64,000 bases of DNA from Candidatus Omnitrophota bacterium (GTDB taxonomy: Bacteria > Omnitrophota > Gorgyraeia > JAFGGP01), in assembly GCA_016930485.1 (NCBI GenBank), contig JAFGGP010000013.1:217157-281156 (forward strand). Direction: 5' to 3'. How positions within the stretch are numbered: the first letter of the stretch is position 1; each line of letters opens with the position of its first letter. The notes under the pieces are model-generated. The model was not told the DNA's origin. It worked only from the letters and a program-made list of their open reading frames with translations, and ran no database searches. The position numbers were made by a program, and so were the translations under genes. Positions 1 through 64,000 of the stretch are shown here, piece by piece.

Positions 1-203
1 AGACAGCTTTTTAAGGTAATATAGTCCGAATCCCCGATAAAAAATGAGAACAGGTCGGTAAGAACCCGGGCATCCGGGCTATCGGCCATAAGCGGAATAT
101 CGTAGCCGCTCAGAATAAAGCGTCCTTTCGGAAAAAGCGGTTCTTTTCGAAATAGTTCCTTTGCCGCCTGAAATCGCTCTGTATTGCCGAGCTCAACGCT
201 CAT
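1..203 (-). CDS. hypothetical protein, N-terminal part only (ORF runs off the left edge)
   Basis: ATG at 203-201 followed by 67 uninterrupted codons to the window edge (MSVELGNTERFQAAKELFRKEPLFPKGRFILSGYDIPLMADSPDARVLTDLF...). Same strand as all neighbours. No family recognised, and absent from the track because it has no stop in the window. Confidence 0.35.
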   Translation of the reverse strand, partial: MSVELGNTERFQAAKELFRKEPLFPKGRFILSGYDIPLMADSPDARVLTDLFSFFIGDSDYITLKSC

Positions 204-265
204 CTGTATCCAAGGAAGAAAAAAAGAAAAGATGACGACAATAACCGCCAACCACAACACCAGGT

Positions 266-709
266 TCAGCCTTTGGTTGATTGAGAGAATGCCCTGCATG
301 AAAGTACCCCCTGAGCCTGTATCACAATTTCTTTTTCCAACTCATACGAAAGAATGCGCGGCGCCTCCCCTATGGGAACCCACCGCACCTGCGTCACCTC
401 GGGTAAGCCGGGTCTCAACACACCCTTCTTAAAAGCAGTCAGATAGAACACCACATGTTTATATAGCAGGCGTCTCTCCTGTGGCTCTTTATAACGATAA
501 TGAATGAGGCCTATACGACGTATTATTTCTCCTGAAACGCCTGTCTCCTCTCCGAGTTCGCGCAGAGCCGCCTCCTTTGTTGCCTCGTATTGATTAAGCT
601 TGCCTTTCGGCAGACTCCAATGGCCGGTTTTTCTCTTTTTGATAACAGCGATTGCGAGGCCGCGTTTTGATTTTCGGAAAAGAACACAACCGGCGGCAAA
701 TACATGCAT
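266..709 (-). CDS. NUDIX hydrolase
   Basis: Nudix box readable as GKLNQYEATKEAALRELGEETGV (GX5EX7REUXEEXGU). 147 aa is a typical size. Confidence 0.9.
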   Translation of the reverse strand: MHVFAAGCVLFRKSKRGLAIAVIKKRKTGHWSLPKGKLNQYEATKEAALRELGEETGVSGEIIRRIGLIHYRYKEPQERRLLYKHVVFYLTAFKKGVLRPGLPEVTQVRWVPIGEAPRILSYELEKEIVIQAQGVLSCRAFSQSTKG

Positions 710-861
710 AGCAGGTATCTCCCTTCCTAACTGCTTGCCTGACAGAGAGTATCATTCATATGGAAATGTCTCTTTCGAGGTACTAGCTTCCCTGCGAAGA
801 TTTTCATTAAGGTTGGCCGCAAGATACGTTTTCTCGTAGCCAGAGAAACGGCAAAAGAGGC

Positions 862-1533
862 CTAAAAGACATAGCGTATGCTGCACTCTATCTGATCTGA
901 ATCAAAATCGTGAATCCTGTCGACATGCCGCCAACCCAGAGCAACTGTCGCGTGTTCGGTCAATGAAGCGCTACACCCTACACCGACTTCGTTGCGTGTC
1001 GCTTGGCCACGGCGAAAACCAAAGGTCCACTCTTCAAAACAATACAGATTCAGGCGGTTGCAACCGAAGAAACTCTTCCCTATTGGTAAAAGGCCCAGCA
1101 ATCGAGTTTCAGCTTCAAGGGTATCGGGTTCGCACTCTAATAATGCGTATTGGATAGACTCTCCTGCATAAAGCCATGTACATAGCCGATACCCTGCCTC
1201 GCAGCCAACTTCCACCCTGGACCACTGTGCGGGTTCATAGTTATAACGTGTTTCGGTAAAAAGAGATAATCTGATAGGGTTGTTGAGGGGCACGCACAGT
1301 GCCTTCTCGGTGTCGGCAGAAAAACGAACAACAACCTGGTCTTCTTTAGAGTCTTTGCCCTGCACATCGACCCTCAGAGAACCGGTCGCCGAAATCGTCA
1401 AGGGCTCGGCGCACTGCGCTTCCTGACAGACTGAAAACAGATACACATAGCAGAGTAACATCACACTGCCTGTGCGTCTTGCCGCCTCTTTCAGAAAAGG
1501 TAACCTCAAGAATAGCCAAGATAGGCGGGGCAT
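862..1533 (-). CDS. putative outer-membrane beta-barrel protein, function unknown
   Basis: Hydrophobic N-terminus, alternating polar/apolar strands and a C-terminal ...IRYVF aromatic terminus. Start is uncertain (internal Met at 1461 gives a cleaner signal peptide, MLLCYVYLFSVCQEAQCA). Confidence 0.5.
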   Translation of the reverse strand: MPRLSWLFLRLPFLKEAARRTGSVMLLCYVYLFSVCQEAQCAEPLTISATGSLRVDVQGKDSKEDQVVVRFSADTEKALCVPLNNPIRLSLFTETRYNYEPAQWSRVEVGCEAGYRLCTWLYAGESIQYALLECEPDTLEAETRLLGLLPIGKSFFGCNRLNLYCFEEWTFGFRRGQATRNEVGVGCSASLTEHATVALGWRHVDRIHDFDSDQIECSIRYVF

Positions 1534-1546
1534 AATAATACTATTA

Positions 1547-1924
1547 TTAGAGTGATATCTTCTCGGCGATATCCCCTACAACCGGCATCTTCCAGTAATT
1601 GTTCATCAAGACCTGCAGGATACCGGCGAGAGAGAGCAGTCCGAAGACGACTGCAGCGATAACCCAGATAATCTGCCCGAGGACCGGTACAATGTTCAAT
1701 ACCCCCGCCGCCACCCAACCAATAAAAAGTACAAGCCCCTGCTTGCCGTGAAAAAGGGCAAACCGATTGTCCTTCTTCAGAAGTAGCGGTATGAGGCACA
1801 GTACACCGATATATCCGACTATGGCAAAAAACTTCCCTTCCTTAATGACACTATCCACCTCCTGCCGTGGTTCTTTATTGACTGCGTCCCGCTCATCCAT
1901 AACCCCTCCTTTTTTTATAACCAT
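1547..1924 (-). CDS. small multi-pass membrane protein (DUF4870-like)
   Basis: 125 aa with several hydrophobic helices (FFAIVGYIGVLCLIPLLL, GLVLFIGWVAAGVL, IIWVIAAVVFGLLSLAGIL). The family name rests on resemblance only. Confidence 0.6.
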   Translation of the reverse strand: MVIKKGGVMDERDAVNKEPRQEVDSVIKEGKFFAIVGYIGVLCLIPLLLKKDNRFALFHGKQGLVLFIGWVAAGVLNIVPVLGQIIWVIAAVVFGLLSLAGILQVLMNNYWKMPVVGDIAEKISL

Positions 1925-1952
1925 GTTCCGTATGGAATATACCGCGCTTCCC

Positions 1953-3548
1953 CTACCGTTTGATCGGCCGCCGGAGTGCCGGCGGGGCTTTCTTGTCGAT
2001 TAAGCGATAAATCTTGGCAAGGCGTGTCCGAAACAATCTGTCGAACTCGGCATCAGTGCTCGCGCTGTGATCATCGCCATACCACCAGAACCAGTCGCTT
2101 CCCTCGGCTATCATCAGCTCCTGCCACGCCTCTTTCAGTTCCTTCGTATCGCCCGAAGAGCCCCTCTGTGCCTCCCGTAACAACTCACGGACATCCACCA
2201 GATACTTCCAGGCAAGATTTTTCTGCCGGTGCCCGATCCATGTCGCAAAGTTACCGTAAATCCAGCTTCCGGCAAATAGATGCGATATATTCTGGACAGG
2301 GGGGTGTGCTTCGAGAAAATCGGATATACGCACTGTCTGAATATCCTCATCATCCGAAAGGCGCTGATAAAGCGCGACTAAAAAATCCTTGCCGTCGTTG
2401 GGATAATACTCCCATGCATTCTCGCCATCAAGGATAATCGTTACCAGGGATGAAGACGTCTTTTCTTTCAGATATCCCTTGATGTTACGCAGATGCGTCA
2501 AGAGATCGCTAACCGCCTCCTGAGGAGGCCACGTATTATAGACAAAACCTATCCTGTCCGAAAGAATTCTGTCGCGAAATACAGCAGCCATCGTATGCGG
2601 CCCCCGCCTGACGACGGCATACGGCTGAAACAAGATGCCGCTCGATTTTGACACGCCGAGCGAACGGAATAAAATCTCCTCATCGGTCGCAAACCACTGA
2701 AAACCCTCCTGTGAAGCGATGGGGATAAGGTCTTCGCTCACCGAGCCCTCGGAAGGCCACATCCCCTTTGGCCGGACTCCGAACAGTTTTTCATAATACT
2801 CGGCCGCTCGCGCAATATGCCAGCGGGCATCATCGTGGCCGTCAATCAAACGCCTCTTGGGCAGTTTGATGCCCGGTAACGCCACCCGGGCCGATTCCAT
2901 ATTACAGAGAAGTGGAATAATCGGATGGTAATACGGGGTGGTGGTGATTTCGATGGTGCCGCTATCCTGCATTCTCTTGTACGTCGGTATAATTTCCTTG
3001 ATGAGCCTCTGGTGGCAGTTAAGCACATACTCTTTTTCCTGCTCGTCAAAATGCCTCCCTTTTGACCGTATAAAGGCAAGGCGCTCGTCCTCTCCAATAA
3101 AGATAGGGTCTATCCATACCAGATTGTACCAGACAATAAGATCGAGCCAGTCCTGCTTTGTCAAGGCGTCGTTGCGCTGGACCTTGCTGAGAAGCTCCCA
3201 ATAACGGGGATATGGCTTGATCATAGTGTCCCAGTTTGCCATAAAGAAGTTATCCTTCAGCAACTCTTTATCTTTATCGTTGAGACGCCCAGCCTTTTTC
3301 CGGGAGACAATAAGGGCCTTATCGGTCAATGTGCCATTAGCATACCCCTCTATCTGTTCTAACAGAACAGGGGTAAGATTGAAGGTAACCCTTGCCTTTG
3401 GAAAATCATCGAGGATGCGCACCATATCCAGGTAGTCCTTGGTGCCGTGGAGACGAACCCATGGCATGCTAAGCACCCCGCTTTTAGGTTCCCCGTAGTA
3501 CGGCTGGTGCATATGCCAGATAATCGCGACGTTCAGTTTCTGCTGCAT
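1953..3548 (-). CDS. glycoside hydrolase family 57 alpha-glucan-active enzyme
   Basis: N-terminal VAIIWHMHQPYY, DGENAWEYY and WFWWYGDDH are GH57 hallmarks. 531 aa. Confidence 0.85.
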   Translation of the reverse strand: MQQKLNVAIIWHMHQPYYGEPKSGVLSMPWVRLHGTKDYLDMVRILDDFPKARVTFNLTPVLLEQIEGYANGTLTDKALIVSRKKAGRLNDKDKELLKDNFFMANWDTMIKPYPRYWELLSKVQRNDALTKQDWLDLIVWYNLVWIDPIFIGEDERLAFIRSKGRHFDEQEKEYVLNCHQRLIKEIIPTYKRMQDSGTIEITTTPYYHPIIPLLCNMESARVALPGIKLPKRRLIDGHDDARWHIARAAEYYEKLFGVRPKGMWPSEGSVSEDLIPIASQEGFQWFATDEEILFRSLGVSKSSGILFQPYAVVRRGPHTMAAVFRDRILSDRIGFVYNTWPPQEAVSDLLTHLRNIKGYLKEKTSSSLVTIILDGENAWEYYPNDGKDFLVALYQRLSDDEDIQTVRISDFLEAHPPVQNISHLFAGSWIYGNFATWIGHRQKNLAWKYLVDVRELLREAQRGSSGDTKELKEAWQELMIAEGSDWFWWYGDDHSASTDAEFDRLFRTRLAKIYRLIDKKAPPALRRPIKR

Positions 3549-3600
3549 CTATCCCTCTTTCCCTTCTTGTGGTGTTCCTGAATGCACTAAATGAAGTTTC

Positions 3601-3629
3601 AGTATACAAAAAAAACTCTCATTTTGCAA
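3601..3629 (-). promoter_or_regulatory. sigma-70-type promoter candidate for the GH57 gene
   Basis: On the minus strand, TTGCAA (3629-3624), 17-nt spacer, TATACT (3606-3601). It lies directly downstream of the terminator at 3631-3664 and about 50 nt upstream of the ATG at 3548, which has an AGAGGGA Shine-Dalgarno. Confidence 0.5.
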
Positions 3630-3630
3630 T

Positions 3631-3664
3631 AAAAAACCCCCGGCGGAAACCGCCGGGGGTTTTT
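3631..3664 (-). terminator. rho-independent terminator (symmetric, could act on both strands)
   Basis: Perfect 10-bp GC stem cccccggcgg/ccgccggggg (3637-3646 / 3650-3659) with a 3-nt loop. It is flanked by A6 and T5 runs and sits 20 nt after the porin-like gene stop. Confidence 0.85.
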
Positions 3665-3683
3665 AGTAAGGCACAACAAGGTC

Positions 3684-5072
3684 TTAGAAGGTCACCTTCA
3701 TGGTGCCGACCAGATCAAAGGCGGTGTCATTGCCCTTGTTAGCCTCTGTTGTCTCGCCATCATAGTAATCACCAGGAATAAACCAAGCGGCCAGAAGACC
3801 AACCTGAACATCCTCGGTATAGTCATAGATAGCCTGCAGGTCTATTTCATGGCCGATCTCTTCATCGCGATCGGTGAAATATGCCTCGTCGGCCCGGTAA
3901 TAGTTCCACCGTGCGGTGAGCGCAAGATCGTCTATCGGCCTTATTGAGCCAAAAAGCGAAAATTCATGCTGATTGGTCGTGGCAGCCTGATCGTTAGGAT
4001 CGTTGGTGGCATACAGCGTGGTCTGAAAATCGCGAATCGCACTGGTGAAAGAACCGCGATACATCGGATCCCAGCCTTCATAATCGCCACAACCGGCCGC
4101 GCCGTTGGTAGCATCATATGCTTCACCTGAGAAGTATATGTACTCGCCACCCAAGGACGGGGTCCAGTTGGTGTCTGCCCAATTATATTCGGCACCGATA
4201 TCAAGCGCCCATGCCTGACGATCCCTGTCCACATACTCGCTACCGGCATCGTCAACGTCAGCGGCTATTGAGTAGTCACCGAATTGGAAGGCGACTTCGC
4301 CCCAGATCGAGAGATTCTCAATCGGCTCCATGCTGCCGCGCGTACCAAGCGTGTAAACGGTGTTGGTGGCCGGGTCAGCCTCACCGTTGTCACCGTTACC
4401 GCCGTTGACGATGGTGCTGCGGTCTTCTTTTACGAACAGATAGAGCTCTGCCTCTGCATTGTAGTCTTCGAACTGATAACCGACATTGATTCCATACAGA
4501 TCAATATCATCCTCTGATGCCAGGCCATTCTCATCGATCTTTGCCCAGATCATATCAATGGTCCAGGGATCGTAGTCGAGAATCGCACGGATGGCATCAA
4601 ACGCGGTGTAGTCGGTATACTCGTTGGCGCCGAGCGAACCTTCTGGATCAGCAAATCCGGTCAACAAAGCGCTACCAACAATAAAACCTCTTCCATACAC
4701 AACATCCTGACGACCGACAATAACAGTCAGTGGTGAATAGAAGAGTTCTTTCAGTGTAACATTTGCTAAATCAACGCCGAGATCGAGATTGGTAGTGTCG
4801 TTAGCAACTTCCCAGTCTCTCTCATTGACAATTCTTACCTGTGTGGAGACATTGTCAGTCAGGTCAGCATCCACATTGATGCCGAGCTGCTGGGTTAAAT
4901 ACTCATCCACCTCACTATTCGCATCGTCATTATCTTTCAGATCATACTGATCGCGATAGATAGCGCGGAAGGTGAGATCTCCACTAACCTTGACGTTCTG
5001 CACAGCGGCATATGCCGGCACTGAAAGCGCAAGCACAAGTACCAGTGTGCAAAATAGGGTTAGTCTACTCAT
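3684..5072 (-). CDS. outer-membrane porin-like beta-barrel protein
   Basis: Signal peptide MSRLTLFCTLVLVLALSVPAYA/AV. Long Asp/Tyr/Gly/Asn-rich alternating sequence ending ...GTMKVTF. Confidence 0.7.
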   Translation of the reverse strand: MSRLTLFCTLVLVLALSVPAYAAVQNVKVSGDLTFRAIYRDQYDLKDNDDANSEVDEYLTQQLGINVDADLTDNVSTQVRIVNERDWEVANDTTNLDLGVDLANVTLKELFYSPLTVIVGRQDVVYGRGFIVGSALLTGFADPEGSLGANEYTDYTAFDAIRAILDYDPWTIDMIWAKIDENGLASEDDIDLYGINVGYQFEDYNAEAELYLFVKEDRSTIVNGGNGDNGEADPATNTVYTLGTRGSMEPIENLSIWGEVAFQFGDYSIAADVDDAGSEYVDRDRQAWALDIGAEYNWADTNWTPSLGGEYIYFSGEAYDATNGAAGCGDYEGWDPMYRGSFTSAIRDFQTTLYATNDPNDQAATTNQHEFSLFGSIRPIDDLALTARWNYYRADEAYFTDRDEEIGHEIDLQAIYDYTEDVQVGLLAAWFIPGDYYDGETTEANKGNDTAFDLVGTMKVTF

Positions 5073-5287
5073 TATTTCCTCCTTAAAAAAGTTTCTCTAC
5101 GAATTTTATTGGGCCTTCACAGCCCTAACAGGTTTGCCCCCTTCTTTCTTCTGGGGACCTTTGCCCGATTTCTTACTTCTATATGCATCTCATTATAAGG
5201 CATCCTTCCGGCTCTAAAACGCTGTTTCACCCCCTCTCTTGCCATTTTGAGGAACCCTATAATGCTAAGCCCTGCGCAATTTCAAAC

Positions 5288-5316
5288 AGGATATCACAGC
5301 TCTTTTATTCTGTCAA
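5288..5316 (-). promoter_or_regulatory. promoter candidate for the porin-like gene
   Basis: Minus strand TTGACA (5316-5311), 17 nt, TATCCT (5293-5288). This would leave a ~210-nt 5' UTR. Confidence 0.35.
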
Positions 5317-5347
5317 GTATTTTTTGCAGATGTTATCAATAGTGATC

Positions 5348-5827
5348 TTATTCGCCCTTTTTCAATGGTTTGATAATAGAAGAGGCCCTGATGGTGGCCT
5401 TTGGGGCGATGGCCAGGATGAGGCCGGTTTTTGTCTTGCCGCTCTCGATCATAACAATACAGTTCTGGTCCTCTTTTTCGAAGTTGAGCACTCTTCTGCC
5501 GAATTCAATAATATTGACCATGCGCCAGTTATAGAGGGGCATCTGTTCCTTATAAAAGAGGACGAGGCTATCGGCCGAGGTCTTCCCTGTATATCGCAGG
5601 AGTCCTACCCGGGAAAAATCGTTCTGGAAGGCAAAAGACTCTTCAGGCTGAATCTTGAATCCGTACGGCACAGGGATATCGTCAAACCGCAGAAATGACG
5701 CCACTTCCAGTGCTCGCACATCATCCTTTGCACTGGAAGACCGTCTGCCCGGCAAAGAGGCACAACCGGAAAGAAAGCACAGTATGAGGAGCACGCTTAT
5801 GGGTCTGAGAGAAAGTACATATCGCAT
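5348..5827 (-). CDS. lipoprotein, function unknown
   Basis: Lipobox FLSGC after a hydrophobic stretch (MRYVLSLRPISVLLILCFLSGC). AAGGAGG lies 5 nt upstream of the ATG at 5827; the track ORF starts 8 codons earlier, at 5851. Confidence 0.75.
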   Translation of the reverse strand: MRYVLSLRPISVLLILCFLSGCASLPGRRSSSAKDDVRALEVASFLRFDDIPVPYGFKIQPEESFAFQNDFSRVGLLRYTGKTSADSLVLFYKEQMPLYNWRMVNIIEFGRRVLNFEKEDQNCIVMIESGKTKTGLILAIAPKATIRASSIIKPLKKGE

Positions 5828-5851
5828 CGGGTCCTCCTTGCTTTGCCACAT

Positions 5852-5879
5852 ATAATACTATATCGTTAAAATAAATCAA
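5852..5879 (-). promoter_or_regulatory. promoter candidate for the lipoprotein gene
   Basis: Minus strand TTGATT (5879-5874), 16 nt, TATTAT (5857-5852), leaving a short UTR that contains the SD. Confidence 0.35.
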
Positions 5880-5948
5880 GCAAAATTTCTCTTGCAAAAG
5901 AGAACGTCTCAAGCAACCTGCCTGCCTTGCCTCGCCGGCAGGAGGCCC

Positions 5949-5965
5949 ACAGGTTCGATTCCTGC
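5949..5965 (+). repeat. inverted copy of the tRNA-Arg T-arm (tRNA-derived fragment)
   Basis: acaggttcgattcctgc matches the T-arm of the tRNA-Arg gene (6040-6056, opposite strand) at 16 of 17 positions. No matching acceptor, D or anticodon arms are nearby. Confidence 0.6.
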
Positions 5966-6028
5966 CACTACAGAATAATTAGCAATTACATAAGGCAAAA
6001 TACTACATCAAGACTATCGCTCCAGAAA

Positions 6029-6105
6029 TGGTGCCCCAAGCAGGAATCGAACCTGCGACACCAGGTTTAGGAAACCTGTGCTCTATCCTACTGAGCTATT
6101 GGGGC
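6029..6105 (-). tRNA. tRNA-Arg (anticodon CCT)
   Basis: Full cloverleaf by hand: acceptor GCCCCAA/TTGGGGC, D arm GCTC/GAGC, anticodon arm CAGGT-TTCCTAA-ACCTG, T arm GCAGG-TTCGATT-CCTGC, with CCA encoded. 77 nt. Confidence 0.95.
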
Positions 6106-6107
6106 AG

Positions 6108-6644
6108 TTAAAACGTAACTAAAGACTCGACCGGATATCCCTTCAGGCGTTCGCGGCCCTTTAAATCGCTGAGCTCGATTAAAAATACGATGCTGAGAAT
6201 ATCTGCCTGCATGGATTCCAGAAGGTCCACGACCGCCCGCATGGTTCCCCCGGTGGCAAGCAGGTCATCCACAAGAACAACATCCTCGCCGGGCTTAAGC
6301 GCATCTTCATGAATTGCCAGGGTATCGGTGCCATACTCAAGATCGTAGGTAATCTCTTTTGTTGTATAAGGGAGTTTCCCTCTCTTCCTGACAGGGACAA
6401 AACCGCACCCGAGATTCTGCGCAAGGGCACCGCCAAAAATAAATCCCCTCGCCTCGACCGCTACGATTTTCTGCGGCGATAACGGACGGACCCTTTCGGT
6501 AAGAAGCCCCATACACCTGTGAAAGGCCTCCCCGTCTTGAAGGAGTGTTGTGATATCCCGGAAAAGAATCCCTGGTTTCGGAAAATCCGGTATGGCCCTG
6601 ATATAGTCGCTCAGTCGCTCCTCACCCTTTTTTTGATGACCCAC
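6108..6644 (-). CDS. apt: adenine phosphoribosyltransferase
   Basis: IPDFPKPGILFRDIT and the PRPP motif VVLVDDLLATGGT. The start is placed at the GTG at 6644, immediately after the upstream stop (TGAgGTG); the track ORF extends to 6677. Confidence 0.9.
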   Translation of the reverse strand: MGHQKKGEERLSDYIRAIPDFPKPGILFRDITTLLQDGEAFHRCMGLLTERVRPLSPQKIVAVEARGFIFGGALAQNLGCGFVPVRKRGKLPYTTKEITYDLEYGTDTLAIHEDALKPGEDVVLVDDLLATGGTMRAVVDLLESMQADILSIVFLIELSDLKGRERLKGYPVESLVTF

Positions 6645-6645
6645 C

Positions 6646-7482
6646 TCACACACCCCTCTCTTTTTTAAAAAGCACATCCTCTTCTTCTTCGACGATCTTC
6701 CGTAATTTTTTTAATGCCTGAAGCTCTATCTGACGCACGCGTTCGCGGGTAATCCCGAAGTGTTTCGCGGTCTCGCCGAGCGTCTTGCCTTCCCCGTCTT
6801 CGAGCCCGAAACGCAGCTCCAGAATGCGCTTCTCCCGAACGTCCATCAACTCCAGCAACTGATCCAGGCGTTCGCGTTGTAAAAAGACCGCCAGCTCCTC
6901 ACCTGGAGAGGCGATGCTCTGATCCTCGACAATGTCTATAAATTCGCTTGTCCCGTCCTCACCGACCGGCGCATCCAGAGAGGCGGGCCGGCGAACCACC
7001 CTCCTGATCTCCCGCACCTTCTCCGGGTCGACCCCCATCTCCTTGGCTATTTCTTTTACCTTCGGCTTTCTGCCCAGTCGCTGGGTCAGCCGCTCGGTCG
7101 TCTTCTTGCACCGCTGCATCAGTTCGGTCATGTATACAGGGACCCGTATTGTCTTTGCCTGATTGGCGATAGCCCGGGTCACGTATTGCTTAATCCACCA
7201 CGCCGCATAGGTGCTGAACCGATACCCTTTTTCAGGGTTATACTTGCTGACCGCCTTGATCAAACCCAGATTCCCCTCTTCGATCAGGTCCATCAGGGGA
7301 ACGCCGTACTTTGCGTATTTTTTGGCAATATTGATGACGAGGCGCAGGTTTGACCGGATCATGCGCGTCCGGGCCTCCTCGTCTCCCCTGAGTGCCTTCC
7401 GCGACAACTCTACCTCCTCTTCGGGGGTCAGAAGTGGAATATTTTTGATATCCTTGAGATAGAGCTTTATTGGATCAGGCAT
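6646..7482 (-). CDS. sigma-70 family RNA polymerase sigma factor (small RpoD/RpoS-like paralog)
   Basis: Regions 2-4 are readable: DLIEEGNLGLIKAVSKYNPEKGYRFSTYAAWWIKQ, TIRVPVYM and the C-terminal [23 protein letters not shown]. 278 aa. Confidence 0.9.
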   Translation of the reverse strand: MPDPIKLYLKDIKNIPLLTPEEEVELSRKALRGDEEARTRMIRSNLRLVINIAKKYAKYGVPLMDLIEEGNLGLIKAVSKYNPEKGYRFSTYAAWWIKQYVTRAIANQAKTIRVPVYMTELMQRCKKTTERLTQRLGRKPKVKEIAKEMGVDPEKVREIRRVVRRPASLDAPVGEDGTSEFIDIVEDQSIASPGEELAVFLQRERLDQLLELMDVREKRILELRFGLEDGEGKTLGETAKHFGITRERVRQIELQALKKLRKIVEEEEDVLFKKERGV

Positions 7483-7495
7483 AGTCCCTTTCCGA

Positions 7496-10189
7496 TTACT
7501 TGGTTACTGTTGCAAGCGCCTCATCCTTAAGAGCCGCCTGTGCCGCGGCAAGCCGCGCAATGGGCACCCTGAAGGGAGAACAACTGACATAGTTCATACC
7601 CACCTGATGACAGAAATGGACCGAGTTCGGCTCGCCGCCGTGCTCTCCGCAGATCCCTATCTTCAAATGGGGACGGGCTGATCTGCCCCGCGTAACGCCA
7701 AGCTCTATAAGCTGGCCTACACCTTCTTCGTCAATGCGCTGGAACGGATCCCACGGCAATATCCCCTGTTCGACATACCCCGGCAAGAATACGCCGGCAT
7801 CATCACGGCTATAGCCGAAGGTCATCTGGGTAAGGTCGTTGGTCCCGAACGAAAAAAACTCGGCCTGGACCGCCACCTTATCGGCTGTAAGCGCTGCGCG
7901 CGGTATTTCAATCATCGTTCCCACCAGATACTCGACGCTGACCCCCTTTTCAGCAAAGACCTTCTGGGCGGTAGCGCGAATAATCATTGCCTGGTTTTCG
8001 AATTCCTGCACAGTGCCGATTAACGGAACCATAATCTCGGGCAGCACCTTAATTTTCTCTTTGGTCAACTCACAAGCCGCCTCCACAATAGCGCGTGCCT
8101 GCATCTCGGTAATCTCCGGATAGGTAATCCCCAGCCGGCAGCCGCGATGCCCCAGCATCGGATTAAACTCCTTGAGCGATTCCGTCTTCGCCTTTATCTT
8201 ATCCGCCGAAACCTTCATTAGTTTTGCCATTTCCTCGATTTCTTTTTCGGAATGAGGCAAAAACTCATGAAGCGGGGGATCTAAAAGACGGATGGTTACA
8301 GGAAGCCCTTCCATCGCCCGGAAAATCCCGAGAAAATCGGACTTCTGCATCGGCAGAAGTTTTGCCAGTGCCGCGCGCCGTCCGGCCTCGTCGTCCGCCA
8401 GAATCATTTCCCTCATGGCATTGATGCGGTCCCCCTCAAAAAACATATGCTCGGTCCGGCACAGACCGATACCTTCTGCGCCGAAGTCGCGGGCAACCTT
8501 GGCGTCCTTCGGAGTATCGGCATTGGTGCGAACGCCGATGGCACGGATCTTGTCGGCCCACCCCATAAGAATGCTAAAGTCGCCGGAGAGTTCGGGAATG
8601 ATCGTCTTGACCTGGCCCAGCATCACCTCACCGGTGCTGCCGTCAAGAGAAATCCAGTCGCCTGCCTTCACTACCGTCTCACCGACCGTAAATTGGCGTT
8701 TGACATAGTCAATCTCCAGTGCGCCGCAACCGGCCACACAGCACTTGCCCATGCCGCGGGCAACCACAGCCGCGTGTGACGTCATACCGCCGCGTGCCGT
8801 CAAAATGCCCTGCGCAGCATCCATACCGCCGATATCCTCGGGAGAGGTCTCGAGTCTGATCAGAATAACCCTCTCCCCTTTTTCTTTTGCCTCAACCGCC
8901 CGCTCTGCCGTAAAGACAGCCCTTCCGGTAGCCGCGCCTGGTGAAGCAGGCAACCCCTTTGCAAGCACCTTTTTCTCTGCCTTCGGATCAAACATCGGAT
9001 GTAAGAGCTGATCGAGCTGCTCCGGCTTAACGCGCGAAACCGCCGTCTTCTCGTCAATCATGCCCTCTTTGGCCATCTCGACGGCAATGCGGATAGCAGC
9101 AGCCGCCGTCCGTTTGCCGTTACGCGTCTGAAGCATCCACAGCTTTCCTTCCTGAATGGTAAACTCGATATCCTGCATGTCACGGTAATGATCTTCGAGT
9201 TTGTGATAGACCCCTTCGAGCTCTTTATATACACCCGGCATTTCTTCTTCGAGCGACTCTTCATTATCGGAGGTCTTGCCAGCAAGATTTACCGGCTGTG
9301 GTGTACGAATACCGGCCACCACGTCCTCACCCTGTGCATTCTTCAGCCACTCACCGAAAAACCGTTTCTCGCCGGTAGCGGGATCGCGTGTAAATGCAAC
9401 ACCGGTTGCGGAACTCTCCCCCATATTGCCGAACACCATGGTCTGGACATTTACCGCCGTACCCCAGTGTTCGGGAATCTCGTTCAGCTTGCGGTAGGTG
9501 ATGGCGCGTGCGCCGTTCCATGAGCCGAACACCGCGCCGATGGCACCCCACAGCTGATCCATCGGATCATCGGGAAAATCTTTCTTAAAACGCTTCTTAA
9601 TCATGGCCTTGTATTCGCTGACCAGCTCCTTTAAATCCCCGGCAGTTAAATCAGTATCGTTTTTGACGCCGCGACCCTTCTTTTTTTCGTGAATAATAAT
9701 CTCGAACGGATCCACCTCCTCCTCGCTCTCGGCACGGCACTCCATAACCACATCGGCATACATATGGACAAAACGCCGATAACTGTCGTAGGCAAACCGT
9801 TCGTTCGCCGTCTGCTCGATAAGGCCTTTTACCGTCTCGTCATTTAAGCCGAGATTTAATACTGTGTCCATCATGCCGGGCATGGACACACGGGCACCTG
9901 AACGAACGGAAAAAAGTAACGGGTTTTTTACGTCACCGAATTTCCTGCCCATCAGCTTTTCCACCTTTGCCAGGGCATCCAGTACCTGACCCTCGAGTTC
10001 TTCGGGATAGTTTTTGTTGTTCTCGTAATAGGCCGTACAGACCTCGGTCGTAATAGTAAAACCCGGTGGCACCGGAACGCCAAGATTAGACATCTCGGCC
10101 AAATTAGCCCCCTTGCCGCCCAATAAATTCTTCATGTCAGCGCTGCCATCCGCCTTGCCGCCACCGAAGGAATACACATACTTTTTCAC
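7496..10189 (-). CDS. ppdK: pyruvate, phosphate dikinase
   Basis: N-terminal [33 protein letters not shown] and the phosphohistidine region [15 protein letters not shown], plus a PEP-utilising C-terminal domain. 897 aa. Confidence 0.97.
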
Positions 10190-10206
10190 AACATCCTCCT
10201 TTTTTG

Positions 10207-12348
10207 TTAAAACTGCTCGTTTTGCTCTTTTCCCATCACCAAAAGCGATAAATCTGCAATGTGCCCCGTATAGAGCGTGTTGATCGCCTTCATGAGTGCG
10301 AGTCGATTCTCCCGCAGGCGCTGGTCATCCACGTTGATCAGCACCTTATCGAAAAAGACATGCACTATCCCATAGAGAGAGCTTCCGTACAGTTCGGTCG
10401 CCCGCTTATAATCGCCTCCTGCACATAACTCGAGGAAACCGTTGCGGCATCCTTTGTACGCCGAAAAGAGCTCGTGCTCTAATGACTCTGAGAAACATTC
10501 GGGGCTGGGGGCCCCTATCGCTTCCGAAGATGTGCCCTTGAGGATATTATTGGTCCTTTCGACCACCTTCCAACTCTTTAAAAAATAATCCTCATTGAGA
10601 ACGCCTTTTATCAGTTTTATTTTTGCGAAGGCCCCTGCTATATCGTCCAATCCCCCTGCAATGACTGCGTCGACCACATCATACCGAAAACGATCCTGTA
10701 AAAAACGGCTTCTGGATCGTTCGACAAAAAACTCCCGAAGCTGCCCTGCCACTGTCTGCATATCGGTCTTTATGACCGCCCCGTACAGTTCCAGCACCTT
10801 TTCCAGCAGGCCGCCCAGCGAGAAACTGAGGTGGTTATGCAGGACGATGGAAACAAACCCGCTCCCCGCACGTCTGATGCCATAGGGATCGGCGCTGCCG
10901 GTAGGCATGATACCCACGGCAAAGCAGCCGATGATTAAATCCAGTTTATCGATCAGCGAAAGAAAAGTACCAACCTGCGTCCTGGGCAGAATTCCCTGCT
11001 GGGTTTTTGGCAGGTACTGTTCGCTTATCCCCGATGCCACCGCATGGTCTTCCCCGCCGGCCATTGCATAGTATAACCCCATGACCCCCTGCAAAGACGG
11101 AAACTCCCTTACTACATGCGACGTTAAATCAGACTTGGAGAGTTCGCAGGCGCGTTTGAGTCTCTCGGCAGTTTCGTCCGGTACGCACAAAGACTCGCAT
11201 ACAAGAGCGGCTATCGCCTTCATGCGCTCGGTCTTTTCATATACCGAACCAAGTTCCTGATGAAAAATCAGGTGCTTAAGCCGCTCCCTCATGAGAGAAA
11301 GCGGCGTCTTTAAATCCTCCCGGTAGAAAAACAGGCTGTCTGCAAGCCGTGCCTCAAGGACCTGCTGGTAATTCTTTCTTACCTCACTCAGCCTAAGTGG
11401 CCTTCCGTCGAGAACACCCAAAAACTTAGGAATAAGTTTTCCACGGCTTGTTTGTAACGCAAATAATCTCTGATACTTAGAAAGACTGCACAGCAGCACT
11501 TCTTTGGGTAACTCCAGAAAACGGGGGGCAAAATCTCCGCAGAACACGCAGGGGGCCTCGACAAGATGTGTCACCTCCTCGAGCAACCCTTCTTCAACAA
11601 TGACCTTGGCATTTTCCTTCGCCCCGATAGTATTTAGCTGGGTTACTATTTTCTGCTCTCGCTTTTTTGCATCCAGTATGGCCGATTCTGCCTGAAGCAG
11701 TTTAAAATAGTCTTTGATCGCAGAAACCCTTTTCTGCTGACCGGAAGCAAATGATCGCGGGTATGTCTCTCGCTGTGAGACCACCCCTGCTATCTCGCAA
11801 CGCAATACAGTATCATCAACAAGGGCAAGCAGCCATCGAATCGGACGAATAAATGCGACGCGTGTCCCACCGTCCCACCTCATATTCTTGGGAAGAGGCA
11901 GCCCCGTCACCATCGGAGGAATAAGCTCTGTAAGGAGCTCCCTTGTATCCCTGCCTTGTTCCAGCCGTTTGAGCGCCACGTATTCCCCCCGCGGGGTCTG
12001 GTGGATCTCCAGCTCAGACACATCAACGTTATGCGCCGTGGCAAAACCGCAGGCCTGCTGTGTCGGTCTGCCGGCAGAGTCAAAGGCCTTTGCGCGTGAT
12101 GGGCCCAGCACCGTTACCGTCTTGTCAGGTTGTTTGACAGAAACTCCTTTGGCATAAAGCACGAAACGCCGTGGGGTCCCGTAACCAACAACCTCCTTTG
12201 CCGTAATGTCATAACCACTAAGTGCGGCCGCAAAGGAACTGCGCATTTCCTGAGTAATAGAAACCACGCAACCGGACGGCACCTCCTCGCATCCTATCTC
12301 GAGAAGAAAATCCAATGTCCTTTTCTGGGGTCGCCTTTTTGTGGTCAT
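10207..12348 (-). CDS. glyS: glycine--tRNA ligase beta subunit
   Basis: 713 aa. Overlaps glyQ by 4 nt; [11 protein letters not shown] is an N-terminus typical of GlyS. Confidence 0.92.
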
Positions 12349-13208
12349 CTTACCTTCTCTTCTGAGGACTCTTTATCCTTAGAGTAACATTCGGCACATC
12401 TCTTCGCAACGGCCCTTACCCGGCCGATAAAGGTTGGCCGTTCCGTCGCGCTGATTGCGCCACGGGCATCAAGAATGTTAAATGCGTGCGACATCCTCAA
12501 GACATAGTGGTATGCGGGATACACAACCTCTTCCTTGAGCAGTCGCCGGGCCTGACGTTCATATTCGTCAAAGAGCGACAGATAAAACTGCGTATCCGCA
12601 AGTTCAAAATTAAACCGTGATCCTTCAATCTCTGCGGTGCGGTGAAGATCCCCGTATGTCAGGCAGTCATTCCACCTGAGCGCATAGATGTCATACACCT
12701 TTTGCAAAAACATGGAGATACGCTCTATACCATAGGTGATTTCCACCGGAATCACGGAAAGATTAATTCCGCCAACCTGTTGAAAATAAGTAAATTGTGT
12801 GATTTCGAGACTATCAAGCCATACCTCCCAACCTACCCCCCACGCCCCCAAGGTCGGTCCTTCCCAGTCATCTTCAACAAAGCGAATATCGTGATCCTTC
12901 AGGGCTATGCCAAGGTGTTTTAGGCTCTCCAGATAGAGGTGTTGCACATCGAGAGGAGCGGGTTTGAGAATAACCTGGTATTGATAGTAAAACTGGGCGC
13001 GCAAAGGGTTCGATGCATACCTCCCATCAGCAGGGCGATAACTGGGCTGCACATAGCCGCACCGCCAAGGCTCCTGGTCCAATGACCTGAAAAACGTTGC
13101 CGGATGGAATGTGCCCGCGCCCACTTCCATGGCAAGCGGCTGAAGAATAGCACAGCCCTGCTTTTTCCAGAAATCGTTCAGTCCCTGTATGACATCCTGG
13201 ACATTCAT
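12345..13208 (-). CDS. glyQ: glycine--tRNA ligase alpha subunit
   Basis: FWKKQGCAILQPLAMEVGAGTFHPATF and other class II GlyQ signatures. 287 aa. Confidence 0.95.
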   Translation of the reverse strand: MNVQDVIQGLNDFWKKQGCAILQPLAMEVGAGTFHPATFFRSLDQEPWRCGYVQPSYRPADGRYASNPLRAQFYYQYQVILKPAPLDVQHLYLESLKHLGIALKDHDIRFVEDDWEGPTLGAWGVGWEVWLDSLEITQFTYFQQVGGINLSVIPVEITYGIERISMFLQKVYDIYALRWNDCLTYGDLHRTAEIEGSRFNFELADTQFYLSLFDEYERQARRLLKEEVVYPAYHYVLRMSHAFNILDARGAISATERPTFIGRVRAVAKRCAECYSKDKESSEEKVR

Positions 13209-13987
13209 GTCTCCACACCTTCTCGATAAAACTGTCTAATAACCGGGATACTCTTCAGGGGGAAATCCAGGTGATAATCGATAAAACGGCGTATCATGCG
13301 AACGGCATCTCTATTCTCTCCCGACCTTTCGTAAAGCCTTTCGAGAAGAGCTACCGAAAAATCACCCTCCATCGCACCATCTGTTATGGCCTGAATGCCC
13401 GAGCAGGCATGTCGGGTTGTCGCGATGCCGTTATATACCGGCGAAGAACACGTGTGACAGTATACGTTTCCTTTCGCCACATCAAACGTCACCGGCTCAA
13501 CGTCATACCCCATGCATCCTCCGCACCGATTTACATGGGGTAAAATCCCGAGAGACTTCAGGAGTCTCACCTCAAAAACATGCGTCAAGAATACATATCG
13601 TTGGGTTTCCCGCAAGGCCCTCAATGCGTTTCTGAGCAGATGAAAAATGTCGGGGTGAGGGTCGCCGAATGCGGTAAATCTATCAACGATCTCGACAAAA
13701 TAAGCGCCAAAGGCCGTCTTTTTCGGATCCCGCCTTACTCCTCCAAAATCATCCATCAGGTCAACCTGGCCGATTAACCCGAGATCACTCCTGTGACGCT
13801 CGTATACTACCAGTGCATTGAGCGTCATTATCTCAAGGGGGCTGCCGTACTTAAACGGATATCCCTTAACCCCCTTGATAATGCCTTTGATCTTGCCGAG
13901 TCTGTCGGTATAGCAGTTAAGCAAAAAACTTGTATCGCGAAAATCGTCCTTACGTAATATAATCGCCTGTACGGACTGTATCGGCAC
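13205..13987 (-). CDS. recO: DNA repair protein RecO
   Basis: N-terminal OB-fold pattern (AIILRKDDFRDTSFLLNCYT...GKIKGIIKGVK) and a Cys4 zinc motif (CGGC...CHTC). Confidence 0.85.
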   Translation of the reverse strand: MPIQSVQAIILRKDDFRDTSFLLNCYTDRLGKIKGIIKGVKGYPFKYGSPLEIMTLNALVVYERHRSDLGLIGQVDLMDDFGGVRRDPKKTAFGAYFVEIVDRFTAFGDPHPDIFHLLRNALRALRETQRYVFLTHVFEVRLLKSLGILPHVNRCGGCMGYDVEPVTFDVAKGNVYCHTCSSPVYNGIATTRHACSGIQAITDGAMEGDFSVALLERLYERSGENRDAVRMIRRFIDYHLDFPLKSIPVIRQFYREGVET

Positions 13988-14006
13988 CTCATTCTCCTGC
14001 CCCGGG

Positions 14007-14633
14007 CTACTCTGTCAGCGCATCAGGTCTTACGGCGCCGCCGGAAATAATTAGCTTCATTGCCTCTTCTACGGTCATATCAAGATATATAATTTCTTCC
14101 TTTGGTGCAAGTAAAAAAATACCGCTCGTAGGATTGGGGCTTGTGGGGATGTAGATCGATATCATATCCCGCTGGATGTGCTTATCGACTTCCCGGGGTG
14201 CACCTCCGGTAACAAACCCGATTGCATAACTCTCTTTCCGAGGATATTCAATCAAAACAGCCGCATTAAAAAACTCCTTGTTGCCCCCGAAAAGGGAGCT
14301 GCTCAGCTGCTTCATCGCAGTATAGACCTTACCGATAAGCGGCAACTTAAAAAAAGCGCGTTCGAAGATGCCGAGGATCTTCTTCACAAACAAGATACGG
14401 ACCAGTGCCCCGATTAACGTAATGCCCGTAATAACACACACAAAGATAATGGCGCGCGCCGCCAAAAGCATCAGCGTCTCATCGCCTAAATAAGGACTGA
14501 TCAATACCGCGAATGGTTCGAGAAGGATGGTATTGAGAGAGACGACCAGAAACTTGAGCACGAAATACGTCCCCATGATCGGCAAGATCACCAAGAGCCC
14601 GGCAATAAAACTATTTCTGATTTTTGCTATCAT
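14007..14633 (-). CDS. DUF502 family membrane protein
   Basis: Two N-terminal TM helices followed by IEYPRKESYAIGFVTG...IPTSPNPTSGIFLL...EEAMKLIISGG. Start taken at MIAKIRN (the track ORF starts at 14654). Confidence 0.8.
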   Translation of the reverse strand: MIAKIRNSFIAGLLVILPIMGTYFVLKFLVVSLNTILLEPFAVLISPYLGDETLMLLAARAIIFVCVITGITLIGALVRILFVKKILGIFERAFFKLPLIGKVYTAMKQLSSSLFGGNKEFFNAAVLIEYPRKESYAIGFVTGGAPREVDKHIQRDMISIYIPTSPNPTSGIFLLAPKEEIIYLDMTVEEAMKLIISGGAVRPDALTE

Positions 14634-15057
14634 AGAACTTCTCCAGAAGAACACGTTGCAGTGCTTTCATCTCCCTTGAGGCTGCCTGCGTTGTATCATC
14701 AAAGCCGAGTAAATGCAAAATACCGTGAATGGCGTAGAGCGCGACCTCGCGAAAAAAGGGGATCTGGCGAATCTGTGCCTGTGCGGCAGCCTCCTCAACC
14801 GAAATAACCACATCCCCCAAGAGCTCAACCGCCGCACCTCTCGGAGGAGCGCCCTGAGGAAACGCGATGACGTCGGTCGGACTGCTCTCATGCAGATAGG
14901 CACGGTTTAAGCGGACGATCTCCTTGTTATCGACAAGCACAATGCAGAGCTCTGTCTCTGATTTGCCGTACTCGGCAAGGACCGAGGCGGCAACCTGTCG
15001 CAACTGCCGTGCGGGTACCTTATAGCGGCTCTGGGTATTTCTTATCACCACGGCCAT
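14611..15057 (-). CDS. ybeY: rRNA maturation RNase YbeY
   Basis: Metal-binding motif HGILHLLGFDD. 148 aa, in the conserved phoH-HD-ybeY context. Confidence 0.92.
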   Translation of the reverse strand: MAVVIRNTQSRYKVPARQLRQVAASVLAEYGKSETELCIVLVDNKEIVRLNRAYLHESSPTDVIAFPQGAPPRGAAVELLGDVVISVEEAAAQAQIRQIPFFREVALYAIHGILHLLGFDDTTQAASREMKALQRVLLEKFYDSKNQK

Positions 15058-17311
15058 TTTTCGTATGCTTCACTGCAGTACTGTCGTCGTTGGTTGGCTC
15101 AGTCTTTTTTTGTTTCGGCGATTGTCCTCTCATTTCGGGATAGTCGATCCTGGAATGGTAGATCCCACCGAGCACATGGAGAAAACTGTCGGCTATGTTA
15201 TGAAGATCCCTCAGTGTAAGGGTGCACTCGTCGAGCTGTCCGTCGATAAATTTATTATTAATGATCTTGCGGACCAGCCCCTTTAGGCTTGCCGGGGTCG
15301 GGTCATCAAGTGCCCGGGATGCCGCCTCAACCGAATCCGCCAGAAGCACGATAGCTGCTTCGCGCGTCTGCGGCTTTGGTCCGGGATACCGGAAGCTCTC
15401 CTCCGAAATCGTCACTTCATCCTCCGGTTTTACCTTCTGCAGGGCACGCTGATAAAAAAACGACGCAAGGCTCGTGCCGTGATGCTGTGCCATCAACTCC
15501 GTAATGGCGTAGGGCAAACGGAATTTGCGTGCTATCTCCAGGCCTGCCTTGACATGCTGAATGATAATCAGACTGCTCATCGAAGGGGCCAGCTTCGCGT
15601 GTTTTGACTCTTTATTGATGGGTTGATTTTCGGAAAAATATTCTGCCTTGTCAATTTTTCCGATATCGTGAAAATAGGCCGCTACCCGCGCCAAAAGCGA
15701 GTTTGCGCCAACGGCATCACAGGCCGCCTCAACAAGGTTCCCGACCAAAAGGCTGTGATGATAGGTGCCTGGTGCCTTGACAATCATCTCTTTGAGAACA
15801 GGATGGTTTAGATCGGCAAGCTCAAGAAGGCTGATGTTGGTGGTAACTTTAAATACATGTTCAAAAACAGGCAGGATGCCCGTCACGATAATCGCGGCAA
15901 CAATCCCGCTGATACACCCCCATGCCCCTTCAAGACCCACAAATGACATATCCGCATTATGCACCAATCCCAAGGCCCCGATAGCAAGAAACTGTGTCGC
16001 GCCCACAAGGAGACCGCTCCTCAAGACATGGGATCTGATGCGGGCCTTGCGGATGCTGTACACCGCAGCAACCCCGCCCAGGAAGGCTACTACAAAAACC
16101 GAAAAACTCTCCCCCGCAATAAAACTATTAAGCAACGCCAGAATGACCGTAAAGATAATTCCGACCGAACTATTGATGAGCAACGTTGTCAACATCGACC
16201 CGATAGAGGTGGGTATAAGATAGCTGGGGAAGGGAGACAGGGTAAGCATCCTGGCTATAACCGTAACCACAAGCCCGATAATGCCCAACAATAAAATATA
16301 GCGGTTGTCTCTCAGGATAACAGGCATAAAAATCTTGAGATACAGCATAAATGAAAAACTCAGGAGCGAGACAAAAATACAGATCCCCAGAAGAAGCAGA
16401 TAGCGGTTATCGTTCGACTGTCCCAGGCTCAATACATCCAATTTTTCAATCTGCTCTTTCGTGATGCGTTCCCCTTTTTGTACGATGACCTCGTTTTTCT
16501 TAACCTGCACATACTGATACACCGGCGCGACGCCATCGGCAACATTTTGCTTCCTTGCCTGCGTCTCCATGTCATTAAAACGGATGGTCGGTCTTATAAA
16601 CGTCTCCATAAGCTCTGATATCATCGACCGAAGACGCCAGCTGTCGGGGATATATTTCTTGATAAGGTCGTTCTTGATGTTCTTCGGGAAACCGGCGACA
16701 CTGAAGATATCTGCCACGGCAACCACCTTCTCTCCGTTGCCCCGGGGATCGCGCACTATGCATTCTTTGACACCATCCGAAAGCAAATCAACCTTGTCTT
16801 TTTCGTAGGTGACAGGGGTGGAGAACAACTCCTCAAGGAGAAGAACGATCTTGGGCGCCAGCTCATCCGCCTTCTCCAGTCTCAGAAAGGAACGAAAGAC
16901 CGGATCGAGCTGCTCTTCGAGCACCGTCCCCTGACTCGGTTGCGCAATAATCTGTGCAATAAGAGAAAACTCCCGGCGCACCTTCTCCACAACACTCTCG
17001 AGAGAGGCCAGATCGACATCAAAGACGGGAAGCACCTCTCGGGTTGCCTTCAACCTGAGCGCCTCGGTCTGCTCCTCGTCAATCCCCGAAAGATACCGAA
17101 AATCATACGGAGAGTAAATGCTCCTTAAGGCGATATCTCCTTCATGTAACTCATAGCCCGGCAGGCGCTTTCCGAAAAAGAGCACCAGAATAATGCCTCC
17201 GCAGACAAATACCCCGACAACGACATGCACAAAAATCTGCCACTGCCCTTTTCCCTTCTGCGGTACGGCACCGACCTTTTTCGCTGGCTGCGTCTTTTTA
17301 TTTTTTATCAT
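15020..17311 (-). CDS. 7TM-HD (HDIG) membrane phosphohydrolase, PgpH-like
   Basis: N-terminal extracytoplasmic region, seven-helix block, then an HD domain (YHHSLLVGNL...AAYFHDIGK). Start taken at MIKNKKT (the track ORF starts at 17413). Confidence 0.85.
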   Translation of the reverse strand: MIKNKKTQPAKKVGAVPQKGKGQWQIFVHVVVGVFVCGGIILVLFFGKRLPGYELHEGDIALRSIYSPYDFRYLSGIDEEQTEALRLKATREVLPVFDVDLASLESVVEKVRREFSLIAQIIAQPSQGTVLEEQLDPVFRSFLRLEKADELAPKIVLLLEELFSTPVTYEKDKVDLLSDGVKECIVRDPRGNGEKVVAVADIFSVAGFPKNIKNDLIKKYIPDSWRLRSMISELMETFIRPTIRFNDMETQARKQNVADGVAPVYQYVQVKKNEVIVQKGERITKEQIEKLDVLSLGQSNDNRYLLLLGICIFVSLLSFSFMLYLKIFMPVILRDNRYILLLGIIGLVVTVIARMLTLSPFPSYLIPTSIGSMLTTLLINSSVGIIFTVILALLNSFIAGESFSVFVVAFLGGVAAVYSIRKARIRSHVLRSGLLVGATQFLAIGALGLVHNADMSFVGLEGAWGCISGIVAAIIVTGILPVFEHVFKVTTNISLLELADLNHPVLKEMIVKAPGTYHHSLLVGNLVEAACDAVGANSLLARVAAYFHDIGKIDKAEYFSENQPINKESKHAKLAPSMSSLIIIQHVKAGLEIARKFRLPYAITELMAQHHGTSLASFFYQRALQKVKPEDEVTISEESFRYPGPKPQTREAAIVLLADSVEAASRALDDPTPASLKGLVRKIINNKFIDGQLDECTLTLRDLHNIADSFLHVLGGIYHSRIDYPEMRGQSPKQKKTEPTNDDSTAVKHTKNGRGDKKYPEPL

Positions 17312-18266
17312 TTTTATCCTGATCCAGTTCTGCGTATGCCCGGATAATCCTCTGCACCAACTCATGGCGCACAACGTCCTCTCCGGAAAAATAACTAAAT
17401 GCGATCCCGTCAATGGTCTTCAAAATCCGCTGCACCTGTATCAATCCTGACTCCTTCCCCACCGGGAGGTCGCTTTGCGTAATATCGCCCGTGATAACCG
17501 CCTTTGAATCAAAGCCGAGACGCGTCAAAAACATCTTCATCTGCTCGGGGGTGCTGTTCTGGGCCTCGTCCAAAATAATAAATGAATCGTTCAGGGTTCG
17601 CCCCCTCATATAGGCCAGTGGCGCCACCTCGATAATGCCACGCTCGAGACACTGCTGGATCTTATTGATCTCCATCATATCGTAGAGTGCATCGTATAAG
17701 GGACGCAGATATGGGGTTACCTTATCGTGCATATCACCCGGCAAAAAACCCAGGCTCTCTCCCGCCTCGACCGCCGGGCGCGTGAGGATAATACGGCTTA
17801 CCTGTCCCCGTTTGAGATGGCAAACGGCCATTGCCATAGCCAGGTATGTCTTGCCGGTACCTGCGGGACCGATTGCAAACACAATGTCATACTGCCGCAT
17901 GAGATCCACATAGCGCTTTTGTCCTTCGGTCCTCGGGGCGACATACCGTTTTTTTGACCACACCTCAATGGTATCCGAATATATCTCATGTAATGTGGTG
18001 TGCGCAATGTGTTCCATGGTCTTAATGGCGTACTCGATATCCTGTCTGTGCAGCGGTAGCCCTCTTCTTCCTATCTCGATCAACTCCACGATAAAGTTCT
18101 TTGCCTTCTTAAGTTGTAACTCGCTGTCCGCCTTGATCTTCAGCATCCTACCGCGGGCAACAATATCAACGGAAAGTTCCCTCTGGATAAGCCGGATGTT
18201 CTCATCGTAGGGGCCAACCAGCAAGCGCAAATCATCATCCGTCCCTAGTTCGATAATCTCTTCCAT
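17298..18266 (-). CDS. phoH: PhoH family ATPase
   Basis: Walker A GPAGTGKTYLAMA and FIILDEAQN. 322 aa. Confidence 0.92.
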   Translation of the reverse strand: MEEIIELGTDDDLRLLVGPYDENIRLIQRELSVDIVARGRMLKIKADSELQLKKAKNFIVELIEIGRRGLPLHRQDIEYAIKTMEHIAHTTLHEIYSDTIEVWSKKRYVAPRTEGQKRYVDLMRQYDIVFAIGPAGTGKTYLAMAMAVCHLKRGQVSRIILTRPAVEAGESLGFLPGDMHDKVTPYLRPLYDALYDMMEINKIQQCLERGIIEVAPLAYMRGRTLNDSFIILDEAQNSTPEQMKMFLTRLGFDSKAVITGDITQSDLPVGKESGLIQVQRILKTIDGIAFSYFSGEDVVRHELVQRIIRAYAELDQDKNDKK

Positions 18267-18327
18267 ATCGTTGTCCCCAGCCCCCTGCCGCCCCGGTTCC
18301 TGCTCTATCGCTCATGCGCACAGGGCA

Positions 18328-18567
18328 CTATTGGATCTGTTTGTCAGACGGCTTTTCCATCGGTCCAACATCAACCTCTATCTCGATTAACTGCCACGGT
18401 TTTTGCTGGCGTACCTCATACTCGGGGGGCGGTGTCCCCATAAGGTAACCGCGATTTCCCGAGATCTCTTGATCAGAGCGCTCCAGTTCAACGTAGCTCA
18501 CCGACGTAGCGCACCCGGCTAACATAACTAACAAACTACACACCGCACATATTCGAATACCCAACAC
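18328..18567 (-). CDS. small lipoprotein, function unknown
   Basis: Lipobox LAGC (MLGIRICAVCSLLVMLAGC). GTG start with GGAGG 7 nt upstream. Confidence 0.6.
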   Translation of the reverse strand: MLGIRICAVCSLLVMLAGCATSVSYVELERSDQEISGNRGYLMGTPPPEYEVRQQKPWQLIEIEVDVGPMEKPSDKQIQ

Positions 18568-18635
18568 AGTCCACCTCCTTTGCTAACACAGCCTTTTTTG
18601 AATGGTCTTGTCTGTGCATTCTCACCACGTATATC

Positions 18636-20030
18636 TCATGCAAGACGGATATGTAATTCCCTCAGCTGTTTTGCCGCCACATCGGACGGCGCCTTACTGA
18701 GAGGACAGATTGCATTCTGCGTCTTGGGAAAGGCGATAACATCCCTGATGCTCTCACAGCCGCACAGCAACGCAAGCAACCTATCCAGACCGGGTGCTAT
18801 GCCGCCATGGGGCGGGGCTCCGTAGTCAAAGGCATCCAGCAGGAATCCAAACCGCTGGCGCGCCTCTTCGTCCTCAAGACCGATGAGCGAGAAGATTTTT
18901 TCCTGAAGAGCCCTCTCATGGATCCTGATGCTGCCCGAACCGATCTCCACGCCGTTCAGCACAAGATCGTAGGCACGCGACCTGACCTTCGCCGGGTCGT
19001 TCTCCAATAACGGGATATCCGCCGGATGAGGGGCGGTAAACGGATGATGGAGACTCACCCATCGTTTCTCTTCTTCGGAAAACTCAAAAAGCGGGAATTC
19101 GGTAACCCACAGAAAGGCAAAGGGCGCCTGATCGGTTTTGAGATTGGGCTTGTCGCTGCCGTGTTTCTCCATCGCCTCTGCATATGACATACGGGGAAAC
19201 GGGGTCTCCAGATCGCTGCCGAGCACCTCTTTGAAGATCTCTGCCATCAATCCTTCAACCAGACGATAAATATCCTCCTCGGTAATAAACGACATCTCAA
19301 TATCGATCTGGGTAAACTCCGGCTGTCTATCGGCACGAAGATCCTCGTCACGAAAACAGCGGGCTATCTGAAAATACCTCTCTATGCCGGCAACCATTAA
19401 AAGCTGCTTAAAAAGCTGGGGCGACTGGGGCAGCGCATAAAACTTCCCCGGGTTGAGCCGGCTCGGCACCAGATAATCCCGTGCCCCCTCGGGGGTACTC
19501 TTGGTAAGGATGGGGGTCTCCACCTCTAGAAACCCGAGTCTGTCAAGATAGCGCCTGGTCACAAAGGAGACCTTGTGCCTCATCAGCAAATTGCGAAACA
19601 TAAGCGGGCGCCGTAAATCCAGAGCACGGTAAGCAAGGCGCACTTCCTCGGTGGCGGTCGCCTCCTCTTCAAGCTCAAAAGGAGGCACCTTGGACGCATT
19701 GAGCACCGTGACATCCTCCACGGCAATCTCAACGGTGCCGGTAGGTATCTTATCGTTTATCGTCCCTTTCGGGCGACGCGCGACCGTACCCTCTACCGCA
19801 ATAAGAAACTCGCTCCGCAGGGTATCGGCCCGTTCCATCAGATCACTGTCTTTTCTGGGAAAAAAAACAAGCTGTGTTATCCCCTCGCGGTCGCGCAAAT
19901 CGATAAATATCAGTTTTCCATGATCTCTTCTTTTATGCACCCATCCAATAAGAGTAACGCGGTTGTCAATATCCGCCTCTCTCAGGCCCCCGCAACTATG
20001 TGTCCTGACATGCTCCATGCTCCCCGGCAC
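18636..20030 (-). CDS. aspS: aspartate--tRNA ligase, bacterial type but lacking the GAD insertion domain
   Basis: Bacterial-type motif 2 region [25 protein letters not shown] and C-terminus [10 protein letters not shown]...FPKT. It is only 464 aa: GSDKPNL is joined to [11 protein letters not shown] by about 10 residues. Confidence 0.9.
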
Positions 20031-21303
20031 TCCTTTCTTTCAAAAAGGGAATCAGCCGCTCCTGTTGAATGCTCTCCTGAACCCCTTGCCCCATATCCTT
20101 GACCGTAACCGTACCGCCTCTGATCTCGTCTTCTCCGAGAATAATCACAAAACGAGCCGCCGCCTTCCCTGCCTGCCGCATCTGCGCCTTAAGTGACTTG
20201 CCCTCAAAGTCCATATCACACATCACCCCGTTAGTCCTAAGTTGGTAAAGAAGAATAAAGGCGCTGTCACACGCTTCTAGCGAGGTGGTTACCAGAAAGG
20301 CATCGGGTGTTTTTTTTGTCTCCCCGGACAGAAAGTGTGCACTCGCCAATAACAATCTTTCCAGACCGATCGCAAAACCAACGGCCCCTACCCGCTCGCC
20401 ACCCAGTTGGGATATTAATGCGTCATATCTGCCTCCGGCGGCAACCGCATCTTGAGCACCCAGTTGAGGCAGTGTCATCTCAAAAACGGTCTTTGTGTAA
20501 TAATCCAATCCCCTGACTAAATGAGGCTCCTTTGTATATGTCACCCCTGCGCAGGAAAGAAGGGCTATCACCCTATTAAAATGTTTCGTGCACCCATCGC
20601 AGATCCACCGGTCCCATTCGGGAAGTGCATCGATAACCTTCCTGCATTCCGGCTTCTTGCAGTCCAGAATCCTTAAGACATTCCCTTGGAGACGCTGGGT
20701 GCAATCGTCGCATAATGCACTGCGCTCTTTCGTCAATATCCTGCGCAACCGATCGGTTATAAGGCGCCTGTCATCAAGGCAGCCGATATTATTTACGGCA
20801 AGCCTCCATGCCTCAATACCTAGGGAATGCATTATGTTACAAAGCAATAGTATTGCTTCGGCATCGTAATAATGACTATCTGAGCCAATAAGCTCAACAC
20901 CGGCCTGGTGAAACTGGCGTTGCCGCCCGCGCTGAGGCCGCTCGGCCCGAAACATAGGGCCTATGTAATACCACTTTACAACACCGTGGGTCTTGGCAAA
21001 GCCATGCTCAATATAGGTCCTTGCTATGGAAGCGGTTGCCTCAGGCCTCAGGGCAAGTTGCCGCTCAGAGCGATCGGCAAACTCATACATTTCTTTATTG
21101 ACAATATCGGTTGCCTCACCGATCGCCCGGGAAAAAAGCCCTGCCTCCTCTACGAGAGGTGTTCGTATCTCCCGATAACAAAAAGACTCAAAGTGTGCGC
21201 GCAGGAGCCATTCGATCCTCTGCCAGTGATAGACCTCATCAGGCAAAATATCTTTCATGCCCCTGACGCCTTTAGGTAATAGTGGGTAGGACCCCTTCTT
21301 CAT
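19996..21303 (-). CDS. hisS: histidine--tRNA ligase
   Basis: [23 protein letters not shown] is a typical HisRS start; class II motifs and GGRYD are present. The track ORF extends to 21369 across the HU terminator, so the ATG at 21303 is preferred. Confidence 0.9.
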
Positions 21304-21316
21304 AGGATGAGTACTT

Positions 21317-21345
21317 ATGCTATCATACGGCGGGCTTGTGGTCAA
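21317..21345 (-). promoter_or_regulatory. weak promoter candidate for hisS (near-leaderless)
   Basis: Minus strand TTGACC (21345-21340), 17 nt, TAGCAT (21322-21317), ending 13 nt before the ATG at 21303. No Shine-Dalgarno in between. Confidence 0.3.
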
Positions 21346-21379
21346 ATAAACCCCGTTAGATAGAGACAATCTAACGGGG
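21344..21379 (-). terminator. rho-independent terminator downstream of the HU gene
   Basis: 11-bp perfect stem ccccgttagat/atctaacgggg (21351-21361 / 21369-21379) with a 7-nt loop, followed on the minus strand by TTTATTT. Confidence 0.75.
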
Positions 21380-21484
21380 TGATGCAGAAAACCTGTTCTG
21401 CTTATAGCATCTTACCTTATGAATTGCCGCACGTCTGACGAGTCTGCCACAAGAAACGCATACGGTAGCTGTAAACCGGTGTTA

Positions 21485-21757
21485 TTAACTCACTTTATCC
21501 TTCATAATTAAACCGGGCTTAAAAACAGCTACTTTCTTCGGCGGAACAGGCACCTCATCCCCTGTCCTGGGGTTTCTTCCGGTCCGGCCGCGCCTGGATT
21601 TGGTCTTAAACACACCGAAGTTCCTGAGCTCTACACGCTCCCCCTTCGCCAAGGCATCGACGATATGGTCCAGGGTGCGCTGCACTACCTTCTTGACATC
21701 GACCTGTTTGATGCCGGTTTCATTGGCAACCTGTAATACAATGTCTTTCTTTGTCAT
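21485..21757 (-). CDS. HU/IHF family DNA-binding protein
   Basis: 90 aa. The arm region reads RNFGVFKTKSRRGRTGRNPRTGDEVPVPPKKVAVFKPG. Confidence 0.9.
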   Translation of the reverse strand: MTKKDIVLQVANETGIKQVDVKKVVQRTLDHIVDALAKGERVELRNFGVFKTKSRRGRTGRNPRTGDEVPVPPKKVAVFKPGLIMKDKVS

Positions 21758-21802
21758 TTTAGCCTATCCTCCTTTCTTTAAAAGGGGTTACAACTCAAAG
21801 GT

Positions 21803-21831
21803 ATAATATCAAGCAGAGGAGGCCATGTCAA
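21803..21831 (-). promoter_or_regulatory. sigma-70-type promoter for the HU gene
   Basis: Minus strand TTGACA (21831-21826), 17 nt, TATTAT (21808-21803). The ~40-nt UTR contains AAAGGAGG. Confidence 0.6.
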
Positions 21832-21838
21832 GTAAATT

Positions 21839-24800
21839 CTAAAAATTATTGGACTTAAGAACAATCGGCTCTATATGGATGTTTTCCTCCCCGACAAAGC
21901 GCTCCAGATCCTTAAATGCCTCTTCGCTCGGTTCGATAAAGAAGTTTTCCTCGACCTGCATCATAAAACGCCGTTTGTCAGGCCGCATCAGCTGAAGCAA
22001 TACCGGAATAGACCCTTTGTGGCGGGACAGGATCTCCTTAAGTGAATTGAAACTTGTTTCATCCAGGCCGGTTGTAATCAGATCGAGACACACGCGGGAG
22101 GTGCACTGTCTGGGTACCTCATCAATTGGGATAATATCGTTTGCTAAGATCTTAGGCTCTTCCTCTTTTAACGAAACCCTCCCGACAACCAGGATGACGG
22201 CATTCGGCCGTATATGATTGGCACACTTCAGGTAGGTTTTTGGGAATACCAGAACTTCCACCGTCCCTTCAAGGTCTTCAAGTGCAACGATCGCCATTTT
22301 TTCGTTTTTTGCCTTAGTCACCGTGTGTTTGGCCTTCACGATGATTCCGGCAACCGCAACATCCTCATTATCCTTCGCGTTAAAGAGGCCCGCATAATCA
22401 TGGGTCGCGTATTTCTGAAACAAACTGGAGTAGCGGGCAAGCGGATGACCTGAAATATAAAATCCGAGTAGCTGTTTTTCAAAATGCAGTATCTGATGTT
22501 CCGGCCACTCGGGAATGGAGGGGATTTCGTAAAAAGAACTCTTAAAATCACCGGACGATACCTCCTGATCAAAAAATGAGAGCTGCCCCTTCATTCTATC
22601 TTTCTGAAGATCCCCGGCCAGCTCGAGCGCCTTATCAAGCGCCGCCATGAGCTGTGAACGGTGAAGAGAAAAGCAGTCCATGGCCCCAGACTTTATCAAA
22701 CTTTCGGAAACCTTTCTATTGACAGTCCTTAGGTCGACTCGCTCGCAAAAATCGAAGAGGGTCTTAAAGGGGCCTTTCTCCTCCCGTGCATGCACTATCG
22801 ACTCAATGGCGGTGTGACCCACATTTTTAATCGCCTGAAGACCAAACCGTATTTTGTTGGTGTCTACCATGCGAAAATTTGAAAAACTTTCATTAACAGA
22901 CGGGGACAACACCTCAATACCCATCCTGCCCGCCTCAGAAATATACACGACGATTTTATCGGTATTGTCTGCCTCGCTCGAAAGCAGTGCCGTCATAAAC
23001 TCGGTGGGATAATTTGCCTTGAGGTAGGCGGTCCGATATGATATCAAGGCGTATGCCGTTGAGTGACTCTTGTTAAAGCCGTATCCCGCAAAATACTCTA
23101 TGAGATCAAACACCCTGTTTGAAGTGCGCTTTTCGATGTCGTTTGCCGCGCAGCCCTCCACAAATGCCTTGCGCTGCGCCTCAAACACCTCCGGGTTCTT
23201 CTTGCTCATTGCGCGCCGCAGGAGATCCGCCTCGCTCAGTGAATACCCCGCCAATACATTAGTAATTTTCATCACCTGTTCCTGATAAAGAATAATTCCG
23301 TATGTCTCTGCGAGCATGGGCTCGAGCAGTGGATGGTCATATCTGATCTGTTGAGAGGGATTATGTTTTCTTTTAATAAAGTCCTCAACCATACCGCTCC
23401 CTATCGGACCGGGACGGTAAAGTGCTAGAAGGGCGATAAGATCCTCAATGCGCTCGGGTTGCAATTTTCTCAGCAGATCTCTCATCCCCGCACTTTCCAA
23501 CTGAAACACCCCCAGCGCCTCGCCCTTTGAAAGAAGCTCATAGGTTGCCTGGTCATCGAGAGAAATCTGATTGAGATCGAGATCGATTCCCTTACTTCTT
23601 TTGATGATTTTTACTGCCTCATCGATCACCGTCAGTGTCCTCAACCCCAAGAAATCAATCTTCAGCATCCCGATTTTCTCGAGAGACTTCATGGAAAACC
23701 CCGTCGACACCTGATTATCGGAGCCTCTGAAAAGCGGCACGATCTCGGAAAGCGGTTTTTCACTGATGACGACGCCGGCAGCATGGGTTGATGCATGACG
23801 CGTCAAGCCCTCAAGGGCACCGGAGATATCAAGCAGCTTTTTGATCTGCGGGTCGGTATCATACATATCCTTCAGGCGGGGTTCTATACGCATGGCCTCT
23901 GCAATCGTTATGGCGGGATCGTGTGGAACAAGTTTCGCAATCCTGTCCACCTCTATGTAGGGCATATTCATAACGCGCCCCACATCCCTGATAACGCCTT
24001 TTGCCATCATCGTACCAAAGGTAATAATCTGGGCGACTCTCTCCTTCGAATATTTTTCAATCACGTAATTAATGACTTCGTTGCGCCGCTCGTAACAAAA
24101 ATCAATATCGATATCCGGCAAAGATACCCTGTCGGGATTGAGAAACCGCTCAAAGAGCAGGCCGTATCTGAGGGGGTCGATGTCGGTAATACCGAGGAGA
24201 TAGCTGACCAGGCATCCTGCTGCCGATCCCCTTCCCGGCCCTACCGGCACCTGATGCTCTTTGGCAAAATGAATAAAGTCCCATGCAATCAAAAAGTAGC
24301 TGGTGTACCCCAGCTGCGTAATAATTGAAAGTTCGTGGTCCAGACGTTGCCGGATCTCAGGGGTGGCATCCGGGTATCGCCTGAGCAACCCCTCCTCGCA
24401 CAGATGCCTCAGGTACTCCCCCCTCTCCATGCCGTCGGGCGCTTGATACTTCGGCAGGTGCACCTGCGTAAAATCAAGCTCCAGATTGCAACGTTCTGTA
24501 ATGGCGATTGTGTTCGATAGCGCCTCGGGAATCTCCTTAAAAAGCTCCCGCATTTCTGCTTCGCTCTTCAGATAAAACTGGTCGGTCTGATATCTGAGCC
24601 GGTTTGGATTATCAAGTGTAGTCTGCGTCCCGATGCACAGAAGGGCATCATGTGCCTCTGCCATATCCTGCGTAAGATAGTGCGCGTCGTTCGTAGCAAC
24701 AAGCGGAATCCCCATCTTGTGCGCAAGCCTTACAATGACGGGATTCAGCCGTTTTTGCTCCTCGAGGCCGTGATCCTGTATCTCGATATAGAAATTGTCG

Positions 24801-25312
24801 TTACCGAATATCTCACGAAACCGGGCACTGATGCCCTCCGCCCCTTTCACATCACCCGAGCTCAACAGACGGGCAACCTCCCCTTTCAGACAGGCAGAAA
24901 GACAGACAAGCCCCTCCGCATGCTCTGCGAGATACTCCTTGTCGATGCGCGGCTTATAATAAAAACCTTCAAGGTAGCCGGTGCTGACAATCTTAACGAG
25001 ATTCTGATATCCTGCTTCGTCCCGGGCAAGAAGCACCAGGTGATAGTACCCTTCCCGCATGCCCTCCATACCCCGGTCAAACCGGCTGCGTGGGGCCACA
25101 TACACCTCGCAGCCTATAATAGGCTTGATGCCGTTCTTCATTGCCTCGTCATAAAACTCGATTGCCCCGAACATATTGCCATGATCGGTGATAGCGATGG
25201 CTGGCATATTCAGGCGTTTGGCCACCTGTACGAGACGAGAAATATGGCAGGCACCATCCAACAGGCTATACTGAGAGTGCACGTGAAGGTGAACAAATTT
25301 TGAGTGATTCAT
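21839..25312 (-). CDS. dnaE: DNA polymerase III alpha subunit
   Basis: PHP-domain start MNHSKFVHLHVHSQYSLLDG, then polymerase core and OB fold. The track ORF begins 16 codons earlier, at a TTG inside the repeat element. Confidence 0.95.
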   Translation of the reverse strand: MNHSKFVHLHVHSQYSLLDGACHISRLVQVAKRLNMPAIAITDHGNMFGAIEFYDEAMKNGIKPIIGCEVYVAPRSRFDRGMEGMREGYYHLVLLARDEAGYQNLVKIVSTGYLEGFYYKPRIDKEYLAEHAEGLVCLSACLKGEVARLLSSGDVKGAEGISARFREIFGNDNFYIEIQDHGLEEQKRLNPVIVRLAHKMGIPLVATNDAHYLTQDMAEAHDALLCIGTQTTLDNPNRLRYQTDQFYLKSEAEMRELFKEIPEALSNTIAITERCNLELDFTQVHLPKYQAPDGMERGEYLRHLCEEGLLRRYPDATPEIRQRLDHELSIITQLGYTSYFLIAWDFIHFAKEHQVPVGPGRGSAAGCLVSYLLGITDIDPLRYGLLFERFLNPDRVSLPDIDIDFCYERRNEVINYVIEKYSKERVAQIITFGTMMAKGVIRDVGRVMNMPYIEVDRIAKLVPHDPAITIAEAMRIEPRLKDMYDTDPQIKKLLDISGALEGLTRHASTHAAGVVISEKPLSEIVPLFRGSDNQVSTGFSMKSLEKIGMLKIDFLGLRTLTVIDEAVKIIKRSKGIDLDLNQISLDDQATYELLSKGEALGVFQLESAGMRDLLRKLQPERIEDLIALLALYRPGPIGSGMVEDFIKRKHNPSQQIRYDHPLLEPMLAETYGIILYQEQVMKITNVLAGYSLSEADLLRRAMSKKNPEVFEAQRKAFVEGCAANDIEKRTSNRVFDLIEYFAGYGFNKSHSTAYALISYRTAYLKANYPTEFMTALLSSEADNTDKIVVYISEAGRMGIEVLSPSVNESFSNFRMVDTNKIRFGLQAIKNVGHTAIESIVHAREEKGPFKTLFDFCERVDLRTVNRKVSESLIKSGAMDCFSLHRSQLMAALDKALELAGDLQKDRMKGQLSFFDQEVSSGDFKSSFYEIPSIPEWPEHQILHFEKQLLGFYISGHPLARYSSLFQKYATHDYAGLFNAKDNEDVAVAGIIVKAKHTVTKAKNEKMAIVALEDLEGTVEVLVFPKTYLKCANHIRPNAVILVVGRVSLKEEEPKILANDIIPIDEVPRQCTSRVCLDLITTGLDETSFNSLKEILSRHKGSIPVLLQLMRPDKRRFMMQVEENFFIEPSEEAFKDLERFVGEENIHIEPIVLKSNNF

Positions 25313-25345
25313 TTTGAGCGGGCCCGACCTTCGGTCGTTTCTGAC

Positions 25346-25488
25346 AATTCCAAATTCCAAATGTCAAATTTCAAATGAATCGCGTTGTTGCCAATTAAAC
25401 CCTAAATCTTGTTTCCCCACATTGAAATGTGGGGCTACATTTTTTTGGATTTCATTTGGGTTTTGAATTTTGTCATTTGTCATTAAAA
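25346..25488. repeat. intergenic repeat element, copy 1 (~143 nt)
   Basis: Shares ordered blocks with 44496-44660: aattccaaat, caaatgaatcgc, attaaaccctaNatc, the hairpin ccccacat-tgaa-atgtgggg (25415-25434), gatttcatttgg and gtcatttgtcatt. The flanks form imperfect inverted repeats. Confidence 0.7.
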
Positions 25489-25502
25489 ATGTACTACTGA
25501 TC

Positions 25503-27047
25503 TTATTCCCATTCTATCGTGGCGGGTGGTTTTGAGCTAACATCGTATGCTACCCGGTTTATCCCTCTGACCTCATTGATAATCCGGGAGGAAATGCACC
25601 CCAAAAGCTCGTAAGGCAGGCGGACCCAATCCGCGGTCATCCCGTCAAGACTGGTCACGGCCCGGAGGATCAGCGCATACTCATAGGTGCGTTCATCACC
25701 CATAACGCCGACGCTCTTGACAGGCAATAATACACCGAAGGCCTGCCAGATGTCCTTATAGAACCCTGCCTTCTTAATCTCTTCGAGGATAATCGCATCG
25801 GCATTGCGAAGTATGGTGCACTTTTCTTCGCTAATCTCGCCCACGATACGAACCGCCAGGCCCGGTCCCGGAAAGGGGTGGCGCCAGACAATATCCTCTG
25901 AGAGACCGAGCCTCAAACCAATCTGACGCACCTCATCCTTAAAAAGCTCCCTGAGGGGTTCGAGCAACTTCAGACGCATCTTTTCAGGCAGTCCGCCGAC
26001 ATTATGGTGTGACTTTATCGTGGCACTCGGGCCTCCGAAGGCCGAGACGCTCTCGATAACATCCGGATACAACGTCCCCTGAGCCAGATGGGTAGCGTTG
26101 CCTATTTTTTTTGCCTCTTCCTCAAAGACCCGGATAAACTCGTGCCCGATAATCTTCCTTTTCTTTTCAGGATCAATGACACCGCATAAGGCAGATAAGA
26201 AACGCCTGCGTGCATCGACGATATGCACATCCACGTCAAACTGCTCTTGAAAAACCAAGGTTATCTTTTCCCGTTCCCCCTGGCGCAGAAGACCATTATC
26301 CACAAAGATAGCGTGCAGCTGCGGCCCAAGTGCCTTGGAAAGCAGTGCTGCAGCCACCGAAGAATCAACCCCGCCGCTTAAACCCAGGACGACATTGCCG
26401 GTGCCGACTTCCTCGGCAATCTGCCTCACTGAATTTTCGATGAACGTCTCCATAGTCCAAGTTGCACTGCAGCGGCAAATGGTAAAAAGAAAATTTTTGA
26501 TGATCTCGATGCCGTTCTCTGTATGAGCAACCTCAGGATGAAACTGCACCCCGAACAACCCCTTCTCTCTATTGCCAAGGGCGGCATAGGGTGTGTTCTC
26601 GGTGCGCGCCAGAACCTCAAAACCTGCCGGCAGCTTCTTGGCAAGATCTCCGTGACTCATCCAGCTGACGAACTTCTTTGGAATCCCGGCAAAAAGATCG
26701 GCATCGTCGACAACCGTAAGCGGGGTCCGGCCGTACTCCCGCTCTTTCGAATGCGCAACCTGACCGCCAAGCTGCTGCATCATCACCTGGGCCCCGTAAC
26801 AGATCCCGAGAATGGGAATCCCCAGCGCGTAGATCCCGGGGTCGGGACAGGGCGCATCCTCCTCATAAACGCTGCGCGGCCCTCCCGAGAAAATAATGCC
26901 TTTGGGGGGGTTATTCTTTATTGTCTGAAGTGGGATAGAAAAAGGAGAGATTTGACTGTATACTGACAACTCACGCACGCGACGGGCAATAAGTTGATTG
27001 TATTGCGATCCGAAATCTAAAATGAGTACCCAGTCCTGATGAATCAT
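25503..27047 (-). CDS. guaA: GMP synthase (glutamine-hydrolysing)
   Basis: [20 protein letters not shown] start, GATase domain, ATP-PPase SGGVDSSV and C-terminal ...PPATIEWE. Confidence 0.97.
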
Positions 27048-27054
27048 GTCCTGA

Positions 27055-27083
27055 ATAATACCTTATCAAAAAACCCCTGTCAA
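27055..27083 (-). promoter_or_regulatory. sigma-70-type promoter positioned for a leaderless guaA mRNA
   Basis: Minus strand TTGACA (27083-27078), 17 nt, TATTAT (27060-27055). Only 7 nt (tcaggac) separate it from the guaA ATG at 27047. Confidence 0.5.
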
Positions 27084-27215
27084 GGTCCCCTCTTCGGATT
27101 GAGAGATGCCCTCTTTAATGAAAGGAAGGCCACGACCGTCTACCAAGCGTATATCCGCTCAATCGATCCTGGCCTTTTTCTTCCTATCATAACACGTCTC
27201 TGATGCGATACAAGC

Positions 27216-28808
27216 TCAGGCAAACCCTCTTTCTTGACTCAGGGTGAGTTCAAGAAAATTCTTTATCCTCCTGCTTCTGGTCGGATGCCTCAGTTTTCTG
27301 AGCGCCTTTGCCTCTATTTGCCTGACACGTTCACGGGTGACGTTAAACACAGAACCCACCTCTTCGAGGGTTCTCGGCACACCATCGCCGATGCCGAAGC
27401 GGAGCCGCAATACCTTCTGTTCGCGCTCGGTGAGTGTCTCCAGTACATCCTCAAGCTGTTCCTTAAGCATGGTATAGGCGGTTGCGCTGGCCGGGGAAAC
27501 CGCTTTTTTGTCCTCGATAAAATCGCCGAAATGCGTGTCTCCTTCGTCGCCGATCGGCGTCTGCAGGGAAATCGGCTCCTGGGTAATCTTGATGATGGCC
27601 CGCACCTTATCAACAGGCATCGCCATCTCCTTGGCAATCTCCTCGGGAAGGGGCTCCCGGCCATGTTCCTGGACAAGCGCGCGTGACACCCTGATTAGTT
27701 TATTGATCGTTTCGGTCATATGCACCGGAATGCGTATTGTCCTTGACTGGTCTGCAATAGACCGGGTGATAGCCTGACGTATCCACCACGTTGCATACGT
27801 GGAAAATTTATAGCCCCGTTTATACTCGAACTTTTCTACCGCCTTCATGAGACCGATATTCCCTTCTTGAATAAGATCAAGAAATGAAAGACCCCGATTG
27901 GTATATTTTTTTGCGATACTCACTACCAGGCGCAGGTTTGCCTCAACAAGGGCCTTCTTTGCCTTCGCATACATTGTATGCCTTCGTTTAATAAGCTTTA
28001 ATCGCTGTTTGATGCGCCCGTGTGACTCGGCGAATTCAAGTTCGATGCGTCTCCGTCTCCTCTCCAATTTGCCGATACTCCCCCTGATTCTCCTTGTCCG
28101 GCACCGGGCAATCTCCCTGTTGATATCCTCTATCTCCTTGAGGGCGCGTCGCATCTTGCGCACAACGTCCTCGATGCATGAAGTAGTCAGTTTAAATTCG
28201 TGCAGAATCTCCAAGATGGTACTCTTCTTCCGGGCAGACTCGAGACGTTTCGCAAGCTTGGCAATCCGTTTCTGAGTAGCCTCTTTCTTTGACTTGATAT
28301 TCTCGTTAATGACCTCATCCAGATTCACGCCCCCCTTGATTATCCTCTTGGCGATTCTCTGAACCGCCTTTTTCGTAAAACGGGAGTCTAAAACAGCGGC
28401 GGTAAAACGTTCTTCGGCCCGTTCAATCTGTTTGGCCAGCTCGATTTCCTGCTCTCTCGTTAAAAGCGGGATCTGTCCCATCTGCCGGAGATACATCTTC
28501 ACCGGATCGTCCAGCTGCGGAACCTGTTCAACTGTCTGCTGTGAGTCATCTTCGTGAGAATACTCAAGGGTATCGTCTTCCTCCTTAACAGATTCAAGAC
28601 TCATGTCCTCGCTGTCAACAATCTCGATATTCTCATCCCCTAACAGTGTCAGGATATCGTCGATCTCCTCGGAGGAAAACAACCCTTCGGGCAGGACATT
28701 GTTGACCTCTTCATAGGTCAAAAACCCCTTGTCTTTCCCCAACGTGATCAGCTTCTGAATATTGCTCTTCGTGCTGAGCTTCTTTTTTGTCTGTCCGGTC
28801 TTTTTCAC
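27216..28808 (-). CDS. rpoD: RNA polymerase sigma factor RpoD
   Basis: Acidic region 1, then [46 protein letters not shown] and the region 4 HTH. GTG start; 530 aa. Confidence 0.95.
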
Positions 28809-29097
28809 TGTCCCACCCCTTTTAATGAGACCACACGTTACAGAACGTAAACGCCCACCAGCATAGAGGGTGTCCTCTCGCCATCCCGCTCTGGCAGGAT
28901 AGCTGAAAGATATAGTGTCTGGCCCACTTGCACCCTGTTTTTTGACGGTGCGCCACGCTAACCCTGGCTACTCTGCCTGTCCCATGCACTCTTATATAAC
29001 GTACAAAAATAGCTCACAAGCCCTGCGGTGCTGCGGGCGCTCAACAACAAGAATCATCCATCACCTACCGACTGAGCATCCTCACAACCTGCTGATA

Positions 29098-30870
29098 TCA
29101 CTTGAGATGCCGCAATTGCTTAACTGCTCTTTGAAACTCGAGAAGCAGGCGTTCCATGCCCTCCTCATCATGATTGACCTGTGCAAGCTTAATATCGTGT
29201 TGCAGCCCTTTCATCCTCCTCTCAAGGCTGCTGCGTTCAAGTGCAGCAAGACAGTCCAGAAAGACGCGCTCCCGATCTACAGTTTCGTCATCAGCTACAT
29301 ATTCCCCGCTAGCAAGCTCGGTAAGCAGACGGCGCGCACCGTCATTCGAAAGTCGGTTAATAAGTCTCTGGGGACTGATGGCTTCGCCACATTCATAAGC
29401 CTTATAACAGCACTCTAACACCTCCCGTGTGTGCGCACTACGAATATCATCGAGCACGATCCTCTTTTTCGTCTCTTCCAGATACCTGGCATCACTCAAC
29501 ACAAAGGAAAGAAGCATTTTTTCCGTTTGGTTTTCGGCATTCATTCGTCTGCCCGCTGAAACGCCTTCCTGTGTCTCTTTGCGCTGGACAGCGGTAATTT
29601 TTCCTATTTCCTGACGCAACGCATGCTCTTCGACATCAACCAGCGAGGAAAGTTTTTTAATATAGACATTCTGTAAAATGGCGTTGTCCACCTTTGCCAC
29701 GGCCGACAGAATCAGATCGCATATCTTCGTCAGGTGCGCAGGCTGGCGCGGATTATACTGCTCAAAGGCAAATTGCACCAGAAAATCAAAAAAATCCTTT
29801 GCATCCGCGATAAGCTCTCTCATTCTGTCGGCGCCGTATGTGCGCACAAAGCTGTCCGGATCATAGCCCTTGGGGAGCATCGCTACCCGCACATCGGGCG
29901 CCGTCGACCAGAGTATCTCGATGCCGCGAATGGTTGCGAGCTGACCTGCCTTGTCGGAGTCAAAAATCAAAACCGCATTTCGGGTGAATCGGCCCATCAA
30001 TTTAACCTGATCCTCGGTAAGCGCAGTGCCCAGAGACGCAACGATTGTCTTTATCCCGTTCATAAACGGGGTAATCATGTCCAGATATCCCTCAACCACA
30101 ATAACGGTATCGGCGCCGCGGATATCCTCTTTCGTAAGATCCAGTCCGTACAGCACTTTCCCTTTGGTGTAGATTGGGGTCTCTGGAGAATTAATGTATT
30201 TAGGGACGTTTTTGTCCGTTGAGAGCGTCCTGGCACCAAAACCGACAACCCGGTTCCGTATATCCCGTATCGGAAACATAATGCGATTTCGAAAACGATC
30301 CAAAAGACGGCCGTCTTCCTTCTCAATAAACAAACCGCTGGCCGCCAACACCTTCTTTTGGAATCCCTGAGATGTTGCAACCCGCAATAACCCCTCCCAG
30401 CCGGACGGCGCATATCCCACCTGAAAGGTACTCATGGCCTGACGGGTAACGCCTCTCTGCTCCAGATATGCCAAGGCAACGGTGTTTTTTAAAAGGGTGG
30501 CGTGAAAAAAATCCGCTGCCTTCTGGTTAATCCGAAAGAGCTCGGCATAAAAAGACTCCCTCCCTGATTCCTGGTGTTCCGGACGCGGTATGGTCACCCC
30601 GGCCTTTTCAGCAAGCAGGTTGGCCGCTTCAGGGAAATCGATATTTTCATACTTCATTAAAAAAGAAAAGACATTTCCTCCAACCCCGCAACCGAAGCAG
30701 TGGAAAATTCCCTTGTCAGGGTTTACGATAAAGGATGGAGTCTTTTCGTGATGAAACGGACACAGCCCTTTATAGCTTCTTCCGGCCCGTTTCAAAGGCA
30801 CGTACCCTGAAATAACCTCAACAATATCGGTCCGGTCTTGGATCTGGTCGAGAATTTCCTCTGGGATCAT
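29098..30870 (-). CDS. dnaG: DNA primase
   Basis: Zinc-finger region CPFHHEKTPSFIVNPDKGIFHCFGCG, followed by a TOPRIM domain. Canonical dnaG-rpoD order. Confidence 0.95.
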   Translation of the reverse strand: MIPEEILDQIQDRTDIVEVISGYVPLKRAGRSYKGLCPFHHEKTPSFIVNPDKGIFHCFGCGVGGNVFSFLMKYENIDFPEAANLLAEKAGVTIPRPEHQESGRESFYAELFRINQKAADFFHATLLKNTVALAYLEQRGVTRQAMSTFQVGYAPSGWEGLLRVATSQGFQKKVLAASGLFIEKEDGRLLDRFRNRIMFPIRDIRNRVVGFGARTLSTDKNVPKYINSPETPIYTKGKVLYGLDLTKEDIRGADTVIVVEGYLDMITPFMNGIKTIVASLGTALTEDQVKLMGRFTRNAVLIFDSDKAGQLATIRGIEILWSTAPDVRVAMLPKGYDPDSFVRTYGADRMRELIADAKDFFDFLVQFAFEQYNPRQPAHLTKICDLILSAVAKVDNAILQNVYIKKLSSLVDVEEHALRQEIGKITAVQRKETQEGVSAGRRMNAENQTEKMLLSFVLSDARYLEETKKRIVLDDIRSAHTREVLECCYKAYECGEAISPQRLINRLSNDGARRLLTELASGEYVADDETVDRERVFLDCLAALERSSLERRMKGLQHDIKLAQVNHDEEGMERLLLEFQRAVKQLRHLK

Positions 30871-31813
30871 AGTATATAAGACGCCTCAGGATCTCTAGTA
30901 GCAACGATTTACATCGTATTATATCAATATCTGTGCACAGGTTAATCTGGTTGCCATTGCAATCCCTCTTGAGCATTCCCCGTTCGGGCCCCGAGAGCAT
31001 CACAGAGACGCAGGCCTCTTCATACTCAGCCAACCCTGGTTCGAGCGCTACCAGCGCACATACGGCATCGTGCATAAAACACCTCTCACAGCCAAAGCGC
31101 TCATACGACGCCGCACACCCAAATTGCACTATATGTTTCAAAAAACCGCTCAAAAGAGAATTATTCCACCCAAGATAAGATATGTCGTCCGGCTTCAGAA
31201 AACACCGGGCACTCACTTTCAGAGGAACAAGAACGGTCTCCGCCGGGAGAGAAAAAACTGCCTCCGCACCCTCGGGATCGGCGCTAATGTTAAAATCGGG
31301 GTATCCGCCCGCAACTGCATCCTCATGAAACCAGCCCCCTGAAATAACGATGCGCCCTACGGATAACTCGGCCTTTTGCTTTTTAAACGCAGCAATATTT
31401 GTTAACGGGCCGCACGCGATAATGGTGTCGACCCCGTGTGTTTTAACGGCCCTGACCATCTCATCTGTCCCAGAGCGCACAACACACGCGTCTTTAGATA
31501 CCCTGGGGAAAACAAAATTCCCCGGGCTTCTTTTCCCATGAAACGACCTTCTTCTCTGTAGTACATCTTGTGGTGGCGAGTAAGAACCTTTGACAACAAG
31601 GGGGGCGCACTCACTTGGTGCGATATATAACAAACCTCGTACAGTATCAACTACCTCTTCGACGGTAAAATTGCCATGTACAGCCGTGAGTATGCGCAGC
31701 CTCTCCGGAGCCATGGTAAGGAGGATCAGGAGCGCCACAACATCGTCAATCCCCGCATCGGTATCAAATAAAATGCCAGGCAGGCGATGCTCCTCGCTTA
31801 GTGACCAACCCAC
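30818..31813 (-). CDS. nucleoside hydrolase (IU-preferring family)
   Basis: N-terminal DTDAGIDDVVAL aspartate cluster. 331 aa; the 3' end overlaps the dnaG start by 53 nt. Confidence 0.75.
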   Translation of the reverse strand: MGWSLSEEHRLPGILFDTDAGIDDVVALLILLTMAPERLRILTAVHGNFTVEEVVDTVRGLLYIAPSECAPLVVKGSYSPPQDVLQRRRSFHGKRSPGNFVFPRVSKDACVVRSGTDEMVRAVKTHGVDTIIACGPLTNIAAFKKQKAELSVGRIVISGGWFHEDAVAGGYPDFNISADPEGAEAVFSLPAETVLVPLKVSARCFLKPDDISYLGWNNSLLSGFLKHIVQFGCAASYERFGCERCFMHDAVCALVALEPGLAEYEEACVSVMLSGPERGMLKRDCNGNQINLCTDIDIIRCKSLLLEILRRLIYYDPRGNSRPDPRPDRYC

Positions 31814-32292
31814 GGAAAACTATCGATCAGCTTCTCGCACAGCCGGGGGGTAATAGTAAGCAGACGCGGTCCAAGCCATGACTGCTCATTCACCAGCTGG
31901 GCAAAATAGGGGGAAGGCGCGCTTACCAAAATAAGCAAAATAAGACTTGAGATCAACGAGCCTCGCACCACCCCTAGAATGAGACCGGTAACCCTCTCAA
32001 AAATACCTATAAGCTCTATCTTCATAATACTGAAGATAATAGTCCGTAAAAAAGAAAAGGCTGCTATACAGCAACCAAGGAGACAGAAAAAGATTATGAA
32101 TAATACAGGAGAGGAGGGAAGTGAAAAAAATGAGGCCATCCCCGTCCCGATCTCTTCCGAATAGTACAGTGCCAGAATAAGGCCGATGAGAAGACCGACG
32201 ATCTTAAATAATTCAACAAAGGCGCCCTTTCGAAAACCAACATAAGCAGCCCTTAACAGAATCAACATGAGGATAATGTCTATCCAGGCCAT
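31798..32292 (-). CDS. cvpA: CvpA family membrane protein
   Basis: MAWIDIILMLILLRAAYVGFRKGAFVELFKIVGLLIGLILA is a typical CvpA N-terminus. The track ORF begins 7 codons earlier. Confidence 0.8.
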   Translation of the reverse strand: MAWIDIILMLILLRAAYVGFRKGAFVELFKIVGLLIGLILALYYSEEIGTGMASFFSLPSSPVLFIIFFCLLGCCIAAFSFLRTIIFSIMKIELIGIFERVTGLILGVVRGSLISSLILLILVSAPSPYFAQLVNEQSWLGPRLLTITPRLCEKLIDSFPWVGH

Positions 32293-32350
32293 TCGCCCAA
32301 AAAAAGATATCATATTATAGTACTATAAGAAGAGATGTGAGGTTTTTGAA

Positions 32351-32379
32351 AGTATATCATATGAGAGATGCTTTGTCAA
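32351..32379 (-). promoter_or_regulatory. sigma-70-type promoter for cvpA and downstream genes
   Basis: Minus strand TTGACA (32379-32374), 17 nt, TATACT (32356-32351), inside a 200-nt AT-rich gap. Confidence 0.55.
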
Positions 32380-32513
32380 ATTTATAACTTCCTTATAATA
32401 AATAAGTTATAATTTTTTGCGGTAAAAGCGGTTGCGAACACGGTGCTAATGCATGTCGACGAATTGATAAATTTTAATTAGAAATATTAAAATGATTATT
32501 TCTGATAAAATTA

Positions 32514-33860
32514 TTAGCTATTTTTTACTATCCCTCCAAAGACCTCTTGACCAGAGACCCTGTTAACAATAACCTCTTTAATGCCTCCCACATCGTCTCG
32601 ACATGCGTTGCTAACAAGGACCCGTATATACGTCTCGGTATACCCGGAAAAAAGCTGTGTTTTTGCATCCTGTCTTTCCTCGATAAGCACCCCTGCCCTC
32701 TTCCCGAGAAAATCCTCTGCATACAAACGGGCGTACTCTTGGGCCTTTTCTTTTAGGAACCCTGCCCGCTTTTTAACCGCCTGGGCCGATATTCGGTCTG
32801 GTAGATCGGCCGCCCGCGTTCCTTCTTTTGGACTAAAGGGAAAGATATGCATCCGCATCGGCTTCACGTGCTCAAGCAGTTTGACTGTATTGAAAAATTC
32901 ATTTTCTCCCTCGCCGGGAAAACCTACCATAATATCCGTAGAAATCGCGACCTTGGGAATTTTCCTTCGCAACACATCAACTAACGAAAGGTAATAGGCT
33001 GCGCTATATGGACGACGCATCAGCGAAAGTATAGTATCATCCCCGCTCTGAAGAGGAATATGCAGGTGAGGACAAACAATCTTACTTGTCTCTATCGCCT
33101 CAATTAGCTCCCCCGTTACCTGTTCCGGTTCTATCGAACTCAAGCGAATCCGCCCTATTCCCCGAATTCGGGCAAGCGATTTTACCACATCGACAAGCGT
33201 CACCTTGTCCTTAAGATCACGGCCATAGAGCCCCACGCAGATGCCGGTAAGGACAATTTCTTTTATGCCGTGCGCCACCAATCTTTCTGCCTCGGGGACA
33301 ATCTCGTCAAATGGTCTGCTACGCGAAACTCCCCGTACAAAAGGAATCTTGCAATATGAGCAGAACTTACTGCACCCGTCCTGTATCTTGATGAACCCCC
33401 TCGTACGGCCGGCAAATTCACTCACCTGTAATGGGATATATGCGCTCTCCCCTGACGGACTTTTCGGTTGTGTCGCAGTACCGTCTCTATGGTGCGCCCC
33501 GATAACAGACAGGATGCTGCCCTTTAAACAGTTACGCACAGGAACAATACGGTCGCGGCAGGCATACTCGGCAAAATGCTCCTCGATATAACAACCGGTA
33601 ACCACCAAGCGCAGGGTGGGATATCTTTTTAACACAGACTCTATAAATTTTCTGTTTTTTGCCGCGCTCGCCCTCGTAACTGTACACGTATTGACAAGCA
33701 GGAGATCTGCCTGAGAAAGTGCAGTAACAGGTAAATACCCCTTTTTTATCAACAGCTCCCGCATTGCCTGGAGTTCGTATTGATTGACCTTGCAGCCAAA
33801 ATGTTTAACGGCAAACTTCACAATCTCTTGTCCCGTTTCTTTTGATGCATGCTCTATCAT
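32514..33860 (-). CDS. mtaB: radical SAM methylthiotransferase, MtaB-like
   Basis: UPF0004 N-domain FGCKVNQYE, radical SAM CSKFCSYC and a C-terminal TRAM-like region. 448 aa. Confidence 0.8.
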   Translation of the reverse strand: MIEHASKETGQEIVKFAVKHFGCKVNQYELQAMRELLIKKGYLPVTALSQADLLLVNTCTVTRASAAKNRKFIESVLKRYPTLRLVVTGCYIEEHFAEYACRDRIVPVRNCLKGSILSVIGAHHRDGTATQPKSPSGESAYIPLQVSEFAGRTRGFIKIQDGCSKFCSYCKIPFVRGVSRSRPFDEIVPEAERLVAHGIKEIVLTGICVGLYGRDLKDKVTLVDVVKSLARIRGIGRIRLSSIEPEQVTGELIEAIETSKIVCPHLHIPLQSGDDTILSLMRRPYSAAYYLSLVDVLRRKIPKVAISTDIMVGFPGEGENEFFNTVKLLEHVKPMRMHIFPFSPKEGTRAADLPDRISAQAVKKRAGFLKEKAQEYARLYAEDFLGKRAGVLIEERQDAKTQLFSGYTETYIRVLVSNACRDDVGGIKEVIVNRVSGQEVFGGIVKNS

Positions 33861-33869
33861 ACCCTGTCC

Positions 33870-34628
33870 TCATTCAAGTTCGTAACGCAGCATAGCCATG
33901 ATAGCCATGGCCGCTGTCTCACTGCGCAGTATCATACTCCCAAGGCTAACCGGAATGCATCCATTCTGACGGGCGCGGTCAATTTCCCAGTCCTCGAACC
34001 CGCCTTCCGGTCCTACCAGAATGAGTATGTTCTTTCCTTTCCATCCCCGCACAACAGATTTCAAAGGACGTGCGCCCACTTTGAGACACGGTATAAGCGC
34101 CAAATCATACTGATCGCTGCTTTGTGCTATTTCGGTAAATGTGGCCGGCATCATGAGCGTGGGAATGAAAGAGCGACCAGACTGCCGCGAGGCCTCCTGA
34201 ATAATAGTATGCCACCTCGCAAGTTTTCCCCCGTGCACCCCGTCCTTCTCCTGTGTAACAGACCGTTGGGAAAACATCGGAAAAAAGAAGTCAACCCCGA
34301 TCTCGGTGCACTTCTGTAGCGCAAAATCCATCTTCCTCCCCTTGAGAATAGACTGGCAAACAGTCATCGTCACTCTCCCTTTTTCCGGAGGCAGGCTTTT
34401 GACCTCAAGCACCTTGCAGACAATGTGTCCTTCTCGCTCGGCAACCGACACAATCTCTGCAAGCGCCTCTTTTCCATGCCCGTCAAAAAGAGTGACTCTA
34501 TCATGGCAACGCAACCGTAACACATCCAGACAGTAGTGAAAAAGCCTCCTGTCAGTAATGGCCACTTCAACCGCGCTGAGGGAAAAATCGGCGCAGCAGA
34601 TCCTGTGTTTTGTCTTTTTCCTACTCAT
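33870..34628 (-). CDS. rsmE: 16S rRNA (uracil1498-N3)-methyltransferase RsmE
   Basis: PUA-like N-terminus plus a SPOUT C-terminus (ILILVGPEGGFEDWEI...SLGSMILRSETAA). Confidence 0.85.
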   Translation of the reverse strand: MSRKKTKHRICCADFSLSAVEVAITDRRLFHYCLDVLRLRCHDRVTLFDGHGKEALAEIVSVAEREGHIVCKVLEVKSLPPEKGRVTMTVCQSILKGRKMDFALQKCTEIGVDFFFPMFSQRSVTQEKDGVHGGKLARWHTIIQEASRQSGRSFIPTLMMPATFTEIAQSSDQYDLALIPCLKVGARPLKSVVRGWKGKNILILVGPEGGFEDWEIDRARQNGCIPVSLGSMILRSETAAMAIMAMLRYELE

Positions 34629-36633
34629 CGTTTTCTTTGCCTCCTCCGCCGCGAAAACTCAAGGCCGCCAATTCATCGCGCGCCTGGGCGAAATGACCGT
34701 CCAACCGGAGGGTCTTGAGAAGCTCGTCCCTCGCATCATTATACCGCCCTTCTATCAGGTAACAGCGTGCCAGATTGTAGTGACTGGCAGGATTTGCCGG
34801 ATCGCGACCTATTGCCTGCTGAAAGTATGCGCCGGCTACGGCATAATCTCCTTGCAAGACCCACAATGTCCCCAATTCATGATAAATGAGTGCCAGACCC
34901 GGTGCTATCTTCTGTGCCTCCTCGTAGAAAAAAATGGCGTTGTCATACTGTTTGATAATGGTGAAAAATCGCCCGAGGCTTAAGTAGCCAATCGGGAATG
35001 CCCTCTTGCGCATCCCAAAATACTTCACGGTAATAGCCGATGTATCTAGCAACGAAAGGTCTCTATGCGCACCTTCCGTTGCCTGGCGCGTTGCGGTTGG
35101 CGTCGGTTTTTCAAATATGCAGGCGGTATCATCAAGATACACAAGATTCCATCCCTCCCGGTACAGATATCTGAGCGGAATAAGAGAATCCTCCAGGCCG
35201 TGATGCAGGAGAACCGTATCGATCTGATAACTGCTGAGCAACCTCCCATATGCCTCATCATCGCTGCACGCCTCGATATATTCCGGAAAAATGTCGGTCT
35301 CGTATAGTTCGGTCCTCCCGTCGATAAACGGCCTGAAAGAGGGGTAGCCCCGCCAAAGGATATAGCCTCCGAGTGAAAGATTATTAAATAAAACGCGCTC
35401 TTTCTTCTCTCCCAACAGAAAGGTAAGCGCTCCTTCCGGATACGTTACAGGGCTGAGGCCCAATCCCAATTTATTGTGGGAAAAAATATCCGTGAGATAC
35501 CCATTGCCTACTATCCAGCCCGTGCCGGCTACAAGAATACAGAGGGACATTCCTATGCATATGGCGCTCCCTATTCTCATACTGCGTCTTGCACATACCT
35601 CTCTATTCTGTCGAAAATAACCTTCAAGGTTGTGCCCCGTCACCATAACAGCGACGAGAGAAAAAAGGGCGATATGCCGCATCATGCTTACCGAAAGCCA
35701 AAAGACAAACAAGAAAAAGAAAAGTAGATCCAGACGCATCCGTCTTATATCGGCTATAAAACTTGCCGCGGCGCCAAGCGCCAGAAAATGCAAAAGCTCC
35801 CGCTTGTATACATAATGCGCATGAACCAGGTGTCCCTCATAAAAGGGTTTGAGCTCAGAGATATGCCGCCCCACCATGCCAGTATGCCGTGCCGCATGGT
35901 ATATCCGCCCAAGCGGATAGAGCAACTGGTGATAGCCATACGGGCCAATGCACCCCGCCGCGACTGTCGCAAGCCACACCATAACAAGTTGCCCTAACCA
36001 CGCCCCCTCCGGTACATCATCCCCTGCAGACACCGACAATATCACTACACGAAGTCTGCGAAACAGCTGATCAAACAGGAAAAGCGTGACCATCCCAATA
36101 CCAATCAGGGAATAACCGTGAAGATTCGTCCATACCGCCTGCAGTACCGGAAAAAAATAAACGAGCCTGCCTTTTTTCTTCGGTGACTCCATCATAAGCA
36201 ATAGATACAGTGCAACGAAAAAGAGCGTGAACACCTCCGGTCTTATCAATAACCTCTTTTCAGAGAGAATAATCGAACACAATGCGAATAAAACCGTCAG
36301 GAATCGCGCGGTGGACGTCCTTGCTATATAAAAAATCATGCCGTAACTTGCGGTAATAAGGAGCACCTTGAACAGAATAAGCCCCGCCACCCCGCCCAAG
36401 GAATAGATGACGGCAAATAATACCTGGGAAAGCCACTCGTGATTTATCCATTCCCTTCCCGAGGCAGTCTCGCTGTATATATCACGATGCTGGATAGCAC
36501 CTGATCGCAGAATATCGCTCCCTGCCCTCAGATGAAACCAGATATCAAAATCAAGCATCGTATGTGCAGCGATCAGCGCAACAAAAAAGAGCGTTGCCAC
36601 AACGAGCGCTCTTTCACCGTATTGAGACATCAT
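34621..36633 (-). CDS. polytopic membrane protein with C-terminal TPR repeats (GT-C-like glycosyltransferase suspected)
   Basis: More than 10 hydrophobic helices. DFDIWFHLRAG follows the first helix, then a soluble linker (FIDGRTELY) and TPR repeats. Paralogous to the upstream gene. Start taken at MMSQYG (the track ORF starts at 36702). Confidence 0.75.
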   Translation of the reverse strand: MMSQYGERALVVATLFFVALIAAHTMLDFDIWFHLRAGSDILRSGAIQHRDIYSETASGREWINHEWLSQVLFAVIYSLGGVAGLILFKVLLITASYGMIFYIARTSTARFLTVLFALCSIILSEKRLLIRPEVFTLFFVALYLLLMMESPKKKGRLVYFFPVLQAVWTNLHGYSLIGIGMVTLFLFDQLFRRLRVVILSVSAGDDVPEGAWLGQLVMVWLATVAAGCIGPYGYHQLLYPLGRIYHAARHTGMVGRHISELKPFYEGHLVHAHYVYKRELLHFLALGAAASFIADIRRMRLDLLFFFLFVFWLSVSMMRHIALFSLVAVMVTGHNLEGYFRQNREVCARRSMRIGSAICIGMSLCILVAGTGWIVGNGYLTDIFSHNKLGLGLSPVTYPEGALTFLLGEKKERVLFNNLSLGGYILWRGYPSFRPFIDGRTELYETDIFPEYIEACSDDEAYGRLLSSYQIDTVLLHHGLEDSLIPLRYLYREGWNLVYLDDTACIFEKPTPTATRQATEGAHRDLSLLDTSAITVKYFGMRKRAFPIGYLSLGRFFTIIKQYDNAIFFYEEAQKIAPGLALIYHELGTLWVLQGDYAVAGAYFQQAIGRDPANPASHYNLARCYLIEGRYNDARDELLKTLRLDGHFAQARDELAALSFRGGGGKENDE

Positions 36634-39070
36634 CGTCCCTTTCTGCACCCCCCTCTCGCAAGAGTCCCTCGGCCTTGTCTCTAAACTCCCTAAGGAGGGC
36701 ATTATCCGGTTTTATCGCTAACGCCTTATCCCATACAGCAAGCGCCTCCCGGTATCTCCCCTGCTCGGCATAAAGGGTTCCCAGATTGCGTAATGCGAGG
36801 AAGGACCGCTCGTCCCTTTGTAACACCCGTTCAAACTGCTCCTGGGCCTGCACATATTCCTTAAGCTCGGCAAGGATAACCCCCCTGTGCGTTCCCAGCA
36901 GTGCCGAATCCGGAAAAGAGTTCAATCCTTTTTCATAGACAGCCAGGGCCTCCCGCAGGCGTCCGTTTTCATAATACAGTTTTCCCGCCCTGTGAAATAT
37001 CACCTCTGACTGAGGCGCACACTCAACACCCTGGAGGTAGACACGCAAGGCCTCATCCGGCATCTTTTCGGCTGCTAATGCGTCTCCCAGCTGGATAAAA
37101 AAACCAGGGGGTCGCTCACCGTAATAGGCCTCTAGCAATACCGCTTCTTTCTCTTTAAAAAACTGCATCCGCCGGCGGATAATCCTGTCTGTCTGCTTAA
37201 GCCACCGATCGCCCGGTCTGAGCGCCAGGGCCGTCTGCAGGGCCCCCAAGGCCGCATCATACTCGAGCAAAGAGGCATAGAGAACCGCCATGTGGTGGTA
37301 AACCGATACAAGTCGCGGCTCTAGCTCTAAGGCCTTTTTATAACAGTAAAGGGCATTTTCATGAAAACCCAATGCGGTAAAAAAATCGGCAAGGCGGAGG
37401 TACGGCCACGGACAGGGCCGTTTCTTCAGACCGCTCGAGTATGTTGCAATCTCTGCCGGCGTATACTCAGGAAAAAACCGTGCAGGATCTATTTTGTACT
37501 TTTGTATAAGCGCTTCATGGCCGCGATCCTTCTTTACAAAAATGGCCGCTGTATCATCAACATAAATCAGTTCCCAGTGGACATCCTGAAAAAGCGTAAT
37601 CAAAGCAGACCACGAAACTCCAAAGTGATGATGAATAAAGGCGAGATCGAAATCGTATTTCTCTTGCCATCTGTGCCACACATCGCGATTGAGATGTATA
37701 TACTCATCCAAGAATTCCGGTGAATAATACTCCGTCCGACCGTCTATAAACACCTGCCGCGGATACAGCTGCCCTATCAGATAAGAACCAAATGCTGATG
37801 TGTTAAATAGCCTGCCCTGCCGACAGTTTTCCTTAAAGAAGGCCGCGGCCCGCAGGGGGTACATGATGTGCGAGACGCCAAATCCAAAACGGGCCGGGTG
37901 GTTGGGAAAATAATACCCATCAGCGAGGATGTGCGCACCAAACACAAAAGCAGGCAACGTCAAACACAGTGAAATAAGGGGGTCTTTCACCCAACGAACA
38001 GACCTCAGATACCAGCGGTTGCGGCTGCTTTCGCTAAACTGGGTCGCATCTTCCCAATTCTGGATATATGCCCACAGGGCAACGATAGCAAAAAGGTCTA
38101 TATGTCGCCTCATCGAAAACGCAAGATATAAACTCGCGCTGAAGATCAAAAAAAGGGAGAGGCGAAACCTGCGTATGGTTGCCAAAAAACTGACGGCGGT
38201 TAGAATAAAAAGACAGTGAAAATAGAAAAAGGTTACTGGTCTTTTGCTGAGCATACCCTCCACCAGCGGAGAAAGCTCGGTAATATACCGAATTGAGTCC
38301 TTTGCATGGAAATACGTATTGGCAATGACCCGAAACGGATAGAGCGCCCCTTCGAGAAAATAGGGATTGAGCAAACAGCAACCGGCAAGCACAAGACCCA
38401 GCATGCCCAACCGTCTGAGATCGCACAACTCCAGACAAGGTGTTGTACCACGTTTGTTGTGTATACACATCCACCGTGATAGCGACTCCCCGAGCACAAA
38501 ACAACTCACCATGACAGGACCGATAAGAAAGTACCCGTGCATATTTACCCACAGGATCTGGATGACCGGCAGTATATATAACGCGTGCGATTTTTTTCGA
38601 TAGCAAAACCGGAGCAGGCTGTACAGAAAAATACTGGTAAACAATAAAGAGAAGATGTGGGGCCGTACCAGAAACCGCGGCTCTGAGGCAACAAAGGCGG
38701 CACTCAGCATGGCGCACGTCACAAACAGATGCTCTTTTCGGGCAAAACCCACTATTAGAAAAAATGCCCCGCATAGCGTGATATACTTCAGCATAATAAG
38801 GGCAAAAGCGCCGCCGAGGCGATAGAGAGTGAAAAAGAGTATCTGCGACAGCCATTCCATATTTATCCAACGTACGCCATTGAGGGTATAGACATAAGGG
38901 TCGTTATAAATGAAAGCCCTGTTCTTAAGAAGCAGTTCCCCTGTTTTCAGGTGAAGCCAGATATCTAAATCGTAGATATCGTGGGCCGCAAAAATAAAAA
39001 GTAGAACTGCCAAGAGACTAAGCACACAAAACGATACGTATGAAACCGGCTTCTCTTTCATGTGTATCAC
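36614..39070 (-). CDS. polytopic membrane protein with C-terminal TPR repeats (paralog of 34621-36633)
   Basis: Same architecture as its paralog: DLDIWLHLKTG after helix 1, WINMEWLSQILF, FIDGRTEYY and a longer TPR tail. 818 aa. Confidence 0.8.
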   Translation of the reverse strand: MIHMKEKPVSYVSFCVLSLLAVLLFIFAAHDIYDLDIWLHLKTGELLLKNRAFIYNDPYVYTLNGVRWINMEWLSQILFFTLYRLGGAFALIMLKYITLCGAFFLIVGFARKEHLFVTCAMLSAAFVASEPRFLVRPHIFSLLFTSIFLYSLLRFCYRKKSHALYILPVIQILWVNMHGYFLIGPVMVSCFVLGESLSRWMCIHNKRGTTPCLELCDLRRLGMLGLVLAGCCLLNPYFLEGALYPFRVIANTYFHAKDSIRYITELSPLVEGMLSKRPVTFFYFHCLFILTAVSFLATIRRFRLSLFLIFSASLYLAFSMRRHIDLFAIVALWAYIQNWEDATQFSESSRNRWYLRSVRWVKDPLISLCLTLPAFVFGAHILADGYYFPNHPARFGFGVSHIMYPLRAAAFFKENCRQGRLFNTSAFGSYLIGQLYPRQVFIDGRTEYYSPEFLDEYIHLNRDVWHRWQEKYDFDLAFIHHHFGVSWSALITLFQDVHWELIYVDDTAAIFVKKDRGHEALIQKYKIDPARFFPEYTPAEIATYSSGLKKRPCPWPYLRLADFFTALGFHENALYCYKKALELEPRLVSVYHHMAVLYASLLEYDAALGALQTALALRPGDRWLKQTDRIIRRRMQFFKEKEAVLLEAYYGERPPGFFIQLGDALAAEKMPDEALRVYLQGVECAPQSEVIFHRAGKLYYENGRLREALAVYEKGLNSFPDSALLGTHRGVILAELKEYVQAQEQFERVLQRDERSFLALRNLGTLYAEQGRYREALAVWDKALAIKPDNALLREFRDKAEGLLREGGAERDDDVSIR

Positions 39071-39087
39071 TGCCTTCGGGAAGTAAC

Positions 39088-40587
39088 TTAGCGGATCTCG
39101 TCCTCTGAAAAGGACTCTGTGGTGTAGATATATAACTCGGCACCCCTTGTGAGGGCGTCACGGGAAAGGCCCGCCTTATCGACCAAACAGTGCTCGATAA
39201 ACTCTTCTTTAGACCACCCTGTCTCGGCCGCAACCTCGGGAAGAAACGTCCCTGAACGAAATCCCTGTCTAATATAAATACCGTGTGTTCCCAATATCAC
39301 ATCGTCAGGTGAGGCAACCCGTTTAAGCGGCGAAAGCACGGAAATATGTATATGGATAGCATCAATTTCTTCCGGCCTGACCGGACGAAAACGCGTATCC
39401 CGTACCGCGGCGGCAATGGCCATTTCCCGCACCACCTCATAGAGGGGGCGATCGGCGATAAACTGGCCGATACAGCCCCGGAGCACCCCGTTTTCCTTGA
39501 GTGTCACAAACGCACCGGAGTGCACCGTCAGCGCCGGATCCGCGATGCTGATCTCAAGCCTCTTACCCGTTGTTACATACTCTCTGATGGAGTCGCGGGC
39601 TATCTCTAGCAGCCTCTGTTTTTGGGCCCTGGTAAAAACGCCCTCCTCCTCATGTCCCCCAGTTATCCTGCCGTCGGGCCGCTTTACAAATGCAATAGCG
39701 GCATAACCGACAACCCGCGTCTTGTCCCCCTGCGTATCGCCCGAATTGGCATGCTGCAGTATGATGCCCTCGGTGATGCCAATCTTCTCTGCCATCAACA
39801 TCAGTGTAATCATCCCGGAAAGTCCGCACATCTCGTTTTTTCTCTGGAGACACCTTGTGTATAACTCATTCCACTGCATGCCCCTTATATACTCGAGCGT
39901 GCTCTGATCCATCTTATTCGCCGTATCATAGGGATAATAATGCGACAGATCTGTACTCACCAGAAAGAGCAGTTTCTTCTCCCTTGATAAGGCAAGCAAG
40001 GCATCGCTTAAGGCAGTACACGTCTGGAACGACTGATCGCCTATGACAATCGGGACAATCGGGGTATCGGGCATCACTACCTGGAGAAACGGCAGCTGCA
40101 CCTCAAGCGAGTGCTCTTTTTTATGCGCCAGCGGCTCAAAGTGGAAGCGACTGCTCATAGACTCGAGTTTCCTGCTCAGCCCCCTGTCAACGCGCACGAT
40201 ACCCAGCGGCGTCTGGTAGTCGCCGATGCTATAAATCGACGCACCCGGAAAATCATAGTGATGGGACGGGGCCATAATGACTACCGCGTCGAAGTCCATA
40301 TTCCTGATCAGGGCGTATCCCTGCGCCGCTATGCCACCCGAATAGATATACCCAGCATGGGGAACGGCAAGACCAAAAAGCTCACCATCCACAGGGGTGT
40401 CGTGCGCCTGGGATAAAAAACCCTCTACGGTATCCCGCAGGATTTTTGGATCGGCGGGATAAAAAGTTCCGCTTACCACAGGCCTTCGTATAGTCCGCGT
40501 CTCATCCGATGCCCCAGACGTACACTGAACAGTAAAAAAACAAAGCGCCAAAATAGCGCCTAATAATAAAAGAAAGTGTCTTTTCAT
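39088..40587 (-). CDS. Memo-like (AmmeMemoRadiSam B) / AMMECR1 (A) fusion protein with N-terminal signal peptide
   Basis: N-terminal MKRHFLLLLGAILALCFFTVQCTSGA. Memo motifs SGTFYPADP, VPHAGYIYSG, EHSLEVQLPFL and STDLSHY, then the AMMECR1 motif LRGCIGQF...GTFLPEV. AGAGG lies 5 nt upstream of the ATG. Confidence 0.9.
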   Translation of the reverse strand: MKRHFLLLLGAILALCFFTVQCTSGASDETRTIRRPVVSGTFYPADPKILRDTVEGFLSQAHDTPVDGELFGLAVPHAGYIYSGGIAAQGYALIRNMDFDAVVIMAPSHHYDFPGASIYSIGDYQTPLGIVRVDRGLSRKLESMSSRFHFEPLAHKKEHSLEVQLPFLQVVMPDTPIVPIVIGDQSFQTCTALSDALLALSREKKLLFLVSTDLSHYYPYDTANKMDQSTLEYIRGMQWNELYTRCLQRKNEMCGLSGMITLMLMAEKIGITEGIILQHANSGDTQGDKTRVVGYAAIAFVKRPDGRITGGHEEEGVFTRAQKQRLLEIARDSIREYVTTGKRLEISIADPALTVHSGAFVTLKENGVLRGCIGQFIADRPLYEVVREMAIAAAVRDTRFRPVRPEEIDAIHIHISVLSPLKRVASPDDVILGTHGIYIRQGFRSGTFLPEVAAETGWSKEEFIEHCLVDKAGLSRDALTRGAELYIYTTESFSEDEIR

Positions 40588-40598
40588 AAGGACCTCTT

Positions 40599-40769
40599 TT
40601 AACCGGCGAGGTTATCGTAATAACGCGCCTCTTTGCGGTCCTCATTGCGAACAGGCGTGCTGTCCCGCCCCAGTAAGTCGCGCACGCGCGCCAGCGCTAA
40701 AGACCACACAGTGACGTAGAAAGCACCGGCAGCCTTGATGAGAAACTCACGCCGTGTCATCTTGTCCAT
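40599..40769 (-). CDS. 56-aa protein consisting mainly of a twin-arginine (Tat) signal
   Basis: MDKMTRREFLIKAAGAFYVTVWSLALA matches the Tat consensus (S/T)RRxFLK plus a hydrophobic region and AxA. AGGAGG lies 6 nt upstream of this ATG. Sits between the rSAM and Memo genes. Confidence 0.65.
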   Translation of the reverse strand: MDKMTRREFLIKAAGAFYVTVWSLALARVRDLLGRDSTPVRNEDRKEARYYDNLAG

Positions 40770-40894
40770 AGCATACCTCCTGAATAAGCGGATCATTTAC
40801 CCAACGCAGGAAACACAACGCAGAGGTCACAGGCCATCTGCGCAAAAAATTCTGCCTCTTTTTGGCGGTGCATCCCGTGCATCTCGGTCTCATC

Positions 40895-41872
40895 TCAATC
40901 ATACCACAAGCCATGGATTTTGGTATTACAAAAGCGGCATGCATCGCCCTTCAGATTATACTGAGTCACCCGATATCCGGACCTTCCCACGATAACCCTG
41001 CCGCAACTCTCGCAGTACGTCTGCTGGGCCTGTACATCGTCAATGTTTCCGATGTAGACGTAGTGCAGTCCTTCATCCATGGCAATCTCCCGGGCCGACT
41101 GCAGCGTATGAAGCGGCGTCGGGGGAAGATTCTGCAACTGATACTGCGGGTAAAAACGGGAAAAATGGAGTGGAGTCTGACGGCCCATATGCTGCGCAAT
41201 CCACCGACACATCTGCCGTATCATCGTTGGTTCGTCATTGAGCGTCGGCACGATCAAATTAGTAATCTCGACCAAAATCCCGCTGTCCTTCATTGCCACA
41301 AGGGTATCCAGCACCGGGCCCAGCCTGCCTCCGGTAACCGACTCATAGAACTCTTCGGAGAACCCCTTAAGGTCTACATTCGCACCGTCGATATAGGGGG
41401 CAATTTCTTTAAGCGGTTCGGTATTTATGAAACCGCAGGTAACCAGTATGTTCGCAAGCCCCTTCTGGTGCGCCAGTACCGCGGTGTCGTAGGTATACTC
41501 ATAAAAAATAATCGGATCACTGTAGGTATAGGCTATCGAACGGCACCGTTCACTCATGGCCTGTGCCACCACCTCCTCAGGCGCCAGATCGACATTGCGT
41601 GTCTCCTCGGGGTAGGCCTGGGAAATCTGCCAATTCTGACAATACTTGCAACTCAGGCAGCACCCTGCCGTTGCTATGGAAAAACTGCCGCTGCCGGGGT
41701 ACATATGAAACATCGGTTTTTTCTCTATCGGGTCCACATGGACGGCGCATGGCTTTCCATATACAAGGGTATACAGCTTCCCTTCCTGATTGACGCGAAC
41801 CCTGCACCGGCCGCGTTCATAGTCGCGCATCCGGCATGCATGGGGACAGAGTGTGCACTGGACCAGAGACAT
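40895..41872 (-). CDS. AmmeMemoRadiSam-system radical SAM enzyme
   Basis: N-terminal CTLCPHACRM...GRCRVR, the radical SAM cluster CCLSCKYCQNWQIS and a C-terminal Cys4 ribbon (CESCG...CRFCN). Start taken at MSLVQC (the track ORF starts at 41962). Confidence 0.88.
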   Translation of the reverse strand: MSLVQCTLCPHACRMRDYERGRCRVRVNQEGKLYTLVYGKPCAVHVDPIEKKPMFHMYPGSGSFSIATAGCCLSCKYCQNWQISQAYPEETRNVDLAPEEVVAQAMSERCRSIAYTYSDPIIFYEYTYDTAVLAHQKGLANILVTCGFINTEPLKEIAPYIDGANVDLKGFSEEFYESVTGGRLGPVLDTLVAMKDSGILVEITNLIVPTLNDEPTMIRQMCRWIAQHMGRQTPLHFSRFYPQYQLQNLPPTPLHTLQSAREIAMDEGLHYVYIGNIDDVQAQQTYCESCGRVIVGRSGYRVTQYNLKGDACRFCNTKIHGLWYD

Positions 41873-41880
41873 TATATCGC

Positions 41881-42111
41881 CTACCTCTCCAGAGTCTGAT
41901 ACCACCGGGCCTCGCGCGGAATCAACCCCTTCTGTAAGGCATCCTGAAACCTGCGTTCCCACTGTGCCCTGTCATAGAAATCCGGGGACGTCTGTACCGA
42001 AAAAAAAGCACCGGTAATATCATACAGCAGATGGACCGCAAGAAGGCCTACTATCATACATGTATATATCACCGCGATGTAGCCGATCTTGGGCGAAGTA
42101 CTATATCGCAT
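41881..42111 (-). CDS. 76-aa single-pass membrane protein, function unknown
   Basis: MRYSTSPKIGYIAVIYTCMIVGLLAVHLLYDI plus a charged tail. It fills the gap between the polyferredoxin gene stop (42101) and the rSAM start (41872). The longer 162-aa track ORF overlaps the upstream gene out of frame. Confidence 0.45.
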   Translation of the reverse strand: MRYSTSPKIGYIAVIYTCMIVGLLAVHLLYDITGAFFSVQTSPDFYDRAQWERRFQDALQKGLIPREARWYQTLER

Positions 42112-43495
42112 GCGTACGGCCCCGTTCCTTCCGCCGGCTGATATGTATGCCGGCCTTCCGGCATACACGCCGGCACTCATTACACCTGATGCACTCGCTA
42201 TTCTTAATGCCCTCACCGTCGATGCACGCAGTCTCGCACGCCAGACCGCATGCGCCGCACCTCGAGCAGTTCGTCTGTTCCATCCGCAAAGAAAAAACCG
42301 AAAAACGCGAAAGGAGGGCCAGCGCCGCGCCCGTGGGACAAAAATAACGGCACCAGAATCGTATGACAAATACCCCTATGGCCAATACACTACTAACAAG
42401 GACCCAGTCAAGAATGCCTCCGCGAAGGCGAAAGCCCGTCACAAACGGCTCATACCGGGACAGATCAACCGTGGGGATAACAAATGAGGCAGAAAGGATA
42501 ACAGCAAGCAAGGAATATTTTATATACTTGAGCCGTCTATCGATTCGTCGGGGAATGATCAGCTTTGTATTGGGGACTGCGGCATACACAATCTCCTGGA
42601 GTGCGCCAAATGGACACAGATACCCACAGTATACCCTGCCATAGAACCCGGTAAGGATAATAATAAAGCCGGTATAAAAGAACCAAAAATACGTATACGC
42701 AAAAACAGGCAACTCCAGTGTCAAAAGGGTCCGTAGGTGACTAAGCGACAGGAACTCACCTGCAAGAAAACCGAAATAGACAACACTGATACATAAGATA
42801 ACATAGCGCAGTTTTCTCTGTAACACATAGTCGTACAGTGCTAAAAAAATGAGCAATATCAATACAGCCAGCTTCGTAAGCGGATGCAACAGGTACGCAA
42901 AAAAAGAAAGGGGTTTCTTGACTGTTTCCGGGAAGGTTTCTCCCGTTTTCCCTAAGAGCTCACGATTGACCAGTGCGATGCTTTTTTTGATCGATCGGGC
43001 AACACAACCCGCCGATACCGTTGCTCCGGTAATGCCGTCGATATCCCCGCCGAGTATCAGTGGGTCGTCCGGGGTCTTTCCGGTAAACTGCCCCAGGAAC
43101 CAGTCGGATTCGATGGCCATCGCATATGAGGCAGTTTCACGGTGCCTGAGAATCCGCGCGCCCGTGACGGAACCGGCGCGGTTTATTCCCAGTGCCACCT
43201 GAATGGGCCCTTCATAGCCCCGTTCCCCGGGAACAAGCTGGGTCGTTATAACGGCGTAGCCAAGAATCTCCTCGGAGGCAAGGCGTCGGTAGAGGCCAAA
43301 GACGGTGAAATGGGGAATTTTTTTTTCGCTGTACTCAACCCGCGTAACGGTACAGTCGCCGGGAAAAAGCCCTACGGCCAGGTCCCGGTCGATAAGAAGC
43401 GGCGGACCGCTTGACTGTCTGACTGTTACGTGGCAATAACATAACGTTACTATGAAAAGGGCCCACAGAAAAAGGGAGGCCGCTTTTTTGGACAT
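42101..43495 (-). CDS. FMN-binding domain / NapH-NosR-like polyferredoxin membrane protein
   Basis: N-terminal anchor. FMN_bind domain with the flavinylation motif DIDGITGATVS. TM block with CGYLCPFGALQE and CRYFCPTGAA. C-terminal 2x[4Fe-4S] CSRCGACGLAC...CIRCNECRRVC. Confidence 0.85.
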   Translation of the reverse strand: MSKKAASLFLWALFIVTLCYCHVTVRQSSGPPLLIDRDLAVGLFPGDCTVTRVEYSEKKIPHFTVFGLYRRLASEEILGYAVITTQLVPGERGYEGPIQVALGINRAGSVTGARILRHRETASYAMAIESDWFLGQFTGKTPDDPLILGGDIDGITGATVSAGCVARSIKKSIALVNRELLGKTGETFPETVKKPLSFFAYLLHPLTKLAVLILLIFLALYDYVLQRKLRYVILCISVVYFGFLAGEFLSLSHLRTLLTLELPVFAYTYFWFFYTGFIIILTGFYGRVYCGYLCPFGALQEIVYAAVPNTKLIIPRRIDRRLKYIKYSLLAVILSASFVIPTVDLSRYEPFVTGFRLRGGILDWVLVSSVLAIGVFVIRFWCRYFCPTGAALALLSRFSVFSLRMEQTNCSRCGACGLACETACIDGEGIKNSECIRCNECRRVCRKAGIHISRRKERGRTHAI

Positions 43496-43531
43496 GCACC
43501 GCCCTCGCATCACTATAGTTCATGGTGTGCT

Positions 43532-44074
43532 CTACGTCTCTGAAAAGACATCCGCCGAAAATACAAAGAGCTCGCTCTCGTCGTCTCTCCAGGCATCTTC
43601 CGGCAGGCCGGCCTTGATGCAGATATGCCGCAAAAATGTATCGCGATCCCATCCATATCGGGCTGCAACCTGGGGTAGGAGAAGGCCGGAAAAGAAACCC
43701 TTTCGGATATAAAGCCCATGAAGGCCTATGTGGATCTCGCTGGGCGCCTGAATTCTCTGAAATTCACTGAGTATCGAGAGCTCAATGGTTATGGAATTAA
43801 CCTCTTCGCTTTGAAGCGGGTGAAAACGGGGGTCATGGAAGGCCGCCTGCAGGGCCATTTCTCGGATGACGTCTATAAGCACCCGGTCAGCGGCAATGTG
43901 ACCAATGCAGCCGCGCAACTCACCTTCTTTTTCGAGTGTGACAAAGGCCCCGCACTTTTCAAGAAAAACAGGGTCAACGGCAACCGGTCGTACCGGTTTT
44001 TTTCCTTTGAGGGAATCACCGATTGCCTGCCTCGCAACCGTCAATAATGTTCTTTTCTGTATTTCGTTAAACAT
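43532..44074 (-). CDS. AMMECR1 domain protein (AmmeMemoRadiSam system protein A), stand-alone
   Basis: LRGCIGHI, FHDPRF and SGLLLPQV. 180 aa with no signal sequence. Confidence 0.9.
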   Translation of the reverse strand: MFNEIQKRTLLTVARQAIGDSLKGKKPVRPVAVDPVFLEKCGAFVTLEKEGELRGCIGHIAADRVLIDVIREMALQAAFHDPRFHPLQSEEVNSITIELSILSEFQRIQAPSEIHIGLHGLYIRKGFFSGLLLPQVAARYGWDRDTFLRHICIKAGLPEDAWRDDESELFVFSADVFSET

Positions 44075-44218
44075 CGCGACTATCGTCTTGCCGACTCTGC
44101 ATTGTCAGGGTCGTTTACTGCGCATCTCTTGAAATGCCAAAAAGCATCACGTCAGTAACAGTAACCAGCAAAACAAATTCTACGAAGCCATGCATGAAAA
44201 TAGCATGGCGAAGTAGAA

Positions 44219-44240
44219 TGGTGGAGCTGGGGGGATTTGA
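44219..44240 (-). repeat. 22-bp direct duplicate of the tRNA-Ala 3' end (att-like)
   Basis: tggtggagctggggggatttga is identical to 44411-44432. On the minus strand this is TCAAATCCCCCCAGCTCCACCA, running from the T-loop to CCA. Confidence 0.85.
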
Positions 44241-44410
44241 CGCCTGCGCCTTCGCAGGGGCTCCGGCTCCGGTCGGTCACTCGGCCACTGACGGGCGGTC
44301 ATTCCTGACTTACGCCCTTCTCCTCACCTATCGGTCGGCGTGGCCTCACTTCAAATCCCCTTCTACAACTATTGCATCAAACAGCGCCACACACGTATTA
44401 CAACATAGTT

Positions 44411-44486
44411 TGGTGGAGCTGGGGGGATTTGAACCCCCGACCTCTTGAGTGCGATTCAAGCGCGCTCCCAACTGCGCTACAGCCCC
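44411..44486 (-). tRNA. tRNA-Ala (anticodon CGC)
   Basis: Cloverleaf by hand: acceptor GGGGCTG/CAGCTCC with the G3:U70 alanine identity pair, anticodon arm CTTGA-ATCGCAC-TCAAG, T arm GGGGG-TTCAAAT-CCCCC, with CCA encoded. 76 nt. Confidence 0.95.
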
Positions 44487-44495
44487 ACACTAAAA

Positions 44496-44660
44496 AATTC
44501 CAAATAACAAATGAATCGCCTCACTACCGATTAAACCCTACATCCGAAACCCTGCCATTTTATCCCCACATTGAAATGTGGGGCTGCACTATTTTCCTGA
44601 TTTCATTTGGATTTTGTCTGCCTGCCGAACAGACAGGGATTGCGTCATTTGTCATTGAAA
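44496..44660. repeat. intergenic repeat element, copy 2 (~165 nt)
   Basis: Same ordered blocks as 25346-25488, including an identical hairpin ccccacat-tgaa-atgtgggg (44564-44583). It also carries a copy-specific ~26-nt insertion that is itself a hairpin (tgtctg-cctgccgaa-cagaca). Confidence 0.7.
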
Positions 44661-44669
44661 AGTTATGTA

Positions 44670-45239
44670 TTATGTCTGCCCGGCCTTGCACCGAAGACAC
44701 ACACCGGAAATAAGTGTCAGATATTCGTATTTGAATGCATCGTCTATCTTGACCCCTGTCACTTTACGGCAGCCTGTAATCGTAATATTAACCATATGTG
44801 CATCCGGGACCACGTTAAACTCGAGAAAACTGATATCCGAACTCAAAACGGTCGTCTGTGCCCCTCCCCCGTCGGGTGTGCGGATGCACTCAAGATCGCT
44901 GCCGCTTAATTGATACTCATACTTTGTGTCATCGCTAAAAACGCTGGGGGTGTTTAATTCGTCCACCCATATTTCAAGGTGCTCGGCACTGATGCGGTTA
45001 ATTGCGGTTCCTTTTTTCAAGTTACTCTGCATGTGTTCCATAATAAAGGCGACATCGCTGGCGATTCGGGATTGCGCGCTCGCCGACTTGAAAAATCGTC
45101 TGCTTGAGACATCAATCATCATGACCGCGATAAACACCAGGCTCGAGAGCACCACCGCCAGCATCAGCTCAACAATATTGACACCGCTACAGCTCCTGAA
45201 GACGTCGCTCCTCAGAATTATTCGTTTGGCTCGTTCCAT
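44670..45239 (-). CDS. minor (pseudo)pilin with prepilin-type N-terminus
   Basis: ...RSCSG/VNIVELMLAVVLSSLVFIAVMMI: Gly at -1, Glu at +5 and a hydrophobic helix. Last gene of the pilin block. Confidence 0.65.
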   Translation of the reverse strand: MERAKRIILRSDVFRSCSGVNIVELMLAVVLSSLVFIAVMMIDVSSRRFFKSASAQSRIASDVAFIMEHMQSNLKKGTAINRISAEHLEIWVDELNTPSVFSDDTKYEYQLSGSDLECIRTPDGGGAQTTVLSSDISFLEFNVVPDAHMVNITITGCRKVTGVKIDDAFKYEYLTLISGVCLRCKAGQT

Positions 45240-45631
45240 GTCACTTTTGTCGTTACCTTTTTATAATCGCCGATATCCTCGATGCGCAGGTAGGAAGTCC
45301 CGCTAAAGATATAACCAAAGCTGTTTCCAGGGTCATTTGGCACGCTCGGAAACTCACCGGAATACCCGGTGGCGGTGGCAGGATCAATAAAACCGTCCGC
45401 GTCTGCGTCAGGCAGTGCCAGCGTATCTTGCAGGACTGTTTCAAAATGGCCTCGTGATCTCACGGACTCCATAAGCTGGCGCGAAAAATTAAGTGCCGTC
45501 ATACGCCTGCTCTGCCGGTCGACCGCTCGCTCGGCAAGGGAAAAGACCTGAAACATCCCTGCCATAATCACCGTCAGAAGAAGCATCGAGGTAATTACTT
45601 CGATAAACGTAAGTCCTTGCTGGTCCTTCAT
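45218..45631 (-). CDS. minor (pseudo)pilin with prepilin-type N-terminus
   Basis: MKDQQG/LTFIEVITSMLLLTVIMAGMFQVF, a short leader with Gly-1 and Glu+5. Confidence 0.75.
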   Translation of the reverse strand: MKDQQGLTFIEVITSMLLLTVIMAGMFQVFSLAERAVDRQSRRMTALNFSRQLMESVRSRGHFETVLQDTLALPDADADGFIDPATATGYSGEFPSVPNDPGNSFGYIFSGTSYLRIEDIGDYKKVTTKVTWNEPNE

Positions 45632-45633
45632 CG

Positions 45634-46407
45634 CTAATTCACCTTAACGAGAATGAGCACTGCCCCCTCTCCCTCTGAAAGCTCGCTCAGTGCCTTGCCC
45701 AGCGCCATCCCGTACTGCAGCTTCGCTGGATCGGCCTTCATTGCATAGCCTGCTTTTGAGCTGGTCACTAAGATATCGCCGCGTTTGATTGGGCCGCCCT
45801 CGGTAGTAGCATTGCACATCACTCTGCCTGCAAGGGCAAGCGGTTTGCCCGATTCAGGGTCCCCTATTTTAAAAACAGGGTTTTGCGATATTATCCCCGC
45901 AACCGTCGCGTCATAAGGTGCATAACTTTTAATGACAGCATCATCATTATCAGGATCTATCACAACAACATCTCCCCCCTCGCAACCATCGGCTCGAATA
46001 TACTCTGCAATATCAGGATGAATCTGACCTCCATTAAGCGATATAGTGCTAGTCCCTGTGGCAGAGCCGACAATCAAATTGCCAAGAACTGTAGCGTTAT
46101 TGCCGACACTCAAATCCTGACTTACGCTCACCCCGCCGCCCGTATCCATCAGGTCGATCGTATTTGCCTGCAGCACGACGCTATTGGCCGTAGTATTCAC
46201 CTGCAGCATAGTGCCGCCCCCTGCGGTAAAATCATCCTCAACGATCAGGTCCCCTCCGTCACCCGCAACCTCCACCACCTCGACCATCTTAAACTTACCG
46301 TACGGGGCCGGATAATAGGTGGTAAGAGTAATATCCTCGGCGGATAGCGTGTGATATGAGAGCACAATCAGAAAAAAAATCAGTAGGCCGAACCGCCATT
46401 TTTTCAT
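45634..46407 (-). CDS. secreted protein embedded in the pilin block, function unknown
   Basis: Signal peptide MKKWRFGLLIFFLIVLSYHTLSA/ED, then TTYYPAPYG. A Gly/Thr/Asn/Val-rich middle region suggests a beta-solenoid, and there is a C-terminal module (GDVVVIDP...YDATVAGIIS...ALAGRVMC...GDILVTSSKAGYAMKA). No pilin N-terminus. Confidence 0.7.
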   Translation of the reverse strand: MKKWRFGLLIFFLIVLSYHTLSAEDITLTTYYPAPYGKFKMVEVVEVAGDGGDLIVEDDFTAGGGTMLQVNTTANSVVLQANTIDLMDTGGGVSVSQDLSVGNNATVLGNLIVGSATGTSTISLNGGQIHPDIAEYIRADGCEGGDVVVIDPDNDDAVIKSYAPYDATVAGIISQNPVFKIGDPESGKPLALAGRVMCNATTEGGPIKRGDILVTSSKAGYAMKADPAKLQYGMALGKALSELSEGEGAVLILVKVN

Positions 46408-46488
46408 AATCCCCTCCTCTGGTATCGCTGTTCATGACAATGCGATTGCTGTGCGGTTTCTGAATATCCCACGAAAGGAAAATACCTG

Positions 46489-46932
46489 CTATGGATTGAA
46501 GGGCCCTTGCACATCTCCCGACTTTTGAATCCTATACCTGTCACCCTCGCGCGCCCCTCTCAGACGTGTTGCCTCGGCAATAAAATCCTCCAGGAGCGTG
46601 TCCGGCGGCGGTGGGGGGGCAAGAGAATAGCTAAAATCCCTCTGGGATTCAACGCGGGCATTCGGGTTTTCGATATTAAGGAGATTGAGGTCGTCGCTAA
46701 AAACCCTGTATTCAGAAAAATACACCTCTTGACCGGCCCGGATCAGGCGAAGCAACGCCCTCGCCTCCTTGGTCCTGGCGTTCTCCGCCACATCAATATA
46801 CTGGGGCATAACGAGTATAAAGAGAACAGAGATAATTAATAGAACGACGAGCACCTCTGCGAGTGAAAAGCCACTTGTAGCATGCTCCATTGAGCCAGCT
46901 CTTTTTGGCCTGTCGCACTGATTTGGGTGCAC
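46489..46932 (-). CDS. type IV pilin-like protein
   Basis: ...HATSG/FSLAEVLVVLLIISVLFILVMPQY. GTG start with AAGGAG 8 nt upstream. Confidence 0.8.
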   Translation of the reverse strand: MHPNQCDRPKRAGSMEHATSGFSLAEVLVVLLIISVLFILVMPQYIDVAENARTKEARALLRLIRAGQEVYFSEYRVFSDDLNLLNIENPNARVESQRDFSYSLAPPPPPDTLLEDFIAEATRLRGAREGDRYRIQKSGDVQGPFNP

Positions 46933-46961
46933 GTTATATCTCCTTAGAAAAATACATCAAT

Positions 46962-47025
46962 AAAAAAACCGTAGACAGTTTATCTCTGGCCGATTATGGC
47001 GCCTGTGAAAAACATACATCTACGG
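46962..47025 (-). terminator. possible attenuating terminator after the major pilin gene
   Basis: Minus strand CCGTAGA (47025-47019) pairs with TCTACGG (46975-46969), followed immediately by T7 (46968-46962). The 43-nt loop is large, so this is weakly supported. Confidence 0.3.
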
Positions 47026-47060
47026 CTTCTTTACGTAACTTCCGGTAGCGGTAGGGAGTA

Positions 47061-47486
47061 TTACCGGGTGACTGCAAACTGGTGTTCACCGCCGATCGCG
47101 CCGGTCTGATCCATGGTAATGGTCTGGCCGTGCCAGGGTCCCCCGTTTCGCGTAGCAATAGCAGTGAAACCAAGGTCGGTCGCACCGCATACCTCATAAG
47201 CGAAGTATCTGCCCGAAATGTCGACGTCCAATATAGCATTAATAGCGCTCATATCGGTCGCGTTCACATAACTTTCCCATTCAAGATAGTAGAGCTTTTC
47301 ACCGGTCAGAATGCTTCCAAGGTTGGTCTTCGCCTCACCTGTTTTTGCCTTCTCAATGGAGTTCGCGTATTGAGGCACCGCAATGCTTGCAAGAATGCCT
47401 AAAATAATCACAACGATGAGCACCTCGATGAGAGTAAAGCCCCTGTTCTTCACACCCCACCTCCTTTTCTGTTTGCCCGTTCGCAT
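47061..47486 (-). CDS. major type IV pilin / GspG-like pseudopilin
   Basis: ...VKNRG/FTLIEVLIVVIILGILASIAVPQY is a canonical prepilin cleavage/methylation site. It has its own strong promoter. Confidence 0.9.
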   Translation of the reverse strand: MRTGKQKRRWGVKNRGFTLIEVLIVVIILGILASIAVPQYANSIEKAKTGEAKTNLGSILTGEKLYYLEWESYVNATDMSAINAILDVDISGRYFAYEVCGATDLGFTAIATRNGGPWHGQTITMDQTGAIGGEHQFAVTR

Positions 47487-47524
47487 ACCTTGCCTTACCT
47501 ATTGTAGATACATCTGTTAAAGTA

Positions 47525-47553
47525 AGTATAGCCAACTATCCGAGCCCTGTCAA
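47525..47553 (-). promoter_or_regulatory. sigma-70-type promoter for the major pilin gene
   Basis: Minus strand TTGACA (47553-47548), 17 nt, TATACT (47530-47525), about 38 nt upstream of the ATG at 47486. Confidence 0.65.
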
Positions 47554-47664
47554 GGGAATTTCTCTCATCAGGCATGATCATTTCAATGCCCTTTTCTCCA
47601 AGCGCATCTACCCTCTCGGGAATAGAAAACCAGGCCTCTTTTTTTCGGTCCTCACGGTAAAAGA

Positions 47665-48885
47665 TCAGCCGATTGTCGAAATCTTAAATATCGGCAAGAA
47701 CATCGAGACAACCAATACGCCGATTGTCGTGCCCACCAGAATAAGAATGGTTGGCTCGATCAAGGTCGTAAGCTTGGAGACAGAGGCGTTGAGGCGCTCC
47801 TCATAAAACTCCGAGATCCTGTCAAGCATCTTGCCCAGTTCTCCGATTTCTTCTCCCACCGCGACCATCTGCGTTACCATAACCGGAAATACACCGCTTT
47901 CTTCCAGCGGGGTTGCCATGTTTTTACCATCGCGCACGTCGGCCTTAACCGCATTGAGTACGTCCTCTACAAGGGCGTTATTCGATGTCTTGCCTACAAT
48001 TTCAAGGGCATGCAATATCGGCACACCGCTCTTGATCAAGGTTCCCAGACCGCTGGCAAACCGGGACGCCTGCAGCTGAACAACGATGGTGCCGATGACC
48101 GGGGCATTAAAAAGGGCAATATCCTTAATTCGGCGCCCCTGCGCTGTTCTTAAAAACAGAAATGCCCCGTACCCGCCGGCTGCCAGTGCTATCAGGAGAA
48201 CCCAGAAATACCGCTTAAGCCAGTAACTGATGGCGATAACAATCTGGGTGAGTTGGGGCAGTTCCATATTAAACCCCTCAAAGATCTTCGAAAAAACAGG
48301 GATAACGTGTGTCAAAAAAACAAGGATCGCTGCCACTGACACGCCGATTAAGATAGCCGGATAATAGATTGCCGCCATGACCTTTCGCCTCAGCGAGGCA
48401 ATCGATTCCAGATGCTTCACCAGCTGATCAAGGCTTGACGGAAGATGTCCGCTCGCCTCGCCCGTCTCAACAAGATTAACCCAGAAAGAGCTAAATACCT
48501 TTGGATGGGAACGGAGCGCCCGTGAGAACGGTTCGCCGCCCTGAATCGCCTTACGCACATCCGTCAATACCTTCAAAAGCTGTTGACTCTCGACCTGCTT
48601 GGCGATAATATCGAGAGACCTGAGAAGTGTTACGCCGGACTCGAGCAGGGTTGACAATTGCCGGCCAAACAGTATCAGGTCATCCAGCTTTATCCGTTTG
48701 TGCATCCGGCTCCGCATGAACAAAAACTTCAGACTCCAGCTCTTTCCCTCATCTACCTTGATAAAGGTAACCGTAAGCCCTTTTGCCTGGAGCATGGTAA
48801 TGGCTTCGTCTTTATTAATGGCATCGAGGGAGCCTTTTTGCGTTTGTCCGGTCTTATCGCGTGTTGTGTATATATATCGTGGCAT
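47665..48885 (-). CDS. type II secretion system F family platform protein (PilC/GspF)
   Basis: Two T2SSF repeats and three TM segments. 406 aa. Confidence 0.9.
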   Translation of the reverse strand: MPRYIYTTRDKTGQTQKGSLDAINKDEAITMLQAKGLTVTFIKVDEGKSWSLKFLFMRSRMHKRIKLDDLILFGRQLSTLLESGVTLLRSLDIIAKQVESQQLLKVLTDVRKAIQGGEPFSRALRSHPKVFSSFWVNLVETGEASGHLPSSLDQLVKHLESIASLRRKVMAAIYYPAILIGVSVAAILVFLTHVIPVFSKIFEGFNMELPQLTQIVIAISYWLKRYFWVLLIALAAGGYGAFLFLRTAQGRRIKDIALFNAPVIGTIVVQLQASRFASGLGTLIKSGVPILHALEIVGKTSNNALVEDVLNAVKADVRDGKNMATPLEESGVFPVMVTQMVAVGEEIGELGKMLDRISEFYEERLNASVSKLTTLIEPTILILVGTTIGVLVVSMFLPIFKISTIG

Positions 48886-48899
48886 ATATTGCCCCTCTC

Positions 48900-50615
48900 C
48901 TAAAACTCAGAAATCGTAGCACTCATCGCCTCTTCAAGACTGGTAACCCCTTCGGCCGCCTTGCGGATAGCGCTGTCACGCAGGGTGATTAATCCCTTTT
49001 GGACGGCCGCCTGCTTAATCTCCCTGTCAGTCGCCCCCTTGCTTATCATAACGCGAATATCGCTGTTGAGATAAAGCACCTCATAAATAGCGATTCTGCC
49101 CTTGTATCCGGTCTGATTGCACGCATCACAGCCTTTTGCCCGGTACATCAACTCTGGTGCTGACTGTACATACTTCAGCATCTCTGATGTAGGTTCGTAC
49201 GCCTCTTTGCACTCGAGGCACAATCGTCTAACCAGTCTTTGAGCCGCAACGAGTGTCAGCGACGAGGTCACCAAAAAAGGCTCTATGCCCAGATCCAGCA
49301 AACGGCTGATAGCACCGGCAGCATCGTTTGTATGAAGGGTGCTAAATACAAGATGGCCGGTAAGCGCTGCCTTAATGCATATCTCCGCCGTCTCAAGGTC
49401 CCTCACCTCTCCTACCATAAGAATATCAGGATCCTGACGCAAAAATGCCCGTAACCCTCCTGCAAATGTCAACCCGATATTCGGCCGCGCCTGCACCTGG
49501 TTAATCCCGTCCAGTTTATATTCAACCGGGTCTTCGATGGTGATGATATTTTTATGCCCGCTCTTAATGGTATTGAGGGCCGCGTACAGTGTGGTTGTCT
49601 TCCCGCTGCCAGTCGGCCCTGTCATAAGAACAAGTCCAAAAGGTTGATGGATGGCCCTGTCAAAATCGGCCAGGGATTCCTTTTCAAAGCCTAATTGCCT
49701 GAGATCAAGAGGAACGCTCCCCTTATCGAGAATTCTGATAACAACCTTTTCCCCGTATATCGTCGGTATGCTGGAGACCCGCAGATCGATAAGACGGTCC
49801 TCCTCCTTTACGACAAAACCACCGTCCTGGGGCAATCGTTTTTCGGCGATATCAAGACGTGAAAGAATCTTGATTCGGGAAATAAGCGGCAGAAGCAGGT
49901 GTCGTGCCGGCGGAGGGATTTCATATAAGACGCCGTCAATGCGGTAGCGAATATTAATTCTGTTGTGCATGGGCTCAATATGAATATCGCTGGCCCGGTC
50001 TTCGATCGCCTGTTTCAAAATTAAATCGACCAGCTTGACTACCGGGGCCTCCTCTGCCTTTGCGATCAACTCATCAAGGCTCAGACGCTCCTCATCGCTC
50101 ACATCAGTAACGCTTACGTCTTCGACCTCAAGCTCATATGACTCCTTGATCGCCTCTTCAAGCATACTCCGCTCCCCGTAGTACTCGGAAACAGCGCGGA
50201 GCACGTCCGACTTTGTCGTAAGGATGGGATTAATCTCACATCCTGTCATGCGTCTCAGGTTATCGATGGTGATGAGGTCTAATGGATCTGCCATAGCAAC
50301 AGTAAGGGAATTAAGATTGCGGGAAAGTGGGAGCACAAGATACTGTCTTGCAAAATCTTCGCTAATAATTTTGTTCAGATCCTGCTCCGGGGCGGGCTTC
50401 AGCAGCCCCTTGGAAAAAAAGGTATAGGGGATTCCCAGCTGCTTACCGAGGGCCTCAACAATGTCTTTCTCCTGGGCAAACCCCAGTTTTATCAGTATCT
50501 CGCCGAGGCGCCCTCCCCCTTCTTTCTGTGCGTTGAGGGCCTCCTTGAGCTGTTCTTCGGTAATAATCCCGGCATGGAGAAGTATCTCGCCGATTTTAAG
50601 TTTTGATTTTTTCAT
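48900..50615 (-). CDS. GspE/PilB-family assembly ATPase with N-terminal MshEN-type domain
   Basis: Walker A GPTGSGKTTT, Asp/His boxes and a tetracysteine motif (CLECK...CDAC). The N-terminus carries tandem RLGxxLxxxGxI...Q motifs. Confidence 0.93.
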   Translation of the reverse strand: MKKSKLKIGEILLHAGIITEEQLKEALNAQKEGGGRLGEILIKLGFAQEKDIVEALGKQLGIPYTFFSKGLLKPAPEQDLNKIISEDFARQYLVLPLSRNLNSLTVAMADPLDLITIDNLRRMTGCEINPILTTKSDVLRAVSEYYGERSMLEEAIKESYELEVEDVSVTDVSDEERLSLDELIAKAEEAPVVKLVDLILKQAIEDRASDIHIEPMHNRINIRYRIDGVLYEIPPPARHLLLPLISRIKILSRLDIAEKRLPQDGGFVVKEEDRLIDLRVSSIPTIYGEKVVIRILDKGSVPLDLRQLGFEKESLADFDRAIHQPFGLVLMTGPTGSGKTTTLYAALNTIKSGHKNIITIEDPVEYKLDGINQVQARPNIGLTFAGGLRAFLRQDPDILMVGEVRDLETAEICIKAALTGHLVFSTLHTNDAAGAISRLLDLGIEPFLVTSSLTLVAAQRLVRRLCLECKEAYEPTSEMLKYVQSAPELMYRAKGCDACNQTGYKGRIAIYEVLYLNSDIRVMISKGATDREIKQAAVQKGLITLRDSAIRKAAEGVTSLEEAMSATISEF

Positions 50616-50618
50616 TGC

Positions 50619-52235
50619 CTACTTATCTGCATCTATTAACGCCATTTCAATAGCCAAGTCTCTCGGCATCTCATAATAGTTACTCTGAACCGTACCCTGC
50701 TGAGTGGTGTTTTCCAAGGAATATTCGGAAAAAGAGCCCGGCTGATAATAATCGAGTTCTGGCTCCTCAACAATATGAGGAGTTATAAAAATGACAAGCT
50801 CTTTATCTTCAACCGTATCGGAATTATTTCTAAAGGCCCTCCCGATTACCGGTACCTTGCTGAGTACGGGCACCCGTCTTTCTGTCGTTGTCTGCTCCTT
50901 GGTGATGAGGCCGGCAAAAACGGCTGTGTTCCCGTCTTTCACCCGAACCACAGTAGAAGCGCCCCGGACCGTCTTATCATAAAATCCCGGGATATCAGCG
51001 GCAACCGACCCACTGATGGCCGGCTCAACCACCATGGTGATAAAACCCCTGTCATTAATCTGAGGGGTCACAACCAGCGAAATCCCCACCTCGGCCCGCT
51101 CCGCAGTGGTGGCAATAATAGCCGCCGTCTCGGTGCTCGTTGTTGCCTGTGTACCGATAGCCGCGTCGGTCGTCAGTTTGATAATAGCACTTTCGTTGTT
51201 TAAGGTAAGCAGGCGAGGCCGGGCCAGTATCTTGGTTTCAGAATCATTCTCCAGAAACTCCATGATCATCGAAAAGCCGAGGGGGCTAATTGTCCCTGCT
51301 GTAGACTTCCGACCTGCTTCCTCTCCGTACTTTGTCATGCCCTGGTCCATAAAAAAGTCACCGAACGGATAAATGGTGCTCCGGCTGGCCGCCGACACAC
51401 TAAAAAACTGTCCACTATCAGGCCCCCATTTGAGCCCTATTTTTTCCAAAGTATTGGTGGTGGTCTCCAGAATCTCCGCCTCAATAATAATCTGCGGCGT
51501 CGGCACATCCAGTTCACAGATCACCTGCTCAATGACCTGAAAACGGGCTTCAATATCAGTGATAATAAGGCTGTTGGTCCTTTGGTCAACAATCAGCTTC
51601 CCGTCTGCTGAAAGCAGCTTCTCCACAACTTTATCGATGCCTGTCGAGGTTCCCCCGCCGCCTCCGCCGCCACCAGAGGTTGCGGTCAGAGAGCCCACCT
51701 GTCCTGTCGCGGTACTGGCAAGAGATGAAGCCGATTTCTCCAGTAAGGATGTTGAAACGCGTGCGTACTTAAGGGTGTAAATACGTGTGACCGTGTCCAC
51801 CTTTGGTTTAAAAACCGGTTTCACGATAAAGATGTTGCTTTCTTCTATTTTGGTATAGCTGAGGTCGTTTGCCTGTGTAATGTTATCCAAGGCGTCCTGC
51901 ACCGAGACATCCTCTAAATATAAGGTAATCCGCTTATCCTCTACCGTCTCAGCGGCGATAAAATTCAACCCGGACTGCTGAGAGAAAATCTTTAAGACAT
52001 CCTTGAGGCTTGCATCCTTCAAATCCATCGTAATCCGTGCCTCTAGCGGTACCTCTCTGTCGGTGTTGTCACCGTTTTCAACAGCATACTCCTCGGTCCC
52101 GGCGTCAACAACAACTCTCGGGCGGCCGTCACCTCTAGGCGACTGGGCGTACGCCCCTGACAGACATACGGTAAGACCCAGAATAACCGCACACAGATAC
52201 ACCCGCCACGTGGTTATAATTGCTGGCATTTTCAT
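50619..52235 (-). CDS. secretin (GspD/PilQ family)
   Basis: Signal peptide, N-domains and a C-terminal secretin core (VPVLSKVPVIGRAFR...ELVIFITPHIV). Start taken at the ATGA overlap with the upstream stop (the track ORF starts at 52253). Confidence 0.9.
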   Translation of the reverse strand: MKMPAIITTWRVYLCAVILGLTVCLSGAYAQSPRGDGRPRVVVDAGTEEYAVENGDNTDREVPLEARITMDLKDASLKDVLKIFSQQSGLNFIAAETVEDKRITLYLEDVSVQDALDNITQANDLSYTKIEESNIFIVKPVFKPKVDTVTRIYTLKYARVSTSLLEKSASSLASTATGQVGSLTATSGGGGGGGGTSTGIDKVVEKLLSADGKLIVDQRTNSLIITDIEARFQVIEQVICELDVPTPQIIIEAEILETTTNTLEKIGLKWGPDSGQFFSVSAASRSTIYPFGDFFMDQGMTKYGEEAGRKSTAGTISPLGFSMIMEFLENDSETKILARPRLLTLNNESAIIKLTTDAAIGTQATTSTETAAIIATTAERAEVGISLVVTPQINDRGFITMVVEPAISGSVAADIPGFYDKTVRGASTVVRVKDGNTAVFAGLITKEQTTTERRVPVLSKVPVIGRAFRNNSDTVEDKELVIFITPHIVEEPELDYYQPGSFSEYSLENTTQQGTVQSNYYEMPRDLAIEMALIDADK

Positions 52236-52804
52236 TGCTTCTCTTCCTGCCAATGCTCTATCAGAGATGGCTTCACCTCAAAATATGTTCCACGATACTC
52301 TAACATAACACCATCTTTTTTAATCTTGACCACCGTTGCCCCCGACACCTCGTCTCCAATGCCGACGATCTGATTATTAATGATAGCCTGAGGACGCACA
52401 TCGCTGACGATCAGTCCCTGAATGCTAAGCTTCGGTAACTGCTCGGGTTTAATCCCCACTAAAACCTTCTGGTCTTCGACAACCGCCTCCTCCCGAAAAA
52501 GCGACAGAAAATCATCGTTTGGAATAAAAAGGTCACGCCCTATTTCGTATTCTGTAGATTTAACAGTAAAAATGGGTTTTTCCTTGAGTTTTTTTTCAAC
52601 CGCATTAAAACGGGCGTCCAAGGTCTTCTTTTTGGAAACAGGCGGAAGGGTTTCCCGGTTGCGGGGCATGACGTACGGAAGCACCTGCTTGTACACCATA
52701 AACCCCCCGATAAGCGCCAGTACAACCATCACTATTATCTCCTGTTGCTGCTTATTCAACGTCCTCTCACCGCCTTCGCTAAACTGCGCACATATACTAC
52801 TCAC
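52232..52804 (-). CDS. PilP/GspC-like single-pass protein
   Basis: One TM helix, then a C-terminal beta-rich domain (QGLIVSDVRPQAIINNQIVGIGDEVSGATVVKI). Its position between the PilO-like gene and the secretin fits this role. Confidence 0.5.
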   Translation of the reverse strand: MSSICAQFSEGGERTLNKQQQEIIVMVVLALIGGFMVYKQVLPYVMPRNRETLPPVSKKKTLDARFNAVEKKLKEKPIFTVKSTEYEIGRDLFIPNDDFLSLFREEAVVEDQKVLVGIKPEQLPKLSIQGLIVSDVRPQAIINNQIVGIGDEVSGATVVKIKKDGVMLEYRGTYFEVKPSLIEHWQEEKQ

Positions 52805-52812
52805 CCGACCCC

Positions 52813-53385
52813 TTATTCATTCTTCGGCAGTACCGTTGCAACCTTAATAATAGCCCTGGGATTTTTCAGATAATAAGCCCCCCGCTCAAGACTCCCGGAA
52901 AAACGATCCTTAAACAAGGCCTCGTCATACTTTCCCTGAGGCTCAGGAAACTGCGTTATTCTCACTTCATCGATGAATAGGTATTTAGGAAAACCTTCTA
53001 TTAAACTGATAAACTTTGCAATCTGCTCAAAGGGAGCCGCACAGCCTATTGCGATCGGTATTTTTGTGTACAGCTCTTTTTCCTCGGTTCTCTGAGGTTC
53101 CACAAACTTCATCTCGATCTCTGTGGCCGCAACCACCCTGTTAATTTCATCCAGAATCCATGCGGGATCTTTTGACTCCGGAAGCAGGCTTTTCAAATTC
53201 TCCGCCTGACGCGAAATAACCAAAATGTCGCTGATAATCTCATTTTTCTTCTTTACCTCTACAACCTGTTTCTGCAGATGCTCTATCCGCATCTTGTTAA
53301 TCTGAATAAGACCAATGGATAAGACAAGCGTCGCCACAATTACCCCTACCGTCAAAAAAACCACTCTCCGATCATCCATAAGCAT
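52813..53385 (-). CDS. PilO-like pilus assembly protein
   Basis: N-terminal TM helix, a coiled-coil and a ferredoxin-like C-terminus. TAATG overlap with the upstream gene. Confidence 0.6.
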   Translation of the reverse strand: MLMDDRRVVFLTVGVIVATLVLSIGLIQINKMRIEHLQKQVVEVKKKNEIISDILVISRQAENLKSLLPESKDPAWILDEINRVVAATEIEMKFVEPQRTEEKELYTKIPIAIGCAAPFEQIAKFISLIEGFPKYLFIDEVRITQFPEPQGKYDEALFKDRFSGSLERGAYYLKNPRAIIKVATVLPKNE

Positions 53386-55025
53386 TACCTCTTCCAGAAC
53401 ACCAGTTCAACCTCGGTAATATCGGCTTCCATTATTTTTCCTTTTTTTATCTCCGAGAGCTCAACACGGTCAAACAGTTGGCGAAATCCTTTATGTTCTT
53501 TGATGACGGTCAACAGCTGATTAACCGCCGCGATCTCTTTTTCCTTGTCCTTTGAAAACGCAGCACCCTTCAGCCGCAAAAAAGACCCGTTCACCGGATG
53601 GTAGCCGGTTTCAAGATAGTTAATCCATATCTCCTTTGCTAGCACCTGATTCAGGAAATTGATCTTTTTGGTCAGATAATCCCTGTCAACTAGCATTGTT
53701 TTAAGAAAATTTCTTCTTTTCGTCATCTTCTCCTGGTAGGCAGTAAGTTGCTGAATGGACAGCATACCAAACGTCTCCATGTCAGAAGTCTGCTGCGCCT
53801 GCAATCGCTCCAGTGTTGAGCGTTCTGTGCCAACCGTCTGCATGCCTTTCATCTGAACGGCAATCAGCAATATACAGGCAACGGCAACCTCAGCAACTGC
53901 TATCCTCGGAAATAAATCGACAATCTTCTTATGGGTTTTTCCTTCAAATTCGTAAAGATCAATAAGATTGCCGAACCCCCTGAAACTGCGTAAGCCCAGG
54001 CCACAGACCACCAAAAGCCCGGGAGAGGCAAAATAATCTTCTTTTTCCGCATCGATCTTTCCGTTTCCCTCTTTTTTTACTGACAGAGCAGCAAGCTCAA
54101 CGGCAATATCGAATTCATGCTTCAGCATATTTTTCCATTTCTCAAACTCATCGGCACCTTCGATTCCTATCAGAATGATTTTGCGAATATCATCTACACC
54201 AAAGCGTTTTACGTAGTAATCGAACGAAAGGCGAATCTCGCTAAAGAGGCTTTCATACATCGGTTCCATAGCCAAAGGAACCTCTCTGGCCTCAGAATCA
54301 GGAGATCCGAAGTCAAACATCGAACCATAATCTAGACCCGGTACTTTCTGCGCAAAGGGTATATCACGGGTAAAAAACGGTGTAGCGTGTTTGATGATGC
54401 TAATAGTTACATATTCACTTTCAACTTCTATAAGGAGAGTCGCTCCATCAACCGATAATTGCTCCTGAAGTGACCTAGCCAGACTAAAAGCAACCATTTC
54501 GATTGACTTTACCTTTATATTGAGTTCCTGCAACATGCCGATTAACTCCTGTACCGAATCCTTTTTGGCGGCAACAAAAATGATGTGCATCCTAGCCTGT
54601 TTACGGTCAACCTTAAATACAAGATAATCAGAGACAACCTCCTCCATTTTAAAGGGGATATATTTCTTTGCCTCAAACCGTATCCCGGCATCCCATTCCT
54701 TACGTGGCAAAAGAGGCATCTCAAAGTACCGAACCATAACCTCTTCTGCTGTCAGGGCAACATCAACCTCTCTCTTCCTGATCCCTGCATTTTCAAAAAC
54801 CTGCTTTATTGCCTCGGCCCTCATATCCAGTTGAGTCTCGGGTGTTGCTTGCTGTTGCCCCAGTTGCGCCTCCTGTTCACCCTCCCCCTTCTTTGCAACT
54901 TCTACCTCAGAAAAGAGAACCCTTGAAAAGCGCGTCAGCTTAGGGGTGGTTAAAAAACCGCTCACCTCACCACACGCAACATAGCTTTCAGTTACATAGA
55001 GCCCCACATGACTTTTAGATATCAT
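53385..55025 (-). CDS. PilM-PilN fusion-like assembly protein
   Basis: Actin-like PilM region (RFEAKKYIPFKMEEVVSDYLVF...IIFVAAKKD), then a TM helix (IAVAEVAVACILLIAV) and a PilN-like tail. Start taken at MISKSH (the track ORF starts at 55061). Confidence 0.8.
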   Translation of the reverse strand: MISKSHVGLYVTESYVACGEVSGFLTTPKLTRFSRVLFSEVEVAKKGEGEQEAQLGQQQATPETQLDMRAEAIKQVFENAGIRKREVDVALTAEEVMVRYFEMPLLPRKEWDAGIRFEAKKYIPFKMEEVVSDYLVFKVDRKQARMHIIFVAAKKDSVQELIGMLQELNIKVKSIEMVAFSLARSLQEQLSVDGATLLIEVESEYVTISIIKHATPFFTRDIPFAQKVPGLDYGSMFDFGSPDSEAREVPLAMEPMYESLFSEIRLSFDYYVKRFGVDDIRKIILIGIEGADEFEKWKNMLKHEFDIAVELAALSVKKEGNGKIDAEKEDYFASPGLLVVCGLGLRSFRGFGNLIDLYEFEGKTHKKIVDLFPRIAVAEVAVACILLIAVQMKGMQTVGTERSTLERLQAQQTSDMETFGMLSIQQLTAYQEKMTKRRNFLKTMLVDRDYLTKKINFLNQVLAKEIWINYLETGYHPVNGSFLRLKGAAFSKDKEKEIAAVNQLLTVIKEHKGFRQLFDRVELSEIKKGKIMEADITEVELVFWKR

Positions 55026-55224
55026 GTTTCTTCCCCTGGGCATTCCAGTGTAGCGGTTCAACAGAATTCGCCTGCAGCCAGTTGTCCACCTTTTCTCGGT
55101 CGAAACGCCACAGCCTCCCTACCTTGATGGCAGGAAGTCTGTGCTGATGCAACCAATTATAAAGGGTCTGCTTCTCGAGTTTTAGGTATTCAGCCAATTC
55201 ATTTATATCCATTAAATGTCGCAT
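55015..55224 (-). CDS. small helix-turn-helix DNA-binding protein (excisionase/MerR-type HTH_17)
   Basis: MDINELAEYLKLEKQTLYNWLHQHRLPAIKVGRLWRFDREKVDNWL. It is the first gene after the AT-rich region and overlaps the pilM-like start. Confidence 0.75.
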   Translation of the reverse strand: MRHLMDINELAEYLKLEKQTLYNWLHQHRLPAIKVGRLWRFDREKVDNWLQANSVEPLHWNAQGKKHDI

Positions 55225-55249
55225 GTAAACCCCAAAATAATTTGAGAAT

Positions 55250-55278
55250 AGTTTAGTATAATTAATTATAATTGTCAA
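55250..55278 (-). promoter_or_regulatory. promoter candidate for the HTH/pilMNOP-secretin operon
   Basis: Minus strand TTGACA (55278-55273), 17 nt, TAAACT (55255-55250). Confidence 0.45.
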
Positions 55279-55380
55279 GAAAAAAATGTATTTAATTTAT
55301 TTGAACTTCATTTCAAAATATTTTAACAGATTTTGCATATATAAAGGTATATCAAAAATAAAATAATAATTTAAACTTAT

Positions 55381-55460
55381 TTTTAATACTTTTATTTTTA
55401 TTTTTATAAATTTTATAGCTTTTTATTAACTTTTAGTAATATTTTATACTATTTTGTATT
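55381..55460. promoter_or_regulatory. helically phased T-tract array (intrinsically curved DNA) upstream of the pilus operon promoter
   Basis: Eight consecutive T3-5 tracts start at 55381, 55391, 55401, 55411, 55421, 55431, 55442 and 55452. I counted 5-8 G/C per 60 nt across 55321-55500. Confidence 0.6.
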
Positions 55461-55529
55461 TTAAACTTACTTGTTTTTAATTAAATTTAATCCAATTTTA
55501 GATATTGCTATATTTTTGGGCAAAAAAAA

Positions 55530-55934
55530 TTAATAGCTTACGGTAATTTTGATCATCTTATTCTCAGAATCGCCAGGGGGATCAAGGTCACGTATATAGG
55601 TGATCAGGATGTCCTTTTGTCTTCCGTTAAATTCCCAGTCTTCTTGAATAGTCTCAGTTACTGCCTGTTTGAGAGGGTCAAAGGCATGGGGCAGCCACGT
55701 CCATGTGTCAGAGTCCTCGCTGCCAAGCCTGTAAAGCGCATAGTTTAATCCCGCCTCACACAGAGAGAATGCCTTGGCCCTGTCAATAAGATGCTTAGTT
55801 GCTTGTGTCTGGTTAAGCATAAGCTGTAAGATAACGCCACCGGCGATCAAGAGCAGCACCACTAAACTCATAACAACAACCAGTACTGTCCCATGTCTAC
55901 CCCTTCCCCGCAAAGAAGCTCCTTTACTGCTCAT
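55530..55934 (-). CDS. PilX/GspK-like minor pilin-like protein
   Basis: Arg/Gly-rich N-terminus followed by the hydrophobic helix GTVLVVVMSLVVLLLIAGGVILQLML, without Glu+5, then a small globular domain. Confidence 0.5.
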   Translation of the reverse strand: MSSKGASLRGRGRHGTVLVVVMSLVVLLLIAGGVILQLMLNQTQATKHLIDRAKAFSLCEAGLNYALYRLGSEDSDTWTWLPHAFDPLKQAVTETIQEDWEFNGRQKDILITYIRDLDPPGDSENKMIKITVSY

Positions 55935-56832
55935 GCCCCCCCCTTGTCAAACCGTACTCGCGGGCCCATGATAACGCCTGAGCAAACTCCTCTGGGGTAA
56001 TTTGCCTTGCCAACAGAGGAATTGAGTGGGCGCGATAACAGGGTCTATACTGATCCATTATATTAATGTAGGTATTAGTGGAAATTTCCTGTGCGATAAA
56101 TTGAAGAACTTGTCTTGTGTTTTCAGGGCAGTTGGGTAAGACAAGGTGTCTTACTAGAAGCCCCTTGACAGCCACTCCATCTGAGTTTACTACAAGTCCC
56201 CCTACTTGTCTATACATCTCTTCGACCGACCTCTTTGCTTGTTCCCAATAGTCGGAAATACCGGCATACTCGATTGACAAAAAATCTTTGGAGAATTTGA
56301 TATCTGGCATATAGATGTCGACAACTCCTTCCAGGAGGGCAAGAACTGAAGGCGATTCGTAGCCGCCACAGTTATATACAACCGGTACGGTTAAACCCTG
56401 TTCCAAGGCAATCGACAAGGCCTCTACAATAGCCGGAACAACATGGGTGGGTGTTACCAGATTAATATTGGAGCAACCGTTCTTTTGCAGAGAAAGCATA
56501 ACTTCAGCCAATTTATCGACCGTCATTTCCATCCCAAGGCCGTTATGGCTAATACTGTAATTCTGGCAAAAAATACACCCTAGATTGCAGTGTGCGAAAA
56601 AAATCGTTCCCGAGCCTCCTGTTCCCACCAAGACATCTTCCTCTCCAAAATGAGGATGCCACGAGGCTATTCGAACTGCATTGGGTGTAGCACAAAAACC
56701 GGTTTCACCAATAAGTCGATTAATGCCGCACTCCCTCGGGCAGAGCCGACAGCATCGCAATATCTCCTTCAGCTCCGGGAGCCTCTGCTTAATGACATCC
56801 CTTTTTTGCCTACTGGCGCAAGTCCCTTCCAT
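55924..56832 (-). CDS. radical SAM protein, PflX/PflA-activase-like
   Basis: N-terminal CRLCPRECGINR...GFC and the radical SAM cluster CNLGCIFCQNYSIS. 302 aa. Confidence 0.8.
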   Translation of the reverse strand: MEGTCASRQKRDVIKQRLPELKEILRCCRLCPRECGINRLIGETGFCATPNAVRIASWHPHFGEEDVLVGTGGSGTIFFAHCNLGCIFCQNYSISHNGLGMEMTVDKLAEVMLSLQKNGCSNINLVTPTHVVPAIVEALSIALEQGLTVPVVYNCGGYESPSVLALLEGVVDIYMPDIKFSKDFLSIEYAGISDYWEQAKRSVEEMYRQVGGLVVNSDGVAVKGLLVRHLVLPNCPENTRQVLQFIAQEISTNTYINIMDQYRPCYRAHSIPLLARQITPEEFAQALSWAREYGLTRGGHEQ

Positions 56833-57595
56833 AAGAGTTACCGTGGTTTATCCTCTCTATTTCTTGTTTGATCAGAAGAATCCGTTCTTCATGAGATGGG
56901 TGTGTGCTGAGCCATTCGAGAGGTCGGGGATAAGGGCCACTGTCTTTGGAAAGCTTTTCCAGTACGGTAATCATCGCCCGGGGATCGTATCCTGCTCGAG
57001 ATGCATAACGAACCGTAAGGCGATCTGCCTCGCGTTCCTGTTGCCTGCTGTAGCCGCGCATAGTTAAGTCAAAAAGGGTATTTGTAACGCGCTGCACCTC
57101 GCTGGCATCGGCCTTTCGAAAGACAATCGAGGAAACAACCTGAAAACCAAGGGCATTTTGAAGATTTTGCATGCTATGCCTGCACACAACATGTCCAATC
57201 TCATGCGCCAGGACACACGCTATTTCATCGTCTGTCTCCATTTCTTGAAGTAGACCGGTATATAAATAGACATATCCGCCGGGAATAGCAAAGGCATTTT
57301 TTTCGTTTTGATCTATAACATAAAAATGATACGGTACGTCCCGGCGATCGACCTGTTGCACAATGCGTTGACCAATGTCGTTGACCCGCTTATAAAGATG
57401 TCCTTCTGTTATTACGCGGCTCTCCTGTAATACCTTTTGGGCAACGTTTCGGCCCATTGCAACCTCCGAGGCTGTATCAAACAATATCCACTGAGACCTG
57501 CCGCTAGCAGGGTTATATACTGTGGCACAGCCGACACAGTACAGCACTACAACAATCGAGGTAATAGATAGTAGTGGTAACGTTCTCTCATTCAT
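56810..57595 (-). CDS. M48 family zinc metallopeptidase (lipoprotein)
   Basis: HEIGHV zinc motif and a lipobox-like VVLYCVGC. Start taken at MNERTL (the track ORF starts at 57649). Confidence 0.85.
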   Translation of the reverse strand: MNERTLPLLSITSIVVVLYCVGCATVYNPASGRSQWILFDTASEVAMGRNVAQKVLQESRVITEGHLYKRVNDIGQRIVQQVDRRDVPYHFYVIDQNEKNAFAIPGGYVYLYTGLLQEMETDDEIACVLAHEIGHVVCRHSMQNLQNALGFQVVSSIVFRKADASEVQRVTNTLFDLTMRGYSRQQEREADRLTVRYASRAGYDPRAMITVLEKLSKDSGPYPRPLEWLSTHPSHEERILLIKQEIERINHGNSYGRDLRQ

Positions 57596-57920
57596 GGCGC
57601 TGGGTTTCTTGAACAATCCACTCCAAGTAACTCGGAAGGCCTGCGGCAATCTTAAGCGCTATTACCTCAGGCACCTCATAACTGTGCAGAGACTGTACGC
57701 GTTCTATCAGGAGCGGCAGGGCGTTCCGCGAGGTCTTAATGAAAAGAAGGTTTTCTCTTGAGCGCTCACGCACACCCTTCCACAGATAGTGTGATTCCGC
57801 CTCTTTCAGAACGGTCACGCAGGCACATAGCCTCTCGGCAAGAAGAGTATCAGCGATGGAATGCGCCTCATCCAAAGTAGCGCAACTGACGATTACCAGA
57901 TAACTACCGGCCTTATTCAT
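57588..57920 (-). CDS. cutA: divalent-cation tolerance protein CutA
   Basis: 110 aa; LCACVTV...YLWKG...HSYEVPEVIAL is a typical CutA1 pattern. Confidence 0.85.
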   Translation of the reverse strand: MNKAGSYLVIVSCATLDEAHSIADTLLAERLCACVTVLKEAESHYLWKGVRERSRENLLFIKTSRNALPLLIERVQSLHSYEVPEVIALKIAAGLPSYLEWIVQETQRHE

Positions 57921-58840
57921 TGCGGCTTTCCTCCTGATGCCTCGCAGGCTGTTTTGATAGTATTGCAGTGAATCTGTGCAGTAGTTTCAACGCTTGCCGC
58001 GTAGCCACCCCCTAATACAACAGCGCACGGAATTTTATGCTTCCTGCAGTATGCGAAAACAGATACATCGCGTTCTTCTAGTCCTTCGAGTGATAGCGCA
58101 AGCCCTCCCAGCACATCGCCGTAAAAAGGATCGGCCCCTGCTATATACAAAGCAAAATCGGGTTGGTGGGCCGTCGTTATTATATCGAGGGCCCGATGCA
58201 GATGCCGTATATATTCCCTATCGCCTGTGCCGTCATCCAGTTCTACATCCAGGTCGCTCGGGATTTTTGCAAAAGGGTAATTATCCCTCTGATGAATCGA
58301 AAAGGTAAAGACATCGGGGTTGCCTTGAAAAATGAAAGCGGTCCCGTTTCCTTGATGTACATCACAATCTATAACAACCGGTCGTGATATCGCAGACTCG
58401 TCCAAGAGCGCGGCAAGGGCGATGGCCACATCGTTCAGCACGCAGAATCCCTCCCCGTGATCCGGAAAGGCATGATGAAAGCCGCCGCCGATATGAGCAG
58501 AGATACCATCATCCAGAGCGTAACGACAACTTATAAGCGTTCCGCCGGCACATAACCATGCAGCCTCCATTAGATCTGTAGAATACGGCACTTCAAGACG
58601 TGCTATTTCTTGTAACGTCAGAGACCCTTGTTTTAGCTTATGGATATACTCGGGGGCATGAATGCGCAGGATATCTTTATCGGAGGCGCTCTGCGGTCTT
58701 ATAAAGCAATCGGACGAAATATGGTGTGCGCGGGTTAATAACTGGCGTGTGAGGGCGTATTTCTCGGTAGGAAAAACGTGATCACCAATATCCACGTTAT
58801 ACCGATCAGAATAGACTATTTTAATTTTTCTGCTCCTCAA
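57917..58840 (-). CDS. histone deacetylase family protein (deacetylase / acetylpolyamine amidohydrolase-like)
   Basis: GGGFHHAFPDHGEGFCVLNDVAIA and DCDVHQGNGT. Confidence 0.88.
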   Translation of the reverse strand: MRSRKIKIVYSDRYNVDIGDHVFPTEKYALTRQLLTRAHHISSDCFIRPQSASDKDILRIHAPEYIHKLKQGSLTLQEIARLEVPYSTDLMEAAWLCAGGTLISCRYALDDGISAHIGGGFHHAFPDHGEGFCVLNDVAIALAALLDESAISRPVVIDCDVHQGNGTAFIFQGNPDVFTFSIHQRDNYPFAKIPSDLDVELDDGTGDREYIRHLHRALDIITTAHQPDFALYIAGADPFYGDVLGGLALSLEGLEERDVSVFAYCRKHKIPCAVVLGGGYAASVETTAQIHCNTIKTACEASGGKPQ

Positions 58841-58869
58841 AAATCGGCAACGCGACCCTAAAAACTATG

Positions 58870-59169
58870 TTACAGCTCACCCAAAAATGATTCTACGGCC
58901 TCAACCACCAATTCCCACTTATCTCTATCGTGTATAGTAAACTTCTGTTTCCTTCTCCATTTTCCGTCCTTCTCCTGCCACAGATATAAATTGATCGTCC
59001 TCTTACCCCATGATTCGGTCAGCACCACAGCCTGCCACCAACCAAAAGCCTTGCTGATCGTGCGGTAATCAACCACATGTAACGGTGGGGCTATCGGAAC
59101 CGCTTCTTCCTGATTGCCCTCCCCTGTCTCAGGGTTACCGATATCCTTGAATTTCTCTTCATCGCTCAT
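58870..59169 (-). CDS. hypothetical protein
   Basis: 99-aa ORF with an acidic N-terminus, packed among same-strand genes. No recognisable motif. Confidence 0.5.
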   Translation of the reverse strand: MSDEEKFKDIGNPETGEGNQEEAVPIAPPLHVVDYRTISKAFGWWQAVVLTESWGKRTINLYLWQEKDGKWRRKQKFTIHDRDKWELVVEAVESFLGEL

Positions 59170-59206
59170 AAGAAACCTCCTTGTTTATAGATGAGGTTCG
59201 ACGTCT

Positions 59207-59410
59207 TTATGTTTTTCGAAACGATATCTGATAGGTATCTGCCTCGTTTTTTACAACAACATGCCCTTCCCGTGCAAGCCACCCTAAACTCATAAGCACG
59301 ATTTCTCGAGAGCGGTCAATTCCTGTTGTCAGTCGAGCGAGCTCGGTTTCGCCGTGCTGATCTAAAAAATGCCAGATTTCACCGGCAACAATACCGATTT
59401 CTGTTATCAT
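59207..59410 (-). CDS. small winged-helix protein (DUF2582-like)
   Basis: 67 aa; IVAGEIWHFLDQHGETELARLTTGI...LMSLGWLAREGHV resembles the small wHTH family. ATGA overlap with the upstream ORF. Confidence 0.6.
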   Translation of the reverse strand: MITEIGIVAGEIWHFLDQHGETELARLTTGIDRSREIVLMSLGWLAREGHVVVKNEADTYQISFRKT

Positions 59411-59655
59411 TGCGACCCCCTTTCGCTACGAGCAAGTTCGTTATAACTGCTGCATCGGGGACATCGTGAAAGCGGCGTGTCCCTGTGCAAATAAATAAAG
59501 GCGCATATAGAGCACTGCCAAATCTTGATATTTTCGTGCGCATGAAGCCATTTCGGCCTGCGCTGAGAAAACAAGAGCCATACAAGAAAAATGCCGCCGA
59601 TATAGAAAGAAAAATAAAGAGTTAATGCCGCGTCAAGTGTAATATTGAGCATCAA
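59407..59655 (-). CDS. membrane-anchored zinc-ribbon protein
   Basis: One TM helix (LTLYFSFYIGGIFLVWLLF) followed by CSIC...CPRC. Confidence 0.5.
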   Translation of the reverse strand: MMLNITLDAALTLYFSFYIGGIFLVWLLFSQRRPKWLHAHENIKIWQCSICAFIYLHRDTPLSRCPRCSSYNELARSERGSQ

Positions 59656-59665
59656 GAAACCTGTT

Positions 59666-60358
59666 TCATAAAAGAGGGGCTGTTATAACCACCTCGCCTG
59701 TTTGAACCGGCTCCCGCTTTCCCTGCGCCGGGCTAAGGGGCACAAAGAGCCACTGTTTTATATATCTCATCAGTTCCATGTCGATTGCCGGATAGCCGCT
59801 CGACCTTTCAAGAACAACGGCAGAGAGCATCCCTGAAGAAGAAACCTCGACACGAAAGACCACTCGCACATCCTGTTCGTTTGCCTCAACCCAGTTAGTT
59901 AATGCGGGAAAAGGCGGCCGTGAAAGAAGGGTGCGGTCTCTGATGGGCCCGTTCACAAGGACAGAATTGCCTACGAACTTCCCGGCAGACCTCTGAGCGA
60001 TGCCAGGACGAACGATATTGTTCAGTACAGAACCCGGCGGCACCCGCTTTTCCATCTTCGCTGTAGGCTTTACCGCCTCGGCACCCTGCATTTTTTGCGG
60101 TTCAACGAATGTTTCTAAAAACTCCCCTTCAAAGCCGTGGTTTAATGAGTAAAGATCGCCAAAATGCCCGTGCCAAACGCTGGTAGCGACGAAGACAGGT
60201 TCTACCTCTCCGGTAAAATAGCCTAAAAAGGAGACGGTTGCATGCGGTGGAAACCCCGCACCCCCCGGTGCAATGACTATGTTAAAAAGCGATGCACAGA
60301 GCGTGTGGAAAACTATTGAGCTAAAAACAAAAAAGTGAAAAGATCGCATCAACGTCAT
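59666..60358 (-). CDS. TonB-like energy transducer (C-terminal TonB domain)
   Basis: N-terminal anchor MTLMRSFHFFVFSSIVFHTL and a C-terminal pattern VVFRVEVSSSGMLSAVVLERSSGYPAIDMELMRYIKQW. The start codon (60358-60356) is separated from the exbD stop codon (60362-60360) by one nt; the track ORF starts at 60439. Confidence 0.65.
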   Translation of the reverse strand: MTLMRSFHFFVFSSIVFHTLCASLFNIVIAPGGAGFPPHATVSFLGYFTGEVEPVFVATSVWHGHFGDLYSLNHGFEGEFLETFVEPQKMQGAEAVKPTAKMEKRVPPGSVLNNIVRPGIAQRSAGKFVGNSVLVNGPIRDRTLLSRPPFPALTNWVEANEQDVRVVFRVEVSSSGMLSAVVLERSSGYPAIDMELMRYIKQWLFVPLSPAQGKREPVQTGEVVITAPLL

Positions 60359-60359
60359 G

Positions 60360-60767
60360 TTATAGCGCAATATCCTGATTGGTAGCAAGGTTAATCTGTG
60401 TAATCCCCGCATCCCTGCAGGCATCCCATATCTGCACAACCCGGCCCAGAGATGCCTTTTTGTCCGCCTTGATCAGGACGGGCCGTTGCGCATATGACGA
60501 ACTCTTCAATGTCTCAAGCAACTCTTTCATCGTAACAATTTTATTATTAAGGTAAACCGTATTTTCCCCGGTCAGCATAATAACAATATTTTTCTCTTTG
60601 ATTACCTCGCTGGTCACCGCCTTGGGAAGATCTATTTTAATGCCAGGTTGATACACGAAAGATGAGGTAAGCATAAAAAAAATGAGCAGCAAAAAAAGGA
60701 CGTCGATGAGCGGCGCAAGATCGAGCTGCCCTTTTTCAAATTCTATTCGTTTTGTTTTAAAACGCAT
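60360..60767 (-). CDS. exbD: ExbD/TolR family biopolymer transport protein
   Basis: 135 aa with an N-terminal TM helix (LAPLIDVLFLLLIFFM) and a periplasmic domain. Confidence 0.88.
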   Translation of the reverse strand: MRFKTKRIEFEKGQLDLAPLIDVLFLLLIFFMLTSSFVYQPGIKIDLPKAVTSEVIKEKNIVIMLTGENTVYLNNKIVTMKELLETLKSSSYAQRPVLIKADKKASLGRVVQIWDACRDAGITQINLATNQDIAL

Positions 60768-60779
60768 TTGCTGCCTCTT

Positions 60780-61493
60780 TTATTCATACTGTTCTAAAAT
60801 ATTAATGAGCTCGGTTGCGCTTCGCTCAACCTCAAATATAAAGTTATTGACTTTGCTCACCAGAAAATTGTACGCAACAAATGTCGGAATTGCAACTGCA
60901 AGGCCTGCAATAGTCGTCAATAATGCCTCCCAGATACCCCCGGCCAGTTCCCCGGGACTTACCGGCGTAAAGGCCGTTGCCTTCTCTTCGATAACCTTGA
61001 ACGCACGTACCATACCGGTTACTGTTCCTAACAAACCTAATAGGGGCGCGATATGTGCAACGGTCGCCAAAACAGGAAGATTTCGTTCGAGATAATTCAT
61101 CTCCTGACTTCCGGCATCCTCTATCGCTTCTTTAATCTCCAGACGGCTGCTCCCCTGTTTGAGTAAACCGGCCTTAAAGATACGGGCTACAGACCCTGGC
61201 GTGTTTTCGCACAGGGTAATCGCGTCCATCACCTTATTCCGTTCTAAGAGACTTGAAACCTTTTCAATAAATGCCTTCGTATCTATTCGGGCATGATGTA
61301 GCTGTATTAATTTTTCCACGAACACAGCCAGGGCAATCACCGAACAGAAGGCAATGATATAAACGATAGGGCCGCCCTTCTGCACAATCTCCAACCTGCT
61401 TAAGACAAAAATAAAAAAGATTAGCGAGATGACTGCGAGAAAGAAAAATAGAACGCGTGAAGCAGTTTTTCCCTTTTTCTTTGCTTCGGCCAT
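60780..61493 (-). CDS. exbB: MotA/TolQ/ExbB proton-channel protein
   Basis: Three TM helices and LGLLGTVTGM...GGIWEALLTTIAGL. AAGGGGG precedes the ATG at 61493 (the track ORF starts at 61577). Confidence 0.88.
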   Translation of the reverse strand: MAEAKKKGKTASRVLFFFLAVISLIFFIFVLSRLEIVQKGGPIVYIIAFCSVIALAVFVEKLIQLHHARIDTKAFIEKVSSLLERNKVMDAITLCENTPGSVARIFKAGLLKQGSSRLEIKEAIEDAGSQEMNYLERNLPVLATVAHIAPLLGLLGTVTGMVRAFKVIEEKATAFTPVSPGELAGGIWEALLTTIAGLAVAIPTFVAYNFLVSKVNNFIFEVERSATELINILEQYE

Positions 61494-61509
61494 ACAACCC
61501 CCTTCTTTC

Positions 61510-63996
61510 TTATTGAGCGTCGACGTTTTCTCTGATCCACTGCAGTCGTTCACGGGCATACTTTGACTCTTCGACATCCTGGTCGATCAGCTTCACGTAG
61601 AGCTCCTTAGCCTTATCCCATTGGTCCATATCTTCGAATAGTTTCGCCGCACGTAACTGCGCCTTAATCGACCAGTAGGTATATTCGGGATACAGATAGG
61701 GGATCTTCACGTATTCCATAATGGCCCTATCAAGATCACCAGTATCTTCGTAGCACTCCGCTATCTGAAACTGTGCATGGGCATTCAATTCATCGGAGAC
61801 CGTCTTGTCAAGAACGCTCTCGAAAGATTTCACCGCATCCTGTGCGCTGCCCTTCAGCTTTAATAGTTCGCCGGTGCGGATTAAGGCAAGCCGCTGAAAC
61901 TGCGTCCCGGGGAATCGGGTGACCACTTCTTCATAATGAGCAAGGGCACCCTTAGTGTCTCCCTTTTCCATAAAGAGATCCCCCAACCTTAACCAGATAT
62001 CACCGCCCAACTCGGTGTCCGGATATATTCTGATCGTCTGCTTGAATGTGTCAAGAGCCTCCGTCACCTTTCCTTCCTGATAGTAGGTCCACGCTACCCA
62101 ATACAATGCATCGTCGGCAAGGTCGTTGTTGCCGAACTCGTCAAACAGTCGTTTAAAATATTGCCGGGACTTCACGTATTCCTTTCTGTTGTAATGCAGT
62201 TCGCCGAGCAGAAAGAGAATGTCAGAGGCCATGCTGCTATTAGGATATTGGTCGAGAAAATCCTTGAATGCCTTTTCTGCGTCTTTTTCTTTGCCCAACT
62301 GATAATAGCACCATCCTATCTGATAGAGTGCCATTTCCGCGTAATTCGAGGTGGGGTGGCGCTTGATTAAATCCTTTAGACCGTCGAGTGCCTGTGTGTA
62401 TTGTTTGGAGTTGTATAATGCGATGGCCCGATAAAAAAGCGCCTCCTTGATGAGATCGGGTTCTTTCTTTCTCTCCAGAAGGGCATCAAAATGTGTAATC
62501 GCGTTATTAAATTCCCCCAGCCTGAAATGGCAAACCGCCATCTGGTAGAGGGCCTTATCATGCAATGTACTATTCGGATAATTGTTAATAAGGCTCTGGA
62601 AGGCGAGAATGGCCCCGTTGAGGTCGCCCATCTCAAAAAGTATCAGACCGATCTGATACTGTACATAATCGGCATAAAAACTTTTCGGAAACTCCTTAAG
62701 GATGAAATCGTATACATCGAGTGCCTGTTTATATTCCTTCTTTTCAAAATAGACATCCCCGATCCGGCTCAAAGCCCCTGTTTTAAGCGATTCGTCCGTC
62801 GCTTCCTTGACAATCTGAAATTCGGAAAGGGCCTCGTCATAACTCCGCAATTTAAAATATGTCCAACCGAGGTTGTATCTGAGCTCGTACATCAAGGGTC
62901 CGGAAGAAAACCGTTGAAGTGCCTCTTGGTACAAGGCAGCCGCCTCATCGAGCCTGTCCAGTTCGTAGAGACACTCGCCTTTCCAGAGATACGCATCATC
63001 AACCCATTCGCTCTCCGGATAGTCTTTTATCACCTTATCATATTCGCTGATGGCCTTCGCAAAATTATGTAATCGCTGGTATGACTGTCCCTTTCCGAAA
63101 TAACAGGGAGCCAGCAGCGCATCCTCCGTGCCTTTTTCTTCAAACTCCGAAAAATATGTCAGGGCATTCTGGAAATCGCCGAGTTTAAAGTAACTCCATC
63201 CAAGACCAAACAAGGCGTAGGTACGCCACTGATCCTTTGCGTCTAATGCGAGAATCTTTGTATATGAGGCTATCGCTTCTCCATACCGACTCATAGCGTA
63301 CAGATTCTCGGCAATCCAGTAATGCGCCTCACCTGCCCTGGCGGCATCAGGCTGTTCGGCCAGCAATGATTGAATCAGGGCGATTGCGTCTTCATGTCTC
63401 TTGAGATTGTAGAGGGCCTCGCCCGCCTTAAACGTGGCATCGGCAACAAGAGTGGGATCGGTTTTGTCCCGCATAAGTTGATGAAAAAACGGGAGTGCCT
63501 TCTCAAAATTTCCCTCGTTAAAAAAACACCATCCTAAAGAATGAAGTGCATAGACATAATATTCGGAATCCGGGAACTCGTTGACAACGCGTTGAAAATA
63601 CTCTTTTGCCTCTGCCGCGTCATTCCCTTTAAAATACACCTCTCCGGTCCAATAGAGAAATTCGTCGATTTTTCCTGCGGCCTCGTCCTCGCTCAGTCCT
63701 TGTTCAAATTCATCGATCGCCTCATGCAGTTTCCCTAATTGGAACAAACATCTTCCTTTTAAAAGACGCGCCTCGACAAGCTCGGAGGAGTCCGGGTAGT
63801 TCCGGATAAACTCATCTAATTGTTTAAGGGCTATATCATAAAATCCGTCTTTAAAGGCCCTTTTGGCAAGATACAGTTCCTCAGAGGCATTGGCCGCCTC
63901 TACGAGACTTGGCTGGCATACGGCACATACTATGACTAATATGATAATAGATGCGATAGATTTCATAGGGCATACTATAGCATTTTCTCGCGACAT
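61510..63996 (-). CDS. large secreted tetratricopeptide-repeat protein
   Basis: Signal peptide (MKSIASIIILVIVCAVCQPSLVEA) followed by about 20 TPR/YbgF-like repeats. The true start may be the ATG at 63966. Confidence 0.85.
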   Translation of the reverse strand: MSRENAIVCPMKSIASIIILVIVCAVCQPSLVEAANASEELYLAKRAFKDGFYDIALKQLDEFIRNYPDSSELVEARLLKGRCLFQLGKLHEAIDEFEQGLSEDEAAGKIDEFLYWTGEVYFKGNDAAEAKEYFQRVVNEFPDSEYYVYALHSLGWCFFNEGNFEKALPFFHQLMRDKTDPTLVADATFKAGEALYNLKRHEDAIALIQSLLAEQPDAARAGEAHYWIAENLYAMSRYGEAIASYTKILALDAKDQWRTYALFGLGWSYFKLGDFQNALTYFSEFEEKGTEDALLAPCYFGKGQSYQRLHNFAKAISEYDKVIKDYPESEWVDDAYLWKGECLYELDRLDEAAALYQEALQRFSSGPLMYELRYNLGWTYFKLRSYDEALSEFQIVKEATDESLKTGALSRIGDVYFEKKEYKQALDVYDFILKEFPKSFYADYVQYQIGLILFEMGDLNGAILAFQSLINNYPNSTLHDKALYQMAVCHFRLGEFNNAITHFDALLERKKEPDLIKEALFYRAIALYNSKQYTQALDGLKDLIKRHPTSNYAEMALYQIGWCYYQLGKEKDAEKAFKDFLDQYPNSSMASDILFLLGELHYNRKEYVKSRQYFKRLFDEFGNNDLADDALYWVAWTYYQEGKVTEALDTFKQTIRIYPDTELGGDIWLRLGDLFMEKGDTKGALAHYEEVVTRFPGTQFQRLALIRTGELLKLKGSAQDAVKSFESVLDKTVSDELNAHAQFQIAECYEDTGDLDRAIMEYVKIPYLYPEYTYWSIKAQLRAAKLFEDMDQWDKAKELYVKLIDQDVEESKYARERLQWIRENVDAQ

Positions 63997-64000
63997 TTTC

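Follow-up and report, generated by a model that had tools for sequence, protein, structure and literature searches.

Six genes (A-F) of a Candidatus Omnitrophica MAG, lying in one operon, apparently belong to a widespread and so far undescribed version of the AmmeMemoRadiSam system that faces the cell envelope. Profile alignments indicate that its radical SAM enzyme (D) is devoid of the first beta-strand of its family and that two small proteins, C and E, each carry a copy of this strand in trans. The constant genomic partner of the membrane electron carrier B is, judging from the contigs surveyed, this split-type radical SAM enzyme, and not the Memo-AMMECR1 fusion F. The cellular locations given below for proteins A-F are all predictions.

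Organization of the operon

The genes were located in a window of 64 kb, which is the whole stretch of DNA that was analysed (Table 1). All six minus-strand ORFs of the preliminary description were found in place and tightly spaced, with intergenic distances of 36 nt (A-B), 125 nt (D-E), and 11 nt (E-F); the B/C overlap is 11 nt, and the C/D overlap is given as 10 nt (coordinates 41881-42111 for C and 40895-41872 for D). The TIGR04335, TIGR04336, and TIGR04337 genes are co-located in one 5-kb co-directional cluster, and all scored above the curated cutoffs. The locus had been described as an expanded AmmeMemoRadiSam locus; it proved to be no one-off arrangement but a member of a large, widespread family.

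Table 1. Genes of the operon and flanking features, with coordinates in the window.
Feature	Product	Coordinates	Strand	Remarks
A	Stand-alone AMMECR1 (AmmeMemoRadiSam protein A)	43532..44074	-	TIGR04335, PF01871; opens the operon
B	NosR/NapH-like membrane flavo-iron-sulfur protein, 464 aa	42101..43495	-	PF04205 + PF12801
C	76-aa single-TM protein, tail GLIPREARWYQTLER	41881..42111	-	Putative membrane tether and detached radical SAM strand
D	AmmeMemoRadiSam radical SAM enzyme, split type	40895..41872	-	TIGR04337
E	56-aa twin-arginine signal peptide protein, tail RKEARYYDNLAG	40599..40769	-	Putative second copy of the detached strand
F	Memo-AMMECR1 fusion with N-terminal signal peptide	39088..40587	-	TIGR04336 + TIGR04335; predicted extracytoplasmic
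G	818-aa polytopic membrane protein, C-terminal TPRs	36614..39070	-	TPR matches only; membership in the system doubtful
H	693-aa paralogue of G	34621..36702	-	33% identity to G over 618 aa; membership doubtful
tRNA-Ala	tRNA-Ala gene	44411-44486		Upstream of the operon

The pair G and H, which begins 17 nt after F, had been described as GT-C-like/TPR proteins. The polytopic character and the C-terminal TPRs were upheld, but the GT-C assignment was not: the membrane parts gave no Pfam match even at E<=5 and no PDB sequence match, nor did they resemble the PMT_2 protein of locus L169. No counterparts were found in approximately 170 related loci, save one weak TPR-level match of G in L007. G and H thus appear to be co-directional neighbours and not conserved partners of the system, in which their membership is doubtful.

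The radical SAM enzyme and its missing strand

D matched TIGR04337 with 384.6 bits (cutoff, 220), and the alignment begins at HMM position 12; the protein starts with MSLVQCTLCP, and the first 11 model positions of the family are absent. The NCBI gene call (P0241, 326 aa) starts one codon earlier. The truncated start is common to 113 of the 120 closest homologues of D. Full-length relatives show the order signal, xEAxYY, and V.C.LCP, and TIGR04337 positions 1-3 align to their EAx-aromatic motif, which occurs in cis in signal-less and signal-bearing enzymes alike. D matched models of the PFL-activase type only, with no SPASM or RiPP-recognition domain.

C and E matched no library family in the Pfam/NCBIfam profile searches. 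Their tails end in (R/K/H)EAx(Y/W)(Y/W), the native N-terminal strand of the enzyme family, and both align to TIGR04337 positions 1-11. These are exactly the positions that D lacks, and by sequence comparison the small ORFs are N-terminal parts detached from the radical SAM enzyme, not additional components of their own. When the tail of E or C was joined to D, the alignment reached TIGR04337 position 1 and the score, 384.6 bits for D alone, became 390.1 or 391.1 bits, while a scrambled tail, used as the control for concatenation, gave 385.7 bits. In an AF2 model of the cis-form relative P0285 (pLDDT 87), the motif is predicted to lie in a strand (residues 57-59) that comes shortly before the V-Q-C strand (65-67), the two being arranged like a hairpin. 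The classification of C and E as RiPP or peptide-cofactor precursors with a separate core peptide was not supported, as their conserved tail is homologous to the enzyme N-terminus.

Two points here weigh against the reading preferred below: the gain in score upon concatenation is small, approximately 6 bits, and the confidence of the motif strand in the P0285 model is moderate (~74).

Both small genes are conserved, with homologues of equal layout in dozens of independent contigs. In many loci, a C-type gene with the tail consensus GLx[PL][HRKQ]EAxYW separates B from D. Fusions of C to the C-terminus of B occur in L171, L147, L158, L159, and L160, whereas a fusion to the N-terminus of D is seen only in L097, which is one metagenome contig. 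The B-C fusions carry one extra TM helix after the ferredoxin domain of B. The flank charges of the C-type anchors, assessed partly by eye, are only weakly asymmetric.

At least 17 distinct loci have an E-type gene immediately behind D, in which RRxFL and an h-region are followed by [LP]KEAxYY...LAG or PKEA[LM]FWRK. The Tat features of the proteins, judged by eye and regex, comprise an SRRxFLK-like motif, an h-region of weak hydrophobicity, and an AxA site. E itself consists of the motif TRREFLIK, an h-region, an ALA site, and the strand tail (MDKMTRREFLIKAAGAFYVTVWSLALA followed by RV), and thus has the S/T-R-R-x-F-L-K motif, the moderately hydrophobic h-region, and the AxA site of a Tat substrate. 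The Tat signal attributed earlier to the 56-aa ORF is therefore retained, and we propose that E may be the Tat carrier of D.

The membrane electron carrier

B contains an FMN_bind domain (aa 93-172; PF04205, 46.3 bits) and Fer4_5 twice (PF12801, 55.8 bits), all above the cutoffs, as well as the flavinylation-type motif DGITGATVS. Its layout comprises an N-terminal anchor, the FMN_bind domain, approximately five more TM helices, two CX3CP motifs, and a C-terminal ferredoxin domain with two CxxCxxCxxxC motifs. Six hydrophobic segments were counted and an N-in orientation was favoured (K/R, 14 versus 7), these hydropathy and positive-inside calls being crude and the TM counts inconsistent. The matches of B to NosR, NapH, and RnfG models were partial and all below the equivalog cutoffs. 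As NosR (NF046105), B was rejected with 111.6 bits against a cutoff of 1000, over model positions 411-662 only and with a length of 464 aa versus ~700; as NapH/MauN, it was rejected with 70.5 bits versus 213 (TIGR02163) and 66.8 bits versus 234 (NF007013). PF12801 and FMN_bind occur together in the one protein; Meheust et al. 2021 define NapH-like flavinylated systems by a PF12801 protein of several TM helices that has an FMN_bind domain in it or beside it, and B fits this definition. B is predicted to be of the NosR/NapH type, with the FMN domain facing outward and the iron-sulfur centres facing inward. No apbE or tat genes were evident among the genes scanned in the window.

The Memo-AMMECR1 fusion and the stand-alone AMMECR1

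F comprises a Memo part (aa 36-298; TIGR04336, 275.4 bits over residues 34-300, cutoff 26) and an AMMECR1 part (aa 327-493; TIGR04335, 169.4 bits, cutoff 99). The Memo metal-site residues PHAGY, EHS, DxSH, and CG and the AMMECR1 motif LRGCIG were invariant in the 31 homologues aligned. The N-terminus of F is hydrophobic (MKRHFLLLLGAILALCFFTVQC), and an N-terminal hydrophobic signal is present in 102 of the 120 closest homologues, several with lipoboxes, so that the signal peptide noted earlier on the fusion is a family-wide feature. We predict that F is secreted or of the lipoprotein type. The stand-alone protein A, which shares 43% identity with the AMMECR1 half of F, scored 183.8 bits against TIGR04335 (cutoff, 99) and has no signal peptide.

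Linkage in other genomes

From the side of B, 80 metagenome contigs with a B alignment were recovered, 51 of them with room downstream, and D was found within 3 kb downstream of B in 33 of these 51. The long form of B, with the ferredoxin tail, was followed by D in 12 of 13 cases and by F in the 13th; conversely, look-ups from the side of D found B directly upstream in all four. The gene order and both small genes are kept at 29-40% identity across many contigs, and the genes of L001, a distant MAG, are F, B, a gene for 72 aa, D, and a gene for 61 aa. Several loci with B-C-D-E lack a Memo-AMMECR1 fusion gene at a distance of up to 8 kb. In L103, L105, L115, L131/132, and L139, B is again directly preceded by an AMMECR1 gene, and these copies are without signal peptides. 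The linkage of B, C-type, and E-type genes with AmmeMemoRadiSam genes, on which the preliminary description had staked its reading, was thus recovered in many unrelated contigs.

Signals were surveyed in 41 genomic radical SAM genes that adjoin Memo-AMMECR1 fusions, and 9 RR-type, 13 KR-type, and 7 Sec-like signals were detected. The fusion also carries a detected signal next to 28 of the 29 signal-bearing enzymes (p=0.001 for the co-occurrence, weaker once the Prevotella loci are scored correctly). Since a signal-bearing fusion is paired with a signal-less radical SAM enzyme at approximately nine genomic loci, Prevotella among them, the co-localisation of the two is not universal. The signals on the cis-forms of Omnitrophota are Sec-like and lack RR, an awkward feature in an Fe-S enzyme.

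The operon had been interpreted as a trans-envelope redox or protein-maturation system. Because the linkage was upheld and the signal peptide of the fusion is family-wide, the redox part of that interpretation fits best, while protein maturation received no specific support.

Comparison with known systems

The operon resembles the AmmeMemoRadiSam three-gene system in that TIGR04335, TIGR04336, and TIGR04337 are all present in one operon. It differs in that the Memo-AMMECR1 fusion bears a signal peptide and is accompanied by a further AMMECR1 without one. In addition, model positions 1-11 are missing from the radical SAM enzyme and reside on two separate small proteins, and the system has a transmembrane electron carrier as obligate partner.

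NapH-like flavinylated proteins are known as a modular electron feed to extracytosolic enzymes, the partners of most modules being unknown (Meheust et al. 2021, PMC8238504). As in the modules of NosR with NosZ and PceC with PceA, B is an FMN_bind + PF12801 protein with the FMN_bind domain N-terminal and extracytosolic; however, its partner is a radical SAM enzyme with Memo/AMMECR1, and in many genomes B has a C-terminal tail that is predicted to be the docking strand of the partner. The words Memo, AMMECR1, and radical SAM are absent from the main text of PMC8238504.

Tat hitchhiking is established (PMC10924467), and D and E resemble HybO/HybC and the small subunits of periplasmic dehydrogenases in that a signal-less cofactor protein stands beside a partner with a twin-arginine signal. 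The difference is that the carrier E would be a signal peptide plus approximately 12 residues, a detached strand of its cargo, and its export is predicted. In HXS, the radical SAM enzyme is thought to be cytoplasmic and the exported protein is its substrate (PMC13128918). Both systems link the gene of a radical SAM enzyme to that of a small protein bound for the periplasm, whereas here the conserved part of the small protein is a piece of the enzyme.

No paper was found that describes the split enzyme, the exported fusion, or the pairing with the electron carrier; the survey of Memo gene contexts reportedly made by Burroughs et al. 2019 (JBC 294:10211) was outside that comparison.

Proposed function and alternative explanations

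The reading that we prefer, although we hold it to be evenly balanced between right and wrong, is that D is exported folded with E as its Tat carrier and docked on C beside the periplasmic flavin of B, which would give the electron. Radical SAM enzymes are not known to function outside the cytoplasm, nor is a supply of SAM known there. Further points against this explanation are that one strand slot has two carriers, C and E, and that neither tat nor apbE genes were evident in the window.

A less probable alternative, which we consider rather unlikely, is that D stays cytoplasmic, the tails of C and E tether it to the inner membrane face, the cytoplasmic Fe-S centres of B reduce it, and only F is outside. 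The pathway would then span the membrane, and its target would be a membrane-crossing molecule, for instance a lipid-linked intermediate. In favour of this reading, the cytoplasm is the site of Fe-S assembly and the source of SAM and reductants, and vestigial Tat motifs are known on cytoplasmic enzymes (NarG); the loci with an exported fusion and a signal-less enzyme, the lack of a signal peptide on A, and the weakly asymmetric charges of the C-type anchors also agree with a cytoplasmic D. However, 22 of the 41 related enzymes have cleavable-looking Tat-type signals with weak h-regions, which are poor anchors, and E has a textbook TRREFLIK signal and ALA site. Moreover, the odd TM helix gained in the B-C fusions follows a domain that NosR/NapH have in the cytoplasm, which would place the docking tail outside, and a cytoplasmic D leaves no role for the outward FMN domain of B.

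Peptide-derived cofactors or effectors are matured in several systems (PqqA/PqqE, the QHNDH gamma subunit, and HxsA), and C and E might similarly be substrates or precursor peptides, D modifying their aromatic pair in the cytoplasm before Tat exports E. The small ORFs adjoin the radical SAM gene, their E-A-x-aromatic-aromatic tail is conserved, E has a Tat signal, and a radical SAM enzyme is reported to mature a periplasm-bound protein in the cytoplasm (PMC13128918). This explanation nevertheless appears quite improbable: the motif is the N-terminus of the enzyme family itself, in cis in relatives and absent from D, where C and E supply it; it is predicted as a structural strand by AF2; no aromatic is invariant, since YY, YW, WY, FW, and HY all occur; and the enzyme, of the PFL-activase type, has neither of the domains mentioned above. 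Fortuitous adjacency, in which B would be an ordinary NosR/NapH of nitrogen-oxide respiration and the small ORFs non-coding, could appeal to NosR as the best NCBIfam match of B and to the lack of library families for C and E, but it is most improbable and already contradicted by the comparative data, given the scores far below the NosR and NapH cutoffs (111.6 versus 1000 and 70.5 versus 213), the lack of nos or nap genes among the neighbours scanned, the conserved gene order and small genes, and the natural fusions.

In the export reading, D would fold and receive its Fe-S clusters in the cytoplasm, where E would complete its N-terminal hairpin, and the complex would cross by the Tat pathway with D as the hitchhiker. 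SAM could be carried bound to D and then regenerated, or be supplied by a polytopic protein resembling spermidine synthase, which in other genomes is found with these systems. A lacks a signal peptide and probably works at the cytoplasmic side; this lack counts against the export reading. Outside, the tail of C would hold D next to the FMN domain of B, which would move electrons from cytoplasmic or quinol donors through the flavin to the [4Fe-4S] cluster of D. B would thus replace flavodoxin or ferredoxin, the usual reductants of radical SAM enzymes, and D and F would act jointly on an envelope substrate.

Gene content of the locus and its flanks

The six minus-strand open reading frames that the preliminary description had claimed at 39088-44074 were all found at their coordinates. 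The stand-alone AMMECR1 protein (A) matched TIGR04335 at 183.8 bits, the NosR/NapH-like membrane protein (B) contained an FMN_bind domain, two Fer4_5 motifs and a partial NosR/NapH match, the AmmeMemoRadiSam radical SAM enzyme (D) matched TIGR04337 at 384.6 bits, and the fusion protein (F) showed a hydrophobic N-terminus followed by Memo and AMMECR1. B scored below the NosR and NapH equivalog cutoffs and fits the operational definition of a NapH-like flavinylated protein. The two small proteins, C (76 aa) and E (56 aa, with TRREFLIK), had no match in the family libraries searched. By all three family models the locus is a predicted AmmeMemoRadiSam member, except that its enzyme is N-terminally incomplete in cis. 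The genes are spaced by overlaps or gaps of 11-125 nt, and a promoter and terminator scan gave results at chance level.

The neighbouring features are listed in the table. The long plus-strand open reading frames at 44134-44713 overlap the tRNA-Ala gene and are unlikely to be real genes. G and H, which encode the two TPR membrane proteins, are followed downstream by RsmE-like and MiaB-like genes. The window also encodes a second, unrelated radical SAM protein (302 aa, PF04055), which carries CRLCPRECGINRL in its N-terminal region.

Features in the window and in compared loci (L-numbers)
Feature	Location	Strand	Context
tRNA-Ala (CGC)	window 44411-44486	(-)	between the locus and the upstream pilus/T2SS cluster
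Type IV pilus / type II secretion-like cluster	window 44670-55061	(-)	upstream of the locus
Prepilin N-methylation motif proteins	window 45218-45631, 46489-46932, 47061-47486	(-)	in the pilus/T2SS-like cluster
T2SS protein F homologue	window 47665-48885	(-)	in the pilus/T2SS-like cluster
Unrelated radical SAM protein	window 55924-56832	(-)	
G and H	window 34621-39070	(-)	3' of F
Spermidine-synthase-like gene	L001 5411-7681		
Spermidine-synthase-like gene	L013 1300-3411		
Spermidine-synthase-like gene	L100 10682-12958	(-)	
Spermidine-synthase-like gene	L168 8142-10373	(-)	
Spermidine-synthase-like gene	L171 8118-10292	(-)	
Spermidine-synthase-like gene fused to B	L156 269-4924		
PMT_2-family (GT-C) membrane protein	L169 9807-11645	(-)	convergent, downstream in a B-C-D-E-F locus
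Memo-AMMECR1 fusion, Memo and AMMECR1	L115 2757-7105		ahead of B

Conserved linkage of the membrane protein and the enzyme

The linkage of B and the small open reading frames to AmmeMemoRadiSam genes, on which the earlier proposal depended, is conserved, as tested from three directions. The short architecture of B was common to only a few database proteins. Its best match, P0002 (38% identity, from an unrelated MAG), lies in the order Memo-AMMECR1 fusion, B, a 72-aa gene, the radical SAM gene and a 61-aa gene. An alignment search with B retrieved 80 metagenome contigs; among the 51 contigs with at least 700 nt of room, 33 had D following B within 3 kb, and a Memo, AMMECR1 or radical SAM gene was present in 46 of 69 informative contigs. 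When B was of the long form, which keeps the C-terminal 2x[4Fe-4S] domain as in the window, D was the next gene in 12 of 13 informative contigs and F in the 13th. Conversely, the unusual start of D was shared by 113 of its 120 closest database homologues, and in all four D homologues looked up B lay directly upstream with a small open reading frame in between. Because several B-C-D-E loci had no Memo-AMMECR1 gene within 8 kb, the constant partner of B is the radical SAM enzyme.

Short B relatives of the P0056 type (L004, L005) showed no linkage to the system; the contig of P0080 stops too early to be informative. In one contig (L115), B is preceded by a signal-bearing Memo-AMMECR1 fusion and then by separate Memo and AMMECR1 genes, both signal-less, a row that amounts to an exported and a cytoplasmic set together.

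C and E as the putative detached strand of D

All C-type proteins, encoded between B and D, have a basic N-terminus, a single TM helix and a tail ending in GLx[PL][HRKQ]EAxYW[KE]. In the E-type proteins, encoded after D, an RRxFL motif is combined with a weakly hydrophobic h-region and an AxA-like site, and the tail reads [LP]KEAxYY...LAG or PKEA[LM]FWRK. The motif shared by the two types was found at the start of radical SAM enzymes encoded next to Memo-AMMECR1 fusions, in which a signal peptide is followed by xEAxYY, about 6 residues and V.C.LCP; the signal-less ones start with M.E..YY. The xEAxYY motif of these cis relatives aligns to TIGR04337 positions 1-3, and the alignment of the window's D starts at position 12. 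When D was joined to the final 14 residues of either E or C, the alignment reached position 1 and the score rose to 390.1 or 391.1 bits, compared with 384.6 bits for D alone and 385.7 bits for D with a scrambled tail. In the AF2 model of the cis-form enzyme P0285 (mean pLDDT 87), the motif forms a short strand (57-59) directly before the V-Q-C strand (65-67), and the two appear, at moderate local confidence, to be arranged as in a hairpin. No solved structure of this radical SAM family was found.

Judged by these alignments, the motif common to C and E is the native N-terminus of the enzyme family. Taken together, the motif and profile alignments, the concatenation scores and the AF2 model show that C and E each carry the strand absent from D.

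Three other explanations of the small genes were rejected: a PQQ-like Glu-Tyr crosslink precursor, since no Tyr is invariant; a programmed frameshift joining C and D, since their spacing ranges from a 10-nt overlap to an 88-nt gap; and stop-codon read-through from E into F where both share a frame (L106/L155), since there the TAG simply precedes an ATG and F carries a signal peptide itself.

Export signals on the enzyme and the fusion

E carries a textbook twin-arginine signal. Among 41 genomic enzymes encoded next to fusions, the signal was of the RR type in 9, of the KR type in 13 and Sec-like in 7, and 12 had none; the KR-type signals were mostly from Bacteroidota and the Sec-like ones from Omnitrophota. 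A Sec-like signal without twin arginine was seen on full-length Omnitrophota enzymes beside a fusion in L006, L014, L016, L021, L028 and L041. Such signals are hard to reconcile with an Fe-S enzyme.

The export signal claimed for the Memo-AMMECR1 fusion proved to be a family trait, present in 102 of the 120 nearest F homologues, several of which have lipoboxes. No signal peptide was found on stand-alone Memo or AMMECR1 proteins, including A. Of the signal-bearing enzymes, 28 of 29 lay beside a fusion with a detected signal, in a co-occurrence test in which three Prevotella fusions were misclassified and whose p-value is unreliable. About 9 loci combined an exported fusion with a signal-less enzyme. 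In four loci from Prevotella MAGs (L055, L056, L061, L079), the fusion has a lipoprotein-like signal (MMMNxC) and the adjacent signal-less enzyme starts with M.EC.YY; here the system may straddle the membrane.

Natural fusions and predicted topology

In L171, B continues at its C-terminus into C, so that the ferredoxin domain is followed by ARKK, a TM helix and ...GLPLHEGKYWQEVP. The same fusion was found by open reading frame in L147, L158, L159 and L160, and in L097 C forms the N-terminal part of a fusion with D. These predicted proteins show that covalent B-C and C-D versions of the module exist.

NosR and NapH have the flavin domain outside and the CX3CP and ferredoxin centres inside. This layout was reportedly published by Wunsch and Zumft in 2005 and by Brondijk et al. 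in 2004. The six hydrophobic segments of B, with N-in favoured, agree with it; helix counts from our own TM/positive-inside predictor were unstable and lend weak support. With one more helix after the ferredoxin domain of B, the docking tail would come to lie on the outer side, next to the FMN domain.

The spermidine-synthase-like protein and other neighbours

Both B and the Memo-AMMECR1 fusions had as their most frequent neighbour a polytopic protein of about 750 aa with a spermidine-synthase-like domain (NF037959 'fused MFS/spermidine synthase', PF01564), found in 77 of 171 loci (46 of 82 B-derived and 26 of 80 fusion-derived loci); none is encoded in the window. It adjoins B or F and is fused to B in L156, L158 and L160-163. 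In a crude topology analysis, which is weak evidence, the SAM-fold domain of this protein lay outside in 7 of 8 orthologues.

The tandem genes G and H encode paralogues (33% identity) with about 8 TM helices and C-terminal TPRs. They had no counterpart in the other loci and their membrane domain had no Pfam match even at E<=5; they were left out of the system, and GT-C-like is a candidate label only. The PMT_2-family protein in L169 was the sole case seen.

Proposed mechanism and alternatives

Gene order and alignments show that B, C, D and E form a conserved module, which F and the spermidine-synthase-like protein often accompany, and that C and E are detached N-terminal pieces of D. E would bind folded, cluster-loaded D and carry it through Tat, C would hold D at the flavin of B, B would give the electron for SAM cleavage, and F would work with D on an envelope substrate. 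This mechanism would be consistent with NapH-like flavinylated modules, whose partners are mostly unknown (PMC8238504), and with Tat hitchhiking (PMC10924467).

A joint reading across many bacterial phyla, extracytoplasmic radical SAM chemistry, is possible and is put forward tentatively. The enzyme would be a Tat substrate in cis or, in the window, via a carrier consisting of a signal peptide and the detached enzyme strand; a dedicated NosR/NapH-type transmembrane flavo-Fe-S protein would reduce it; the polytopic spermidine-synthase-like protein, its SAM-fold domain outward, would deliver or handle SAM; and the enzyme and the secreted Memo-AMMECR1 protein would modify an envelope component. 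As for the main obstacles, we know of neither a SAM supply outside the cytoplasm nor an earlier example of an extracytoplasmic radical SAM enzyme; the others are the Sec-like signals on some Omnitrophota enzymes and the signal-less enzyme beside an exported fusion in some loci.

The alternative that D remains cytoplasmic and is reduced by the inner Fe-S centres of B, with F alone outside, appears somewhat doubtful. A role of C and E as substrates, comparable to HxsA maturation (PMC13128918), is quite improbable, given that their motif is the N-terminus of the enzyme itself. Fortuitous adjacency, or B as an ordinary NosR, is scarcely credible, being contradicted by the scores and the conservation.

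Significance

Conservation of Memo and AMMECR1 extends from archaea to humans. MEMO1 has been linked to cell motility and cancer, and AMMECR1 to an X-linked syndrome. To our knowledge, no biochemical role has been established for these proteins or for their radical SAM partner. Literature searches returned only incidental mentions of 'AmmeMemoRadiSam', only a cross-reference for AMMECR1 and Memo with radical SAM or operon, and no exported or periplasmic radical SAM enzymes. Exported AmmeMemoRadiSam components, the NapH-like link and the split enzyme are undescribed as far as found, and a prior description is possible.

The family described here would fix the location and partners of Memo/AMMECR1 proteins, with a candidate electron donor, docking strand and export route as testable handles. 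A periplasmic enzyme, if confirmed, would be the first extracytoplasmic radical SAM enzyme and would prompt the question of what supplies SAM and low-potential electrons in the periplasm. The proposed mechanism, if true, would also give one of the many orphan NapH-like flavinylated modules a partner, and the split carrier, made up of a signal peptide and a single strand, would represent a new minimal type of Tat hitchhiking.

Follow-up and report, generated by a model that had tools for sequence, protein, structure and literature searches.

A Memo–AMMECR1 Fusion with a Predicted Sec Signal Peptide in a Putative Extracytoplasmic AmmeMemoRadiSam Module of Candidatus Omnitrophota

Organization of the Locus

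The window, i.e., the whole 64,000-nt stretch of Candidatus Omnitrophota DNA that was analyzed, contained a minus-strand gene (39088..40587) encoding a protein of 499 aa in which Memo and AMMECR1—proteins B and A of the AmmeMemoRadiSam system—were joined in one chain. The protein was 100% identical to the "AmmeMemoRadiSam system protein B" of a Candidatus Omnitrophica MAG in NCBI. The Memo domain (Pfam PF01875; residues 36–298, 39694..40482, minus strand) was detected with 208.5 bits at a cut-off of 27, and the match began at profile position 2, leaving residues 1–35 outside the domain. The NCBIfam profile AmmeMemoSam_B (TIGR04336) was matched from position 1 to position 270 of 270 (275.4 bits, cut-off 26). 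The AMMECR1 domain (PF01871; residues 327–493, 39109..39609, minus strand) was supported by AmmeMemoSam_A (TIGR04335; 169.4 bits, cut-off 99) and contained the LRGCIG motif at residues 369–374, with L369–G374 invariant in the homolog alignment. The Memo domain retained the invariant residues H77, H109, D213, H216, and C254, which presumably correspond to the metal-site residues of MEMO1.

The ATG of the fusion gene is located at 40587, with the stop codon of the preceding gene (40599–40601) 11 nt from it. The Shine–Dalgarno-like AGAGG that an earlier note on this DNA had placed 5 nt ahead of the ATG was found there (40593..40597, minus strand; spacer tcctt), and the next in-frame methionine (residue 96) lies within the Memo domain, as that note had also stated. 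Its claim that a GTG is the sole alternative start stood only in part: the GTG exists at codon 37 (40479), with GAAGG just 3 nt upstream, but a TTG without a Shine–Dalgarno sequence is also present at codon 13 (40551). The note gave no strand for the ORF, which lies on the minus strand. Starting from the ATG, the N-terminus of the protein reads MKRHFLLLLGAILALCFFTVQCTSGA followed by SDETRTIRRPVVSGTFYPADP.

A gene encoding the AmmeMemoRadiSam radical-SAM enzyme (40895..41872, minus strand) was found about 300 nt upstream of the fusion in the same orientation (TIGR04337; 384 bits, cut-off 220). The same linkage was observed by comparison: a TIGR04337 gene adjoined the fusion in 40 of 80 related loci. 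The nearest solved structure was PFL-AE (E = 7e-5). The window enzyme is leaderless (it starts with MSLVQ|CTLCPHAC), falls in a clade of leaderless proteins of ~323–331 aa, and aligns to TIGR04337 from profile position 12 only, the first ~10 N-terminal positions of the family being missing.

Further upstream, a 470-aa NosR/NapH-like membrane redox protein with FMN_bind and Fer4_5 domains was encoded (42101..43513, minus strand). Its N-terminal anchor is followed by an FMN_bind domain bearing the flavinylation-type motif DGITGATVS, by transmembrane helices in which two CX3CP motifs occur, and by a ferredoxin domain with two CxxCxxCxxxC motifs at the C-terminus. The NosR and NapH profiles were not reached at the equivalog level (111.5 bits vs. 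1000 for NosR; 73.6 vs. 213 for the NapH subfamily). The second, leaderless AMMECR1 mentioned in the earlier note was also present as a stand-alone gene of 180 aa (43532..44074, minus strand; AmmeMemoSam_A, 184 bits). Its domain begins at residue 12 and no in-frame start is possible upstream; this copy is presumed to be cytoplasmic.

Membrane electron conduits and a polytopic spermidine-synthase-like protein are recurrent partners of the fused clade. DsbD_2, a Tat-signal DUF362 protein, and a NapH-type polyferredoxin recurred only next to leader-bearing fusions. Homologs of the spermidine-synthase-like membrane protein, DsbD_2, DUF362, and DUF6599 were absent from the 64-kb window, and the N-terminal polytopic halves of two downstream TPR proteins had no Pfam match even at E ≤ 10.

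Leader of the Fusion Protein

Codons 1–26 of the fusion gene (40510..40587, minus strand) encode a predicted Sec-type signal peptide, read from its architecture, which is common to the homologs. It consists of the n-region MKRH, the h-region FLLLLGAILALCFFTV, and the c-region QCTSGA; the highest hydropathy in a 12-residue window was 2.98. The features of a Sec/SPI signal—a positive n-region, a hydrophobic h-region of 10–20 residues, and small residues at −3/−1 (S-G-A|S)—were all present, and signal peptidase I probably cuts after Ala26 (SGA|SD), although this site is inferred. Two other signal types were rejected for the window protein. It has no canonical lipobox, both LALC and TVQC failing the pattern [LVI][ASTVI][GAS]C. 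A Tat signal, for which S/T-R-R-x-F-L-K and a weakly hydrophobic h-region are expected, was ruled out by the n-region KRH, which lacks RR, and by the very hydrophobic h-region; a consistent RR was not found in the n-regions of the fusion homologs either.

A hydrophobic leader ahead of the Memo start was found in 60 of 79 species-level GTDB loci from >10 phyla by a hydropathy rule, and inspection of the 79 loci by hand added two leaders (L042, L065) and removed one (L062). Of the 120 best metagenomic homologs, nearly all had a Sec or lipoprotein signal at the equivalent position. The earlier note had proposed a comparison with other Memo and AMMECR1 proteins to see whether leaders recur, and they did, in about three-quarters of the 79 loci and in almost every one of these homologs. 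None of six unfused Memo genes had a leader. The leaders of the homologs are unrelated in sequence, with a common architecture of K/R, a hydrophobic core, and an AxA-like site. Many fusion homologs carry a lipobox cysteine (LIAC|S, SVGGC|A, FSAGC|T; in Bacteroidota, the pattern ..NC|NSQ), for example, PLGC in L008, VGGC in L087, and SAGC in L089. Such a cysteine makes sense only in exported proteins.

The calls were made by the hydropathy rule and by reading, without a dedicated signal-peptide predictor, and a few of them reflect misplaced start codons: L062 probably has no leader, and the call for L053 is ambiguous. A leader is truly absent from eleven fused homologs and from every unfused one. 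The fused homologs without a leader do not group together in a single clade, and their nearest neighbors often have one, so that a single gain of the leader was rejected.

Judged from sequence comparison, the leader of the fusion is more than a chance occurrence. A cytoplasm-facing anchor is unlikely because K2 and R3 precede the helix; by the positive-inside rule, the same residues would place the catalytic domains outside the cell. The central claim of the earlier note, a Memo–AMMECR1 fusion carrying an N-terminal secretion signal, is thus upheld by the profile matches, the Shine–Dalgarno sequence, the leader architecture, and the homologs. That the leader is a real export signal is supported by comparison (recurrence, lipobox homologs, charge placement), export itself remaining an inference. 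The same applies to the suggestion of one exported and one cytoplasmic AMMECR1 copy, which agrees with the comparative leader evidence and with the true absence of a leader from the second copy.

Export Signals of the Radical-SAM Partners

We analyzed the 39 radical-SAM genes neighboring fusion genes for leaders of their own. A Tat motif followed by a mildly hydrophobic stretch was observed in 21 of them (9 RR-type and 12 KR-type), a Sec/TM-like leader in 7, and no leader in 11; among other neighboring ORFs, the Tat pattern occurred at a background rate of 18 in 728. All 28 leader-bearing radical-SAM genes stood beside a leader-bearing fusion (28/28, Fisher p = 0.018). In four Prevotella loci (L046, L047, L052, L068), a fusion predicted to be exported was paired with a radical-SAM enzyme that is complete but has no leader, which counts against an extracytoplasmic system. 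In Omnitrophota and Planctomycetota, radical-SAM leaders were Sec-like and not Tat (L001, L009, L011, L015, L023, L034), a finding that does not sit easily with the Fe-S nature of the enzyme and likewise counts against such a system. For the most part, the export pathway fits the cofactor, the Fe-S enzyme having mainly Tat signals and the cofactor-light Memo–AMMECR1 having Sec or lipoprotein signals.

Small ORFs Flanking the Radical-SAM Gene

Two small ORFs flank the radical-SAM gene of the window. Downstream, a 56-aa ORF (40599..40769, minus strand; NCBI hypothetical protein JW844_02680) is preceded by GGAGG (40776–40780) at a distance of 6 nt. It encodes a predicted Tat signal (MDKMTRREFLIKAAG...SLALA|R), having M-T-R-R-E-F-L-I-K, then AAGAFYVTVWSLALA|R with an AxA site, and it ends with the tail ...KEARYYDNLAG. 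In Pfam, only a weak match to a Tat-signal profile was obtained (UCR_Fe-S_N, E = 0.023); the NCBIfam search gave no match, and a search against 5.8 billion proteins returned the protein itself only. A Tat-signal ORF of 44–61 aa ending with (K/R)EA.(F/Y)Y....LAG came after the leaderless radical-SAM gene in every one of the 11 loci examined, and the RR motif was kept in all 11 orthologs. A pattern scan of 89 loci and the window recovered 10 such ORFs, each after a leaderless radical-SAM gene and none elsewhere.

Upstream, a 76-aa ORF (41881..42111, minus strand; NCBI hypothetical protein JW844_02690) encodes one transmembrane helix (IGYIAVIYTCMIVGLLAVHLLY) and the tail ...PREARWYQTLER, ending with EARWYQTLER. 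Its stop codon lies 6 nt before the ATG of the radical-SAM gene, and its start overlaps the stop of the NosR-like gene by 11 nt. In 7 loci, a small transmembrane ORF with this tail lies ahead of the radical-SAM gene. In L083 and L086, the tail is fused to the C-terminus of the NosR-like protein behind an extra transmembrane helix; if, as in NosR, the ferredoxin domain faces the cytoplasm, the tail would be periplasmic. The NosR-like FMN_bind and Fer4_5 gene itself was directly upstream in 7 of 10 split loci.

Joining EARYYDNLAG to MSLVQ|C gives the N-terminus of the fused radical-SAM enzymes (EALFYQKLENKLVQ|C), one residue longer. When either native tail was prepended to the window enzyme, the start of the TIGR04337 alignment moved from position 12 to position 2, with a gain of only 1.5 to 2.2 bits; a scrambled tail gave neither extension nor gain. 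With a 20-column HMM of the canonical N-terminal segment of the radical-SAM enzymes, four Tat mini-ORFs were the top 4 of 3855 segments, with E-values of only 0.9–6, and the upstream transmembrane ORFs were not recovered from these segments. An AlphaFold model of the chimera of tail and radical-SAM enzyme, built with a 51-sequence alignment, had a core pLDDT of 90.7 and values of 35–53 for the appended tail; without an alignment, the pLDDT was 32. Since the gain from the tail is small, the HMM E-values are high, and the tail pLDDT is low, the proposal that a missing strand is provided in trans draws its support from motif, position, and recurrence and not from structure. How two different mini-proteins with the same tail would both bind to one enzyme is unclear, and this counts against the proposal.

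Proposed Extracytoplasmic System and Alternative Explanations

Conservation of Memo and AMMECR1 extends from archaea to humans, and both are linked to human disease, yet no biochemical function has been agreed for them. We propose that the minus-strand gene row 44074→39088 encodes an extracytoplasmic version of the AmmeMemoRadiSam system, in which a Sec-exported Memo–AMMECR1 protein would work with a Tat-hitchhiking radical-SAM enzyme and transmembrane reduction; we consider this likely, in the absence of any experimental data. The fusion would be translated from the ATG at 40587, and cleavage of the 26-residue Sec signal peptide would release an enzyme of ~473 residues in the periplasm or on the outer face of the inner membrane. 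The radical-SAM partner would be synthesized lacking both a signal and its first N-terminal segment, and this segment (EA-x-aromatic-aromatic) may be given in trans by the 56-aa Tat or the 76-aa membrane-anchored mini-protein. By inference, the folded, cluster-loaded enzyme could then be carried by Tat as a "hitchhiker" and come to dock at the membrane. Electron transfer is assigned to the NosR-like protein, which could carry electrons from its cytoplasmic Fe-S clusters to the periplasmic FMN domain and so reduce the exported enzymes, a path that is likewise inferred; the stand-alone AMMECR1 would remain cytoplasmic. The rest of the operon (the Tat mini-ORF, the transmembrane mini-ORF, and the NosR-like protein), which the earlier note did not consider, appears to point to export too. 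The substrate, its class being inferred, is most likely an envelope or membrane component and not a nucleic acid.

The weakest of the alternative explanations is that the leader is not used, translation starting at the GTG of codon 37 or the helix serving as a cytoplasm-facing anchor, so that the protein would be cytoplasmic like canonical Memo and AMMECR1. The GAAGG 3 nt upstream of the GTG and the existence of a cytoplasmic form of the enzyme, seen from the 11 fused and all unfused homologs without leaders, speak for it. We consider it very improbable: the ATG has the better-spaced Shine–Dalgarno sequence and lies 11 nt past the upstream stop, 108 nt of non-coding DNA would have to encode a textbook signal peptide by chance, positive charges precede the helix, and about 75% of homologs have leaders, many with a lipobox cysteine. 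The small ORFs might instead be RiPP-like precursors, with a C-terminal Tyr/Trp-rich motif modified by the radical-SAM enzyme, Memo, and AMMECR1 before export. They do flank the radical-SAM gene and share a conserved aromatic motif; fusions of Memo-like domains with RiPP recognition elements are on record (PMC12710340), and relatives of the Memo–AMMECR1 radical-SAM enzymes are found in peptide-processing systems (PMC7159879). However, the motif is the enzyme's own N-terminus in fused and canonical members, inside the TIGR04337 profile, and the radical-SAM genes with mini-ORFs are exactly those lacking that segment. A Tat and not a Sec signal on an unfolded 56-aa peptide would also be odd unless a folded partner travels along, and we give this explanation little credence.

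A better-supported alternative, though still unlikely in our view, keeps the radical-SAM enzyme in the cytoplasm, where it would act before export of the fusion, either modifying the Memo–AMMECR1 precursor or making a small molecule or lipid that is processed outside; the NosR-like protein would reduce it from the cytoplasmic ferredoxin domain. The window enzyme has no signal of its own, loci of Prevotella and of some Bacteroidales combine lipoprotein-type fusions with complete leaderless enzymes, both SAM and low-potential reductants are found in the cytoplasm, and the invariant cysteine of LRGCIG in AMMECR1 is, speculatively, a possible target of modification. Anaerobic sulfatase-maturing radical-SAM enzymes, which act on Sec-exported sulfatases, provide a precedent. 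Against this alternative stand the leaders on 28 of the 39 radical-SAM genes (21 of them Tat-like), the confinement of the Tat mini-ORF to the side of leaderless radical-SAM genes (11/11 loci), and the transmembrane-anchored tails, predicted to face the periplasm.

We retain the extracytoplasmic reading, in which this enzyme system, whose function is not known, probably acts beyond the cytoplasm in many bacteria, as predicted from its signals. A broader version, which we put forward only tentatively and without full conviction, is that many bacteria have a complete periplasmic radical-SAM system, with the enzyme exported by its own Tat signal or, as in the window, as a split protein to which a Tat-signal mini-protein of ~50 residues gives the missing N-terminal segment (hitchhiking by fragment complementation), reduced by a NosR-like protein with periplasmic, covalently bound FMN, and acting on an envelope substrate together with Sec-exported Memo–AMMECR1. 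Such a system would imply SAM in the periplasm or export of the radical-SAM enzyme together with bound SAM that serves as a regenerated cofactor; SAM is not known to be available in the periplasm, which counts against the extracytoplasmic reading as a whole. The literature searched did not mention any radical-SAM enzyme that is periplasmic or depends on Tat. True export of the partner would call into question the working assumption that radical-SAM chemistry takes place in the cytoplasm only and would represent a new kind of Tat hitchhiking. Ideas on the substrates of Memo and AMMECR1 have so far centered on intracellular ones; a broad clade with both domains fused and exported would redirect the search to the cell envelope, and localization could easily be tested in cultivable Bacteroidota or Acidobacteriota.

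Comparison with Known Systems

All three proteins of the AmmeMemoRadiSam system (TIGR04335, TIGR04336, TIGR04337) were found in the window above the curated cut-offs in one gene row, and the fusion keeps the invariant residues of Memo and the LRGCIG of AMMECR1. Unlike in the known system, proteins A and B form one chain behind a Sec signal, the first ~10 profile positions are absent from the radical-SAM enzyme and carried by two flanking mini-ORFs, one of them with a Tat signal, and the row additionally encodes an electron conduit resembling NosR and another AMMECR1, which has no leader. No function or localization of the AmmeMemoRadiSam system was found in the literature searched. In 2019, Burroughs et al. 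reportedly analyzed the gene contexts of Memo–AMMECR1 and linked them to nucleotide-base and isoprenoid modification.

At the sequence level, the fusion is homologous to human MEMO1 (PDB 3BCZ/7KQ8; E = 1.5e-16), and its AMMECR1 domain is homologous to archaeal AMMECR1 structures (PDB 1VAJ, 1ZQ7, 1WSC); with MM0484, the fusion gave E = 5e-29. Human MEMO1 and AMMECR1 and the archaeal AMMECR1 proteins are separate, intracellular, and without signals, whereas the window protein is a single chain predicted to be exported.

The NosR-like protein shares with flavinylated conduits of the NosR/NapH/RnfG type an FMN_bind domain with [S/T]GAT after the anchor, CX3CP, and a C-terminal 2×[4Fe-4S] ferredoxin. 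In contrast to NosR and NapH, it is partnered with a radical-SAM/Memo/AMMECR1 set and not with N2O or nitrate reductase, and the NosR-like proteins of L083 and L086 have in addition a C-terminal transmembrane helix and a radical-SAM-type tail. As with the anaerobic sulfatase-maturing enzymes, a radical-SAM gene is linked to the gene of a Sec-exported enzyme; however, those enzymes are SPASM-type, the subfamily of the window is PFL-activase-like, and most radical-SAM partners of the fusions bear export signals of their own. Finally, the arrangement resembles Tat hitchhiker co-export, e.g., of hydrogenase small and large subunits (PMC10924467), in that a signal-less Fe-S protein is encoded beside a twin-arginine partner. 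The carrier of the window type differs in being a mini-protein of 44–61 residues, its binding being inferred, and in having as its only other conserved feature a ~10-residue tail that resembles the missing N-terminal segment of its passenger.

The Memo–AMMECR1 Fusion and Its Leader

The fusion gene (40587→39088, minus strand) encoded a protein of 499 aa with the N-terminus MKRHFLLLLGAILALCFFTVQCTSGASDETRTIRRPVVSGTFYPADP. The Pfam Memo domain was found at residues 36–298, from profile position 2, and the AMMECR1 domain at residues 327–493. The protein exceeded the cut-offs of NCBIfam AmmeMemoSam_B (275 bits, cut-off 26) and AmmeMemoSam_A (169 bits, cut-off 99) and was 100% identical to "AmmeMemoRadiSam system protein B" of a Candidatus Omnitrophica MAG. 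Since the Memo domain opened at residue 36, the first 35 residues belonged to no domain. Their layout was that of a Sec signal in all three parts, with MKRH as the basic n-region, 16 residues of hydrophobic core, and small residues at −3 and −1 of the predicted site, S-G-A/S. The ORF, its domain limits, and these signal parts confirmed the leader-bearing fusion described in an earlier note.

The ATG, located 11 nt past the stop codon of the small ORF ahead of it, followed AGAGG (40597–40593) with the 5-nt spacer that had been reported, and the next methionine (residue 96) was indeed inside the Memo domain. The GTG at codon 37, said to be the sole alternative start, had GAAGG just 3 nt upstream, in line with the poorly spaced SD ascribed to it; however, it was not the only one, as an in-frame TTG at codon 13, without an SD, had gone unmentioned. 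The leaderless AMMECR1 noted 3.5 kb upstream was found at 44074–43532 (minus strand; 180 aa, domain from residue 12). Export of the fusion by Sec, as inferred from sequence, is very likely, with cleavage probably after Ala26.

Recurrence of the Leader

More than 7900 fused Memo–AMMECR1 proteins were found. Almost all of the best 120 of them, with 41–49% identity to the window fusion, carried, directly ahead of the Memo motif G-x-F-Y-P, a leader in which K/R residues were followed by a hydrophobic stretch and then by a lipobox or AxA-like site; the check proposed earlier, whether leaders recur in homologs, was thus positive. Leaderless exceptions among these 120 were few, and some were obviously truncated start calls: the homologs P0003 and P0042 were identical to P0007 without its leader. 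The fusion of locus L089 (5240–6610) also had a mis-called start, an in-frame upstream ATG adding a leader that ended in the lipobox FSAGC/T. Automatic calls therefore sometimes start the fusion past its leader, and databases under-report its signal peptides.

One genome per GTDB species was scanned for relatives of the fusion, which yielded 80 loci from Omnitrophota, Bacteroidota (including Prevotella), Acidobacteriota, Planctomycetota, Desulfobacterota, Nitrospirota, Latescibacterota, Zixibacteria, KSB1, and others. A leader, defined as a stretch of 10 residues ahead of the Memo start with a mean Kyte–Doolittle hydropathy of at least 2.2, was present in 60 of 79 loci. On inspection, the lipobox leader of L042 was truncated at the end of its contig, the start in L065 was ambiguous, and the leader of L062 was probably a false positive; truly leaderless fused proteins numbered 11, and all unfused Memo genes (6/6) were leaderless. 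The leaderless fused forms were interspersed with leader-bearing ones and made up no single clade, from which it seems that localization of the fusion has switched repeatedly. As far as sequence allows, the recurrence of the leader supports the proposal that one AMMECR1 domain is exported and the other cytoplasmic; the earlier interpretation is supported, and is too modest.

Gene Neighborhood

The gene row of the window, all on the minus strand, consisted of the leaderless AMMECR1, a NosR/NapH-like membrane protein (43513–42101), a 76-aa ORF with a single TM helix (42111–41881), an AmmeMemoRadiSam radical-SAM enzyme (41872–40895; 384 bits, cut-off 220), a 56-aa ORF with a twin-arginine signal (40769–40599), the fusion, and two polytopic TPR-repeat paralogs (39070–36614 and 36702–34621; 818 and 693 aa). 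Neighboring genes overlapped or were separated by 6–20 nt, except that the 56-aa ORF lay ~125 nt past the radical-SAM gene. Both mini-ORFs were annotated by NCBI as hypothetical proteins.

In each TPR paralog, the N-terminal half (~540 residues) was polytopic and the TPR repeats were C-terminal, with the motif D-I-W-x-H-L...W-I-N-x-E-W-L-S-Q near the first loop common to both; no Pfam match was found for their N-terminal halves, even at E ≤ 10. RsmE-like and MtaB/MiaB-like genes followed the cluster (32514–34628, minus strand). The same pair followed the fusion in six loci of Omnitrophota/Planctomycetota (L001, L007, L010, L011, L015, L023), so the two TPR genes look inserted into a conserved synteny. 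Upstream of the cluster (44670–52253, minus strand), a type IV pilus/type II secretion-like set was identified from reading translations only: several pseudopilin-like genes with N-terminal hydrophobic helices, and one gene each for a GspF-like protein, a GspE-like ATPase, and a secretin-like protein.

In other genomes, a polytopic protein of ~720–750 aa with a central spermidine-synthase-like domain (PF01564) was encoded in 24 of 60 leader-bearing loci and in 0 of 19 others (p = 4e-4): L004, L008, L009, L012, L014, L017, L021, L022, and 16 more. It was also found in L081 (6142–8373), L083 (6183–8336), L086 (6118–8292), and L085. In four Omnitrophota/Planctomycetota loci (L001, 11399–12058; L011, L015, L023), the next gene after the fusion encoded DsbD_2; this DsbD_2/CcdA-like thiol-disulfide transporter may be an alternative outward route for reducing power. 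A Tat-signal DUF362 protein, NapH-type polyferredoxin, and DUF6599 lipoprotein recurred in Acidobacteriota and other loci. These and DsbD_2 are all redox components of the membrane or the extracytoplasmic space, and every one of them was seen solely next to fusions with a leader. Neither they nor the spermidine-synthase-like protein were found in the window.

An Apparently Split Radical-SAM Enzyme

The window radical-SAM enzyme had no leader. Nearly all of its 120 closest relatives (55–62% identity) were 323–339 aa long and started 3–18 residues ahead of the first Cys; only three were longer (364–387 aa), with N-terminal extensions. The enzyme aligned to TIGR04337, the family profile, from position 12 only. 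Fused or canonical members of the family possess a segment directly ahead of the first Cys (e.g., EALFYQKLENKLVQ/C, EAKFYQKLQNKKIK/C, ARYYEKLPYRKIK/C). This missing segment, preceded by a Tat signal, was encoded by the 56-aa ORF (MDKMTRREFLIKAAGAFYVTVWSLALA/RVRDLLGRDSTPVRNEDRKEARYYDNLAG), where it stopped at the point at which the radical-SAM protein starts (MSLVQ/C). The 76-aa ORF, with basic residues on the N-terminal side of its TM helix, ended in PREARWYQTLER, 6 nt ahead of the radical-SAM ATG. With either native tail prepended, the TIGR04337 alignment reached position 2 (+1.5 and +2.2 bits). No gain against this profile came from a scrambled tail.

The split layout was analyzed in the contigs of nine relatives of the leaderless radical-SAM enzyme (L081–L089), L008, and the window. 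A Tat mini-ORF of 44–61 aa, combining RR-x-F-L with a short hydrophobic region and ending in (K/R)EA.(F/Y)(Y/W)....LAG, directly followed the leaderless radical-SAM gene in 11 of 11 loci: L008 (4813–4947), L081 (5993–6163), L082 (6016–6192), L083 (6055–6207), L084 (6509–6739), L085 (6005–6190), L086 (~5972–6130, missed by the gene finder), L087 (4972–5127), L088 (5019–5186), L089 (4926–5120), and the window. A six-frame pattern scan of 89 loci and the window gave 10 matches, all directly after a radical-SAM gene and none elsewhere. No Pfam or NCBIfam family was found for the Tat mini-ORFs, and no word-sharing relatives for that of the window. Upstream mini-ORFs with the same tail (66–89 aa, single TM helix, EA-x-aromatic-aromatic C-terminus) were present in seven loci including the window (L081, 4735–5004; L082, 4789–5004; L084, 4762–5004; L085, 4786–5004; L087, 3783–3983; L088, 3754–3981), directly ahead of the radical-SAM start and commonly with a 4-nt overlap. 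All fusions of the split loci were leader-bearing.

Leaders of the Radical-SAM Partners

The N-termini of 40 radical-SAM genes adjoining fusions in the GTDB loci were compared, 39 being usable. Most had an extension ahead of the first cysteine motif, C-x-L-C-P-x-x-C: an RR motif in 9 (e.g., SRREFLETAARLG, ERRYFLKCALVSG, DRRTFIKISS), a KR motif in 12, all Bacteroidota (e.g., NKREFLK, SKRDFIKK), and a Sec/TM-like hydrophobic leader in 7 (six Omnitrophota/Planctomycetota loci and L048); 11 had no leader. Every RR and KR motif was followed by a mildly hydrophobic stretch. Among the 728 other ORFs of these loci, only 18 had the same Tat-like pattern in their first 100 residues. All leader-bearing radical-SAM genes (28/28) adjoined a leader-bearing fusion (Fisher p = 0.018), and where Memo had no leader (L051, L071, L075), the radical-SAM genes were leaderless too. 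The export route would mostly suit the cofactor: the Fe-S enzyme by Tat, which translocates folded proteins, and Memo–AMMECR1 by the Sec or lipoprotein route.

The Sec-like, strongly hydrophobic leaders of the radical-SAM genes just upstream of the fusion in L001, L009, L011, L015, L023, and L034 (Omnitrophota/Planctomycetota) had AxA-like sites, not Tat motifs (e.g., MKKSLLLLILLLSVLFPAIGA/DQ), which is puzzling on an Fe-S enzyme. Four Prevotella MAGs (L046, L047, L052, L068) encoded a lipoprotein-type fusion (..MMNSC/NGQ) beside a short radical-SAM protein (287–317 aa) with a complete, leaderless N-terminus; a Tat mini-ORF was not found in them.

Proposed Mechanism and Alternatives

Of the 10 split loci with the upstream region examined (window included, L008 excluded), 7 had a NosR-like FMN_bind+Fer4_5 gene immediately upstream. 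In the window protein, CX3CP and CxxCxxCxxxC each occurred twice, and DGITGATVS was a motif of the flavinylation type. The NosR-like proteins of L083 and L086 themselves ended in the tail, past an additional TM helix downstream of the ferredoxin domain. NosR has a periplasmic FMN domain, then five TM helices and a cytoplasmic ferredoxin domain; this topology would place the L083 and L086 tails in the periplasm. The small TM mini-ORFs are likewise predicted to be N-in, C-out from the positive charges ahead of their helix.

We lean slightly toward a module working wholly outside the cytoplasm. In it, the Tat mini-protein would supply the missing N-terminal segment, bind the folded radical-SAM enzyme, and take it through Tat; the membrane-anchored or NosR-like tail would keep the enzyme at the membrane beside the periplasmic FMN domain, which could stand in for flavodoxin in reducing it. 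Flavodoxin serves cytoplasmic radical-SAM enzymes in this role.

Alternatively, the radical-SAM enzyme may be cytoplasmic and act prior to export of the fusion. No periplasmic SAM is known, which is a difficulty for an extracytoplasmic module, and the Prevotella loci, with an exported fusion and a complete leaderless enzyme, do not fit export of the whole system; these points and the Sec-like leaders of some radical-SAM genes are unresolved problems. It is also possible that the fusion leader is not used, a start at codon 37 leaving it out; however, many homolog leaders end in a lipobox cysteine (LIAC/S, PLGC/K, SVGGC/A, FSAGC/T; ...NC/NSQ in Bacteroidota), and a lipobox has meaning solely for exported proteins. 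Finally, the mini-ORFs might be RiPP-like substrates. Supply of the segment in trans has two competing tail donors, and neither it nor hitchhiking has structural confirmation, both points being unresolved. The putative homology of the tails to the radical-SAM N-terminal segment rests mainly on motif, register, and recurrence, because the gain in bits was small. The exported-system picture as a whole is still an inference from sequence.

Comparison with Known Systems

The literature searched that names the AmmeMemoRadiSam system or AMMECR1 gave no function or localization for the system, and we failed to find in the literature searched any mention of a radical-SAM enzyme that is periplasmic, exported, or dependent on Tat. 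For Memo–AMMECR1 contexts, the main comparative study is reportedly that of Burroughs et al. (2019). Three features appear not to have been described before: the architecture for export, the Tat mini-protein beside a split radical-SAM enzyme, and coupling to a NosR-like protein. Earlier notice of secreted forms is not excluded. A Tat-exported radical-SAM enzyme, if true, would be truly surprising, and the inferred exported Memo–AMMECR1 clade usefully redirects an open functional question.

Hydrogenases and related enzymes are well-known cases of Tat hitchhiking, and the component families of the cluster are already known. No solved structure was found for the radical-SAM family, PFL-activase being the nearest (E = 7e-5). 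The two halves of the fusion matched the MEMO1 and archaeal AMMECR1 structures, and by profile and gene linkage the window cluster is a member of the AmmeMemoRadiSam system.
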